Shown in pieces: positions 1-51,260 of a DNA stretch of 51,260 bases (position 1 is its first letter; each line of letters begins with the position of its first letter). The notes under the pieces were generated by a model, which did no database searches, was not told where the DNA came from, and was given only the letters and a program-made list of their open reading frames with translations. A program made the position numbers and the translations under genes. The DNA comes from Chitinivibrionales bacterium (lineage in GTDB: Bacteria; Fibrobacterota; Chitinivibrionia; Chitinivibrionales; WJKA01): positions 1-51,260 of the forward strand of contig JBEPYC010000005.1 of assembly GCA_041641555.1 (NCBI GenBank), written 5' to 3'.

Positions 1-1
1 G

Positions 2-2122
2 ATCACCTGGATTGGACAGTTCGATGGTGAAGTAACCCCTGGAATACAGGATCCGGATGATGGAACCATTAGTCCTGCCCCCGAAGGTACTCCCACAGTT
101 TCCAACTCAAACCATGTGATCATGGGATCTTATGCCATCAACCCTTTCAGCCGCCTGAGTTTCGGTGGAAATCTCACCTATGCGTATCAGAGTAATTTCG
201 GGGAACCGGTATACGGAATCGGGCTGGACGCAGGGGCAACCTTTCGAGTCATAACCCATCCGATCCTCGGATACCACCTTGTGGGCGTTTCAACAATCAA
301 CCTTATCGCCCCCGCAATGGGTGATGCTCCTCTGCCGACACTTATGGGCAAAGGTGCATACGCAAAGAGCCTGAGGTTCTCCTGGCATGCTACGTATCTG
401 GAAGAACTGCTCTCATCAGCAGTTGATTTCGAGTTAAAAGACTTCCTTGCGGCAAAAGAGGAGTTTTTGGCCTATGACTCACTGGGGGGAAACTGGAAAG
501 AAATTGCTTCATCCCTTGAATACAGTATCGACACTCGTGTGGGAGGATGGCTCTTCCGGAGACTTCAATCCTATCTCCTTCTTGGCTTCGATCAGGATGC
601 ACTGGATTACTGGGGCGTATCGGCCGGAGCACGCGTTCCATCGCTCAACCAGGGACGAGAGCTTTCGGTGGAATTCCAGTACACAATGAAAACCGATGGT
701 GACAATTCTTCGGCATTCAGCTGGTACCTCTTCGGTGAATTCGGCCATCACCGCGAAGAGCTTCTGGCTCGCCGACTTGCGCGATTGAGTGATGTCGCAC
801 CCAGTGACCTTTATAACAAAGCGATGAAGCTCTACAAAGACGAGCGCTACTGGGATGCCTATTTTGTTTTCAGCCAGATACTCTCTCAGTTTCCGGATTT
901 TTTCAAAAACGATTGGGTCGTTCATTACCGCGGACGGTGTCAGGAAGAAATGGACATGCGTGAAGCGGCAATGGAGAACTACCAAACGGTTCTTTCGGAC
1001 TATCCGAAAAGCCCGGCGGTTCCTTTTGCCGACCTGGGGCTTGTCAGAATATCTTATCGACAAGCAGACCCCGAAATGGTTGAAAACCATTTCGACCGGC
1101 TTTCGAGGCCCGGGGTCCCTGATTCTTTACGGTATCATGGGATGTACTACTGGAGCGAATCTTTGATGAGTCAAGGCAATTACCGAAAAGCCATTCAATT
1201 CTTTTCTTCGATTCCCGAAACCCACCCTGAGTTTCCATTTGCCCAGCATTCCCTTGCTGTCGCGCATGTGTTGGCAGGAGATCCGATGCCGGCGATTACC
1301 GAGGCACTTGGGCGGGCAGTTGAGTATGACGCACAAACACCTGAGCAAATAGAGGTGATCAATCGCTCTTTTCTTCTTTTCGGTTACCTTTTCTATGAGG
1401 AGTCAATGCTGGGTAAGGCCGTCTCTGCGCTGCGAAAAGTACCGAATGGCAGTATGTACTATGCCGATGCCCAGCTCGGACTTGGATGGAGTGCAATCAG
1501 GGCAAAGCAGTGGAGCGATGCGGTCACCGCCGGAAAGCAGCTTGTGGATCGCACCCCCAACAACCTCCTGAAGGCGGAGGGGGGACTGGTTCAGGCCTAT
1601 GGCCTCATGATGAATCGACAGTACATGCAGGCACTCAATGTGCTCGACCAGGCGATGAAGCGGATTGCTGCGTACAATAAACCAACCGAAGAGTCACTCA
1701 CCAAGAAGAAGTGGAATTATCAGAACACCCGGAGAAATTACGGGTTCCTTGCTGATCGAATGGAGAAGCTCAGCATGAAATCTTCTTCCGAATACGCGCT
1801 GTCTCAGATTGACAGTCTCCATAGAGAACAGCAGACGTACCGGGATTCGATTTCTTCGTACCTTGAGTTCAAAGATCGATATGCTCGAGAAAGTTTCTTC
1901 TCTCGTGGGTACCAGGAAACCAAAGATGATCTGAGTTATGCCTGGGCGACCGTTCAGAAATATGCGATTGAATCGGGCGATGACACCAAGCGTCAGGAGA
2001 TTCTGGATCAGCAGAAGCAGCTCGAAGAAGAAATCGAACAGATCCAGCGTGAGATGGAGGAAATGAGGAACAAAGAACAGGAGACATCGCCTCCGAAAGC
2101 TACTCCCCCACCCAGTAAGTAG
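2..2122 (+). CDS. TPR-repeat protein, 5' partial; beta-strand-rich N-terminal part, central TPR (YbgF/BamD-like) repeats, C-terminal charged coiled coil and Pro-rich tail
   Basis: ORF 116..2122 stays open in the same frame back to nt 2, so the true start is probably upstream of the window. TPR-like segments are YNKAMKLYKDERYWDAYFVFSQILSQFP and ENYQTVLSDYPKSP. The C-terminus QQKQLEEEIEQIQREMEEMRNKE is coiled-coil-like. Confidence 0.6.
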   Translation: MTWIGQFDGEVTPGIQDPDDGTISPAPEGTPTVSNSNHVIMGSYAINPFSRLSFGGNLTYAYQSNFGEPVYGIGLDAGATFRVITHPILGYHLVGVSTINLIAPAMGDAPLPTLMGKGAYAKSLRFSWHATYLEELLSSAVDFELKDFLAAKEEFLAYDSLGGNWKEIASSLEYSIDTRVGGWLFRRLQSYLLLGFDQDALDYWGVSAGARVPSLNQGRELSVEFQYTMKTDGDNSSAFSWYLFGEFGHHREELLARRLARLSDVAPSDLYNKAMKLYKDERYWDAYFVFSQILSQFPDFFKNDWVVHYRGRCQEEMDMREAAMENYQTVLSDYPKSPAVPFADLGLVRISYRQADPEMVENHFDRLSRPGVPDSLRYHGMYYWSESLMSQGNYRKAIQFFSSIPETHPEFPFAQHSLAVAHVLAGDPMPAITEALGRAVEYDAQTPEQIEVINRSFLLFGYLFYEESMLGKAVSALRKVPNGSMYYADAQLGLGWSAIRAKQWSDAVTAGKQLVDRTPNNLLKAEGGLVQAYGLMMNRQYMQALNVLDQAMKRIAAYNKPTEESLTKKKWNYQNTRRNYGFLADRMEKLSMKSSSEYALSQIDSLHREQQTYRDSISSYLEFKDRYARESFFSRGYQETKDDLSYAWATVQKYAIESGDDTKRQEILDQQKQLEEEIEQIQREMEEMRNKEQETSPPKATPPPSK

Positions 2123-2304
2123 CCCTGATGGGTCGTCGAGTGAGCACGAAGCCCCAACCCCGAGTGATTGCTGCGCTCGGGGTAATAATGAACACGTCAG
2201 AACCAGAGCACAATCCATCTCCGGCTCTCAAGTTAGTGCCTGTGCTCCGGTCACCGATGTATCTTTCTTTCGTTTAAAGTATTCTTGGATCGAGGAAAGT
2301 CTCT

Positions 2305-2836
2305 GTGATCGTGTATCTGGTTCGCCATGGAATAGCAATCGATCGGGATTCCCCCGAGGTTTCCTCGGATGAGGCCAGGTGGCTTACCGAGGAAGGGAAA
2401 AAAAAAGACGTCCCGAGCCGCTCTGGGCTTGACCGTGCTCCGCTGCAATCCCGACCAAATAGTCTCGAGTACTCTGGTCCGCGCAGCACAGACCGCCGAA
2501 ATAATGCGCGATACCCTGTCGGTTGAATCCCTTCCTGAGACTTCTCCCTATCTTCGCCCTGATGTCCCCGTCAAGGAAACCGTGCGCTGGTTGGCGGAAC
2601 AAAAAGTGGAATCCATCATGCTGGTCGGCCACATGCCCGATCTTTCCACACTTGCATCGGTCTTGATCTCCGGCAATGCAGAACCACGAATCACGATGAA
2701 AAAGGCCGCCGTGTGCGCCATTTCCTTTTCTCGAACCCTTCCTGCTGAAGGAAAAGGTCGCCTGGAGTGGCTCATGCAGCCCAGGCAGCTTCGCAGTCTT
2801 GCCGATTCCAAACATGGCAGAAGTACAGGAATGTAA
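2305..2836 (+). pseudogene. sixA: SixA-like phosphohistidine phosphatase (histidine phosphatase superfamily), reading frame broken at an A9 homopolymer
   Basis: GTG start preceded by GAGGAAAG. Frame 1 gives MIVYLVRHGIAIDRD...LTEEGKKK with the RHG catalytic motif. After the A9 run at 2398..2406 the family-like sequence continues in frame 2 (IVSSTLVRAAQTAEIM, MLVGHMPDL). Deleting one A fuses both parts into a protein of about 176 aa. Confidence 0.75.
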
Positions 2837-2894
2837 CTCTGAAATCCACAACTATTCGAAACGCTACAAGCCACACTGGAAAGGATAAGGCCGT

Positions 2895-4433
2895 ATGGCA
2901 TCCAAGCCAAATATCGTGCTGATCATGGTCGATGACATGGGGTATTCGGATATCGGTTGTTTCGGCGGGGCAATCCAAACCCCGAACATCGATGCTCTTG
3001 GAAAACAGGGAATCCGATTCACACAGTTTTATAATACGGCACGATGCTGTCCGGCACGTGCATCACTTCTCACCGGCCTCTACCCGCATCAGGCGGGAAT
3101 GGGATGGATGACCGCCGCCGACCTGGGCACGCCGGCATACCGGGGAGACCTGAGTCCGGATTCTGCCACGATCGGCGAATGCCTTCGTCCTGCCGGTTAT
3201 TCGACCTATATGGCTGGAAAGTGGCACGTAACCTTCAACAAATACATGTCACCTGACGGCCCCAAGCACTCCTGGCCTCGTCAGCGCGGTTTCGATCGTT
3301 TCTTTGGAACTCTCTGGGGCGGGGGTAATTATTTCCGTCCCAATAGCCTGGTTCTCGATAATGAAATGATAGATCCACCCGAGGACTTCTATTACACCGA
3401 TGCTGTCAGTGACTACACCTGCCGGTTCATCGATGAGCATAGCGAACAGCACCCTGATGCACCATTTTTCAGCTATGTCGCCTATACCGCTCCCCACTGG
3501 CCACTTCATGCACATCCCGCTGACATTGAACGGTATCGCGGCACGTTCCGTTCAGGATGGGACATTTTGCGCAAAGAAAAATTCGAACGTATGAAAAAAG
3601 CGGGAGTACTTGATTCGGACAGGGAACTGTCCGCCAGAGATGACAAAGTACCTGCCTGGGATTCATTATCTGACTCGCAGAAGGATGAATTCGACTTGAA
3701 AATGGCCATCTATGCTGCACAGACCACTGCAATGGACCGGGGCGTTGGCCAGATTGTCGAAACTCTCAAGCGCCGGGGACTGCTTGACAATACCCTTATC
3801 TTCTTTTTGTCAGATAACGGGGGTAGTCACGAAGAAATCGACAAACCAGGACAGGATCCGTCCACCTGGGGTGCGGCGGACTCTTTTGTCAGCTATGGCC
3901 GGCCGTGGGCAAACCTTTCGAATGTGCCGTTCAGGATGTTCAAGAGCTGGGTTCACGAAGGAGGTATCGCAACCCCCCTGATTGTGCACTGGCCTGAAGG
4001 ATTAGAGAGGAATGATGTGTGGGATCACCAATTGGGACATATTACGGACATTCTTCCAACCTGCATCGATGTGGCCGGGGCAGCCTATCCTCCTCCTGAC
4101 AAAAATGGTAACTTACCTGCCCTTGTCGGTAAGAGCCTGGTTCCAAGCTTCAGTGGCAGGAACAATGGTCGGGAGACCATCTTTTTCGAGCATGAATCAA
4201 ACAGAGCTCTTCGGAAAGGCAAATGGAAGATTGTCGCAATGGGGAAAGATACTCCCTGGGAACTCCACGACATGGATGCAGACCGCTCTGAGCTTCATGA
4301 TCTTTCGTCGGAGAACAAATCAATTCTCGAGGAAATGAGCAGAGAATGGTACGAAATCGCCGAGAAAACGGGTGTGCTGCCTATGGATGACCGGGAATGG
4401 GACGAGCGGGTTCACAATCCACTGAACAAGTAA
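2895..4433 (+). CDS. arylsulfatase (type I, formylglycine-dependent sulfatase family)
   Basis: MVDDMGYSDIG, CCPARASLLTG (C-x-P-x-R formylglycine motif), FLSDNGG and WVHEGGIATP. No obvious signal peptide. Confidence 0.9.
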   Translation: MASKPNIVLIMVDDMGYSDIGCFGGAIQTPNIDALGKQGIRFTQFYNTARCCPARASLLTGLYPHQAGMGWMTAADLGTPAYRGDLSPDSATIGECLRPAGYSTYMAGKWHVTFNKYMSPDGPKHSWPRQRGFDRFFGTLWGGGNYFRPNSLVLDNEMIDPPEDFYYTDAVSDYTCRFIDEHSEQHPDAPFFSYVAYTAPHWPLHAHPADIERYRGTFRSGWDILRKEKFERMKKAGVLDSDRELSARDDKVPAWDSLSDSQKDEFDLKMAIYAAQTTAMDRGVGQIVETLKRRGLLDNTLIFFLSDNGGSHEEIDKPGQDPSTWGAADSFVSYGRPWANLSNVPFRMFKSWVHEGGIATPLIVHWPEGLERNDVWDHQLGHITDILPTCIDVAGAAYPPPDKNGNLPALVGKSLVPSFSGRNNGRETIFFEHESNRALRKGKWKIVAMGKDTPWELHDMDADRSELHDLSSENKSILEEMSREWYEIAEKTGVLPMDDREWDERVHNPLNK

Positions 4434-4458
4434 AAGGCGAAAACAATAGCAAATCGAA

Positions 4459-4484
4459 GGGCAGACGAACATCTGCCCTTTTTT
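4459..4484 (+). terminator. rho-independent terminator after the sulfatase gene
   Basis: Stem GGGCAGA (4459..4465) pairs with TCTGCCC (4472..4478) around a 6-nt loop, followed by TTTTTT (4479..4484). Confidence 0.8.
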
Positions 4485-4605
4485 ATTGTGATTCAATCTG
4501 CCTGCACCGGCGATCGGAAAAACTAAGCTCTGAACCGGGTGTGTAGTGTGGACTAAGAGGAACACTCCTCCGCACCACCAAGCAGGTGCGCCCTGCCGGG
4601 CGCAC

Positions 4606-4639
4606 AAAAAGAGAGGGCGAACAGTACTGCTCGCCCTCT
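4606..4639 (-). terminator. rho-independent terminator after the minus-strand beta-propeller gene
   Basis: On the minus strand, stem AGAGGGCGA/TCGCCCTCT (plus coordinates 4612..4620 and 4631..4639) has a 10-nt loop and is followed by C-TTTTT (4606..4611). Confidence 0.75.
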
Positions 4640-4668
4640 TCTATTGCCCGTCTAATTGAGCGAGAAGC

Positions 4669-6078
4669 CTACTGCTTCATCCCTTTACGCTTCCGTCGAC
4701 GAATCACTCTTCCGAGTTTCAGACCAAAAGGAGGAAGCAACGCTACGCCGGCGCCTTTTCCACAAAGGCCGCCCTCGTCCTCGTCCTCGTCCTCTTTCGG
4801 ATTCGGTACCGGCTCAGGATCTTTACAGGTGTCTACGACGGTCTCGGCAGTGTATACGGGATTCTCAAGCCATCCTGCCGCTTCGACAAAGCCATTCGGG
4901 ATTTCGGCCCACAGGTGAGGCGTAGGAATATTGGTTGTATCAGTAGTTCGAACCAACTCGGTATCTTTTTTTTCATAGAGGTTTATCGCGTACACACGCT
5001 CCCGTGCCATGGAACCGCCTGCCCGGGTAAGTCCCAAATTAGCAACAAGGTAATACGGGTGGTTCGACCATTCGGATCCCTCCCACTGGTTATCCACGAT
5101 TTGACCCTCGCTGATATCATCCCCGGCAGCCTCTATTGTTTCATCAGAAACATCGTAGTAGTCAACTATTTCAGACTTACTGTTAAAAACCTGTATCCGG
5201 TCGTGAATACCCCACTCTCCTCCCATTTCCGGATGGTTGCCTGAAAAGTCCAGGCACAGAGCGACATCGGTGGTCACGCGGCTTGAGGTCACCGATCCAT
5301 TACAGACCTGAATTGACGCAGTGTCACATTCGGAGGGGCGCGTGATGAGAGGCGTTTTGAAAACAATATCTTCCGAAGAAGTGATGTCGGTCATGTACAG
5401 GTGCGGGCTGTTTTCCGCGGCGGCCAGCCATTTCTGGTCAGGAGAAAGGCCGGAGAGAAACCCCCCTCCGCTATAAATAACCTGAGGAGTACCCGGGACT
5501 CCAGCATTCACAGAAACCTTGTACGTTGCACCGCAGGAATTATAGACACGGCTTCCACCATCACCGGACCCGCATGAAGAAAAGACAATCGTTGGGGTAA
5601 TATCGGGATTCTGTACCCATCGAGGGATATGGCAGCTGTCGGGCACAATCATGTGAAGAGTCGGATTTTCCTCCAATTTACAGACATACCCTGTCCGTGA
5701 TTTCGAGCTTCTGTCACCGGTTGATCCCCCATCAACAAACGTCAGGTAGTTACCATCGGGTGAGAGCATTGGTTTCTGGGGGCTGCTTACACTCGGCATA
5801 CTTATCAGGCGCACCGTCGGAACATCTTCATCGGCAGTGGTTTCTGACCAGTCGACATAGGCCAACTGTCTGGCGCGACGCACAACAAACACCGTTTTCA
5901 CGTTTGCGGTACCGAAAAAATCGACTACCTGTTTCCGGGACACGGGCTGGATGTTCGAGACATCGTAGGCCGCATGAACATTCATGGGTACCGCAAGAAA
6001 GAAGGTGAATGCGCCGGCAAGGCAGAAGCGTAAAGCACGCGCCATCGAGTTATTCACGGGATCCTCCAAAAATAGCAT
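4669..6078 (-). CDS. secreted TolB/PD40-like beta-propeller protein with acidic linker and C-terminal sorting-signal-like tail
   Basis: Signal peptide MARALRFCLAGAFTFFLAVPMNVHA; likely starts are 6057 (GTG after GGAGGA) or 6045 (ATG). PD40-like LSPDGNYLTFVDGG and LSPDQKWLAAAE. The tail is KEDEDEDEGGLCGKGAGVALLPPFGLKLGRVIRRRKRKGMKQ. Confidence 0.7.
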   Translation of the reverse strand: MLFLEDPVNNSMARALRFCLAGAFTFFLAVPMNVHAAYDVSNIQPVSRKQVVDFFGTANVKTVFVVRRARQLAYVDWSETTADEDVPTVRLISMPSVSSPQKPMLSPDGNYLTFVDGGSTGDRSSKSRTGYVCKLEENPTLHMIVPDSCHIPRWVQNPDITPTIVFSSCGSGDGGSRVYNSCGATYKVSVNAGVPGTPQVIYSGGGFLSGLSPDQKWLAAAENSPHLYMTDITSSEDIVFKTPLITRPSECDTASIQVCNGSVTSSRVTTDVALCLDFSGNHPEMGGEWGIHDRIQVFNSKSEIVDYYDVSDETIEAAGDDISEGQIVDNQWEGSEWSNHPYYLVANLGLTRAGGSMARERVYAINLYEKKDTELVRTTDTTNIPTPHLWAEIPNGFVEAAGWLENPVYTAETVVDTCKDPEPVPNPKEDEDEDEGGLCGKGAGVALLPPFGLKLGRVIRRRKRKGMKQ

Positions 6079-6182
6079 TTATAGGTGAAACTGACAGGTG
6101 GGTTTACGGGAAACTCCCTCTGTTCCTTAATATACCTAAAATAATTAGTCGGCAGAATTTTTCAAGAGAATCGCAGATTTGT

Positions 6183-6212
6183 TTGACCTGAAGGAGATAA
6201 TGCGTGTATAAT
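6183..6212 (+). promoter_or_regulatory. sigma-70-type promoter candidate for the rhomboid gene
   Basis: TTGACC (6183..6188), an 18-nt spacer, then TATAAT (6207..6212). It overlaps the GTG at 6204 that the ORF track uses as start, which argues for the ATG at 6240 as the real start. Confidence 0.55.
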
Positions 6213-6239
6213 CACATAAAACAACGAGATTTCGACATA

Positions 6240-7616
6240 ATGATTCTTTTCCCCATAAGTACCGACGTCCACGATGGCACTATAAGGCTTGCCGCATTGC
6301 AGGTTATTGGTATCTGTTTTCTGGTACATATCTTTGTAGCTGGAGATACGCACAAGGTCGAGAAGCACATAAACGAAGAGGTCTCCCGGTATTATTCATT
6401 AAAAAGGATGTATCGCTCGGCAAATGATACTACGTTACAGGATCCCGCTCAGCTGCTGGAATTTGCCTCCGACCGGGAGTCGGTTATCAGGCGAGCAACC
6501 GCCGATGTCGATTCAATCATAAAGCACGTCAGTGCCACCTCCATTCTTCACCGCTACGGATTCAAACCAGGCCGATTCAGTATCGTCACACTTTTCACTT
6601 CCATGTTTCTGCACGCGAGCTGGATGCATTTGCTTGGAAACATGGTTTTTTTCTATGTGTGCGGAATCGCGATGGAGAAATACTGGGGATACTGGCGATT
6701 CCTCTTCATCTACTTAGGCTGCGGCATAGCAGCAACATTGACCCATCTTTTCACTTCATCCATTGGTGGTTCGCTCAATGGGGGTACTCCGTTGGTAGGA
6801 GCATCGGGAGCGATTGCCGGAGCCATGGGAGCTTTCGTTGTTACGCATTCGAGAGTGCAAGTAAAGGTCTTCTATATGGTAATGCTCTGGCTTCGGGGCA
6901 CCTTTCATATGCGCGCAGTGACTTATTTCGGAATATGGTTTCTGTCACAGGTAACGTATACGATTCTGACTTTGAACGCCGAGTCCGGGGTTGCGTATGG
7001 CGCGCATGTCGGTGGGTTTGTCGCCGGTGCCTTTTTTGGAGTAGTGATAAAAAGCGAAGACTCAGTTGTCCCAAAAGATCCGAAAACGCCACCGACGCGA
7101 AAGGCAGTGCTCCCCGATGAGGCTTTTGGAGCGCCGGAAACACCACAAGAGCGATTCGAAAGCCCGGAAGAAAAAACGGCATCGCAAATCGAAAAGGCCT
7201 GGAGTGATTACCGAGCGGGAAAGTTGGAGAATGCCGCGTTGGTTCTCATCCGGCAGCAGGACATGTATCTACAGGACCCCAATACCTATCACCGCGAAGC
7301 CGCAGGCCTGATGAGAGAGATGCTGACTGCTCGGGATTTACCTGTACCTGCACCCCACTTGTACCAATGGGCAAAAACCTTTGCCTCGCTTCGATTAACC
7401 TGGGTGGCAGTTCCCTGTTTTGACTGGGCAGCCGAAGCAGCTCCAACCAATTCACACGTTCAGAAAAACAGCCTGCTCAGCGGTGCTGTATTACGGATTG
7501 CAGAAAACGCCGATATCGAGCAGGCGCGTGCAAATCTCCTCACCGTGATCAAGATAGATTCCGGGGGGATTTTTGCTCAGAAAGCACAAGAAATCGTAAC
7601 CCGCATTGAGACGTAA
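6240..7616 (+). CDS. rhomboid-family intramembrane serine protease with C-terminal soluble helical (TPR-like) extension, GluP/YqgP-like architecture
   Basis: TSMFLHASWMHLLGNMVFFYVCG (H-x4-H-x3-N region), GASGAIAGAMGAFV (catalytic Ser in G-x-S-G) and AHVGGFVAGAFFG (catalytic His), followed by a soluble tail of about 190 aa. Confidence 0.85.
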   Translation: MILFPISTDVHDGTIRLAALQVIGICFLVHIFVAGDTHKVEKHINEEVSRYYSLKRMYRSANDTTLQDPAQLLEFASDRESVIRRATADVDSIIKHVSATSILHRYGFKPGRFSIVTLFTSMFLHASWMHLLGNMVFFYVCGIAMEKYWGYWRFLFIYLGCGIAATLTHLFTSSIGGSLNGGTPLVGASGAIAGAMGAFVVTHSRVQVKVFYMVMLWLRGTFHMRAVTYFGIWFLSQVTYTILTLNAESGVAYGAHVGGFVAGAFFGVVIKSEDSVVPKDPKTPPTRKAVLPDEAFGAPETPQERFESPEEKTASQIEKAWSDYRAGKLENAALVLIRQQDMYLQDPNTYHREAAGLMREMLTARDLPVPAPHLYQWAKTFASLRLTWVAVPCFDWAAEAAPTNSHVQKNSLLSGAVLRIAENADIEQARANLLTVIKIDSGGIFAQKAQEIVTRIET

Positions 7617-7660
7617 GTGCCTTCTGAAGGAGTTGTTGAAAACCATCGGGAGTGGTGCTA

Positions 7661-7705
7661 ATATATTGCTATAAGGGTTCGGGTTTTATATATTGGTATA
7701 AGGGT
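7661..7705 (+). repeat. two 18-bp direct repeats, period 27 bp, upstream of the beta-helix gene
   Basis: ATATATTGCTATAAGGGT (7661..7678) and ATATATTGGTATAAGGGT (7688..7705) match at 17 of 18 positions. Confidence 0.8.
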
Positions 7706-7765
7706 GTTTGAGCGTGTCTCAGTGCCCTCTCCCAACACCAGATATTAGCAAGAGGAGATGTTCCT

Positions 7766-8596
7766 ATGCGGAAAAGTCATTTAAGCGGATTAATAACCGT
7801 TTTGCTTGCCGCCCTTCCAGTTGTAGCAGGTGCTGGGCGTGCCATTTATGTTCCGTCGCGGGAAGCTCACAATATTGCCCGAGGCGTCTTAAATGCGAAA
7901 CCGGGTGATACGGTTATTGTAAAAGATGGTGTTTATCGTGAGCGCATCGCTGTAGAACCAGGCGTAATCCTGAAGTCCCAGAACCAGTACGGCGCAGTCA
8001 TCGATGGTAAAGGAAGAGGGACCGTCGTGACATTGTCGAAGGGGTCGGTACTCGATGGTTTCGAGGTTCGCAACGGAACTATCGGAGTCTTCTCCAAAGA
8101 CCCAAACGCGCGCATTAAAAACTGCAGAATAATCCGGAACTGGCAGACTGGAATCATCGTTGTGCGTCACCTTCCGTGGATCGAAGACAATGTCATTGCA
8201 TTCAACCGTGGATCAGGCATTCAGGGCTGGGACGTACGGACAACCGGTCCTTCGATCAATCATAACAGTATCGCCTTCAATGGCAACCATGGCATTTCGG
8301 TCGGCGGCGGAAGCAAGGTTATCGTCGAAAAGAACATCATCGCCTACAATGAACGCTTTGGTGTCAAACTGCAGGCAGAGGTAGAGCAGGCAACCGTCAA
8401 GGCGAATGCATTCTACGAGAACCTGTGGTCTTCGACTCCCCTCCCCGATGGGAATTACCAGTACGATCCCATGTTTGCAGATCCACGAGCATCGTTGGAC
8501 TTCACGGTCACGGCGAAAAAAACCTGTTCGGATTGTCCGCTCGATGATCCTCCTGGTGCACGGTTTCCGACACTCACCTCCAGTAGCAGATACTGA
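7766..8596 (+). CDS. secreted right-handed parallel beta-helix repeat protein (pectin-lyase-fold/NosD-like)
   Basis: AGGAG lies 9 nt before the ATG. Signal peptide MRKSHLSGLITVLLAALPVVAGA. Repeated N-x-I/V turns: NCRIIRNWQTGIIV, DNVIAFNRGSGIQG, HNSIAFNGNHGISV, KNIIAYNERFGVKL. Confidence 0.8.
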   Translation: MRKSHLSGLITVLLAALPVVAGAGRAIYVPSREAHNIARGVLNAKPGDTVIVKDGVYRERIAVEPGVILKSQNQYGAVIDGKGRGTVVTLSKGSVLDGFEVRNGTIGVFSKDPNARIKNCRIIRNWQTGIIVVRHLPWIEDNVIAFNRGSGIQGWDVRTTGPSINHNSIAFNGNHGISVGGGSKVIVEKNIIAYNERFGVKLQAEVEQATVKANAFYENLWSSTPLPDGNYQYDPMFADPRASLDFTVTAKKTCSDCPLDDPPGARFPTLTSSSRY

Positions 8597-8668
8597 TACT
8601 GCGGGCAAAGGGAAAATCAGGCTCCCGGTCATTCGCCTGATCCCAGACAGAAGATTTCATCACCACAA

Positions 8669-8694
8669 GGGGAATTCAACAATTCCCCTTTCTT
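8669..8694 (+). terminator. rho-independent terminator after the beta-helix gene
   Basis: Stem GGGGAATT (8669..8676) pairs with AATTCCCC (8681..8688) around loop CAAC, followed by TTTCTT. Confidence 0.75.
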
Positions 8695-8904
8695 CGTATA
8701 GCGGTCCTTGCCCCCATGACAGCTTCTCTCAAGACTACTCAAGAATCCCAGAAATTGACCCAGAACGTGCATTCGTTGTGGACCAGAATATCACGGGTCT
8801 TTCTGGAAATACACGGCTGTCTGCGTCCTTCCATTTTGTATGTTCTGTAATCGTTTTTCTTTCATGTCTTTTGGGTTACCGGCATCCAAACAGGGAAAGA
8901 TTCA

Positions 8905-9801
8905 GTGCCACCGTCTACAGCGATTTTGAGCGGGATAATACTACTCTCGTGCCTGTTTTGCACCATCACCGCTTCCCGACAGGACCTCGATTGTACAGTG
9001 GCATCTCTGGTCGGGTACCAGACAAATGCCGCATCTTCCCTGGAAGCCAGTGAAGTCGCAACTTCTTTTTTGTCATATGATCTGAATGCCGTTTACCAGA
9101 ACAAGCTGGGATCGAACGTTTTCCTGACGTTCAGCGGTAATGCATCACAGGCAGTCTTCCTCCAGAGCTCACCCGAATCCTACATTGCAGCAGAAGCAGA
9201 GGCGGAGAAAAGAAAAGATCGCCAGAGCGGCTCTATTGGTATGCTGATGGCATACCGCTCGTATAGAGCACGGGAAGACCTCGATTCGACTGACGGCAGC
9301 GTTTTCTTTAGACCGGTCCTCCGGTACCGGTACCAGTGGAAACACCCTCTCTCGATCATGTACTTTGTTGAGGGAAGCGACCAGGGGATGGCATCGGGTA
9401 GGACCTGGCGACATTCATTTTCTGCCAGTATACAATACCAGGCAGGATCAAGGGGGCTGCTGGAGGCCAAGGCAGGTATTACACAGGGGACAACTCGGAA
9501 CTACTACGAGTTGTTTGTATCTCCAATGGGCATTTGGCTTTGGGATGAATACACCAGCTTTTCAGGCCTTTTCTATGCTCTCCGAAGATTTACCCAGCGT
9601 GGTGCGGCGGGAGACCCACCTGCCGTTCTTCCGCTGAAAGGAACAGTATCCCTTCTGTTTTCCGCAGACCGCGCATTGTCGGAAAGACTCGAAATTTCGG
9701 CGGAGTATGGAGTCTTCGGATATTTTTCCGATTCAGAGAAACACGCATATTCATCGCACAGCATAGCGATTGGCTTGCGTTGGTTTTACCATTGGCTGTA
9801 A
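8905..9801 (+). CDS. hypothetical exported protein, possibly an outer-membrane beta-barrel
   Basis: GTG start. Hydrophobic N-terminus ILSGIILLSCLFCTITA. Alternating hydrophobic/polar strands throughout and an aromatic C-terminus GLRWFYHWL. No family recognised. Confidence 0.5.
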   Translation: MPPSTAILSGIILLSCLFCTITASRQDLDCTVASLVGYQTNAASSLEASEVATSFLSYDLNAVYQNKLGSNVFLTFSGNASQAVFLQSSPESYIAAEAEAEKRKDRQSGSIGMLMAYRSYRAREDLDSTDGSVFFRPVLRYRYQWKHPLSIMYFVEGSDQGMASGRTWRHSFSASIQYQAGSRGLLEAKAGITQGTTRNYYELFVSPMGIWLWDEYTSFSGLFYALRRFTQRGAAGDPPAVLPLKGTVSLLFSADRALSERLEISAEYGVFGYFSDSEKHAYSSHSIAIGLRWFYHWL

Positions 9802-9840
9802 CCTTTTCCAGACCCTTCACGTAAAAGCAGGTAGGAACGC

Positions 9841-10341
9841 TTGAGCGAAAACTCCAGGCCACTTCTTTTCAGTGACATTGTTCGACAATACACTGATTAT
9901 GTATATGGCCTGTCATACAGACTGCTTGGTGATTCTGAAGATGCAAAAGATGTCACGCAGGAAGTCTTTGCCAAGATTCATCGCTATTTTGACAGAATCG
10001 ATCCTCAGAAAAGCCTGAAGAACTGGGTATGTACGATCACGGTCAACTCCGCGCGGGATTATTACCGCTCGAATGCACGCCACAAATCGGCCTGTGTATT
10101 CGATGAAAGCCGGGGTGATGGTGGTAATCGGGATGATTCTGTTGAAAACAGGCTCATGGTGGAAACAATGCTGAATGCACTCGAAGGGAACTATCGCACT
10201 GCAATTGTTCTCTTTTACATAGAACAGAAAAGTATCAAAGAAATTGCACAAATCGCCAAACGTCCCGAACCATTGATAAAAGTATGGCTTCATCGGGCCA
10301 GAAAAATGCTTCTCAATCAGTTTGGGAAGGATCTAATATGA
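9841..10341 (+). CDS. ECF-type RNA polymerase sigma factor (sigma-70 family, group 4)
   Basis: TTG start. Region 2: YRLLGDSEDAKDVTQEVFAKIHRYF. Region 4 HTH: SIKEIAQIAKRPEPLIKVWLHRARKML. Confidence 0.9.
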   Translation: MSENSRPLLFSDIVRQYTDYVYGLSYRLLGDSEDAKDVTQEVFAKIHRYFDRIDPQKSLKNWVCTITVNSARDYYRSNARHKSACVFDESRGDGGNRDDSVENRLMVETMLNALEGNYRTAIVLFYIEQKSIKEIAQIAKRPEPLIKVWLHRARKMLLNQFGKDLI

Positions 10342-11243
10342 ATTGCAGAAGCGCACGTAGAATCCTTCATCGCACAAATGACCGCGGAGAATGCACTGGC
10401 AAAAGGTTTTTAGGACATATGGAAAAGTGTGCATCCTGTGCAGCGGAACGTGACCGCATGAAAGGTTTGGCGAGTCTTCTGGCGCAAACACCTCAAGAGA
10501 AAGCTCCAAAGGGATTGCAGCAATTGCTCCTGCAGCAGGCGGCTGAACGCGATCTGAACGATCCCGTCAAGGTCCAAAGAAAGTATGCTCCTCATGCTGC
10601 ACTTGCCGGTACTGCTGCGCTTCTTTTCCTGGGTATCGGCCTTATGCATCTGAAAACAGATTCAGTAGTTGAGGAACAGACACAGGTAAATACCAGTACC
10701 TCGGAACAATCCGGGCGTTCCAGTCCCCACAATGTACCCAGAGAATCTGACGCGGAACGGTCAGTGAGTCTGGATTCCAATCTGGAGAAATCGATTCGGG
10801 AGCAATTCGATCTTTCCGAAACCCAGCTTCTCATGGCCAAACTGCGAAAGGCAGAGGAGCTCGGATTGCCACCTGAAGTGCTTCGAAACTCGATTAGAGC
10901 GGGAATAGCAGAACAGAAATCACCACAGCAGATCATCGCGCAGGTTTCACAGCAGGCCGAACATCTCAAATCGGAGCCGGAACGAAAGAATCCTGAGCCT
11001 CCAGCTTCCGGATTCCAAGACAATTCTTCTGCAGCTCAAAGAGCCGAGAGGCAGGAACTACAGACCAGGCTCAACACCGCGACGCGCAAGCTCGAGCACA
11101 AGAAAGCACAGCAGATACGCAACCTGGAGCAGAAAAGAGAACGCCAGATGCGTAAGCTCGAACGAAAAGAAGAGCAGCAGAGGCGCAAACTGGAACGCCA
11201 ACGAGAGCGGATGGAGCGAAAGCTGAATAAGCGCTCTAAATAG
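10338..11243 (+). CDS. anti-sigma factor (zf-HC2-like N-terminus, one TM helix, long charged C-terminal region)
   Basis: The ATG overlaps the sigma-factor stop as ATGA (10338..10341). HMEKCASCAAER matches H-x3-C-x2-C. TM segment AALAGTAALLFLGIGLMHL. The C-terminus is ER/K-rich with 11-residue repeats. Confidence 0.75.
   Translation: MNCRSARRILHRTNDRGECTGKRFLGHMEKCASCAAERDRMKGLASLLAQTPQEKAPKGLQQLLLQQAAERDLNDPVKVQRKYAPHAALAGTAALLFLGIGLMHLKTDSVVEEQTQVNTSTSEQSGRSSPHNVPRESDAERSVSLDSNLEKSIREQFDLSETQLLMAKLRKAEELGLPPEVLRNSIRAGIAEQKSPQQIIAQVSQQAEHLKSEPERKNPEPPASGFQDNSSAAQRAERQELQTRLNTATRKLEHKKAQQIRNLEQKRERQMRKLERKEEQQRRKLERQRERMERKLNKRSK
11085..11240 (+). repeat. degenerate 33-bp tandem coding repeats (about 4.7 copies) in the anti-sigma gene
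   Basis: The encoded units are RKLEHKKAQQI, RNLEQKRERQM, RKLERKEEQQR, RKLERQRERME and RKLNKRSK. Units start at 11085, 11118, 11151, 11184 and 11217. Confidence 0.85.
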
Positions 11244-14200
11244 CGCTTAGGCCTTCCAAAACGAAGGTTTTGAGTTCGAACGGGGTGAAGTTGAGATGCA
11301 TCTCCGTTGCTGTCCCCTCTATTCTGCCCATCGCATTCTCCAACAGATCCGTTTCGATAGCACTCTTCCATGGAACGGAAGATCGGAGTTTCACGCCGGC
11401 CCGAGCTCCCCTTTCTTCGTAAAGACGCAGCACAATGCCATTGCCCTGCTCACGGTGTTTTACCACCTCGATTCTTACTCCTTCTCCGTCGATCCGAAAA
11501 ACGGATCGGAGCGGGTTGTCCGGCCGAGAGGGCACGGCTCGAATCACAAGCGGAGAGTTGAGCTCGGAAGCCCTGCGCGCGGCACCCGAATCCCAGAGAC
11601 TCCCGGGATGGGCAATATACCCGTATGTAAACTCATGTTTTCGTATGTCTGCTTCCGGGTCGGGTTCTTTGGGGCTACGGAGAAGCGAAAGCTCAAGCGC
11701 GGAGCCATAGACCGAATAGCCGTATTTACAGTCATTGACAAGTGTAAGTCCGCACTTTGGATCGGACAAATCAGCAAACCGGTGACCCACGACTTCGAAC
11801 CGTGCGCTGTCCCAGGTGGTATTATGATGCGTCGGGCGGGAAAGGGTACCGTACTGAATTTCGAAGGTAGCCTCAGGTGAACGGATGGCGGTATCCGCAT
11901 GAACCTTCAACAGCTTATTCTCTTCCCTCCAGTCGACTTCGGTTTCTACCTTTACCAGAGGATCACCGCTTGCGAGTGAAACTATCTGGACTATTTCTGA
12001 ATCACCGACCTGCAATTTCTGGCGGACTTTGCAGCATACAGGGGAATTCAATATGATATCGCGTTCCAGAAGCCGCGCCTGCTCGGGTTGCGTCTCCCGG
12101 TAATAGGGACTTATATCCCATGCATCGAAGTTATACGGGATATCTTCCCAGAGCATAATCCTGTTTGCAGTACCTGCGATCAATTCCGTTCCGGTGCTTT
12201 TATCCCTGATAGACCCAAACGTGCCATCCGGGTCGAATTCTACCCGGGTAAGATCGTTCTCGATCCAATCAGGACCGGCGCGCACCGAGGAAAGACTCTC
12301 AAGGTTTCCCGAACCCGGCTCCAGCTCAACCGTAGTCCATCCCATCGGAGGTATATCAACACGCACGAGCACGACATCACGTTCTTGATGCGAAGGAAGA
12401 ACTCTTCCACTGCTGTCCACGACCTCATATCTCTTGTCGGGCACCGAAGAAATCGGAATCTCGATGACTTCGCACCGTGCCCAGCTCAACGTGTTATATA
12501 CCACAAAGCATTGAGAACCTTCGGGTTTCTTCCCATGAAGTGCCACAAGACAGTTGGCACGTAAATCCTCGAGCTTTGAAATGTTTTGCTGAGACAATGA
12601 TTCGGCTTCGCGATACACCCGGTTCACCGAAGATCCCGGAAGAATATCATGAAACTGATTCAGCAGGGTATCTTTCCAGATGGAATTCAGTTGTTGGCGA
12701 ATATCCTGGCCCGAAAGCACCGCAAAGAATTCTAAATCGCGCAGAAGCAGCTCGAGACGGCGATTCAGCTTCTTCATCACCGCCTGTGTCGTAAGGGTTC
12801 CCCGGTGAAACTCCAGATAGAGCTCCCCGGTCCAGAGGGGAAGCAGCGAAGCAGATTTCCTGGTCATCCTCTCGAAAAACTCACGGACCGTTCCCATTTT
12901 CACCCGCGGCATTCCTTCGCAATCAGACAACCTTCGGGCACGTTCGATATGAAGCCGTGAAGGTCCCCCGCCCCCATCACCATTGCCATACGGATTCAGG
13001 AATTCATCGCAGACCTCTGCCTCTGCAAACCGTTTCTCCGCCGCATACAAGGCATCGGGTTCGTTTTCACCGACATAGGAATTCGTAGGGGCGAAATGCG
13101 AGAGGACTCTACTTCCATCAATTCCTTCCCACCAGAAAGTATTGAAAGGAAATGGATTCGTTTCATTCCACGAAATTTTCTGAGTGAAAAAAGTATCGAC
13201 GCCACACTTTCGAAGGATCTGCGGGAGAGCTGCAGAGTACCCGAAAACATCGGGAAGCCACAGGTTGGTGATATCTACATCGAATTCGTCCTGAAAAAAA
13301 CGCTTCCCGTACATGCACTGACGCACAAGACTTTCGCCTGAGGGAATATTCGTGTCGGGCTCAACCCACATAGCACCGAGGCATTCCCACTGCCCTCGCT
13401 TGGCTGCCGCTTTTATATCACGGTACAACTCGGGCTGATCGGTTTTGATCCATTCGTAGAGTTGGGGCTGTGAGGCTCCGAAGACATAATCGGGATACTC
13501 CTGCATCAGGCGCAGTGCGGTGGTAAATGTCCGGATTCCCTTCAGGCGGGTTTCACGCGCAGGCCAGAGCCAGGCCAGGTCGATATGAGCATTTCCGATG
13601 CTCCAGGCAGTCAGGGCACTTGGACTTGTCGATTTCTTCAGAAGCTCCTGAGCGTACTCCCGGCACTCCTCTGCGCCGTTTCCGCCTGCCCAGATGTTCG
13701 CGCATCGATTAAGACCCCAGAGGATTCTTCGAGCTCGTACCGAGTCCCGCGGGAGTGCCTGCATTGTTTCCCACAGGACTTCCAGGTCAAGAAATAGCTG
13801 CCAGTATTCCTGCTGTAGAATCGCGAGTTCAGCCTGAACGAGCGTGTAGGTATCGTTTCGTTTGTTTGGATGGTACCGGTTGGCCGAGGCCTCGAGCATG
13901 AGCGAAACCTCCGTCCCGGATTTCGCCGATTCGAAAAGCGGCACACGTCGTTTCAACCAGTTAAACGAGGAATCCGGATCCGGTGCCGTAATCCCCTGCA
14001 GCGGCTTGCCGCCACGGTAAACACACCCTTCCGATTGAACATTTAAGAGGGCTACAACATTTTTGCCGGAGAACTCCGCCGGAACGACTCCACTTAACTT
14101 GAACCAGGCATATGTCCATGGGTTACCCCAGGTTTCACCAACCACGATTGGAGAATAGCCAGCAGATTCCGCATCGGCTTGAGAAAAGGGACCACGCTCC

Positions 14201-14310
14201 ATTCGGGATACCGAACATGAGAGCGCAGACCGTTGACTCCCATACCGCAATGCTTCGACATCGCGTATAAACCGACGAACACGAGCTCTGTATACTGGTT
14301 CATTTCTCAT
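11236..14310 (-). CDS. alpha-mannosidase, glycoside hydrolase family 38
   Basis: GNAHIDLAWLWP, WLPDVFGYSAALPQIL, NTFWWEGIDGSRVL and YLEFHRGTLTTQA. The ORF extends to 14370, but the ATG at 14310 (MRNEPVY) minimises overlap with the upstream gene. Confidence 0.9.
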   Translation of the reverse strand: MRNEPVYRARVRRFIRDVEALRYGSQRSALSCSVSRMERGPFSQADAESAGYSPIVVGETWGNPWTYAWFKLSGVVPAEFSGKNVVALLNVQSEGCVYRGGKPLQGITAPDPDSSFNWLKRRVPLFESAKSGTEVSLMLEASANRYHPNKRNDTYTLVQAELAILQQEYWQLFLDLEVLWETMQALPRDSVRARRILWGLNRCANIWAGGNGAEECREYAQELLKKSTSPSALTAWSIGNAHIDLAWLWPARETRLKGIRTFTTALRLMQEYPDYVFGASQPQLYEWIKTDQPELYRDIKAAAKRGQWECLGAMWVEPDTNIPSGESLVRQCMYGKRFFQDEFDVDITNLWLPDVFGYSAALPQILRKCGVDTFFTQKISWNETNPFPFNTFWWEGIDGSRVLSHFAPTNSYVGENEPDALYAAEKRFAEAEVCDEFLNPYGNGDGGGGPSRLHIERARRLSDCEGMPRVKMGTVREFFERMTRKSASLLPLWTGELYLEFHRGTLTTQAVMKKLNRRLELLLRDLEFFAVLSGQDIRQQLNSIWKDTLLNQFHDILPGSSVNRVYREAESLSQQNISKLEDLRANCLVALHGKKPEGSQCFVVYNTLSWARCEVIEIPISSVPDKRYEVVDSSGRVLPSHQERDVVLVRVDIPPMGWTTVELEPGSGNLESLSSVRAGPDWIENDLTRVEFDPDGTFGSIRDKSTGTELIAGTANRIMLWEDIPYNFDAWDISPYYRETQPEQARLLERDIILNSPVCCKVRQKLQVGDSEIVQIVSLASGDPLVKVETEVDWREENKLLKVHADTAIRSPEATFEIQYGTLSRPTHHNTTWDSARFEVVGHRFADLSDPKCGLTLVNDCKYGYSVYGSALELSLLRSPKEPDPEADIRKHEFTYGYIAHPGSLWDSGAARRASELNSPLVIRAVPSRPDNPLRSVFRIDGEGVRIEVVKHREQGNGIVLRLYEERGARAGVKLRSSVPWKSAIETDLLENAMGRIEGTATEMHLNFTPFELKTFVLEGLSAI

Positions 14311-15628
14311 GGTGGTCGCTGTCCAGGGACTCGATTCCAATGCCCATGCCGGGTGCGTTGTTCTCTCCACGCATGTGCGGCGCCTCCATTGCCCTCCCTT
14401 TCAGATCAAACGCTGCATTGGCCCGCTTTCCACGGTGTCCCGGAAAGGAAATTATCTTACTTCTTTCTCGAGAAAAAAAAAGTCTTCCGCTTTTGATTTC
14501 GCTTTTTTTTACCGCCGCCGGTCCCCATCCGACCAGCTCCTCAACAGTCACTGCCAGCGACTCAGCAATTCGCTGGTTATAGCCCGGTCCAGGATGACAA
14601 CAAACGTAATCTCCCTCTTCGAATGCAGGGTACGTCACCAAAGCCAGATCATTCGCACCCTGGCTTTTCTCCGTGTCGTAGATGCGTTCAATGGCATGAG
14701 TGACACTGTCAACGCTTCCACATGGGTCATAGGGAGCTACGAGGATAAGCTTGGCCCCACTGTAAGTTGCTCTGAGTGTATCGAGGAAGGAGTGATAGGC
14801 AGTAGAGAAGGTGTCCGGGTGAACTGGCCGGCGCCATTTGTGTCCATTGAACGTAGCCTGGCGGCTTTCCGCAAAATCATTGGTTCCCAGATTAATGACG
14901 ACAAGATCGGGAATCCACGACGAATGATTCCATTCTGGTTCGGGCAACGAAGTCACTGTGCGGTTGAAATATTCCGGCATGGCTGTGTCCGAAATCATTT
15001 CTGTGTCACTGTGGTTATGCACCAGCCCTTTCCCCGAAACGGCAGTCATCACTGCCTGTGTGTTGAAAAACCGGGATGTGATTGCGGCAAACGAAGCATA
15101 AACATTGTTATTGTAAACGTTTTTATCTTGCCATCCTTCAGCACCGACGGCAAGAGCATTGGTGTGAGAATCTCCTATAAATTCGATTTTTCTCTGAGGC
15201 AGCGCGGGAGCGGCTGCAAGCGCGTTGCCCTCGGGCAAGATAAAGCCTTTGAAAAGCACCGGGCTGGATTTCGATTCACTGCGTTTATAGAGGATCAGGT
15301 CATGGATACCATCACTCAATCCGCTGACCAACTGATGCGTGTCCTTGTCTGCAAATACCGCAATGCTATCCACCAGGACCCCGTCGATGATCACATTGTA
15401 TGCACTTGAATCCGCAGTCTCATCGATAATTGCCGAACAGGCTGTTCCCTCAAAACGCGCGCGAACCTGGGTACCGGCCCAGCTCATTTTTACCGCATTT
15501 TCGTTCGACCGATCACAACGTCCTACGTAGACGATTCTCGAATCGGAGGGAGAAACGAAATCAGCTAAAACCGTAACAGATAGAATTTTTACTGCAATAG
15601 CCACAGCGGGCAGCAATCGATACAGCAT
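14300..15628 (-). CDS. secreted SGNH/GDSL-family hydrolase, CE2-like carbohydrate esterase (N-terminal beta-sandwich plus SGNH domain)
   Basis: The ATG at 15628 is preceded by AAAGGAGAG. Signal peptide MLYRLLPAVAIAVKILSVTVLA. SGNH blocks are IEFIGDSHTNA (block I), VVINLGTNDF (block III) and CCHPG (block V region). The last ~70 aa have no recognisable homology. Confidence 0.75.
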   Translation of the reverse strand: MLYRLLPAVAIAVKILSVTVLADFVSPSDSRIVYVGRCDRSNENAVKMSWAGTQVRARFEGTACSAIIDETADSSAYNVIIDGVLVDSIAVFADKDTHQLVSGLSDGIHDLILYKRSESKSSPVLFKGFILPEGNALAAAPALPQRKIEFIGDSHTNALAVGAEGWQDKNVYNNNVYASFAAITSRFFNTQAVMTAVSGKGLVHNHSDTEMISDTAMPEYFNRTVTSLPEPEWNHSSWIPDLVVINLGTNDFAESRQATFNGHKWRRPVHPDTFSTAYHSFLDTLRATYSGAKLILVAPYDPCGSVDSVTHAIERIYDTEKSQGANDLALVTYPAFEEGDYVCCHPGPGYNQRIAESLAVTVEELVGWGPAAVKKSEIKSGRLFFSRERSKIISFPGHRGKRANAAFDLKGRAMEAPHMRGENNAPGMGIGIESLDSDHHEK

Positions 15629-15708
15629 GTACAGCTCTCCTTTCTTGTTATCCTCAAAATACAGCAAGGAAGGTTATAATGGGAATGCCCCGGCGATAAT
15701 TCATCCAC

Positions 15709-16746
15709 TCAGCAGAGCAGCATAGCATCACCGTAGCTGAAAAAACGGTACCGTTCCTTGACAGCCGTATTGTAAGCGCGAAGTATCTGTTCACGATCCG
15801 CAAATGCACTCACCAGCATAAGCAGCGTCGAACGGGGAAGATGAAAGTTGGTGAGAAGGCAATCGATCACCTTGAATTGATATCCGGGGAGGATCAGCAG
15901 GCGGGTGGATCCCTGTCCCGGCCTTAGCTTTCCATGCTCCGTGACCACGTGCTCCAGAACGCGCACCACCGTAGTACCCACGGCGATAACCCTGCTGCCG
16001 CGGCGTTTTGCTTCGGAAATGGCTCTCACCGTTTCCTCTGGGAGCTCAAATGACTCCTCATGCATCGGGTGCGACGTCGGATTCTCTTCGGTAACCGGTT
16101 TGAATGTTCCCATTCCGACGTGCAGGGTTACAAAACAATGGCCGATTCCTTTCTGCTCGAGATTTCCAAGCAGCTCAGGGGTAAAATGGAGTCCGGCGGT
16201 AGGGGCGGCAACGGCCCCGGGCTTGTTCGCATATACCGTTTGATACCGGTTCCGGTCTTCCGGCTGTTCCGGTCTTTGCATATACGGAGGAAGAGGCACC
16301 GCTCCGATCTGCTCGAGTATATCTACGATTGTGCCGTCTCCACTTTCGAGACTGACCGTCACCGATGTAGAATCAGGCGGAACATCGAGAATACGGAATG
16401 AAACATCGGGCTTGCTTTCGGCATGCAAAAGGATGTCGGCAGAGAGCCTTCTTCTTGGCTTGGCCATTGCTTCCCATGAGCCATTCGAAAGTGGTCGCAC
16501 GAAAAAAAGCTCTATGCGAGCCCCGGTCGGTTTTCTGCAGAACACTCGTGCCGGAATCACCTTGGCATCGTTGAGGACCAGAAGATCGCCCTCTTTGAGC
16601 AGGGAAGGCAGCTGGTGGAATACGTGATGGTGGACTGAACCACCATTTCTGTCGACCCGCATCAGGCGGCTTTCATCCCGTCTGGCTGCAGGTGTCTGAG
16701 CTATCAGCTCGGGAGGTAACTCGTAGGAAAAATCGGAAGTGCGCAC
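15709..16746 (-). CDS. queA: S-adenosylmethionine:tRNA ribosyltransferase-isomerase
   Basis: A GTG start at 16746 gives (M)RTSDFSYELPPELIAQTPAARRDESRLM, the typical QueA N-terminus. Also GAVAAPTAGLHFT and FRFFSYGDAMLL. Confidence 0.93.
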   Translation of the reverse strand: MRTSDFSYELPPELIAQTPAARRDESRLMRVDRNGGSVHHHVFHQLPSLLKEGDLLVLNDAKVIPARVFCRKPTGARIELFFVRPLSNGSWEAMAKPRRRLSADILLHAESKPDVSFRILDVPPDSTSVTVSLESGDGTIVDILEQIGAVPLPPYMQRPEQPEDRNRYQTVYANKPGAVAAPTAGLHFTPELLGNLEQKGIGHCFVTLHVGMGTFKPVTEENPTSHPMHEESFELPEETVRAISEAKRRGSRVIAVGTTVVRVLEHVVTEHGKLRPGQGSTRLLILPGYQFKVIDCLLTNFHLPRSTLLMLVSAFADREQILRAYNTAVKERYRFFSYGDAMLLC

Positions 16747-16756
16747 ATTATTGTCC

Positions 16757-17683
16757 TTATCCCTGATCGCGAATAAATGAGACGAACGTTTCCGCCTGAT
16801 CGTATTCGAGCAGAAACTCCGCACTCAACTCTTCAAGCATCGAGGCATCCAGGGCAACATCGTTTTCTTCGAATAATGTCCACATTCTCTCATCGAGTTC
16901 TTTAACCTCGGCACGCCCTGAATTGCCAATGCCATTATAGTGACAAAGATAATTAGCTGCGCCAATCAGCCCAATAAAGGCAGGCTCCTGCGGTGCATCC
17001 CAGGGGCAATGGTGGTAATGGATTGTGTCGACAATAATCGAAGGAAGGCGCCATTTCTCCGCCAGCCACCCGCCTATCCGCGAATGCCCGGTTCCCAACA
17101 CTTCTCTCTCGGCAGCATCGAGGTCCATTTTTTTCTCCGCCACCCGGGACATGACCTGCGTGAAATCCTCGTGCGCATACTGATTGACGATAATCTTCCC
17201 AAGATCATGCAGAAGGCCGGCAACAAATGCCTCTCCTACCAACCGACGGTAGTACTTTCTGGCGAGCATTCGTGCTCCCACACCGCAAGCGATTGAATGC
17301 TCCCAGAACTGCGAAACATCAAACCGCCGATCCGCCTCGGAATTCCTGAAAACATCGAGAACCGACAGAGAGAGCCCCATTTCCTTGACACTATTGAACC
17401 CGAGGATTACAATCGCCATATTTACCGTAGAAATCTCGCGCGAGAATCCGTAGTAGGCCGAATTGGCCAACTTCAGTATGCGGGCAGTAAGTGCCTGGTC
17501 GGTCGAAATCAGACGTGCAAGCGATGCCGCTGAGGTCTTCGGGTTATCAACCATCTCGATCATCTTGGAGACAACCGTTGGAAGTGTCGGGAGCGTCAGA
17601 ACGCTCTCGGTTATCCGCTTGATCCGGTTTGCCGCGGTTTCATTCTTATGAGAAGGTATCATTGGTTTTGGTGGATTTGACAT
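16757..17683 (-). CDS. HDOD domain-containing signalling protein
   Basis: LPTLPTVVSKMIEMVDNPKTSAASLARLISTDQALTARILKLANSAYYG and GLLHDLGKI. The start is ambiguous: the ORF is open to 17737, and the ATG at 17683 avoids overlap with the upstream ORF. Confidence 0.85.
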   Translation of the reverse strand: MSNPPKPMIPSHKNETAANRIKRITESVLTLPTLPTVVSKMIEMVDNPKTSAASLARLISTDQALTARILKLANSAYYGFSREISTVNMAIVILGFNSVKEMGLSLSVLDVFRNSEADRRFDVSQFWEHSIACGVGARMLARKYYRRLVGEAFVAGLLHDLGKIIVNQYAHEDFTQVMSRVAEKKMDLDAAEREVLGTGHSRIGGWLAEKWRLPSIIVDTIHYHHCPWDAPQEPAFIGLIGAANYLCHYNGIGNSGRAEVKELDERMWTLFEENDVALDASMLEELSAEFLLEYDQAETFVSFIRDQG

Positions 17684-17705
17684 GCAGGGTATATCGATGC
17701 ACGCT

Positions 17706-18011
17706 TTACGCGTCGACATCGACAAACCGACCGCCATCGGGCCGGGGACCTCTCATGGATTTCTTTTTCTTGTTTCGGGAGCTTTTTTTTTCGTGTCGCG
17801 GATTCTGTTTTTCACGCCGGTCCCTGGGATCGATTGTCTTTTCCTGCGACTGTTCAGGCTCCACAGCAGTCTGTGCCCGGCGCTGAGCTTCCTCGCGGGC
17901 CTTCAGGATATTGCTTTCCTGATCGATCATCGGGGCGCGATGCCCATCCTGCTGGTGACGCTCAAGTTGCGTGAGGTTGCTCACCGAAGCATTGAAATCG
18001 ACAATCCTCAT
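17706..18011 (-). CDS. hypothetical small, highly charged, probably disordered protein downstream of fliA
   Basis: Strong GGAGGTGA Shine-Dalgarno 6 nt before the ATG, 33 nt after the fliA stop. 101 aa rich in E/K/R/Q (RREKQNPRHEKKSSRNKKKKS). No family recognised. Confidence 0.5.
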   Translation of the reverse strand: MRIVDFNASVSNLTQLERHQQDGHRAPMIDQESNILKAREEAQRRAQTAVEPEQSQEKTIDPRDRREKQNPRHEKKSSRNKKKKSMRGPRPDGGRFVDVDA

Positions 18012-18043
18012 AACCGATCACCTCCACCAGGAAGACACCGCAA

Positions 18044-18808
18044 TCAGGCATTGATACGCTGTAACAGGCGAGCGCGAAGCTTCAGTATTGCCTTGGAGTG
18101 AATCTGACTCACTCGCGATTCGGAGATCTCAAGCACAACCCCTATTTCTTTCAACGTCAACTCCTCATAATGATACAAGGCAACCACCAGTCGCGCTTTG
18201 TCCGGTAAGCTCGTGATAGCGTCTTTCAAGATCGTCTTCAGCTCCTCGAAACCGAGAGCTTTCAACGGATTCTCACTGCCTGGATCTTCAATTGTTTCGA
18301 TCAGCTTTATCTGCTTGGAATCTCCCCCCCTGTCCGGCATCGATTCTTCAAGTGACAGGATTGTAGTAGGAGTTATCTCCGCGAGAAGCTCTTCGTATTC
18401 ACGAGGAGTGATATCCAGTTCAGCACATACTTCGTCATCGTAGGGTGCCCTGCCAAGCTCATTTTCGAGCTTACCGTGTGCTCGCTGCACTTCACGATAC
18501 TTCTGTCGAATCGATCGAGGCACCCAGTCCATAGACCGGAGTTCATCCAGGATCGCTCCGCGAATTTTGTGCCCCGCATAGGTCTCGAATTTGAACCCGC
18601 GGCCAGGATCGAAGGTTTCCACCGCCCGGATAAGCCCGAGTACTCCCGCACTGGTAAGATCATCGCGATCAACGGTTTTGGGCAGGTTAACTGCTACCCG
18701 CGAAGCAATATACTTCACCAGATGGGCATATTCCACAAGCAGCTTGTCTTTAGCTACTTTCGATCCGGTTTCCTTGAATTCTTTCCACACGCTCTCGAGG
18801 TTGGACAT
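18044..18808 (-). CDS. fliA: flagellar sigma factor sigma-28 (FliA/SigD/WhiG)
   Basis: FDPGRGFKFETYAGHKIRGAILDELR (region 2) and LTLKEIGVVLEISESRVSQIHSKAILKLR (region 4). The ATG at 18808 (MSNLESVW) follows GAAGGGG. Confidence 0.93.
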   Translation of the reverse strand: MSNLESVWKEFKETGSKVAKDKLLVEYAHLVKYIASRVAVNLPKTVDRDDLTSAGVLGLIRAVETFDPGRGFKFETYAGHKIRGAILDELRSMDWVPRSIRQKYREVQRAHGKLENELGRAPYDDEVCAELDITPREYEELLAEITPTTILSLEESMPDRGGDSKQIKLIETIEDPGSENPLKALGFEELKTILKDAITSLPDKARLVVALYHYEELTLKEIGVVLEISESRVSQIHSKAILKLRARLLQRINA

Positions 18809-18940
18809 GCAAGCCCCTTCTATACATTCCAAAGCGGACTCTCAACAATACTGCTTATTTTGTCTCATACACTATTGTGCCGTTCACGCTGCCTGATATG
18901 CAATCATGTCGTGGCTTTTAAGCCCCGGATATTGAGCCGA

Positions 18941-19282
18941 TTACGATGATTCCTGCGTTGATGAAGTCGACTCGTCGGTTACCTGCACTTCAGCAGGCTC
19001 TATGCTCATACTCTTCTTCTGCTCACGAAGGCGCTGCGACAATCCTTCGTCGAGAATATCAATGGTTTTCAGCTCGATGTCCTCTATGATTCCCTTGAAC
19101 AGAATATCGGCAAGTATGAATGCCCCTATCCAGATGAGCATCGATAGTCCGAAGGCTTTTATGAAGGATATCAACACGATATCCGGATTGAACAGATCGT
19201 GGGGATCCAGACCCATAAAAAAAATCACGAAAAAGCAGAGCATCGCCACAATCCGCGCGCATCGTTTAATCCATAAAATCAT
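18941..19282 (-). CDS. hypothetical two-TM membrane protein between flhG and fliA
   Basis: MILWIKRCARIVAMLCFFVIFFMG and FGLSMLIWIGAFILADILF look like TM helices, followed by an acidic/Ser-rich tail. The ORF is open to 19312. No family recognised. Confidence 0.5.
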   Translation of the reverse strand: MILWIKRCARIVAMLCFFVIFFMGLDPHDLFNPDIVLISFIKAFGLSMLIWIGAFILADILFKGIIEDIELKTIDILDEGLSQRLREQKKSMSIEPAEVQVTDESTSSTQESS

Positions 19283-19324
19283 TGCGTCCTTCTCCTGAAC
19301 CCGTGACCGCAACCGTGCCTCATC

Positions 19325-20236
19325 CTATCCACCAATCTTCGCAAAGACTCTGGAAAAAAATCCCTGATTCGAAACAGCAGGAATCCCGCAGATTTTCCGC
19401 GCACACCCTGCAAGTCTGACCGAGAAAGTCGAATTGGGTTTTTCGACGGTAATAAGCTTCTGGCGCCGTACCATTCGTGGTATATCCCTGTCTGAGGGCA
19501 AAATACCTGCGCAATTCAGTTTTCTCTTGAGAAATCTCGAAGAAAGTGTGTTTAGCCGGTCGAAAGCTTCCATTCCTTCCGTATCGGAATTGGCCATGTT
19601 CACGAGGACCTCGATCGATTCGGCTCCTCGCTCATGCAAGACCTTCACCATGGCATAGGCATCGGCAAGCGATGTCGGCTCGGGTGTCATAACACAGAGG
19701 CTACGGTCCGCCAGCGAAGCGAATCCGCTCGCGGCTGTACCTATCCCGGCACTGGTGTCAATCACCATGAGATCATACTGTTGCTGCAGCGGTATCAGGC
19801 TCCGCTTGAGAATTTCCAGCTGCAAAGGATCTGCATTCGCCAGTTTCTCCATACCCGATGCGCCCGGAATGATCCTGACTCCCCCGGGTCCTTCACATAT
19901 AATCTCATCAATCGAGCATTCCTGCGATACCACATGCGACAAATTTTTCTGTGGGGCGAGCCCAAGCAGGATATGCACATTGGCCAGCCCGAGGTCACCA
20001 TCGAAAAGCAGTACCTTCTTCTTGAGCAGGGACAAGGCCACACTGAGCATCAGGGCAATATTTGTTTTTCCAACTCCACCCTTTCCGCTCGAAACGGATA
20101 TGGTGCGAAGTTTCCCGCGAACTGATTCCGCTTCCATTCGGGGTTTACCAGCCGAGTTTCCCCCCCCGGAGCCGGCACTTCTCATGATCTCCCGTAAACG
20201 CTGCGCCTGATCGATCACCTCTCGACCCCTTCCCAC
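19325..20236 (-). CDS. flhG: MinD/ParA-type ATPase FlhG (FleN/YlxH), regulator of flagellar number and placement
   Basis: Deviant Walker A SGKGGVGKT, then LLFDGDLGLANV and MVIDTSAGIG. It lies directly after flhF with a 22-nt overlap. Confidence 0.9.
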   Translation of the reverse strand: MGRGREVIDQAQRLREIMRSAGSGGGNSAGKPRMEAESVRGKLRTISVSSGKGGVGKTNIALMLSVALSLLKKKVLLFDGDLGLANVHILLGLAPQKNLSHVVSQECSIDEIICEGPGGVRIIPGASGMEKLANADPLQLEILKRSLIPLQQQYDLMVIDTSAGIGTAASGFASLADRSLCVMTPEPTSLADAYAMVKVLHERGAESIEVLVNMANSDTEGMEAFDRLNTLSSRFLKRKLNCAGILPSDRDIPRMVRRQKLITVEKPNSTFSVRLAGCARKICGIPAVSNQGFFSRVFAKIGG

Positions 20237-21444
20237 AGGCGCTGCACGAACCGTGCCGCATGCGCCACTTCGATATCATCCGGCACGCTTTGGCCCGTGG
20301 CGAAATACGATACCGGAATGCCGGTTTCTGCAACAGTGTTCAGGATATTTCCCAGCCGTACCGTTTCGTCGAGTTTCGTAAAAAGCAACCTGTTTACTCC
20401 TGCGGTACGGTATCGCTTGATGATATCGTTGAGGTCCGAGTCTTTGGTGGTAGCACTCAGGACCAGGTGTGTCTGATCCGGCTGCATCTGGTGAAGCATT
20501 TCCCGCAGTTCATCCATGTGCTCCCGGTTTTTCTGACTCCGGCCGGCAGTGTCGATCAAAACGATATCATCGTTATGACAGGCAGAACGAGCCATGCGCA
20601 CTTCATTGGGCGAAAACACTACCTGTAAACCAACTCCTACGATATCGGCAAACGTCCGAATTTGTTCGATCGCAGCAATACGGTATGTATCGGATGTTAT
20701 AATCGAGACCGACATTCCCTTATTGGCAACGAAATGAGCGGCAAGCTTTGCCAGTGTCGTTGTTTTCCCGGCACCGGTCGGCCCGACAAATGCAACGGTC
20801 AAAGGCCCATCGGAGCGGGGGCGCAACGGGCCGGTTACCGGAAACGATGCAGCAAGGGCTGCGGAGAAGGTCTCGTCGATTGTAGTTCCAGCACTTTCAT
20901 AGCTTTCCCGAACTTCGTTGATAAGGTTTTTTGCGACCTGCGGCTTAACTTCGGACTCGGTCAGTTTAGTGTAAAGGAGCTCCCACCCCCCCACCAGCTC
21001 TCCACTGACCTCCTGTTTTCCTCCTCCCGAGACCACCGAACGTACCATGGCCTTGAGTTCATTGAGTTCACGTCGGAGTTCGAAAATCGATGTATCACGG
21101 CTTCTGTCTGCCGTGGCCACTTCCTCCGTGCGTTCCGGTTGCGTCTGCCCAATCGGACGAACCGGTACCGGAGGAGCTTCGGGCACCGGCGGTCTTTTCG
21201 ATTGGTGATGCGGATGGTTGTACACTCCAGCTTCGGCCATTTTCAGCGGATCGAACGTCTGCGTCTTCTTCGGTCCTCCGTCGTCGATTCCCGCAGTCAC
21301 TTCGATATCGCTCTTACCACCCAGCGATAAAAATCCGTTGGATACCCGTTCGGTTTTCAGGATCACGGCATCTTCGCCAAGTTCCTGTCGAATCAGCATC
21401 AGCGCTTCTCGCATGCTGCCTGCCCTGAATTTTTTTATTCTCAC
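20215..21444 (-). CDS. flhF: SRP-type GTPase FlhF
   Basis: MRIKKFRAGSMREALMLIRQELGEDAVIL, FVGPTGAGKTTTLAKLAA (G1), IDTAGRS (G3) and TKLDET (G4). Confidence 0.92.
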   Translation of the reverse strand: MRIKKFRAGSMREALMLIRQELGEDAVILKTERVSNGFLSLGGKSDIEVTAGIDDGGPKKTQTFDPLKMAEAGVYNHPHHQSKRPPVPEAPPVPVRPIGQTQPERTEEVATADRSRDTSIFELRRELNELKAMVRSVVSGGGKQEVSGELVGGWELLYTKLTESEVKPQVAKNLINEVRESYESAGTTIDETFSAALAASFPVTGPLRPRSDGPLTVAFVGPTGAGKTTTLAKLAAHFVANKGMSVSIITSDTYRIAAIEQIRTFADIVGVGLQVVFSPNEVRMARSACHNDDIVLIDTAGRSQKNREHMDELREMLHQMQPDQTHLVLSATTKDSDLNDIIKRYRTAGVNRLLFTKLDETVRLGNILNTVAETGIPVSYFATGQSVPDDIEVAHAARFVQRLWEGVER

Positions 21445-21482
21445 AAATCCCCAATCCTTCGATATATTCTTAATTTGGTTAA

Positions 21483-23588
21483 TTACTGTAACTCACCATT
21501 ATTCCGCTCGAGGCTGATCATGCCGGCCGATCGTATCTCGATACCGGGCACTATCTCATTATACGAAAGTACCACGACATCGGGGAAACTGGTTTCGGCA
21601 AGTCTCTTGAGCTGGGAGCGAATCGTGGGCGAACATATCACAATTGGAATTTCGCCGCGTTTCTTGGCCTCTTCCGTCTCCCCTCCAAGGGCTTCCATAA
21701 TCTTCCCGACATCCCCAGGTGCCACCGACAATCGAAAACCGGTATCTGTCTCCTGCAATGAAGACTCCAGCCGCGCCTCGAGATCCGGGTCCATAGCGAT
21801 AACCGGTATCACATTCGACTCATCCTTGAACATCTCGCATATTTGCGGAGCAAGTGCGTTACGGACATATTCGGTGAGTATTTCCGGGTTTTTGTTCCGT
21901 GGAGCTACATTGGCGAGCGTTTCCAGAATTATCAGCAGATCACGTATCGGTACCTGTTCCCGGAGAAGGTTCTGGAGCACGCGATGAATCTCTCCGATTG
22001 TCAGAACGTTCGGTACAAGTTCGCTCACCACAGTGGAATGCGTTTCCTTGATGTTATCAATGAGGCTCTGAACGTCCTGGCGGGTCAGGAGGTCATCGGC
22101 ATGGCGTTTAATCACCTCTGTCAGGTGTGTTGCCAGTACAGCCGGCAGTTCAACGACTGTGTAGCCAGCAAGTTCAGCCGACTCACGTTGACTCTCGGTT
22201 ATCCAGAGTGCCGGGAGCCCAAATGCCGGTTCAACGGTTTCTACACCTCTGATCTTCTTTGTCGCCGTTCCAGGATCCATTGCCAAATACGAGCCACTCA
22301 TCAGCTCCCCGCTCCCGACTTCGAGGGTACGAATCCTGACCCGGTATTCGTTTGGCTTGAGCTGAATGTTATCTCGGATCCGTATCGGAGGAATAATCAC
22401 TCCCAACTGCGAGGCGAGCTGCCGACGGATCATGGTGATACGATCGAGTAGATCTCCCCCCTGGGATTTATCGACCAGCGGAATCATTCCATACCCTATC
22501 TCCAGTTCCATCGGATCGACATGCAGATAGTCTTCCACCCGCTCTTCGGCAGGCCTGGAAGGTGCTTCGGCCTCTTGGGCTTCAACGACCTCACGCTGCC
22601 TGGCCTGGGCGCCGGAAATGTATGCTCCACCCAGAGAGGCCACTCCCAGCGTAATAAATGGAAGCTTGGGGAACCCCGGGACCGCAGCGAAGAACAACAT
22701 GATGCCGCCCGTGACCGCAAGGACCTTCGGATTCGCAAACAGCTGCGTCCCGAGTTCTTCGCCGAGGTTGGTTTCCGATGCAGCGCGGCTGACAAGAAGG
22801 CCCGCACCAGTGGAAATCATCAGCGCGGGGATCTGACTCACCAGTCCGTCACCGATCGATAACATGGTAAAGGTTTGCACCGCTTCTCGCCAGTCGTAGC
22901 CAAGCATAACCATACCGACGATGAACCCGCCGATAACATTGACGATTGTTATGATGATTCCGGCAACCGCATCTCCCCGAACGAACTTCGACGCACCATC
23001 CATTGCTCCGTAGAATTCCGCTTCCTTCCCGATTTTTTCACGCCGCTGCCGCGCAACGTCTTCGGTGATAAGTCCGGCGTTCAAGTCTGCATCGATCGCC
23101 ATCTGCTTTCCCGGCATGGCATCCAAAGTGAACCGCGCCGCGACTTCGGCAATGCGGCCGGCACCCTTGGTGATCACGACAAACTGGATAATGACAATGA
23201 TAATGAAAATGATTACGCCGACGACGACATTACCCTTGGTCACAAAGTTTCCAAATACTTCGATGACCTTTCCGGCTTCTGCCGATCCCAGGATGAGTCG
23301 TGTGGTGGCAACATTGAGCGCAAGTCGAAACAATGTCACCGTAAGGAGAAGTGAAGGGAATACCGAAAACTCCAGAGGCTCCCGGTTGTACATAGTCGAA
23401 AGAAGGATTATCAGCGAAACACACAGGTTCAATGACAGGAGAAGATCGATTATCTGCGTCGGGATAGGCAGGATCATCACCACGATGATCGATACCACTC
23501 CCATTACGATCAGGAGATCTCGCCGCTTGAGGATTTTCTGCACAAGCGGCTTGTTCAGGCCAATGCTGAGTGTATCTGCTACGCTCAT
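21483..23588 (-). CDS. flhA: flagellar type III export gate protein FlhA
   Basis: FPSLLLTVTLFRLALNVATTRLIL, GNVVVGVIIFIIIVIIQFVVITKGAGRIAEVAARFTLDAMPGKQMAIDADL and a C-terminal cytoplasmic domain; 701 aa. Confidence 0.97.
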   Translation of the reverse strand: MSVADTLSIGLNKPLVQKILKRRDLLIVMGVVSIIVVMILPIPTQIIDLLLSLNLCVSLIILLSTMYNREPLEFSVFPSLLLTVTLFRLALNVATTRLILGSAEAGKVIEVFGNFVTKGNVVVGVIIFIIIVIIQFVVITKGAGRIAEVAARFTLDAMPGKQMAIDADLNAGLITEDVARQRREKIGKEAEFYGAMDGASKFVRGDAVAGIIITIVNVIGGFIVGMVMLGYDWREAVQTFTMLSIGDGLVSQIPALMISTGAGLLVSRAASETNLGEELGTQLFANPKVLAVTGGIMLFFAAVPGFPKLPFITLGVASLGGAYISGAQARQREVVEAQEAEAPSRPAEERVEDYLHVDPMELEIGYGMIPLVDKSQGGDLLDRITMIRRQLASQLGVIIPPIRIRDNIQLKPNEYRVRIRTLEVGSGELMSGSYLAMDPGTATKKIRGVETVEPAFGLPALWITESQRESAELAGYTVVELPAVLATHLTEVIKRHADDLLTRQDVQSLIDNIKETHSTVVSELVPNVLTIGEIHRVLQNLLREQVPIRDLLIILETLANVAPRNKNPEILTEYVRNALAPQICEMFKDESNVIPVIAMDPDLEARLESSLQETDTGFRLSVAPGDVGKIMEALGGETEEAKKRGEIPIVICSPTIRSQLKRLAETSFPDVVVLSYNEIVPGIEIRSAGMISLERNNGELQ

Positions 23589-23589
23589 G

Positions 23590-25296
23590 TTATTCCTTCA
23601 CCGAAAACTTCAGCTGTGATTCTGCCCGACGTCCTTTGCGGTCCTCCACAATGCAGGTTACATCGAGCGTGCTGTCACAGCTAATCACGACACTTTTCCC
23701 CGGGTGCGTTGAATCGTTGTACGCCCAGGCGTAAGAAACCACATCACCCGCTACTTCATCCGGATCTGAGCCAAACGCGGTAACTACCACCTTTTCATTG
23801 CGGCTTGCCTCGTACACGGGAACATCAGAAAGTGAGGTCACGACAATCTCCCTGGAACTCCCGCTCAGCTCAACGCTGTCGATCACCGGCATGTGGTTTT
23901 TCAGGGCCATCACCACATTATTTACACGTTCAAGACTGTCCTCATCCCAGGCGTGGATGGTTATAGTATCCCGAAACTCAACCGTATCCTCGAAAAGCCC
24001 CTCGGGAGGGATATAGACAAAATCCGGCTCCTGACTTTCGAGCCTTCCCCGTGTTGTCGAGGTCACCCGGAACGTCCAGGAGGCCGAGTCCCAGCTATCC
24101 GGGTCATGAACCCAGGCGCGTAGAGAAACTGTGTCCTGAGCATCAAAGGGGACAACAGTGTAAGCATCGGCTGCATACCGGGTGCTATCGGTTCCGATAC
24201 TGTCGATGCTTGGAGACCGGTTTACCACTCCAGCCATCAGTGCAATACTCGTACTCACCGATTCCCCGAGCGGGTCGCGTGCAACGATATCGATGGTATC
24301 GAGAAAGTAGAGTGTGTCTTTTACGACTGAATTGCATCCGCTCCCTGCGCACTCAAATTCTGCTTCATTCCCCGATGCCGACAATGCTCCCTCGCCACGG
24401 TTGCTCCACTCATAGACAAGTGTTCCGGTATTGTCCGGATCTTTAGCGTATGCTTGCACAGTAAGAGAGCTGATCAGTGTATCCCGGTGTGCAATCATCG
24501 TCGGCGCGGTCGTATATCGAATACTGTCGATTACAATGCTCTCAAACCGCGGTGCTTTGTTTGCCCGGCGGTTAGAGATGATAATCTTCTGACGGATACT
24601 CGCCCCCTTGGGGTCATACACATGCACAAATACCGTGTCGACAAACCCTCCCGTTGGAGTAACATAGCTGCTGCTGATACCGGTAGAAGGTGACGGTTCG
24701 ACCCGGTGTCCCGACCATCCGACATTCACGCGTGCACCATCATCCTGATCACTCACCCTGACGGTCAATGTACACGTCTCCGCCGAATCGACTTCGTAGG
24801 AAATGGGCTTGCCGGTAAATGGGTACTCATTGCGGTTTACCGTTATCGAATGGAGTACTGGAGCAATATTCTCGACGTACACCCTGACGGTATTACTCCG
24901 AAGCAGCCCACTTCGTGCCTCGACATGGATGGAATCATACGCTCTGCCCGTCGAATCTGATACAGCCGGCTTTTCGGTCCAGTACACTTCCGTTTCAACT
25001 TCTGAGACCGTACCTCGTGCCGAAAGCAGCGGATCCCGCACGAACTTTGCCTGACCAAGTGACCAGGAGATTTCATCCATGGTGATGCTGTCTTCCGGAT
25101 TCAATATCTCCAGAATGACAGTCGTGGGAGTACCGCGAAAAACCGCTTCGGTCGTTCCCGTTCTACCCAGGCTTAGGCGTATCGGGTACGGAAACGTATC
25201 CGGCTCTACCGGTGTTTGCGCACAAAACGGGTAGACGCCCAGCCCCATCACAGCGATCGCACAGAGAAGGATGTATCGGGTCTTTGAATCTCTCAT
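23590..25296 (-). CDS. exported protein of unknown function with five tandem cadherin-like/Ig-like repeats, embedded between flhB and flhA
   Basis: The ATG overlaps the flhB TGA as ATGA, and the TAA lies 1 nt before the flhA ATG. Signal-peptide-like MRDSKTRYILLCAIAVMGLGVYPFCAQ. Repeat linkers are NIAPVLHSI, NKAPRFESI, NRSPSIDSI and NHMPVIDSV. DPD...Y-x-W signatures occur in the repeats. Confidence 0.75.
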   Translation of the reverse strand: MRDSKTRYILLCAIAVMGLGVYPFCAQTPVEPDTFPYPIRLSLGRTGTTEAVFRGTPTTVILEILNPEDSITMDEISWSLGQAKFVRDPLLSARGTVSEVETEVYWTEKPAVSDSTGRAYDSIHVEARSGLLRSNTVRVYVENIAPVLHSITVNRNEYPFTGKPISYEVDSAETCTLTVRVSDQDDGARVNVGWSGHRVEPSPSTGISSSYVTPTGGFVDTVFVHVYDPKGASIRQKIIISNRRANKAPRFESIVIDSIRYTTAPTMIAHRDTLISSLTVQAYAKDPDNTGTLVYEWSNRGEGALSASGNEAEFECAGSGCNSVVKDTLYFLDTIDIVARDPLGESVSTSIALMAGVVNRSPSIDSIGTDSTRYAADAYTVVPFDAQDTVSLRAWVHDPDSWDSASWTFRVTSTTRGRLESQEPDFVYIPPEGLFEDTVEFRDTITIHAWDEDSLERVNNVVMALKNHMPVIDSVELSGSSREIVVTSLSDVPVYEASRNEKVVVTAFGSDPDEVAGDVVSYAWAYNDSTHPGKSVVISCDSTLDVTCIVEDRKGRRAESQLKFSVKE

Positions 25297-26360
25297 GCCG
25301 CATTCCTGTTCTTCAGCCGATACACATAGGCAAGAATCTCCGCCACGGCCGAGAAAAACTCCATCGGGATATCATCCCCGGGTTCAACCTGTTCGTACAT
25401 GGCACGAGCCAACGGTTTATCTTCGACGATAGGGATACCGTTTTCCTTGGCCATGGTTTTTATTCGCTCGGCAATCAGCCTTTTTCCTTTTGCAAGTACC
25501 TTCGGGGTATCCATCTCTGTTGCTTCGTAGCGAATCGCTATAGCAATGTAGGTCGGATTGGTGACAACGACCGTAGCTTGCGGCACTTCCTGCATCATCC
25601 TTCGCCTCAGCATTTCCCGTTGTACCGTGCGAATCCGCCCTTTCATCTGCGGATCACCTTCCATCTGTTTGCGCTCTTCTTTCACTTCTTCTTTTGTCAT
25701 TTTCAAGTTCTTTTCGTAGTCATATCTCTGATATGCATAATCAAGGATCGCCAGTACGATCAGCAGCAACGCTATTCGGAGAATCAAGCGCGAAGAAAGC
25801 TCGGTCACGTACGTCCAGATCGCGCCTACCGGCATGTCTGTAAGCTGCAGCATTCGTTCGAAATCACCGCTTATGACCTGATAGGCTATAAAAGCGATAA
25901 TAACGATCTTCATGATACTCTTTGCCGTCTCGACCAGTGACTTTACCGAAAAGAGTCTTCCAAAACCTGAGATGGGGTTGATTTTGCTCAGCTTGGGCAT
26001 AAGCGGTTTGAGCGTGAAAAGTAACCCCACCTGAAAGTAATTGGCCACCAGCCCAATCAGGAGCAGTGTGGCCATGATCGGCCCGACAACCATCCCGGTG
26101 GTCTTCATGGCATGGCCGAACAGATCGACATATGCCCCCAGGCTCCGAGGCGGATCTGATATCAGTCCGAAAAAAAAGGTAATCACGTCGGACATTTTTT
26201 CAAACATCCAGCTGCCCCAGATTTTCAACACCGTATAGGAGCCCAGAAGAACAAGTACCGTGTTCACTTCCGTGCTCTTTGCGACGGTGCCTTTGCTGCG
26301 CGAGTCCGATCGTTTCTTATCGGTTGGCGCTTCGGTCCTTTCCTGAAAATCATCGGGCAT
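25293..26360 (-). CDS. flhB: flagellar type III export switch protein FlhB
   Basis: EAPTDKKRSDSRSKG, MTKEEVKEERKQMEGDPQMKGRIR, VVVTNPTYIAIAIRY (NPTH-type autocleavage region, here NPTY) and IPIVEDKPLARAMY. Confidence 0.95.
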   Translation of the reverse strand: MPDDFQERTEAPTDKKRSDSRSKGTVAKSTEVNTVLVLLGSYTVLKIWGSWMFEKMSDVITFFFGLISDPPRSLGAYVDLFGHAMKTTGMVVGPIMATLLLIGLVANYFQVGLLFTLKPLMPKLSKINPISGFGRLFSVKSLVETAKSIMKIVIIAFIAYQVISGDFERMLQLTDMPVGAIWTYVTELSSRLILRIALLLIVLAILDYAYQRYDYEKNLKMTKEEVKEERKQMEGDPQMKGRIRTVQREMLRRRMMQEVPQATVVVTNPTYIAIAIRYEATEMDTPKVLAKGKRLIAERIKTMAKENGIPIVEDKPLARAMYEQVEPGDDIPMEFFSAVAEILAYVYRLKNRNAA

Positions 26361-26425
26361 GTACCTGATGCCTCCTCAGCGGTACCACAGAATCTTTATG
26401 TTTCAGAAACGCGATCACCGGATTT

Positions 26426-27211
26426 CTAAGCCATCATGTAGAGAAGCTTCCAGATATCGGCAACCAGTGCTTCCATTATCTTCCGAAACGTCGAGAACAA
26501 CAATGGGAACACAACAGCAGTGGTTCCCAATCCAAGAAGTATCTGCATGGGCAGACCGACAAAGAACACATTGATTTGCGGAACAGTCCGCACAATGAGC
26601 CCCATTGCCAGATAAGAGATAAACAGAGTGACATACACCGGAGCGGCCAGCCGCAGGGCTGAGACGAATATACCGGCCGATATGCTGGTTAAATGGTATC
26701 CAACCCGTCCCCCCGGATACAGCACTCCGCTCAGGGGGACCAGTTCAAAACTTTTCTGTATTGCCAGAAGAAAAAAGTAGTGCCCGTTGATCAGAAGAAA
26801 GAAGATCGTGAAAACCAGCACTAACAGCTGTCCCATACTCGTAACCTGAGCGTTTGTGAATGGGTCAACCAGCCGCACAAAGGCAAATCCCATTCGCTGG
26901 TCGATCAGGTGTCCGGCGAACTGCACCGCCACGAACAGAAACGAGGAGACAAAACCCATGAGTATACCTACAAACAGCTCCTTTACAATCATTACTACAA
27001 ACCCACCCCAGGTAAAAGGCAGACTCTGGGTTTCCGGAAGAGGTATGACCGGGAAAAGCACCACAGTCAATATGAGCGAAAACGCCACCTTCAGCTGAGC
27101 GGGAATATTCTGGGATCCGAATACCGGCAGAAGCGCCATGACAGCCGTTATTCGTACGAATATCAGCAGAAAGAACTGAATATGTTCCAATGTGACGATT
27201 GGTGAATTCAT
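26426..27211 (-). CDS. fliR: flagellar export gate protein FliR
   Basis: The ATG at 27211 lies immediately after the fliQ stop. FFLLIFVRITAVMALLPVFG and multiple TM helices. The ORF is open to 27283, but that would overlap fliQ. Confidence 0.9.
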   Translation of the reverse strand: MNSPIVTLEHIQFFLLIFVRITAVMALLPVFGSQNIPAQLKVAFSLILTVVLFPVIPLPETQSLPFTWGGFVVMIVKELFVGILMGFVSSFLFVAVQFAGHLIDQRMGFAFVRLVDPFTNAQVTSMGQLLVLVFTIFFLLINGHYFFLLAIQKSFELVPLSGVLYPGGRVGYHLTSISAGIFVSALRLAAPVYVTLFISYLAMGLIVRTVPQINVFFVGLPMQILLGLGTTAVVFPLLFSTFRKIMEALVADIWKLLYMMA

Positions 27212-27213
27212 TG

Positions 27214-27483
27214 CTATCCTGCAATTGTGGGGATCATATCGAACAGCTGTCTCGTGAAATCCATTACACGAATGACCATCCACGGCAATAGTGCCATAAG
27301 CATTCCCACCATGACCAGAATTTTTGGTATGAATGTCAAGGTCATTTCATGAATCTGCGTGACGGCCTGGAACACTCCCACCGTCAGACCAACCACCAGT
27401 CCAGCCAGAAGCATCGGGGCCGAGATCACCAGAACCATCAAGATCGCATTTCTACCAACATCGATCGCTACTGCCGGTTCCAT
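27214..27483 (-). CDS. fliQ: flagellar export gate protein FliQ
   Basis: 89 aa; MLLAGLVVGLTVGVFQAVTQIHEMTLTFIPKI is the typical FliQ core. Confidence 0.95.
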   Translation of the reverse strand: MEPAVAIDVGRNAILMVLVISAPMLLAGLVVGLTVGVFQAVTQIHEMTLTFIPKILVMVGMLMALLPWMVIRVMDFTRQLFDMIPTIAG

Positions 27484-27507
27484 CGTTTTTTCCTTTGCGA
27501 TTCCTCG

Positions 27508-28302
27508 TTAGAAGAACGATAAGACAAGCTGCCTGACCAATAAATGCCATCCATCCACAAGCACGAACAGTACAATTTTGAACGGCATGGAAATCATAAT
27601 TGGCGGAAGCATCATCATACCCATCGATAGCAGCACACTGGCTACAATCATATCGATTACCAGGAATGGAATAAAGAGAACGAACCCGATAATAAAGGCT
27701 GTCTTGAGTTCACTGGTAATGAAGGCCGGCACGATTACCGCCATGGAGAGGTCATCGATCGTCCGTGGCGCAGGTGATTTTGACATCCGGACGAAAAGCG
27801 CCACATCTTTTTCACTCACTTGCTTGAGCATGAACTGACGCACTGGTTTTGTAGCACGGTCAAGCGCTTCATTCCACGATATTTCTTCTGCCATATAGGG
27901 CTGCAGCGCAGTGTCATTGACCTCCGTTATCACCGGCATCATGACAAAAATAGTCAAGAAAAGAGCCAGTCCGACCAGCACCTGATCGGGCGGCATAGTC
28001 TGTGTTCCAATAGCTCTCCGAAGAAAGCTGAAAACGATGACCATTCGAATAAAGGAAGTGGCCATCATAAGAATCGAGGGAGCAAGGGCAAGCACAGTGA
28101 TCAGAAAGAGCATCTGCAGTGCCACAGAGACATCGGCTGGGTTTTCTGTATCCGCAACGGACAACGTCAGCTTCGGCAGAACCTGCGCCCCGATCGGGAC
28201 AGCGAACAAAACCAGTCCCGTTGCCATCGACGCGATTTTGTTGAAACACAGAATTCCGCTCAAGTTACAGCGGGTCCGTGCCGATAACGATAATGAGGAC
28301 AT
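27508..28302 (-). CDS. fliP: flagellar export gate protein FliP
   Basis: LTVLALAPSILMMATSFIRMVIVFSFLRRAIGTQTMPPDQVLVGLALFLTIFVMMP and FVLFIPFLVIDMIVASVLLSMGMMMLPP. Confidence 0.95.
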   Translation of the reverse strand: MSSLSLSARTRCNLSGILCFNKIASMATGLVLFAVPIGAQVLPKLTLSVADTENPADVSVALQMLFLITVLALAPSILMMATSFIRMVIVFSFLRRAIGTQTMPPDQVLVGLALFLTIFVMMPVITEVNDTALQPYMAEEISWNEALDRATKPVRQFMLKQVSEKDVALFVRMSKSPAPRTIDDLSMAVIVPAFITSELKTAFIIGFVLFIPFLVIDMIVASVLLSMGMMMLPPIMISMPFKIVLFVLVDGWHLLVRQLVLSFF

Positions 28303-28326
28303 GCATCTTCTCGTATTGGTGAAAGA

Positions 28327-28869
28327 CTATTTTTTCAGACGGTTCAGAAAAACGTTCATCGCATCCTTGAATTTTGTCACGGATACGACTCCCTTGGTTG
28401 ACGCAACCAACTCAACGGCTTTGTCCCCCTCGATTCGTTCCAATACAGTTATGTTCGTTGCTGTTTGGCCCAAAACGTACACAGCATCGCCGACACGAAC
28501 CAGAGTAACGGATCGGTTCTGACCCAACGGAAGCTGTTCCAGCAGATCCATGGAGCCGCCACCTATCTTTGAACTCCCGGCCAGCCCTCCCCTGCGAAGC
28601 ATCCATGCAATCACGACGATCAGCACAATGATAACGGCAAGATAGCCGGTAATCCGCAAAATGAGAAGTAGTAGGCTTTCCTCTTCTTGTTCCTGGCTTT
28701 CCTGCGTTTGTGTCTCGGGGGTGTTCTGTTGGCCGCCACCGTTTTCCGATGAACGGAGTTCCTTCTGCAGCTTACCCATATCAAACGAATCGCTTCTCTC
28801 TTGCCCCAAAGCCGATCCGGCAAATACACTCAGAAACAGGAGTATCACTACGGAACGCCAACGCATCAT
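28327..28869 (-). CDS. fliO: flagellar biosynthesis protein FliO (FliZ of Bacillus/Borrelia nomenclature)
   Basis: Located between fliY and fliP. N-terminal signal-like segment, TM LLLLILRITGYLAVIIVLIVVIAWML, then LLEQLPLGQNRSVTLVRVGDAVYVLGQT. Confidence 0.8.
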   Translation of the reverse strand: MMRWRSVVILLFLSVFAGSALGQERSDSFDMGKLQKELRSSENGGGQQNTPETQTQESQEQEEESLLLLILRITGYLAVIIVLIVVIAWMLRRGGLAGSSKIGGGSMDLLEQLPLGQNRSVTLVRVGDAVYVLGQTATNITVLERIEGDKAVELVASTKGVVSVTKFKDAMNVFLNRLKK

Positions 28870-29963
28870 TGCAGACTCCTGATCCTGTCTTCGGCGGAAA
28901 CCAGTGAAACGATTCTTATACCAAAGTTTTCATCTACCACAACTACTTCACCACGCGCGACCACTTTCCCATTTACTACCAGGTCTACCGGTTCGCCGGC
29001 CATGCGATCGAGTTCAACCACTGCCCCGGGCGCCAGATCCAGAATACGCTTTATAGAAAGATTGGCCGTGCCCAGCTCGATACTAACATCGAGATCGACA
29101 TCCAGCAGCATGTCCACGTTCTCTTTTGGCCCAGGAAGCCCATCGGAGACGGATAGTGAAGATTCGCTGAAACTGTCTGAGGAAGCCGGAACATTCGACA
29201 CGACACCCGCCAGATCATTCATTTCATCTTCGCTCAGCCCTATACCCGAGCCGCTGTCCTCACTCATCAGGTCTTCATCTGAGTCTTGTCCTGCCCCGGG
29301 AGCTGCCGAACAAAGTGCCTTGGCCACCTCTGTCGAGCAAAGCAACGCCATGTAAGAATCCTCTATACCTTCCACTGACATGCGAAGAATTCCCATTTGG
29401 GAGGATTCCATGTCGATACCCGGTTGTGCCAGACTGAATTCATCGACTGTGATGTTCCCGACAGACGCAGATTCCGAAAGGCGCTCGTTTATTCCTGCAG
29501 TAAAGGCTCCCAGAATCTGATTCACCAGCTCCGATATCGCGTCCTTATGGTCGTCGGTGTAGGCGGCAGTGCCATCACCAAGCATCATGAGATCGGAGAG
29601 AACCGCAACATCCTTTTTTGTAAAAACCGCAATAAGCGGTCCCTCGATTCCTCCGGTCATTGGAGCATTCACCGCAAGCAATTCCCCATCGACTTTCGAT
29701 GCGACCTGTGCCCCGTCGGCCTTGCTGCTTGTTTCGACCGAGAAACTGATAGTTCGATTCAGGACTGTGGAGAGAACGCTTTTGGCCTTATCACCAAACA
29801 ACTCGAATCCCTGCGTGAGCGCACCGTAGTTTATCTCTCCTGAACCCTCCGCACCACCCTGGCCCTCACCCTGGTTATCACCGGCACCGGAGCTGTCGGA
29901 AGTCGGACCGGACTGCTGGAGCAGATCGTCGACCTGATCTTGAGAAAGAAAATCATCACTCAT
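28866..29963 (-). CDS. fliY: flagellar motor switch protein FliY (long FliN-type, CheC-like middle region plus SpoA C-terminal domain)
   Basis: MSDDFLSQDQVDDLL. D-x3-E-x2-N core in DAISELVN. C-terminal SpoA domain VDLDVSIELGTANLSIKRILDLAPGAVVELDRMAGEPVDLVVNGKVVARGEVVVVDENFGIRI. 365 aa, versus about 100-140 aa for a plain FliN. Confidence 0.9.
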   Translation of the reverse strand: MSDDFLSQDQVDDLLQQSGPTSDSSGAGDNQGEGQGGAEGSGEINYGALTQGFELFGDKAKSVLSTVLNRTISFSVETSSKADGAQVASKVDGELLAVNAPMTGGIEGPLIAVFTKKDVAVLSDLMMLGDGTAAYTDDHKDAISELVNQILGAFTAGINERLSESASVGNITVDEFSLAQPGIDMESSQMGILRMSVEGIEDSYMALLCSTEVAKALCSAAPGAGQDSDEDLMSEDSGSGIGLSEDEMNDLAGVVSNVPASSDSFSESSLSVSDGLPGPKENVDMLLDVDLDVSIELGTANLSIKRILDLAPGAVVELDRMAGEPVDLVVNGKVVARGEVVVVDENFGIRIVSLVSAEDRIRSLQ

Positions 29964-30987
29964 CGCTACCCGGTACCTCCTTCTCGGTTATACGGGTAAT
30001 CTTGACAGCCTTTTTACGGCCGATTACACCCGACTTTCCGGCGAGTTTGGTCTTGTTTCCTACACGGACAATCAAATCACTGTTTGCGGGTTTATCAAGA
30101 CAGAGGATATCCCCGCAGTGTAACTGCAGGTAATCGCGAATAGAAAGTTTTGTCTGTCCCACAAGCACTCTGAGCGGAAGGTCAAGCGATCCGATCTCGT
30201 GTTCAACCATGCTTCGCGTCTCGGGAGTGCTCGTACTTTGTGAAGACATCCAGGACTCGCCCGAAAGCTTGTTAATAACACTTTCCAGCACCATATACGG
30301 GAAGCACAAACTCATCAATCCCGATGCATTCTGCATACGTACTTCCAGGGAGATGAGTATGACCGTCTCTCCCGGAGGCGCGATTTGGACAAACTGTGGA
30401 TTGGTTTCGTATGTTTCGATCCGTGGACTGAAAACCCCGATATGCTCCCATACTTCTCGAAGGTCATTGAGGCTCCGCTCCACGATACGGCGAATAACGT
30501 TTTCTTCGATGAGCGTCAGTTCCCGGTTCTGTTCCGATGGTCTGCCTTGCCCGCCGAAAAGCCGGTCGATAATGAAAAATACCAGCGATGGATTGATCTC
30601 GATAATGGCAGTACCCTCGAGCGGTTCCATTTTGAATACGTAAATACAACTCGGATTCGAAATTGACATAATAAATTCAGAATACGTAAGTTGATCAACG
30701 CTCACCAGTTCAATTTCAACAAATGTCCTGAGGAAGTTAGTCAGCGAGGTCGAGAATTGCCGTGCATATCCCTCGTGCAGATTCTGCAGGGTCCGCATCT
30801 GGTCCTTGGACACGCGATCGGGACGACGAAAGTCATACAGGGAAAGCGCCTTTTCGCCTTCCTGCGAAGTTCCTTCGCTCGCCGATGGAGCAGCATCGGT
30901 GGTTAAGCCACCAAAATCACTATCGCCGCCCGCGGAAACCGCGCTTAATAGTGCGTCAACTTCTTCCTGGGATAGTATATCACTCAC
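29956..30987 (-). CDS. fliM: flagellar motor switch protein FliM
   Basis: MSDILSQEEVDALL (CheY-P binding-type N-terminus), LYDFRRPDRVSKDQMRTLQNLHE and a C-terminal SpoA-like domain. Confidence 0.95.
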   Translation of the reverse strand: MSDILSQEEVDALLSAVSAGGDSDFGGLTTDAAPSASEGTSQEGEKALSLYDFRRPDRVSKDQMRTLQNLHEGYARQFSTSLTNFLRTFVEIELVSVDQLTYSEFIMSISNPSCIYVFKMEPLEGTAIIEINPSLVFFIIDRLFGGQGRPSEQNRELTLIEENVIRRIVERSLNDLREVWEHIGVFSPRIETYETNPQFVQIAPPGETVILISLEVRMQNASGLMSLCFPYMVLESVINKLSGESWMSSQSTSTPETRSMVEHEIGSLDLPLRVLVGQTKLSIRDYLQLHCGDILCLDKPANSDLIVRVGNKTKLAGKSGVIGRKKAVKITRITEKEVPGSDE

Positions 30988-31062
30988 GCTGGTGCGCTCC
31001 GTACAATAAAACGTTCGGCCTGATTCACGGTGGCCTCACTGCCCCGTGACTTCATGCCGTAT

Positions 31063-31620
31063 TCACTGAATAATGAATTCATCGAGAAGAACGTCCTTAA
31101 CCTGGCCAACTTTCTTCGGGAGCATCGTATTGAGACGTCGCAGATACTCCTTACGGATTTTTTCTTTGGTGTTCGGCTCATTCAGCTCCATGAGAGTCAT
31201 CTGTGACAACTGATCGATCAATACGTTTTTGAACTTTGGTCGAAGCAGTTCGAGGTGCTCCATAAGCTCTTTGTTCTTCGGGTCGAATTCGAGAACCACG
31301 CCGATTTTCAGAAACCGCTGACCATCTGTCTCGGCAATGTTGACAATTGCTACAATGGGTTCCTCACTGGTCACCGTGCCCAGGGAAATGGTTGGTCTGG
31401 CTCCGGCAGTGGAAACCGTGTCGGCATGCGCTTCGGACGAAGGGCTTTCGGGTTTAGGCATAGTAAATTTCACCAGAACAAAAGCCAGAGCGACATTCAG
31501 AACGATAATCCCTGCCAGAATCGCAATGAACTGAACTCGACTCCCCTTCTGAGGCGATTCCGTCTGCTCGCCGTTTGCTTTGTTCTCTTCCTTCTTTTTG
31601 TTTTCTTCTGCCATTCTCAT
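31063..31620 (-). CDS. fliL: flagellar basal-body-associated protein FliL
   Basis: Single TM FIAILAGIIVLNVALAFVLV, then FLKIGVVLEFDPKNKELMEHLELLRPKFKNVLIDQLS. Located between motB and fliM. Confidence 0.85.
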   Translation of the reverse strand: MRMAEENKKKEENKANGEQTESPQKGSRVQFIAILAGIIVLNVALAFVLVKFTMPKPESPSSEAHADTVSTAGARPTISLGTVTSEEPIVAIVNIAETDGQRFLKIGVVLEFDPKNKELMEHLELLRPKFKNVLIDQLSQMTLMELNEPNTKEKIRKEYLRRLNTMLPKKVGQVKDVLLDEFIIQ

Positions 31621-31646
31621 CCTCCTCGGACTGCTATCCCAAGCCC

Positions 31647-32375
31647 TTATCCTTCAGATTTTTTCTGGAGGTATTCAACGTAGATTTCAATCCGCCGGTT
31701 TTTCTGGCGGTTTGACGGGGAATCATTCGCTACCAACGGACGGAATTCCCCATAGCCGACCGCACTTAACCGCGAAGGGTCAATTCCGGCGCGATTTGCC
31801 AGGAATTTCACCACGTTCAAAGCTCGGGAGGACGACAGCTCCCAATTTGAGGGAAACGCCGCTGTGTTAATAGGAGTGTTGTCCGTATGTCCCTCAACAC
31901 GAATCTCGGCCTCCGGCATATCGTTTATCACGTTACTGATCTTGTAGAGCACATCGATGAACTCCGGACGGATGGAAGCTTTTCCGACCGGAAATCCGAC
32001 CGGGTCAGCCACATTTATTGCAATTCCGGTATCGGTCACCTTCACCTTGATTCCGTCTTCCAGGTTTTCCTGCTTGACGACCTTCTGGATACGACGTTTG
32101 GCGTCGACGGCCATTCGCTTATTCTGCTCATTTCCTCCCAGACGCGGTATCAGAATATCCTTATGTATCATCACCGTGGGAAACGATTCCAGAACTCCGC
32201 TGAAGGCGTTCTGAAAGGAGGACGCCGCTACCATGAATTTGGCAGGACTGATGGTCGACATCGCAAGAAGCATCACAAAGAAACAAAGCAGAAGGGTGCA
32301 CATGTCTCCCCACGTCGTCATGTATTCAGGAGCGCCCCCTTTATTTTCCTTTTTCTTTTGTTTCTTGACAGCCAT
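31647..32375 (-). CDS. motB: flagellar stator protein MotB (OmpA-like C-terminal peptidoglycan-binding domain)
   Basis: YMTTWGDMCTLLLCFFVMLLAM (conserved Asp in the TM region), EGHTDNTPI, NWELSSSRALNV and NRQKNRRIEI. Confidence 0.92.
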   Translation of the reverse strand: MAVKKQKKKENKGGAPEYMTTWGDMCTLLLCFFVMLLAMSTISPAKFMVAASSFQNAFSGVLESFPTVMIHKDILIPRLGGNEQNKRMAVDAKRRIQKVVKQENLEDGIKVKVTDTGIAINVADPVGFPVGKASIRPEFIDVLYKISNVINDMPEAEIRVEGHTDNTPINTAAFPSNWELSSSRALNVVKFLANRAGIDPSRLSAVGYGEFRPLVANDSPSNRQKNRRIEIYVEYLQKKSEG

Positions 32376-32391
32376 CGTTTTCTCGCCAGGT

Positions 32392-33165
32392 TTATTTCGC
32401 CCGTTCTTTCATTGCCTGCGCCCGCATGCCGGGCTCGATAAATGCTGTGAGTTTCTGTTCGACGATTCGCGGATTGTCACCCGATTGCAGCGACATTATT
32501 CCCTCGAGCATCAGTTCTTTTACCAGTGTCTCCATTGCAGAATAGCCTTTGAGCTTTTCGGCGAGCGGTATGAAAAGTGCATTGGCCAGAATAGCACCAT
32601 ACAGAGTTGTGATAAGAGCCACAGCCATATTGGGACCAATAGATTCGATATCGCTCATATTGCCAAGCATCAACACCAATCCTACAAGTGTTCCGATCAT
32701 TCCAAATGCAGGCGCGATAGTTCCCCCGAAATCAAACAATTTGGCGCCATCTTCGTGCCGCTGCTCGATAAAGGTGATTTCGGTGGTGAGAATGTCTTTG
32801 ATGAGATCCGGCTCCGTGCCATCGACCGCAAGCTGAATCCCCTTCTTCAGAAAGTCGTCCTGGATCTCAAGTGCCCGCGCTTCCAGGGCAAGTATTCCCT
32901 CCCGTCGTGCCTGCTCGGCAAAATCAACAAGTTGCTTGATCGTATCCACTGGTGTGAGCGACTTTACAAAGAATGCATTCCGGAGCACTCCGGCAGCATT
33001 GAACAGACGCCCCAGGGGAAACGCGGTAAACATCGCTCCAATCGTTCCCCCTACGGTTATTAAAACCGAATTAACATCGATGAAGGCGGCAATCTGGGAT
33101 ATCCCCATGCCAAACACGATCATCCCGAAGGCTACAAAAAGGCCGGTAAGGGTGGCTATATCCAT
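32392..33165 (-). CDS. motA: flagellar stator protein MotA
   Basis: MDIATLTGLFVAFGMIVFG, GTIAPAFGMIGTLVGLVLML and ITTLYGAILANALFIPLAEKL. Confidence 0.93.
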   Translation of the reverse strand: MDIATLTGLFVAFGMIVFGMGISQIAAFIDVNSVLITVGGTIGAMFTAFPLGRLFNAAGVLRNAFFVKSLTPVDTIKQLVDFAEQARREGILALEARALEIQDDFLKKGIQLAVDGTEPDLIKDILTTEITFIEQRHEDGAKLFDFGGTIAPAFGMIGTLVGLVLMLGNMSDIESIGPNMAVALITTLYGAILANALFIPLAEKLKGYSAMETLVKELMLEGIMSLQSGDNPRIVEQKLTAFIEPGMRAQAMKERAK

Positions 33166-33223
33166 AGTTCCTAATCTCTCAGGGGCTGCAACATGTTACT
33201 CCCGACAGAACCCGCATATCGGT

Positions 33224-33445
33224 CTATCCGTTCTCGCCCGCTTTTTTCTGCACGACCTGCAACGTTTGATGACAGAGTTGTTTGTATTTAATGACCTTCC
33301 GTACGATATCATCCACCGAGTTCTGCACCATCACCTTTTTCCCGGTAGTAAGTGCAATCACCGTATCGGGTGTCGATTCGAGTGACTCGATAAAATCGGC
33401 ATTCAGCACAAATTCCTGGTTATTCAAGCGCCGTAGAGCGATCAT
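33224..33445 (-). CDS. flbD: small flagellar protein FlbD
   Basis: The ATG at 33445 gives MIALRRLNNQEFVLNADFIESLESTPDTVIALTTGKKVMVQNSVDDIVRKVIKYK, a typical FlbD of about 73 aa. It lies between flgE and motA as in Borrelia/Bacillus-type clusters. Confidence 0.85.
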   Translation of the reverse strand: MIALRRLNNQEFVLNADFIESLESTPDTVIALTTGKKVMVQNSVDDIVRKVIKYKQLCHQTLQVVQKKAGENG

Positions 33446-33573
33446 AGTTCCTAAGCTTTGAAAAGAGGGTATGATTCGTGCAGGCACAGATCCTGTCGTG
33501 GCCCGATGGAGAAAGGTATGGAGGTAACGTCCACGGGACGCCATCTAAACCGTTACCGAATCGATTCTTATAG

Positions 33574-33602
33574 ATTGTATCTATCTTACTTTGTGCAGTC
33601 AA
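33574..33602 (-). promoter_or_regulatory. sigma-70-type promoter candidate upstream of flbD-motAB
   Basis: On the minus strand, TTGACT (33602..33597), a 17-nt spacer, then TACAAT (33579..33574), about 130 nt upstream of the flbD ATG. Confidence 0.6.
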
Positions 33603-33643
33603 CACGTTTTCTCCTTTGATTTTCAAGGAGTTTAGAGGGTTTT

Positions 33644-33693
33644 CCATAACAAAGTGCCCTGCCGATGCACATGAACCTGCACTGGCAGAGCAC
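33644..33693 (-). terminator. hairpin plus U-rich tract after flgE (terminator or attenuator)
   Basis: On the minus strand, GUGCUCUGCC pairs with GGCAGGGCAC (10 bp including one G-U) around a 20-nt loop, followed by TTTGTTAT. It starts 30 nt after the flgE stop. Confidence 0.45.
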
Positions 33694-33722
33694 TGATCAT
33701 ATCAAACCCCTTTCTTTCCGTA

Positions 33723-35840
33723 TTATCTGACCAGCTGGACCAGTTCCTGCAGGAGAGAATCACTGGTGGTGATAACTCGTGCATTCGCCTGGTACCCGCG
33801 CTGAGTTGTGATCATGCTGGTGAATTCAGAGGACAGCTCCACATTTGACATCTCCAGGGCACCCGGCTTTATCTTCGACGATGTTCCAAGGCCCGGCTGA
33901 TGCATCACTGCCTCACCGGAGTTATTGGAAACGGCATACATGCTGTCTCCCTTTTTGAACAAGCCGGCAGGGTTATTGAAATCTGCCACCATGATCCGAG
34001 CGACCGATTTGGTGACGCCATTGGAGTACAAACCCTGAACCTCGCCGAATTCATCCACACTGATTTCCTCGAGCTTTCCCATCGGATATCCGTCCTGATC
34101 CTTTGCGGCCGTAGTCGAAGGCGAACGGAACTGGGTAATTCCCTCGGTCGATCCCGGTGAACCGACGTTAAGGTCCATTTCAACCACATTGGAGCCATTC
34201 ATAGGATCGAACCGAAACCCGGTCGAACCATCATCGAAGGTAAACGAAGCCGGTGAGCCGTCCTGCCCGAAGGTAATGCGGCCGGTGTTACCTCCGAGAA
34301 CCATTTCACCACTCTCCATGTTGATTTCCCAGAGCCATTCTCCGGGTGTCCCTGAATGAGTGAAGGTCGTGGTCATAATGTGAGCATCGCCCGATTCGTC
34401 ATAGACCGTAATCGATGTGGAATGCTGGCCGACATCACGAGCCTGCTGAATCTGAGTATTCACCATATTCGAAATGAACCTGGTCGGTGCAGGAGTGGTC
34501 GGATCGGCATTGCTTGCAGAAAACGATATCCCTTCAAGCGAGAACGATTCGCCGGGACGTCCCCGAACGATAATGGATCCATCGGGAACCCTGTCGTCTC
34601 CATCGGAAGCAGCATCGATTGCTACCGATGGACGATCGTATTCCGTCCCGTCGGTCGGTGGAAGATTGAACGTCTGCTGGATCATATCGAGCAGCTGCGT
34701 CATAGTTGTCCCGGCAGTGTACGTCAGTTCGCCCGGCGTAACACTGTTCCCTCCGACACTTCCGTTGATCGAGATAACGTCGCCATCCTCCAGCCCCAGC
34801 TCATTACCATTAGCATCATACAATTCACTGAGCAGATCGTTTTCATCTGCCGGCGAACGCAAGGCACCGGAATCGGCACCGCCGAGACCGATCGAGGGTC
34901 CCCATGTAAACGTGTTTGAGACAAGCGCATTGGAAATCGGCCGATTACTGGTCACGTTCAGCTGATTGACAACAGCACCCGGGGTTATGTTCACTACACC
35001 CGTTGCGTTGTCGTAGCTGACCGCTCCGGCATTAACCGGATTGATCGTCGTCAGGAGAGTCTGGATCGAAGAGACCAGGTCTGCAATGGTGGTAGTTTCA
35101 CCTACCACCAGCGACTCGGTTATCTCATTTCCACCAGCATCGAGCGCCGACATCGTCAAGGTATCGTCGACCTGTAAGCCCAGATTCTGCCCGTTATTGT
35201 TGTAGAGGTCGGTGAGCAGGTCATTGTTTCCACCCGCGGTTCCATCGTTAGTGACCGCAAGAAACCTGTTGGTATGAAGAATGCTGCCCAGGGCTTCCGA
35301 GTCCGAGTCCAGATTCGAAGAATAGGAGATTTCGGTGGTTTCCTGAGCCGGTGCTTTTGATCCAAACGGAATACGAATATCGCCGATCCTGCTTCCCGGG
35401 GGGTACGATCCGTCATCGTCCGCCATCATTCCCTGCAGAACAAATCCGTTGGTTGGAGAAACAAGTCGTCCAGTATTGTCAAACTGGAGTGCTCCATTAC
35501 GGCTGTAAAAATTCCCTTCACCGTTGGAATACACAAAATATGCTCTTCCCTCTACGGCAAGGTCGGTAATCTGCCCGGTGGCTTGTAAATTTCCCTGGGT
35601 GAGAATTGTGTCGATGGAGCCGACCGACATACCCAGTCCGACCTGAATCGGATTCGTACCTCCGGCGTTTCCGGGTGGCCGCGAAGAACCACGCAATAGT
35701 TGCGCCATCGATTCTTCGAATGTAACTCTGCCGGTCTTGTAGCCGGTAGTATTGACATTGGCAATATTGTTACCAATGACGTCCATAGAGACCTGGTGGT
35801 TTCGCAAACCACTAATGCCGCTGTACAGAGAACGTACCAT
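33723..35840 (-). CDS. flgE: flagellar hook protein FlgE, unusually long (about 705 aa) with an internally duplicated insertion
   Basis: The ATG at 35840 follows AGGAGGA. N-terminus MVRSLYSGISGLRNHQVSMDVIGNNIANVNTTGYK and C-terminus ALEMSNVELSSEFTSMITTQRGYQANARVITTSDSLLQELVQL are canonical. The middle carries two related units of ~128 aa. Confidence 0.93.
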   Translation of the reverse strand: MVRSLYSGISGLRNHQVSMDVIGNNIANVNTTGYKTGRVTFEESMAQLLRGSSRPPGNAGGTNPIQVGLGMSVGSIDTILTQGNLQATGQITDLAVEGRAYFVYSNGEGNFYSRNGALQFDNTGRLVSPTNGFVLQGMMADDDGSYPPGSRIGDIRIPFGSKAPAQETTEISYSSNLDSDSEALGSILHTNRFLAVTNDGTAGGNNDLLTDLYNNNGQNLGLQVDDTLTMSALDAGGNEITESLVVGETTTIADLVSSIQTLLTTINPVNAGAVSYDNATGVVNITPGAVVNQLNVTSNRPISNALVSNTFTWGPSIGLGGADSGALRSPADENDLLSELYDANGNELGLEDGDVISINGSVGGNSVTPGELTYTAGTTMTQLLDMIQQTFNLPPTDGTEYDRPSVAIDAASDGDDRVPDGSIIVRGRPGESFSLEGISFSASNADPTTPAPTRFISNMVNTQIQQARDVGQHSTSITVYDESGDAHIMTTTFTHSGTPGEWLWEINMESGEMVLGGNTGRITFGQDGSPASFTFDDGSTGFRFDPMNGSNVVEMDLNVGSPGSTEGITQFRSPSTTAAKDQDGYPMGKLEEISVDEFGEVQGLYSNGVTKSVARIMVADFNNPAGLFKKGDSMYAVSNNSGEAVMHQPGLGTSSKIKPGALEMSNVELSSEFTSMITTQRGYQANARVITTSDSLLQELVQLVR

Positions 35841-35962
35841 GGATTCCTCCTGCATTTCAGCCGGCATTTCGCGAACAATCAGGGGCTGCCTCAGTCTGTC
35901 GGCACCCCACTACCTCCTGCAGATACGAGATCATAGTCCCCATCTGCAGGTCCAGTAACGTT

Positions 35963-36343
35963 TTAGCCCGCGATCACCGTGCTGTCGATGTTTGTAACGA
36001 TGTTGTCTTTCATTGTTTTCCCATCCATGGCTGTAATTACCGTCCTGTTTGGCACATTAACGACGAATGCGAGATCAGAGAGCAGAATCAATGAATCCCG
36101 CGATCCTTTTCTTTCCGCATTCTCGACCGCTTTATCCAACTTCCCAAGGATTTCATCGGTCATAGTGATGTTGCGACTGTGTAACCTGGTCCGGGCATGA
36201 GCCGAAAAGCGGACACTTCCTTTCGCCTGATCCAGAACCTGCGCAAAGTTCGCCTTGTTTCTGGCAACCGTGCGCGGCTTTGGTGCCGCTCCAATCTGCC
36301 CTGCAGCTATGCGCTGCTGAAGATTGACTTGTTCCGGACTCAT
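35963..36343 (-). CDS. small conserved flagellar-operon protein (type found between flgD and flgE in Clostridia/Thermoanaerobacter-like clusters)
   Basis: ATGA overlap with the flgD stop. RFSAHARTRLHSRNITMTDEILGKLDKAVENAERKGSRDSLILLSDLAFVVNVPNRTVITAM resembles my recollection of the TIGR02530-type family; this was not verified by search. Confidence 0.6.
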   Translation of the reverse strand: MSPEQVNLQQRIAAGQIGAAPKPRTVARNKANFAQVLDQAKGSVRFSAHARTRLHSRNITMTDEILGKLDKAVENAERKGSRDSLILLSDLAFVVNVPNRTVITAMDGKTMKDNIVTNIDSTVIAG

Positions 36344-37575
36344 GCAGTTTCCTCCTGAACCGGTGCCGGTGCAACATCAATTATGTCACTCAACGAAACG
36401 AGTTCACCATTCATTCGCAGTTTCGTGACCCCATCCACCGTGCTGATTCCCTTCACAATCCCTTCCTCGAATGCGTAAACGCCGGGATCGCCTTTGGCCT
36501 CTTCGATTTCTATGTGGTACAGTCCTCGCTCGGCAAAGGTCGCTTCGTCGGAAATCCTTCCATCCCAGTGCACCAGGGCTTCACCATTGGTTGCCTCGAC
36601 CCTGAGGGTTCTCACGGTCTGCCCGGTGCGATCCTTTATCCTCACGGTCAGCTCTTCGTTCATGCCGGCTTTCACGCGGATGTATTTCTCTTCGCCCGGC
36701 TGCGCGGCATAATAGAGCGAATCCCGACGCATACGGACCTGCTTATCCAGAAGACCAAGGATTGCCGCAGGCGAAACCTCAGAGGCTGGTTGCGAGCCAC
36801 TGCCGCTGGAAACATCCATTATGTTACCGATCGACATTTCTTTTCCGCCAACCTTGATAAGCGCGCCATTTTGACTGAACCGGACTCCACCAACGACATC
36901 CTCGACGAATGCGTAGAGCGAAGGATCCTGTTCCTGACCTGCTATCTGAATCTGGTAGGTCCCAGGTTTGGCCCGTGCCCCACCTTCCGCAGTTCCGTCC
37001 CAGGTAAGCAGTGCCGAGTTCTCGCGATCCTTTCCTTCTGCAATCAAACTCTTGACCGTATTGCCCTCGGCATCGACGATGTTCACCTGAGCGGACGAAT
37101 TATTCCCCAGGTGGACGCGAAGAGGCACGACTTCACCGTTACGACCTCCGAATTTCACCTGAGTCTCCCGCAGCCGCACCTCTTTTCCTATTAAAGAAAC
37201 CGCCGAGGAATTCGAGATCGACTGGGCACTGTATTTCTGTGCCTCGACGGTGCCCGCGAACGCATCCTTCAGTCCCTCAACTGCCGTCTGGATATTGTTT
37301 GTACCCTCTATCGCCCGCAATTGCGCGAGCTGATTGAGGAACTCTGAATTATCCATCGGATTGAGAGGGTCCTGGAGTTTGAGTTGAGAAACAAGCAGAA
37401 GCAGGAAATCGTCCTTTTTCATCTCGTTTCCCTCGGTAGTGAAAAGCCCGCCGGTCTGACTTCCGGTAGTCGAACTCGTCGATGGATCGACCGAACCGTT
37501 TTTCACCGACGCACTCGCGCTATAGGCTCCACCGTTTTTGGGGAACAAGCTTTCCACACTTGTAGAGTAAGACAT
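36340..37575 (-). CDS. flgD: flagellar hook assembly/capping protein FlgD with duplicated C-terminal Tudor/Ig-like module
   Basis: The ATG at 37575 follows GGAGGTGA. KDDFLLLLVSQLKLQDPLNPMDNSEFLNQLAQLRAIEG is the FlgD N-domain. Two C-terminal modules each contain W-D-G and G-x-Y signatures (LLTWDGTAEGGARAKPGTYQIQI and LVHWDGRISDEATFAERGLYHIEI). Confidence 0.9.
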   Translation of the reverse strand: MSYSTSVESLFPKNGGAYSASASVKNGSVDPSTSSTTGSQTGGLFTTEGNEMKKDDFLLLLVSQLKLQDPLNPMDNSEFLNQLAQLRAIEGTNNIQTAVEGLKDAFAGTVEAQKYSAQSISNSSAVSLIGKEVRLRETQVKFGGRNGEVVPLRVHLGNNSSAQVNIVDAEGNTVKSLIAEGKDRENSALLTWDGTAEGGARAKPGTYQIQIAGQEQDPSLYAFVEDVVGGVRFSQNGALIKVGGKEMSIGNIMDVSSGSGSQPASEVSPAAILGLLDKQVRMRRDSLYYAAQPGEEKYIRVKAGMNEELTVRIKDRTGQTVRTLRVEATNGEALVHWDGRISDEATFAERGLYHIEIEEAKGDPGVYAFEEGIVKGISTVDGVTKLRMNGELVSLSDIIDVAPAPVQEETA

Positions 37576-37595
37576 TCTGGTATCACCTCCCTCCA

Positions 37596-39335
37596 TTATG
37601 CAAAGTATTCTACTGAATTGGTGCCATAGCGCTTGCCGGTGTCCCGCCCAAGCCCACGCCCATTTTCTTCTCCTTCGCCATCGGACGTATCGATTGTCGA
37701 ATCATCGATATCGCCTTTTGTGTACACCACCTGGGTCGGATCGCCCTCATCCTGTTTTGATCCGTTGTTTACATTGACTTCGAAACCACCGGTACTGAGG
37801 TTATGCTGCTCCAATGCATCTTTGAGCTGCCCCAGGTTAGCTTCCACGATTTGTTTCACCTGTGCATTCTCTACATTGATTTTTGCAAACACAACTTCCT
37901 GGTGTATCTCGATTTTTAACCGGACCTCTCCCAGAGAATCAGGGTGCAATACCAGCCGCACCTCGTTCAATCCGGAACGTACCGCATGATGCATCTTCGA
38001 CGTGAGTTGATCCATGACGCTCTGCTCGACATTTTTCATCAAGAGATCCGTCACCCGATTCCCCAGCATCGACGAGAGATTCTGCATCCCGTTTTCCTTA
38101 CCAATCGCTTCCAGCACCGGCGCCAGATCCTGTTGTTCCTGAGCCGGCATCAGATCGGCAAGCGTACGCCCGAATGGAATTGACCAGTCTTTCACGAAAT
38201 CGAACTTGGCCGTGCGCTCTGCAGCTTCGATATTTCCCTGAATCACATGATCCTGTCCCTTTTCTGTATCCAGTTTCAGGATTTTTCTCATGATCTGCGC
38301 ATCGAAAACACTTGCACCGATCATTTGTTGCGATTGAGGCCTCCTGTCTACCATCACCCCCAGGGGAGCTTTGGCAGGTTCAGCTGCAGATTCCTGAGTG
38401 GTAAGCATTTTTGCAACCCGGGAAAGAAGCGTTCGAATCTCATCTTCTCTTGCCGTTATAAGCTCACCAAATGCCTGCTGCACCTGCGCTGCAGGCATCG
38501 ATTTTGTCTCAGGATTGAACGCAGTTGCCAATCCAATTTCCAGCGGAACGTTCTGCTTCCCGGCAATTCCTTCGGCAACTTCCCTGGATACACCCAGCAT
38601 CCGGAATGCTATTTCCATACGAAAGACACCGACACGAATCGCTTTTTCGGCTTCCGCTACTTCCTCACCAGACAATTCCTTGCCTGCAAGTTCGACAGCC
38701 TCACCTTCCTGCGCAGCTTGCGAAAGCAATTCGGCAATCTTGGTGAGTGCATCGACAATTTCGGAGAACTGCTCGATAATCCCGCCGTGCGGATTCTCAA
38801 TCTGCAAGCCCTCCAATCCGTTCACGATATCCAGATCCAATATCTCCGACAACACCGTCAGCGATTCTCTGATCACAAGCGAGGCCTCAACGGCTACACC
38901 GCCCTGCCCCTCAACCGACTCATCGGAAGACTGCATCGGAACAGAAATCTCCGGGCTTTCTTCTCCTCTATCCTTTGCCTCGGATTTTGGAGCCTTTTCC
39001 GCTCGTTGATTTTCTTCCGCCACTTTACGCTCGGGCTTCCGAGGTACCCGTGGTTTTGCTACAGGTCCTGTTCCCTGGTTCTCACGATTTTTGGTTGTTT
39101 CCGTGGTTTTCTCCGCATTTTGCTCCACAGCCTGATTTGCCGACTTGTTCGAATCGGCAACCTCTTTGTAGACATGGGCGAAATCTCTCTCCGGTTTTCC
39201 GCGATCGTTCGCTCCTGGGCTTCGGTCCACGATTCGATCGCCGCTTTCTGCTTTTCTACCGGAAGACAGACGACTCTTCACTTGTGCAAGTCTGCCGGAA
39301 TCTATCAGATCCACGATATTTGTTTGTTGTGCCAT
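37596..39335 (-). CDS. fliK: flagellar hook-length control protein FliK
   Basis: The ATG at 39335 follows GGAGGTGA; the ORF is open to 39377. The long N-terminal part is acidic and low in complexity. The C-terminal Flg_hook-like domain is VRLVLHPDSLGEVRLKIEIHQEVVFAKINVENAQVKQIVEANLGQLKDALEQHNL. Confidence 0.85.
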   Translation of the reverse strand: MAQQTNIVDLIDSGRLAQVKSRLSSGRKAESGDRIVDRSPGANDRGKPERDFAHVYKEVADSNKSANQAVEQNAEKTTETTKNRENQGTGPVAKPRVPRKPERKVAEENQRAEKAPKSEAKDRGEESPEISVPMQSSDESVEGQGGVAVEASLVIRESLTVLSEILDLDIVNGLEGLQIENPHGGIIEQFSEIVDALTKIAELLSQAAQEGEAVELAGKELSGEEVAEAEKAIRVGVFRMEIAFRMLGVSREVAEGIAGKQNVPLEIGLATAFNPETKSMPAAQVQQAFGELITAREDEIRTLLSRVAKMLTTQESAAEPAKAPLGVMVDRRPQSQQMIGASVFDAQIMRKILKLDTEKGQDHVIQGNIEAAERTAKFDFVKDWSIPFGRTLADLMPAQEQQDLAPVLEAIGKENGMQNLSSMLGNRVTDLLMKNVEQSVMDQLTSKMHHAVRSGLNEVRLVLHPDSLGEVRLKIEIHQEVVFAKINVENAQVKQIVEANLGQLKDALEQHNLSTGGFEVNVNNGSKQDEGDPTQVVYTKGDIDDSTIDTSDGEGEENGRGLGRDTGKRYGTNSVEYFA

Positions 39336-39380
39336 TTCCTTATCACCTCCCCTCATAGCAGTTGATTGTTCATGCATGGT

Positions 39381-39968
39381 TCAAACCCCCTTCTCTATTC
39401 TTTGACTGATCCGTCGTGCCTTGCCCTTGGATAGCGCCGACAGAATCTTGGCTTTCTGACGATTATCGGACATTGCCGAGAGCACTCGTGCTACCAGCAA
39501 ATCATCCAGTGTTTCCAGTATCTGAGCAGCTTCCTCCGCCCGCATTGCGCCGTATACTTTTGCCAGCTGCCCCACTCGTTTTCTGCTCAGCTCATCGGTT
39601 TCTTCCACCAGCTCTTCAAGCTCCGATTTTCTTTGAGTGAGTTGTTCTTTTTTTTCTTCAAGCTCCGAATCCACAATGGCCAGTTGCTCCTGCTGGTTTG
39701 AAAGACGTTCTCGTTCACGCTTGAGCTCTTCTCGCTCCTTTTTCAGAGCATTAAAGGTTTTCGAATGAACCATCGCCAATGAGTCACGTCGTTCGGACTG
39801 GCGCATGACGGCAAGTTTCATCTCTTCTGCCGGCGTCAGCTCTTTGGGCCCGATTTGTATTCGAAGATTTCCGGTGGCATAGAGCACCGCGAAATACATG
39901 ATCGGAAACGAAAGAATCATGACCAGGCCAACGGCGAGGAGATCTTTGACAGTGAGCTTCATTTTCAT
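39381..39968 (-). CDS. YlxF/FlbB/MotE-like flagellar protein (N-terminal TM, coiled coil, MgtE_N-like helical C-terminus)
   Basis: The ATG at 39968 follows AAGGGA. TM LLAVGLVMILSFPIMYFAVLY and coiled coil LKRERERLSNQQEQLAIVDSELEEKKEQL. C-terminus LAKVYGAMRAEEAAQILETLDDLLVARVLSAMSDNRQKAKIL. It sits immediately upstream of fliK, as ylxF and flbB do. Confidence 0.6.
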   Translation of the reverse strand: MKMKLTVKDLLAVGLVMILSFPIMYFAVLYATGNLRIQIGPKELTPAEEMKLAVMRQSERRDSLAMVHSKTFNALKKEREELKRERERLSNQQEQLAIVDSELEEKKEQLTQRKSELEELVEETDELSRKRVGQLAKVYGAMRAEEAAQILETLDDLLVARVLSAMSDNRQKAKILSALSKGKARRISQRIEKGV

Positions 39969-40012
39969 GGAACAATCCCTTGTGAGCGCAAAATGCAAGC
40001 AACGGAGGCGAG

Positions 40013-40028
40013 AGCAACGGATATGCCA
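40013..40028 (-). promoter_or_regulatory. sigma-54 (-24/-12) promoter at the head of the flbB-like/fliK/flgD/flgE operon
   Basis: The minus strand reads TGGCATATCCGTTGCT, i.e. TGGCAT-N5-TTGCT with GG-N10-GC spacing (consensus TGGCAC-N5-TTGCW). The predicted transcription start is near 40002, about 35 nt before the ATG at 39968. Confidence 0.7.
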
Positions 40029-40340
40029 CGCCGGTTTTTCATGATGTCCAGAATAGATATGATATTGATTTTATTTCGGTTGCAGTCACTGTTCAAGGAC
40101 GAACTTCTCGGCACCCGAACTCAGATTCATGCTGCAGATATTGCCTGGTGGCGGCACTTACTGCCCACCGGATGATCTGCCGGCTTTTCCCATTTTCCAC
40201 TAAGGGAGACGTTTTGCCAGTGATAGCGCTTTCCCATAAACGCGAAAGTTAGAATCCACTCATGTGATCACTAAGAGCAGAAAAAGCTGTCCACTCCCCC
40301 CAAAGGCTCAGAAACGGCACATGGGCGGGCGTTAGCATCA

Positions 40341-40356
40341 AGGCATGGTTGTTGCT
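40341..40356 (+). promoter_or_regulatory. second, weaker sigma-54-like element facing the activator gene
   Basis: The plus strand reads AGGCATGGTTGTTGCT, i.e. GG-N10-GC with TTGCT at -12, about 170 nt upstream of the ATG at 40527. Confidence 0.4.
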
Positions 40357-40526
40357 CACGCATAGCAGGATGCATGCTACTTATATTTTCTCATATACGG
40401 AAAACCGACACTCGAACTGAGATAGACAGATTGCTTCCCGGCAAACGGAAGTAACAATGAGGGTACAAGAAACCGCCGGAAACCCGCCTGAAGAGGTGTT
40501 TTCGGCAAACACATGGGAAGTTGCCG

Positions 40527-41858
40527 ATGAATTCCAGAAAACCGAGCGTTCTTATTGTTGAAGACGACGAAGCAGCATTGTTTGGCTATGAGCGTTTTCT
40601 TTCCAAGTCCGGATTCCACATCCGGGCGGCATCAAATCTCGCCGAAGCGAGAAATGTTCTTCAGGGAGAACGCTTTCAGGCCATGCTGCTGGACCTCAAG
40701 CTTCCTGACGGGAACTCAATAGACTGGATACCGGATATCAAAGCAACCCGTCCCGAGCTTCCGATTATCGTGATCACGGGTACCAGCGACATCCCAACGG
40801 CGGTAAAGGCGATGAAAAACGGGGCGGAGAATTTCCTGACCAAGCCGCTGGAGATGGATCATGTTCGAAATACACTGGAAAAGGCAGTCGTCGTAGACAC
40901 GCTCCGTCGTCGCGACATAGCGCATCAGCGCCAGGAAGAAAAAAACCAGCCCTATTTTGGAACAAGCAACGCCATTACTCAGGTTCTTGAATTTGCACGC
41001 GTCGCAGCAGTTAACGACACCGTAGTTTTGCTTCAGGGGGAAACCGGTACAGGAAAGGGCGTTCTCTCCCGATGGATTCACGAGGGAAGCCAGCGCTCAA
41101 ACGAACCATTCGTAAATCTAAACTGCTCCAGTCTCAAAGGCGACCTGCTTCGAAGTGAGCTTTTCGGCCACACAAAAGGAGCGTTTACATCAGCGATCAA
41201 GGACCGTGAAGGGCTCGTGGAGGTAGCCGATGGCGGCACCCTGTTCCTCGATGAAATAGGGGACATGGATATTGATGTGCAGGCTCAGCTTTTGACTGCT
41301 ATCGAAGAGCGCTCATTCAGACGTGTCGGAGAAAACAAAGTGCGGAAGAGCGACTTTCGGCTGATCTGCGCCACAAACCGAAATCTGGCGAAAGCAACAG
41401 AAGAAGGTACTTTTCGAAGAGACCTGTATTACAGAATATGTGTTTTTCCTATTCATTTGCCTGCCCTGCGCGATTGCACCGAAGATGTTACGGGATTTGC
41501 CGAGTACTTTCTTCGTTCGTTCGGATATCCTCACCTGCCTCTTTCCAGCGACGTCCTTCGCGTTTTGAAAGGCTATTCCTGGCCTGGAAATGTCCGCGAA
41601 TTGAGAAATATGCTGGAGCGGGCGATTCTTCTCTCAGGAGGCCTCCCTCTTACACCGGCGCACTTTCCCGGCCTGGAGATTCAGGCCCCGGTCAGCGTGA
41701 GTAAGTCCGACAGCATGAGCCTTTACGAGATGGAGCGTCAGCATATTCAACAGGTGCTCGGCGAGTATGGGGGAGACAAGAACAAGGCATGCAAAGCATT
41801 GGGCATTTCCTTATCCGCTCTCTATCGCCGGTTGGAAAAGTTCGAGAAAGTGGCCTGA
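40527..41858 (+). CDS. sigma-54-dependent response regulator (REC + AAA+ + Fis-type HTH; NtrC family, FlgR/FleR/FlrC-like by context)
   Basis: [16 protein letters not shown]...LLDLKLPDG (receiver with phospho-acceptor Asp), GETGTGKG (Walker A), GAFTSA (GAFTGA-loop variant), LFLDEIG (Walker B) and [22 protein letters not shown] (HTH). The ORF track starts at the TTG at 40521. Confidence 0.92.
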
Positions 41859-41873
41859 TAATGGAACCCGGTT

Positions 41874-41903
41874 ATCTCCGCCTGGAATAAGCCTGGCGGA
41901 GAT
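41874..41903 (+). terminator. strong hairpin after the activator gene (possible terminator, weak U tract)
   Basis: ATCTCCGCC-T-GG, loop AATAAG, then CC-T-GGCGGAGAT, followed by CTTCTCGT. Confidence 0.45.
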
Positions 41904-42036
41904 CTTCTCGTATAGCCGGCACTGTGCTTCCTCCATGCCAAGGCCTTTCGCCCATCTCTCCGGACAAAAACGGCTCCAAACTCACCGGCTTTTTATGCGC
42001 AAGGCGCCTCGAAAAGGAAACAACACTTATCTACAG

Positions 42037-42051
42037 TGGCACGTTTTTTGA
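42037..42051 (+). promoter_or_regulatory. sigma-54-like element with imperfect -12 upstream of the PRC-barrel operon
   Basis: TGGCAC-GTTTT-TTGA has a perfect -24 box and correct spacing, but -12 reads GA instead of GC. A perfect TATAAT hexamer lies at 42058..42063 as an alternative. Confidence 0.3.
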
Positions 42052-42150
42052 TGCTCTTATAATCAAATTGATCGCTTGATACTTCCTGCGTGCTCGCACA
42101 TAACCATGTACCATGACGCGGTGGGAACAGCATTTCACAACGAGGACACC

Positions 42151-43002
42151 ATGACGGGTACCAAACGTTGTTTACCATTTCTTGAAATTCATGGCAAACC
42201 GCTTATTTCCTGCAATGGCCCGGCTGGTATTGTAGATGATTTTCTTTTCGACGATACCGTTTGGAGCGTGCGTTTCGTTGTCGTGACACTTGGCCCCGGC
42301 ACTGATTCTCAGGTTCTTCTCCCCCGGGAAGCAATTGGCTTTTTCGAATCTGCCGGACTTTCAACCCATTGGACGAAAGCGCAGATCGAGAATGCCCCAG
42401 CTGCAGAAAGTATCGACCCTGTAGGTAAATCCGAACAACGCTCATTCTCTTCCACCTATCGACCGTTGCCCTTTGGTGCAAGTACATACTTTTCTTCCAG
42501 TCCAGTTTACCAGGATCTTTACAATGAACCGTACTACAACACAGTTCCTTCCCTCATGCGGCAGGCGGCTGTAAAGCCCCAAGCCCTTCGCGACCCTCAC
42601 CTTCGAAGCTGTAATGAAATCAAAGGTTATCGATTGAGCGCACCCGATAGCGCCATTGGTTATATAGACGACTTTCTGCTTTCGCCGGATGCAGGCGCGA
42701 TTACCGGGATTATTGTAGACGCCCAGCAGATACTTAAAGACAAGAAAGTCCTCATGGGCTCGGCGTGGATATCGCGACTAGTCTGGGCAACCAGGAGCGC
42801 TCACGTTCCGCTTCCGAAAAGCACTATAGTAAGCAGCCCGGTGTGCGAAATCCGTGACATCGACGCCCCATTCGACGATATACGCTTTGAGAGTTTCCCG
42901 TCTGGTGCAAACCGCGAAAAAGGGGTTGTAATTGGCCATGTCCACAGAGCACGAGACTACAAAGAAAAATCTCGACGCAAATACTCAAGGAGTGCACGAT
43001 GA
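42151..43002 (+). CDS. protein with two PRC-barrel-like domains
   Basis: The ATG at 42151 follows GAGGA. The two domain signatures are GPAGIVDDFLFDDTVWSVRFVVV and SAIGYIDDFLLSPDAGAITGIIVD, joined by a low-complexity Y/S/P linker. Confidence 0.65.
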   Translation: MTGTKRCLPFLEIHGKPLISCNGPAGIVDDFLFDDTVWSVRFVVVTLGPGTDSQVLLPREAIGFFESAGLSTHWTKAQIENAPAAESIDPVGKSEQRSFSSTYRPLPFGASTYFSSSPVYQDLYNEPYYNTVPSLMRQAAVKPQALRDPHLRSCNEIKGYRLSAPDSAIGYIDDFLLSPDAGAITGIIVDAQQILKDKKVLMGSAWISRLVWATRSAHVPLPKSTIVSSPVCEIRDIDAPFDDIRFESFPSGANREKGVVIGHVHRARDYKEKSRRKYSRSAR

Positions 43003-43445
43003 TGTCCGAAGCTCAAATGGGAGACAAAGTCCATGTACAGTACCGTGCTACATTTGCACGAAAGGAATTTTCCCGGAAACAGCCCGCGAAAGAGATCGAG
43101 TTTACTGTTGGCGAGCACCAGGTCATTCCCGGCCTGGAGAACGCAGTTGTGGGCATGAAAGAAGGAGAAACGAAGGAGATCACTATTCCTGCCAAATATG
43201 CCTATGGGCAACGTCGCAGCGAACTGGTCATTACCCTGCGAAAATCTCAGCTGCCCTCCGACGTTTCTCCGGCGGTAGGAAAGACCCTGGACCTCAAAAT
43301 ACCCGGTGGAGAGCGCAAACACGTTCAGGTAGTATCTTCCAGCGATCACACGGTTACTCTGGATGCCAATCATCCTCTGGCAGGCAAAAGCCTTAAATTC
43401 AACCTCGAAGTACTCAGAGTCAAATCACAAGGAGGTATGGCATGA
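42999..43445 (+). CDS. FKBP-type peptidyl-prolyl cis-trans isomerase (SlyD/FkpB-like with insert-in-flap domain)
   Basis: GDKVHVQYRATF, FTVGEHQVIPGLENAVVGMKEGE and LDANHPLAGKSLKFNLEVL. ATGA overlap with the upstream gene. Confidence 0.88.
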   Translation: MMSEAQMGDKVHVQYRATFARKEFSRKQPAKEIEFTVGEHQVIPGLENAVVGMKEGETKEITIPAKYAYGQRRSELVITLRKSQLPSDVSPAVGKTLDLKIPGGERKHVQVVSSSDHTVTLDANHPLAGKSLKFNLEVLRVKSQGGMA

Positions 43446-43876
43446 AGCACGTATTGGTGCCTATTGATTTTTCCAAGATATCCACCCAACTTGTCGAGCG
43501 CGCCGGAGAGCTTGCGAAGGCCGATGGTTCAAAAGTGACCATAATCCATGTAGTCGAATCCGACACCGAGCCGGCTTCGTATGAAGCAGGACCGCAGAGT
43601 GTCAGAGATCGTCGCTCGATGGAATTTCACGAAACACACCAGCGCCTGCAGGAGTATTCCGAACACCTCAAACAATCTGGAGTTGAAACCACTGCGCTTC
43701 TGGTCGAAGGGGACATTGCCCAACAGATTCTTGAGCATGCAAAGAAGTTTCAATCCGAGGTTATCGTTCTGGGGCGTCATGGTCACAGCGGTCTTCTCAG
43801 TAAGCTGCTCGGAACCGTGAGTGAAACGGTTCTCCATAAATCACCATGCCCCGTGCTGCTCGTTCCGGTCACCTGA
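43442..43876 (+). CDS. universal stress protein (UspA family)
   Basis: MKHVLVPIDFS, VIVLGRHGHSGLLSKLLGTVSETVLHKSPCPVLLV. ATGA overlap with the FKBP gene. Confidence 0.9.
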   Translation: MKHVLVPIDFSKISTQLVERAGELAKADGSKVTIIHVVESDTEPASYEAGPQSVRDRRSMEFHETHQRLQEYSEHLKQSGVETTALLVEGDIAQQILEHAKKFQSEVIVLGRHGHSGLLSKLLGTVSETVLHKSPCPVLLVPVT

Positions 43877-44350
43877 GGCGGGTCTGATTTTTTCAGAGGA
43901 AGAATCGTGACTGGAAGCCTGGAAAAAGCTGATGGCTCTACCGTAAGCCTGGTCAAGTTCCTCGAATTGCGGTCGTCTTCCACGCATTGCGTTGAGCTGT
44001 TCGAAAAGATTTGACAGCTCGACCGCCGGGCCTCCGGCACCTTTTCCTTCTATTACTTCCCGGGGCAAAACATCGCGAACGGTTGTATCGTAGCGTTCCC
44101 TGGCATATACTGTCAATGCCGTACGCAAACGTTTGTAATAGGACTGGGTATGGTTTCCCCTGGCACCTTTGTGTCGCTCTTTGAACTGTTGGTGATAGCT
44201 CTCGAGTTCCCGAAGAGCCTTTTCTTCGGGAGAAAGGGTTCCGGCAGGCGGAAGCTTGGGGCGGGAGATGATTACTGCGATAATGAGTGCCGCACCAATA
44301 AACACGATCGACACGATTATCGCTGTAACGTAGATGAATGTATTCTCCAT
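43841..44350 (-). CDS. hypothetical single-pass membrane protein (possibly DUF4381-like)
   Basis: N-terminal TM FIYVTAIIVSIVFIGAALIIAVIIS followed by a helical charged domain. The family assignment is only from memory of the general pattern. Confidence 0.5.
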   Translation of the reverse strand: MENTFIYVTAIIVSIVFIGAALIIAVIISRPKLPPAGTLSPEEKALRELESYHQQFKERHKGARGNHTQSYYKRLRTALTVYARERYDTTVRDVLPREVIEGKGAGGPAVELSNLFEQLNAMRGRRPQFEELDQAYGRAISFFQASSHDSSSEKIRPASGDRNEQHGAW

Positions 44351-44397
44351 TTATTTCCTTGTCTACATTCGTTACGTTTCCTGAACCCTGCAATTTC

Positions 44398-44769
44398 TCA
44401 GTCACCACCTCCGTAACGATTGATAATCTCCTCGGAGTTGTTATCATGCCCCAACAGTTCCTGAGCTTCTTCATCAATCCAATGGGTCTCGCGTACATTC
44501 TCAGAATAGCTGATAAATCCGTGAGAGGCGTTTCCCGCGATCTCCTCAGACGTACCGTCGGTAAGCCGAACGCATGCTTCTACAATGCGTCGAAGATCCT
44601 GATCCTCGAGCCCGCTCACTCTGACAGGCGATGACAAATCGTAGTCGAACTTCTTGCTGCGGTTTTTCTGGCGTGATGTTATCATCTCCACTCCTTTCTC
44701 ATCCAAACCCTGGGGCAGTCGTTTCGACTTCTCCTGGTTCTGGACATTCATGTCGACCCACGTATGCAC
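44398..44769 (-). CDS. hypothetical protein
   Basis: ORF of 123 aa on the same strand as the ferredoxin gene and downstream of it. No motif recognised. The start is uncertain (44769 or 44751). Confidence 0.4.
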   Translation of the reverse strand: MHTWVDMNVQNQEKSKRLPQGLDEKGVEMITSRQKNRSKKFDYDLSSPVRVSGLEDQDLRRIVEACVRLTDGTSEEIAGNASHGFISYSENVRETHWIDEEAQELLGHDNNSEEIINRYGGGD

Positions 44770-44883
44770 GAGTTATCCCCCGTAGCGAGGCGTCTGCCTG
44801 GTGCTTTTCTCAAGAAATCAGTGCATACATGGGCTGGAATACAATTGGTTGCGCCTGTTGCACGTGCAGCCGGCACACACAGA

Positions 44884-45075
44884 TCACTCTACGGTGATTG
44901 CCTCCACGGGACAACCGTCTGCAGCTTCACGTGCGCTGTCTTCTACCCCGGACGGCACTGAGCCCTCGCCTTTTACTTCGGCTTTTCCATCATCATTCAT
45001 TTGGAATACTTCGGGACAAGTAGCCGGACACAATTCACATCCAGTGCACGTTTCCTGGTCAACAGTAGCTTTCAT
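44884..45075 (-). CDS. small single-cluster [4Fe-4S] ferredoxin
   Basis: 63 aa with CTGCELCPATCP (C-x2-C-x2-C-x3-C-P) plus a distal DGCPVEAI. Confidence 0.9.
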   Translation of the reverse strand: MKATVDQETCTGCELCPATCPEVFQMNDDGKAEVKGEGSVPSGVEDSAREAADGCPVEAITVE

Positions 45076-45104
45076 GGCTCCATCCTTTCTGTGTGGGTTT
45101 TCAG

Positions 45105-45383
45105 TTATGCCATTATAACTGAGAATCGAGAGAATATATCTTGGGGAGAATGTCGCTCTTGCAACATTTTCTCTAACCGGTGGTAATCGGATTCCGCCTG
45201 ATCCGCCAGATCCGAAAACAACCGTCGAGATTTCGAGTTTGTGGACCGTTCAGCAATAGAGACATAGATATGCTGTGCCTCTTCTTGTGCATATTTCCTG
45301 CACTCAACAGCATCGTAAAGCGCTTCTTCCGAAAGGCAATGCTCGGAGACGTGCCCAGGAAAAGGGGTGGAAAATTCAGGCAT
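45105..45383 (-). CDS. ferritin-like/rubrerythrin-like small protein
   Basis: The ATG at 45383 follows AGGAG. EEALYDAVECRKYAQEEAQHIY and RRLFSDLADQAESDYHRLEKML resemble the paired E...E-x2-H helices of ferritin-like proteins. The ORF is open to 45500. Confidence 0.5.
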   Translation of the reverse strand: MPEFSTPFPGHVSEHCLSEEALYDAVECRKYAQEEAQHIYVSIAERSTNSKSRRLFSDLADQAESDYHRLEKMLQERHSPQDIFSRFSVIMA

Positions 45384-45705
45384 TGGATTTACTCCTGGCG
45401 GGAAAGGTGATACGATCGGCTCCCCACAGCGGGATAGCCAGTTTTCTCTTTCCCATTTTCTATTTCTGGATACATACATACGCGACTTCTGCATCACCAT
45501 CTCACTAAACCTTCAGTACCCCTACTAACGCAATACCCATGCCATGAGAAAGCCTCGCGCTGTTCTTCCAATTAAGGAAAATGCGGCCATTTTTAGCGTG
45601 CCCGAGCAAGAGCGCCAGGCATTGTTGAAACCATGCTTTCGCGCTCTGGGGAGAATCTCTCCAAAGGATTTGCACTCCTGCGAACGTCTCTGTTCGACAT
45701 CATTA

Positions 45706-46980
45706 TCATTCTTTTTTTTCGGAAGAGAATGCCTCTGCGGTTGCAGACGCCATATTGGACAGAACGTCCCATTCCTTCTTTATCCAGTGCTTGGCTTCAT
45801 CCCAACTGCTTCCCTTTGTCTCTTTTGAGACTCGACGGCATTGCACAAGGTGCTTGTAGATGTTCTCGAGTTTATCCACAGACGCGCTTTTATCGAATTT
45901 CTCCGCCGACGAAATGGCTCGTTTGCGAAATGCAGCTTTTGCGTGTTCCTGAAGCTCGTAATAGCGATTCAAAGCACCGGTGAAGTCTTTTTTATTCTCG
46001 TCCTTCACGAGGAATCCGTTCTTTTCATGCTCGATAACGTCCCGATTTCCGGGGGCATCGAGAACTACCAACGGGCACCCGGAGGCCAGAGCTTCGGTCA
46101 TGACCATGCCCTGTGTTTCGGTCACCGACGCAAAAGCAAATAAATCCATGGCGTGATATGCATCGACGAGTTCCGAGCCCTGAATAGGTCCGGGTGCCCG
46201 GAGCCTGTCCTGAAGACCTTGGCGATGGAAAACTTCTCTGGCTGAAGGAAGCGAAGTGCCATGTCCGATCAGCAGAAAGTAGGTATTCTCTGTCTGGGAG
46301 AGAAAATCGGCCACGGCATGAGCCAGAAACTGGACGTTTTTCTCAGGAGCAATCCGGCTGACAAACCCCACCACGAACGCATCTTCAGGTATATCGAATT
46401 CCTTTCGGAACGCATGCCCATCCCCGGTTCCAAACTTTTTGACATCGATGCCCGTTGGAATTACCGAAGAGGGACGTTTCACTCCTCTGCGCACGAGCTC
46501 TTCTCGAACACTGTTACTGGGTGCAATGATATGATCCGAAAGGTTGCAGAAACCGGTAGCCAACGATGCGACGAATCTTCTGAGCGCCGATGAATCTCCC
46601 GGAGCATAGTGCGTGTACCGCTCGTAAAAGGTATGGAACGTGAATACCACCGGTGCTTCGAACCGGGCAGCAACCCTGAGGGCTGTATCACCGATCAGAT
46701 AGGGGTGGTGGGTATGCACAATCTGAGGCCGGAAGGTATGAAACGTCTCTTCGAGAGCACCAGGAACAGGCAGGGGAACCGAAAAATCGGTTCCGTTGAA
46801 TCGCTGGATAGCCGGAACCCGAATGACCCCCTCTTCCTCTGAAGGCATATCGGGAAACACCGGGGCCACGACGATCACATTGTGCCCCCGGCCTCTAAGC
46901 TCTTTTGTAAACATTTCGATCGAGCGCTCTACACCTCCAATAAAGGGCGTGTAGGTGTTGGTCATCATCATTACATTCAT
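45706..46980 (-). CDS. glycosyltransferase family 4 (GT-B fold)
   Basis: MMMTNTYTPFIGGVERSI, HVHTHHPYLIG, FVSRIAPEKN and ASVTETQGMVMTEALASGCPLV (E-x7-E region). Confidence 0.9.
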   Translation of the reverse strand: MNVMMMTNTYTPFIGGVERSIEMFTKELRGRGHNVIVVAPVFPDMPSEEEGVIRVPAIQRFNGTDFSVPLPVPGALEETFHTFRPQIVHTHHPYLIGDTALRVAARFEAPVVFTFHTFYERYTHYAPGDSSALRRFVASLATGFCNLSDHIIAPSNSVREELVRRGVKRPSSVIPTGIDVKKFGTGDGHAFRKEFDIPEDAFVVGFVSRIAPEKNVQFLAHAVADFLSQTENTYFLLIGHGTSLPSAREVFHRQGLQDRLRAPGPIQGSELVDAYHAMDLFAFASVTETQGMVMTEALASGCPLVVLDAPGNRDVIEHEKNGFLVKDENKKDFTGALNRYYELQEHAKAAFRKRAISSAEKFDKSASVDKLENIYKHLVQCRRVSKETKGSSWDEAKHWIKKEWDVLSNMASATAEAFSSEKKE

Positions 46981-46984
46981 ACAA

Positions 46985-49249
46985 TCATGCCTTCAAAGAA
47001 AACTCAACCGAGTTCTGCCCTTTCTCAGGAACGGCTTTGCGCCCTCCGGGACCTGCAACTTCAATTCTCGGTTCTCGTTTGAACCAGGATGCCTGCCAGG
47101 AAACTCGTATCGACTTTTCGACGGTGACGCTAACGCTTACCGGTCCGTATGCGGTATCCGTCGGTCCGAAATGCATACGCGCCCCCTTGGTAAACCATTC
47201 TTTGGGAATGCCCGAACAGAGAATGACGATATCCTCTTCGAGTTCCTCTCGAACAAAACAGTTTCTGATCATCATCACCCACTCGGCGGCTGCCCACACA
47301 TGCTGACCATCTCCCATACAGCCGGTGGTCAACCTGGGATGAATCGCCTCAGGCCATTGTCCCGTGGGAGAAGCAAGTTCAGCGATTCTCTGAACCAGGG
47401 GCCAGAACCGATCGTCTTCGTTTCTCAAAAGCGCCTGAGCGATATGAAGCGTCAGGTAGGGGTTTATTCCCGAATGACTGATATCGTGGAAAAACGCGTT
47501 GTCCACCGTGCATTCCCGAAGCAGGTAATCCAGGGTGTTTACCACCCGTTCATCATCGGGCCGAAGCACCTGGAGGGGATAGGTTCCGGCCAGGCTACCC
47601 ACTGCACCACTGTCCATTCTTCGGTGAGGCGATGCGGGAAGCAGCGGTGCTCCAAGCCGTTCCTGGACACCAGCAAGGCTCGTGTCGATACTGGCCATCA
47701 GGCTCTCCCCCTCTTCCCAGAACCTTCTGGCATCTTCCTCTTCTCCCCATTGCCGCATGAGTTTCGATGCTGAGAACAGTCCTCCTGCACACCAGTAGTC
47801 GTCCCAGTAGTAGTTATCGTTGGGGCCAAGGTGTTCGGCGCTGAATCCTGGGGGAAGAAGCCCTTTGTCCCTCGAAGAACGTTTATGCCGAATCCATTGC
47901 GCAGCTTTTCGCACAGTAGACGCCCATACACTTCCCAGATCCTTGCCACTCATTCGTTGCTGCTTTTCCAGGAGCCACAGGACCTGTCCGTTGGAGTCCC
48001 ACTCCCCCTGCTGGGAGAGAAAGTAACCGGATGAGGTAAGGTGCTGCGGGAATAGCTTCGAGATCGAATGAACCAGATCGGAGAGGCCCACACTCAACAT
48101 GGCATTACCGATCAACACCGCATCCCGAAACCAGAATCGTTTATAGGTGTATGGACCCGCATACACGGTGTGCGGAGCGTGAAGGACCATCGTGCGAATG
48201 GCCGTATCGAACAGAAACTTTATGCGATCATCGGGGACCTCGATCCGACACGCTTCCCGAAGTGCATCATCCCACCGTTGCTCAATGTCAGGATGGGTAA
48301 AGATCGGCTTGGGTGTGTGCGCCTGTTTCTTTCTATGCAGAGGAATGTCAACAGAAAGGCTTCGCGAAGCCCCTGCCCCGATACCATACCCGGCTGCCGC
48401 CGTCGCCATCCCGACATCGCACACAGCCTTTGAATCCTCGTGCCGGGCGCCATACAGCATTGCACGATACACATCGCCCTGCTTGTAGTCGGAAAAATCC
48501 CACTTTTCGGGAGACTCGGACAGAAGAACACGATCCTTTTTGTTTATCAGAAAACTACCCGGCTGTTTCCCTTTTTCAATAGAATGCACAAAGCTCACGC
48601 CCTCAGAATTGTAAGGACGCACTGAGACGACCAGCATAGCAGGCTCTTTACTTTCAGCCTCAAGATCGATCCGGCATACTGGTTTACCGTCTTTGAGCTG
48701 CCCCTGAATCCGCCACTTCAATGATGCATCCTTTGTGGTGGCCGAAGTCACTATCGAGAGGTTACCGTCCGTTTCCACTTTCTGCTCGACCTGTTTCATT
48801 CTGCTCGGAATCAGTAAAGGCGTTCCTTTCCCAAGAAGCCAGAAATCAAGCGACCAGCTGTCGAAAAACGGCATTACGAGTCCGCGAGGGTCCACAACGG
48901 GTGTATATTCCGATCCTGGGTACCCGACAGCGGTCCAGTTCCGATGCGTTATATTGATGTGTGTCACCGAAAAAGCCCGCGGCACAAACGATTCGCTTTG
49001 AGGATCAAACTGCTGCTCGACCCAGTGTGGCCAGACCCAGTCGAGATTGTGCTGAATGGCCTGACTGTTTATCAACCCTCGCGCAGCGAGGACGGCACCG
49101 GCACGAAGTAGTTCCGTGGGTGCAATGACTTCGGCAGGCTTAGAGAATCTGTTGAATTGCGTAAGTAGCGCAATCGGATCGATAAAGCCTCTGGATCGAG
49201 CGATCTTTCTAACCATATATCGCCAGGGTAGCCAACGTAGCCACATCAC
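46985..49249 (-). CDS. (alpha/alpha)6-barrel glycoside-hydrolase-like protein, GH15-like
   Basis: YTYKRFWFRDAVLIGNAML (W-x-RDA type motif), NDNYYWDDYW and PTGQWPEAIHPRLTTGCMGDGQHVWAAAEWVMM. The family-level call is from motifs only. Confidence 0.6.
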   Translation of the reverse strand: MMWLRWLPWRYMVRKIARSRGFIDPIALLTQFNRFSKPAEVIAPTELLRAGAVLAARGLINSQAIQHNLDWVWPHWVEQQFDPQSESFVPRAFSVTHINITHRNWTAVGYPGSEYTPVVDPRGLVMPFFDSWSLDFWLLGKGTPLLIPSRMKQVEQKVETDGNLSIVTSATTKDASLKWRIQGQLKDGKPVCRIDLEAESKEPAMLVVSVRPYNSEGVSFVHSIEKGKQPGSFLINKKDRVLLSESPEKWDFSDYKQGDVYRAMLYGARHEDSKAVCDVGMATAAAGYGIGAGASRSLSVDIPLHRKKQAHTPKPIFTHPDIEQRWDDALREACRIEVPDDRIKFLFDTAIRTMVLHAPHTVYAGPYTYKRFWFRDAVLIGNAMLSVGLSDLVHSISKLFPQHLTSSGYFLSQQGEWDSNGQVLWLLEKQQRMSGKDLGSVWASTVRKAAQWIRHKRSSRDKGLLPPGFSAEHLGPNDNYYWDDYWCAGGLFSASKLMRQWGEEEDARRFWEEGESLMASIDTSLAGVQERLGAPLLPASPHRRMDSGAVGSLAGTYPLQVLRPDDERVVNTLDYLLRECTVDNAFFHDISHSGINPYLTLHIAQALLRNEDDRFWPLVQRIAELASPTGQWPEAIHPRLTTGCMGDGQHVWAAAEWVMMIRNCFVREELEEDIVILCSGIPKEWFTKGARMHFGPTDTAYGPVSVSVTVEKSIRVSWQASWFKREPRIEVAGPGGRKAVPEKGQNSVEFSLKA

Positions 49250-49986
49250 ATGCCTCCTTCCGTCCGGGCCACCGGCGATACCGGCTGTCCCGAACGTCCT
49301 CTTGTGAATAACTCAGGAGATACAATCCCGCCGGAGACAACAAACTTGAGTGCCTGGTCAACGGGAACATTTACGGGTACAACTTTGGTTCTTGCAACCA
49401 AAAGAATCAGTCCTGAAAACGGCGCGGGTGCAAACGGAACGAACACCGACAGTATATCGTGATCGGTCCTGGCACTCAGTCCCGGTAGAGAATCCGAGGT
49501 CACGAACCCCAGGGAAAACGAGCCGGCCTGCGGGTATTCCACCAGCACGGCTTCCTTGAATGCCCGCTCCTTTTGCTGGGCAAACAAAAAGTCGGAAAGC
49601 TGCTTTGCCGAAGGATAAATGCTGGTAAAAACCGGAGCACGCTTCATAAAGACTTCAATGAGAACAAGCAGCTTGTTTCCCATCCAGTTGCGTGACAGAA
49701 TGCCGGCTACCATGATTACCCCCAGAGCTACCAGAAACCCGACTCCCGGCACACGTACACCTGTATTTTCAAACAGCCAGAGGTTGAGCCCTTCTCCGAC
49801 CAATCCGTTCACAAAGTTAAAAAGCGCAATAACCACATATATGCTGACGAATGCGGGAAAAAGAACCGCTATGCCGGCAACAAAATACCGCCGAAGCCGC
49901 TTTGGCCACGATTTGGCTCGAAACCGGTATCGCAGCTCGCGAAGATGCGCCTTTATCTGTTCTTTACTCTCATTACCATGTTTCAT
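49246..49986 (-). CDS. DUF502 family membrane protein
   Basis: RRYFVAGIAVLFPAFVSIYVVIALFNFVNGLVG, VPGVGFLVALGVIMVAGIL, FKEAVLVEYPQAGSFSLGFVT and VFVPFAPAPFSGLILLV. The ORF is open to 50025. Confidence 0.85.
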   Translation of the reverse strand: MKHGNESKEQIKAHLRELRYRFRAKSWPKRLRRYFVAGIAVLFPAFVSIYVVIALFNFVNGLVGEGLNLWLFENTGVRVPGVGFLVALGVIMVAGILSRNWMGNKLLVLIEVFMKRAPVFTSIYPSAKQLSDFLFAQQKERAFKEAVLVEYPQAGSFSLGFVTSDSLPGLSARTDHDILSVFVPFAPAPFSGLILLVARTKVVPVNVPVDQALKFVVSGGIVSPELFTRGRSGQPVSPVARTEGGM

Positions 49987-51260
49987 AAACGTCGTAGTAG
50001 TGATAAAAGTTTGTATGGGGGACACCGTTTATATTGGTGGTGACGCGAACCATTTCCGCCCCACCGTCAAAAGCATTCTCGACAACTCGCCGAAGCTCTC
50101 TTCTTCCTTGTAGCTCTCCCTCGATGACTGCCAGGTTATTGACCACTCTGAGCGTAATATCTTCCTCGTCTACGAGCCAATCTCTTCGAAGCTCACGCTC
50201 TATGTTTTTTGTGATTTCGTAATCGGTGGCATGCTCCCACCGACCATTACGAACAACAATTCTGTTATCGACTTCTGCAACACCTGGAATAGTCGATGCC
50301 GCCTGCAGGGCCTGACCTCGCTCGTATCTGCTGTCAACTTTCCCGTAAAGAAATGCCTTTCCGTTTCTGACTGTCACATCGATTTCGTGGCGCTCGATTG
50401 CGGGGTGCCATCCGAAAACTCTTCGAATGTCAGAGCCTATTTTTTCGTCTGATCGAAGCTCCCCGGGACGAACCTTGATCTGATCCTGCACCCTTCCTAC
50501 GCCAATCGTGTGATACGCATCCTGAATTGCCGCGTTCTTCGAAGAAAGACCCGGGACGGTTCCCGAAAGAGTGACTATCCCGTTTTCTACCTCAACCGAG
50601 ATATCTGAATCTCTGGTGCGGGCATCGAGCTCCAGCGCCAGCTCGACAGCATCGGCAATTTCTTCATCGGCGATAATTACATGCTTACTTTTTCTCTGAA
50701 GCGGTAATTGCAGGTCCTCATCTATTTCCACATTCAATGCAACACTGTCAACCCCCGGCACAAGCGCGTCGGTTCGTGCCAGTGCTTTCTGTTCCAGGCT
50801 GGCCACCTTCCCCTCCAGGGTGACCACGCCCCCCTTGACTTCAACCGAAAGAAGGTGGTCGATGACATACGGATCATACTTCAGACGTTTTCGGATCTCT
50901 TCGGCAATTTCCGCGTCATCACGCTCTCCGCTATAGGAAACATCGATGCGGTTCTCCAACCGGCAGATACCTTTCACGGACCTGACATTCTGTGCTGCTA
51001 TGGTTCGTTCGACCCAGGATTGTACCTTCCCGGTCAGTGTCGCCGTACCCTCTTCCACATTGACATCCAGCTCAGCCTTTTCCGTTACAGGATCAAGAAC
51101 CAGCGCATAAGAGGCATCACTGAGCAGAGTTGAGTCGGACCGGTTCCCGCACGGCACTTCCAGATTGTTAACAATGCTGCGGACCCCCCGTATACTCTCG
51201 GCGACACGAATCGCACGTTGCTTAGCGAGAAGATTCTCAACAGTGCCCTCCAGAGTCACG
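49973..51260 (-). CDS. multi-BON-domain protein (OsmY-like), 5' end beyond the window
   Basis: At least six BON units match the pattern V-x-V-x-N-G-x-V-T-L-x-G-x-V (VTLEGTVENLLAKQRAIRVAESIRGVRSIVNNLEV, VEVENGIVTLSGTVPGLSSKNAA, VTVRNGKAFLYGKVDS, and others). The frame is open to the window end. Confidence 0.85.
   Translation of the reverse strand, partial: VTLEGTVENLLAKQRAIRVAESIRGVRSIVNNLEVPCGNRSDSTLLSDASYALVLDPVTEKAELDVNVEEGTATLTGKVQSWVERTIAAQNVRSVKGICRLENRIDVSYSGERDDAEIAEEIRKRLKYDPYVIDHLLSVEVKGGVVTLEGKVASLEQKALARTDALVPGVDSVALNVEIDEDLQLPLQRKSKHVIIADEEIADAVELALELDARTRDSDISVEVENGIVTLSGTVPGLSSKNAAIQDAYHTIGVGRVQDQIKVRPGELRSDEKIGSDIRRVFGWHPAIERHEIDVTVRNGKAFLYGKVDSRYERGQALQAASTIPGVAEVDNRIVVRNGRWEHATDYEITKNIERELRRDWLVDEEDITLRVVNNLAVIEGELQGRRELRRVVENAFDGGAEMVRVTTNINGVPHTNFYHYYDVYETW

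Follow-up and report, generated by a model that had tools for sequence, protein, structure and literature searches.

A predicted exported Ig-repeat protein encoded between flhB and flhA is a candidate for a lineage-specific flagellar part

Introduction

The flagellar motors of bacterial lineages differ chiefly by added periplasmic structures, and the additions known so far come mostly from Proteobacteria, Campylobacterota and spirochaetes. For the flagella of Fibrobacteres-type bacteria, the literature searched offered no more than genomics and the light or electron microscopy of two isolates. In the window analysed here (the whole 51,260-nucleotide stretch of a Chitinivibrionales contig), an open reading frame for a protein of 568 amino acids, designated X, separates flhB from flhA. 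A preliminary description, made from the sequence alone, saw in it an exported protein of five cadherin/Ig-like units that might be a flagellar accessory, such as an analogue of a collar, disk or stator scaffold. The locus raises the question of what such a protein does between two subunits of the export gate, and whether it belongs to the flagellum at all.

Gene X in the flagellar export operon

X had been described as filling the space between flhB and flhA with no intergenic sequence, and both junctions were borne out. The ATG of X (25296..25294) and the TGA of flhB (25295..25293) form a 4-nt ATGA overlap, and a single base separates the X stop codon TAA (23592..23590 on the minus strand, counted within the coordinates of the gene) from the ATG of flhA (23588..23586). 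On direct reading of the sequence, an AGGA (25307..25304) inside flhB precedes the ATG of X by 7 nt; the ribosome-binding site of flhA, AAGGA (23598..23594), sits among the final codons of X and precedes the ATG of flhA by 5 nt. The naming of the neighbours as flhB and flhA was also confirmed by strong matches to the respective models (Table 1). The GC content of X (53.3%) matches that of flhA (53.4%), which argues for a native gene, and the existence of homologs at 24-47% identity (word-index search) together with the size of the family given below argues against a chance open reading frame.

The fla/che-type block around X has the order MgtE_N (FlgY/FlbB-like)-fliK-flgD-flgE-(flbD)-motA-motB-fliL-fliM-fliN/Y-fliO-fliP-fliQ-fliR-flhB-X-flhA-flhF-flhG-123aa-fliA-101aa-HDOD. 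Two small conserved ORFs of the block lie at 18941..19312 and 17706..18011. Matches to promoter and terminator consensus sequences in the region 17500-33500, which spans flhB-X-flhA, did not exceed the expectation from shuffled sequence, and Rfam and tRNA scans over the whole window gave no matches. Genes for GH38, CE2 and sulfatase enzymes were found in the flanks of the window, but no domain there was diagnostic of a lineage.

Table 1. Features of the window that bear on gene X
Feature	Coordinates	Strand	Evidence
Gene X, 568-aa exported, membrane-tethered (both predicted) Ig-repeat protein	23590..25296	-	ORF and translation, homologs, AF2 model
X residues 1-25: positively charged n-region, hydrophobic helix (model helix 5-25), invariant Cys25; tether candidate	25222..25296	-	member alignment
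D1, residues 28-142 (folded from ~39), family-specific beta-sandwich	24871..25215	-	per-domain conservation
D2, residues 143-245, first Big_9/PKD-like Ig repeat, opens with linker NIAPVLHSI	24562..24870	-	
D3, residues 246-358, Ig repeat with partly conserved Cys pair	24223..24561	-	
D4, residues 359-466, Ig repeat with HDPD motif	23899..24222	-	
D5, residues 467-568, Ig repeat, sole Pfam match of the window's X	23593..23898	-	
flhB	25293..26360	-	TIGR00328, 3.7e-128
flhA	21483..23588	-	TIGR01398, 3.1e-266
fla/che-type flagellar gene block around X	16757..39998	-	Pfam scans
Candidate FlgY/FlbB-like MgtE_N protein, next to fliK	39384..39998	-	Pfam scan

Family, synteny and divergence

An exhaustive profile search found approximately 74 representatives of the X family at E<1e-30. 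The word-index search had returned only three relatives, and five with a profile of 47 sequences, an artefact of its candidate filter. A hand-made back-translated D1 motif gave 25 matches in metagenomes, 12 of them true members and 13 due to chance. No Pfam or NCBIfam model covers the family, whose members are hypothetical or nameless in every source; it is an unannotated protein family, D1 especially, and is carried by a group of uncultured, probably Fibrobacteres-related bacteria.

The synteny check proposed in the preliminary description was clearly positive. A conserved operon position across divergent genomes served as the operational mark of a component of a flagellar gene cluster, and X stood at the flhB/flhA junction in 19 of the 23 distinct members with readable flanks. 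The 4-nt overlap with flhB recurs in most relatives and the gap between X and flhA is typically 1-5 nt; this arrangement spans lineages with FlhB only 43-57% identical to that of the window. In one further member X follows flhB and is itself followed by a gene judged by eye to encode a likely MoxR-type ATPase. In the remaining three, from two lineages, X lies elsewhere or its placement is unsettled. Confinement of the family to flagellar loci hence holds for most members but not for all: two loci of one lineage (L008, from GCA_037447435.1, and L010) carry an intact X copy away from flagellar genes, and at L005 and L014 flhA is not the next gene after X. The forms of approximately 800 residues were considered as a non-flagellar paralog subfamily, and this was rejected, two of them (P0009, 800 aa; P0010, 808 aa) being found at the junction.

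Across pairs of members, the identity of X is correlated with that of FlhA (Spearman 0.75) and of FlhB (Spearman 0.69), as expected under long vertical co-inheritance. X evolves much faster than either, with a mean identity across members of 32% versus 74% for FlhA and 60% for FlhB. Its length ranges from 483 to 903 residues, and the number of repeats varies widely among relatives.

Domain architecture and fold

The four linkers N-x-x-P-x-[ILF]-x-S-[IV] at residues 143, 246, 359 and 467, as well as the Asp-rich motifs quoted in the preliminary description, are all present in the translation. Its picture of five like units needed revision. D2-D5 are homologous to one another (hhalign probability 99.3-99.9%), but D1 showed no detectable kinship with them (2-5%), so that D1 as one more divergent copy of the repeat was rejected; its profile found no relative among PDB sequences either. 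D1 is the most conserved part of X, with W106, S134 and N135 invariant and N143 opening the first linker, and the invariance of C25, W106, S134, N135 and N143 in the alignment indicates purifying selection on D1. In sister lineages an NHL/SGL-type beta-propeller takes the place of the Ig repeats, with D1, D2 and the position at the junction retained.

The match of D5 to the K319L-like PKD family is weak (E 0.004, 17.6 bits, under the curated cut-off of 27). Among the 47 aligned members, Big_9 was matched in 15 (best E 3.5e-16) and PKD-like families in six; no cadherin family appeared in Pfam scans of the window's X at E<=10 or of the 47 members at E<=0.01. The AF2 model built from the 47 sequences has a pLDDT of 90.6 and consists of five tandem beta-sandwiches, superseding an earlier model from four sequences (pLDDT 67). 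Conserved Asp residues sit at the linkers and loops, and D1 comes within approximately 12 residues of the membrane in the model. Foldseek matched it to cadherin ectodomains (E about 1e-13, TM 0.2-0.3) and to extender regions of adhesins; whole-chain comparison was dominated by generic tandem-Ig matches, with nothing specific on D1. The cadherin/Ig-like look noted earlier is thus supported at the level of fold but not by Pfam cadherin families, the repeats being best described as Big_9/PKD-like. Like the eukaryotic classical cadherin ectodomain with its five EC repeats, the model lines up five beta-sandwiches with acidic linkers between them, but the identity is only 10-14% and the likeness does not go beyond the fold.

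Another comparison is with the bacterial Ig-like extender domains of large adhesins (Big_9, PF17963, PKD-like and cadherin-like domains; RTX adhesin 6xi1), which share with X the tandem beta-sandwiches of approximately 100 residues, the Asp-rich loops and the N-x-x-P-x-I-D-S linkers. X might be a surface adhesin or 'landing gear' whose regulation is shared with early flagellar genes, that is, a lipid-anchored surface rod contacting insoluble polysaccharide particles and not a part of the motor. Besides the likeness of fold and repeats, which extends to GhpA, the repeat unit occurs in giant multi-repeat proteins with Big_9, cadherin-like, VCBS and He_PIG domains, and the variable repeat number, fast evolution and swappable C-terminal module of X fit such a role. 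So do the GH38, CE2 and sulfatase genes in the window flanks and the habits of cultured Fibrobacteres relatives, in which attachment to chitin particles precedes motility (PMC4814513). X differs from large adhesins, however, in its small number of domains (4-8 in total), its predicted N-terminal tether, its unique conserved D1 and its place in the flagellar export operon. The window's X and the 47 members gave no HemolysinCabind/RTX match, and X has no distinct ligand-binding head; its C-terminus is an ordinary repeat and its signal is N-terminal, unlike in RTX/T1SS giant adhesins. Conservation peaks in the membrane-proximal D1 and not at the distal tip, and the retention of D1 and D2 despite the replacement by a propeller points in the same direction, to a docking function near the membrane. 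Codons overlapping between two low-copy export-gate genes would also be an odd site for an abundant adhesin and, if expression level can be judged from such placement, argue against an abundant surface coat protein in general. Given in addition the stable position over deep divergence and the co-divergence with FlhA and FlhB, we consider the adhesin role unlikely.

The N-terminus

The Sec signal peptide proposed earlier stands as regards a hydrophobic N-terminal segment, the conservation of which backs the prediction of export. A plain signal cleaved after CAQ describes the segment less well than a hydrophobic helix ending in Cys25. This Cys is invariant (47/47 members) and is preceded by an uncharged run of 15 residues (median) and an n-region of net charge +2 (median of the same 47). 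An invariant Cys right after a hydrophobic h-region, with a positive n-region upstream, is what defines a lipoprotein signal here; the canonical PS51257-type lipobox, with a small residue (A, G or S) at position -1 and residues of the L/V/I type at -3/-2, occurs in only seven members, so that the lipobox is non-canonical in 40/47. The window's X has Y-P-F ahead of the Cys, and position -1 across members is mostly V, L, T or F. The MliC of a related genome carries a canonical lipobox, TAHA followed by Cys. The N-terminus of X may be either a lipoprotein signal whose lipobox departs from the canonical form or an uncleaved signal-anchor. Further along the chain, the Cys pair of D3 is partly conserved (C316 in 74% of members, C321 in 47%) and would be compatible with an exported, oxidising location.

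A retained signal-anchor is the core of another explanation, in which X, co-inserted beside FlhB and FlhA, would act as an inner-membrane-tethered assembly or positioning factor, transient or of low copy number, and not as a permanent scaffold. Its tasks might include export-gate or MS-ring assembly, local passage through peptidoglycan, periplasmic spacing or polar placement. The translational coupling to the export-gate genes, the prevailing non-canonical lipobox with a helix that may stay uncleaved, the placement genes flhF and flhG directly downstream and the short distance of D1 from the membrane (within about 12 residues in the model) all agree with it. An invariant Cys placed right where the hydrophobic segment ends is, however, more typical of lipidation, an assembly chaperone would be unusually large if built as a propeller or as a rod of the length estimated below, and no counterpart is known in other flagellar systems. 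Such a factor seems quite improbable.

Discussion

The reading that we favour, at a probability of about 45%, is that X is a membrane-tethered periplasmic accessory or strut, specific to its lineage and dedicated to the flagellum. One polycistronic mRNA would have X translated together with the export-gate subunits FlhB and FlhA, and the protein would be exported by Sec. Its N-terminus would hold it to the membrane via lipidation of Cys25 or an uncleaved signal-anchor, both the lipidation and the identity of this membrane being conjectural. D1, with D2, would lie at the membrane surface and dock to a conserved partner in the basal body or the envelope, while the variable C-terminal part, consisting of 3-7 Big_9/PKD-like Ig domains, rich in Asp and probably stiffened by Ca2+, or, in sister lineages, of an NHL beta-propeller, would reach out by 20-35 nm (an estimate from approximately 4-4.5 nm per Ig domain) as an element of a strut, fence or cage round the basal body. 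Such a role would be comparable to that of other lineage-specific periplasmic motor scaffolds.

Among these, FlgP is the basal disk lipoprotein and FlgT/FlgO belong to the H-ring. Like FlgP, FlgT/FlgO, PflA/PflB, FlbB/FlcA-C and MotX/MotY, X is encoded with flagellar genes as a lineage-restricted addition to the core, and its sequence predicts further likeness: export to the envelope, a tether or lipoprotein-like N-terminus and, plausibly, the formation of scaffolds. The difference lies in the building blocks, X being a string of Ig-like domains and the known motor accessories being made of TPR, SHS2/LPP20 or OmpA-like modules. To our knowledge, no accessory of the FlgP, FlgT, PflA, FlbB or MotX type is encoded between flhB and flhA; the literature searched describes none of the five systems named above at this site, and it contains no earlier account of an Ig-like lipoprotein in flagellar clusters or of any gene lodged between these two. 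The spirochaete collar proteins FlbB/FlcA-C and similar periplasmic motor accessories are lineage-specific additions to a conserved core (PMC13023049, PMC7990780). The E-ring protein FlgY/FlbB/MotE (MgtE_N), a widely conserved and long-overlooked periplasmic motor component of fla/che-type clusters (PMC13023049), differs from X in its ARM-like helical fold, its position next to fliK and its near-universal distribution, X being lineage-specific.

Several observations weigh against the accessory reading. Pfam/NCBIfam scans of X gave no match to the known accessory families (FlgP/LPP20, FlgT, FlgO, MotX, MotY, PflA/PflB, FlbB/FlgY, FliL), and none of its top 50 Foldseek PDB matches was a known flagellar accessory structure, so that X shows no likeness to any of them. 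It has the fold and the repeat unit of the extracellular extender regions of adhesins, the unit being common to giant multi-repeat proteins of 1000-3000 residues; the varying repeat number is unusual for a ring-forming part of fixed geometry, and the fast evolution, the off-locus copies and the two loci without flhA next to X point the same way. The lipidated tether in particular has against it the lipobox, non-canonical in most members although a related genome uses canonical ones. That X is a passenger, namely an envelope protein unrelated to flagella that was inserted once in an ancestor and kept since its removal would disturb operon expression, seems quite improbable as well: the intact off-locus copies (which suggest that expression outside the operon is possible), the generic fold, the fast evolution and the lack of a detectable link to known flagellar proteins speak for it, but the position is kept at deep FlhB divergence, D1 is under purifying selection, conservation extends to the overlap of start and stop codons, and the C-terminal payload has been replaced with the junction position and D1/D2 retained.

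A more specific form of the favoured accessory reading, which we put forward only tentatively and hold to be less probable than not by some way, is that X is a permanent part of an unseen periplasmic or outer motor structure of Fibrobacteres-type bacteria, a ring or cage of tethered, Ca2+-stiffened Ig rods, with propellers on the same D1-D2 foot in sister lineages, whose synthesis is coupled to that of the export gate. If this is true, X would be the first flagellar motor protein built as an Ig/cadherin-like rod, and would illustrate modular 'payload swapping' with a docking domain that stays conserved. Should X prove to be an adhesin or a passenger, its fixation as a non-core gene by flhB-flhA translational coupling would remain unusual. 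The family, D1 above all, could receive a profile and serve as a marker. Over a deep divergence X has kept its place in the best-conserved section of the flagellar export operon, and judged from its sequence it is a strong candidate for a part of the flagellum that is new and lineage-specific; the conserved membrane-proximal foot with an exchangeable extension makes it a concrete candidate both for a motor embellishment of a new kind and for the modular evolution of such additions.

The flhB–X–flhA Junction

Gene X, with its 568 aa product, lies inside a long minus-strand block of the fla/che type, in the order MgtE_N protein–fliK–flgD–flgE–(flbD)–motA–motB–fliL–fliM–fliN/Y–fliO–fliP–fliQ–fliR–flhB–X–flhA–flhF–flhG–123-aa ORF–fliA–101-aa ORF–HDOD protein. 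The gene upstream of X is a true flhB (TIGR00328, E 3.7e-128) and the gene downstream is a true flhA (TIGR01398, E 3.1e-266). Both junctions were exactly as proposed in the preliminary description: the ATG of X (25296..25294) shares ATGA with the flhB TGA (25295..25293), and its TAA (23592..23590) is separated by a single base from the flhA ATG (23588). In the sequence, AGGA precedes the X start by 7 nt and lies inside flhB, and AAGGA precedes the flhA start by 5 nt and lies inside X. The GC content of X is close to that of flhA (53.3% vs. 53.4%), hence there is no sign of a recent foreign origin. Promoter-like and terminator-like matches in the scanned part of the block (17500-33500, including flhB-X-flhA) did not exceed those in shuffled sequence.

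Features of the window and of relatives' loci carrying X homologs (L numbers)
Feature	Location	Strand	Characteristics
X	23590..25296	-	ORF and translation, 568 aa
205-aa ORF	39384..39998	-	directly upstream of fliK; N-terminal hydrophobic segment; weak MgtE_N match (E 6e-4)
FlgD	36340..37596	-	418 aa; two FlgD_ig stretches; sub-threshold MG2 match C-terminally
FlgE	33723..35867	-	714 aa
motA, motB	31647..33165	-	between flbD and fliL
FliN-type protein	28866..29963	-	365 aa; weak CheX-like N-terminal domain (FliY type)
123-aa ORF	18941..19312	-	after flhG; no Pfam matches; hydrophobic stretches resembling two membrane helices
101-aa ORF	17706..18011	-	after fliA; highly charged; no Pfam matches
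298-aa ORF	8905..9801	+	no Pfam matches; N-terminus …LLSCLFC/TITAS
P0132 (divergent X)	L037, 5001..6803		exactly between flhB and flhA; FlhB 49% identical to the window's
P0152 (divergent X)	L038, 3155..4807		directly after flhB; FlhB 43% identical to the window's
X homolog	L005, 3245..4366		after flhB
X homolog	L008, 6001..8712		intact, no flagellar neighbours
X homolog	L010, 6949..9339		intact, no flagellar neighbours
fliQ/fliR region	L007, 2800..4810		split into several short ORFs; intact in L006

Several other genes of the block deserve mention. The core flagellar proteins FlgE, FlgD and the FliN-type protein are enlarged in the window. The 205-aa ORF fits the FlgY/FlbB/YlxF "E-ring" protein (PMC13023049) by position and domain. 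Unannotated ORFs of the same sizes as the 123-aa and 101-aa ORFs occupy both positions in L001, L003, L006, L034, L036 and L037, and these could be additional flagellar genes specific to the lineage or encode partners of X. The motA and motB genes, present between flbD and fliL in the window and L001, are absent from there in L034 and L036, so the stator genes must be elsewhere in those genomes. The broken fliQ/fliR region of L007, which comes from an older metagenome, probably stems from a frameshift introduced in sequencing or assembly; the neighbouring flagellar genes of L006 and L007 yield the same proteins and scores.

Conservation of X in Relatives

A word-index homolog search gave only three relatives of X; the exhaustive profile search gave 555 proteins at E<=1e-3. 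Approximately 74 representatives (50% identity clusters) scored at E<1e-30, most of them full-length (450–900 aa) and including the N-terminal domain D1. The lower-scoring matches were giant multi-repeat proteins (1000–3000 aa) with only the repeat unit in common with X. Every family member with a source name is a "hypothetical protein".

The genomic context was obtained for 23 distinct members by exact look-ups and by scanning metagenomes for a back-translated D1 motif and classifying the matches by HMM. In this check, set beforehand, 19 of the 23 occupied the flhB/flhA junction, which supports the flagellar link of X (window; L001; L002/L025; L003/L004/L009; L006/L007; L011; L012; L013; L018; L026; L027; L028; L033; L034/L035; L036; L037; L038; L040; L041/L042). 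A cut contig leaves only flhB visible in L012, L013, L018 and L038; L041 shows only flhA. Most loci repeat the 4-nt flhB/X overlap, with typically 1–5 nt between X and flhA.

The remaining four members were found in other arrangements. In L005, from a MAG titled "uncultured Fibrobacteres bacterium", the gene following X was judged by eye to be MoxR-type AAA ATPase-like in place of flhA; either the operon was rearranged or this short contig is mis-assembled. The FlhB of L005 matches that of the window at phmmer E 1.9e-120, much like the other members (1e-125 to 1e-133). The MAG is the only labelled genome with a member, and by its label the window would belong to the same phylum. The ~800–900-aa members of L008 and L010 represent one relocation event, since their hosts are related and the flanks (SNF2 helicase and others) are in common. 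In L014 no flhA follows the homolog and the contig ends on the upstream side.

Twelve loci contain all three genes in full. There, FlhA averaged 74.4% pairwise identity, FlhB 60.4% and X 32.5%, and the X values correlated with the FlhA values (Spearman 0.75) and the FlhB values (0.69). Thus, X has been vertically inherited at the junction through deep divergence, evolving much faster than its neighbours.

Architecture of the X Protein

No Pfam or NCBIfam family covers X; the sole match is a sub-threshold K319L-like PKD in the last repeat, where collagenase PKD domains in the PDB also match weakly by sequence. The AlphaFold2 model from an alignment of 47 family members (mean pLDDT 90.6) predicts a helix at residues 5–25, a short linker and five beta-sandwich domains (D1–D5). 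Five like units of cadherin/Ig-like type had been proposed, and this held in part. D2–D5 are homologous repeats (profile-profile probability 99.3–99.9%), but D1 shows no detectable relationship to them (2–5%); the tandem Ig-like fold appears in the model, but a cadherin model matched none of the 47 members. Big_9 matched in 15/47 (best E 3.5e-16) and PKD-like models in 6/47, and X belongs structurally with the Big_9/PKD-like bacterial Ig extender domains, its likeness to cadherins being one of fold only. Foldseek matches (cadherin ectodomains, contactins, an RTX-adhesin extender, S-layer proteins) are generic Ig-like domain strings, with no known flagellar protein among the top 50. The four N-x-x-P-x-[ILF]-x-S-[IV] linkers (residues 143, 246, 359 and 467) and the Asp-rich motifs described earlier are present; Ca2+ may stiffen the Asp-rich linkers.

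Conservation is highest in D1 (mean identity to the query 32% vs. 20–25% in the repeats), with W106, S134 and N135 invariant; a sequence search of the D1 profile against PDB found nothing. D3 has a Cys pair that is conserved in part of the family (C316 in 74%, C321 in 47% of members), which fits an oxidising compartment.

Cys25, closing the hydrophobic segment, is invariant in 47/47 diverse members and is usually followed by T/S/A, with Pro a few residues on, so that its context looks lipoprotein-like. Only 7/47 carry a canonical lipobox (A/G/S at -1); the window's X has Phe at -1, and MliC of a related genome has a canonical lipobox. The 298-aa ORF displays the same unusual hydrophobic-Phe-Cys-Thr junction, a hint that lipoboxes may be relaxed in this organism. 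Export and N-terminal membrane tethering of X are well supported, lipidation at Cys25 is likely, and an uncleaved signal-anchor is the alternative.

P0132 and P0152 rank among the most divergent members. Both retain the N-terminal Cys, D1 and D2, but an NHL/SGL-type beta-propeller takes the place of their further Ig repeats (Pfam matches in P0132, by-eye judgement in P0152). Domains have thus been swapped on a foot that is conserved. The main family itself varies from 483 to 903 aa by repeat number. What stays the same across the family is the tether, D1(+D2) and the gene's location; it is the distal part that can be exchanged.

Possible Role of X

Judging from sequence and position, we propose with a probability of roughly 45% that X is a flagellum-dedicated, membrane-tethered envelope protein. 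It would be produced alongside the export gate and anchored to a membrane; which of the membranes this is, and that X associates with the motor, are our inferences. The conserved D1–D2 foot would dock to a conserved partner near the membrane, and the variable rod or propeller would surround the basal body as a strut, fence or cage. Against this reading stand the adhesin-like fold, the variation in repeat number, the fast rate of evolution, the few copies outside the locus and the non-canonical lipobox.

A surface adhesin co-regulated with flagella seems unlikely: it would account for the fold, the repeat common to X and giant adhesin-like proteins, and the particle-attached lifestyle, but the conserved part is the membrane-proximal one and the gene is placed among low-copy gate genes. 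Chitinivibrio and Chitinispirillum carry single polar flagella and attach to chitin particles before swimming; published genomics predicts ancestral flagella for Fibrobacteres outside Fibrobacteraceae (PMC4704652; PMC4814513). Still less probable, and equally so, are an inner-membrane-anchored assembly or positioning factor and a passenger gene fixed in the operon.

As a flagellar envelope protein, X would be functionally alike to lineage-specific motor additions such as FlgP, FlgT, PflA/B and the spirochaete collar, or to the recently recognised FlgY/FlbB E-ring (PMC13023049); by sequence and fold, it belongs to none of these families. The literature searched describes neither the X family nor any gene lying between flhB and flhA. 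The family is real, conserved and unannotated, and its place within the flagellar export operon is both striking and conserved; X is a candidate lineage-specific flagellar accessory with a new architecture.
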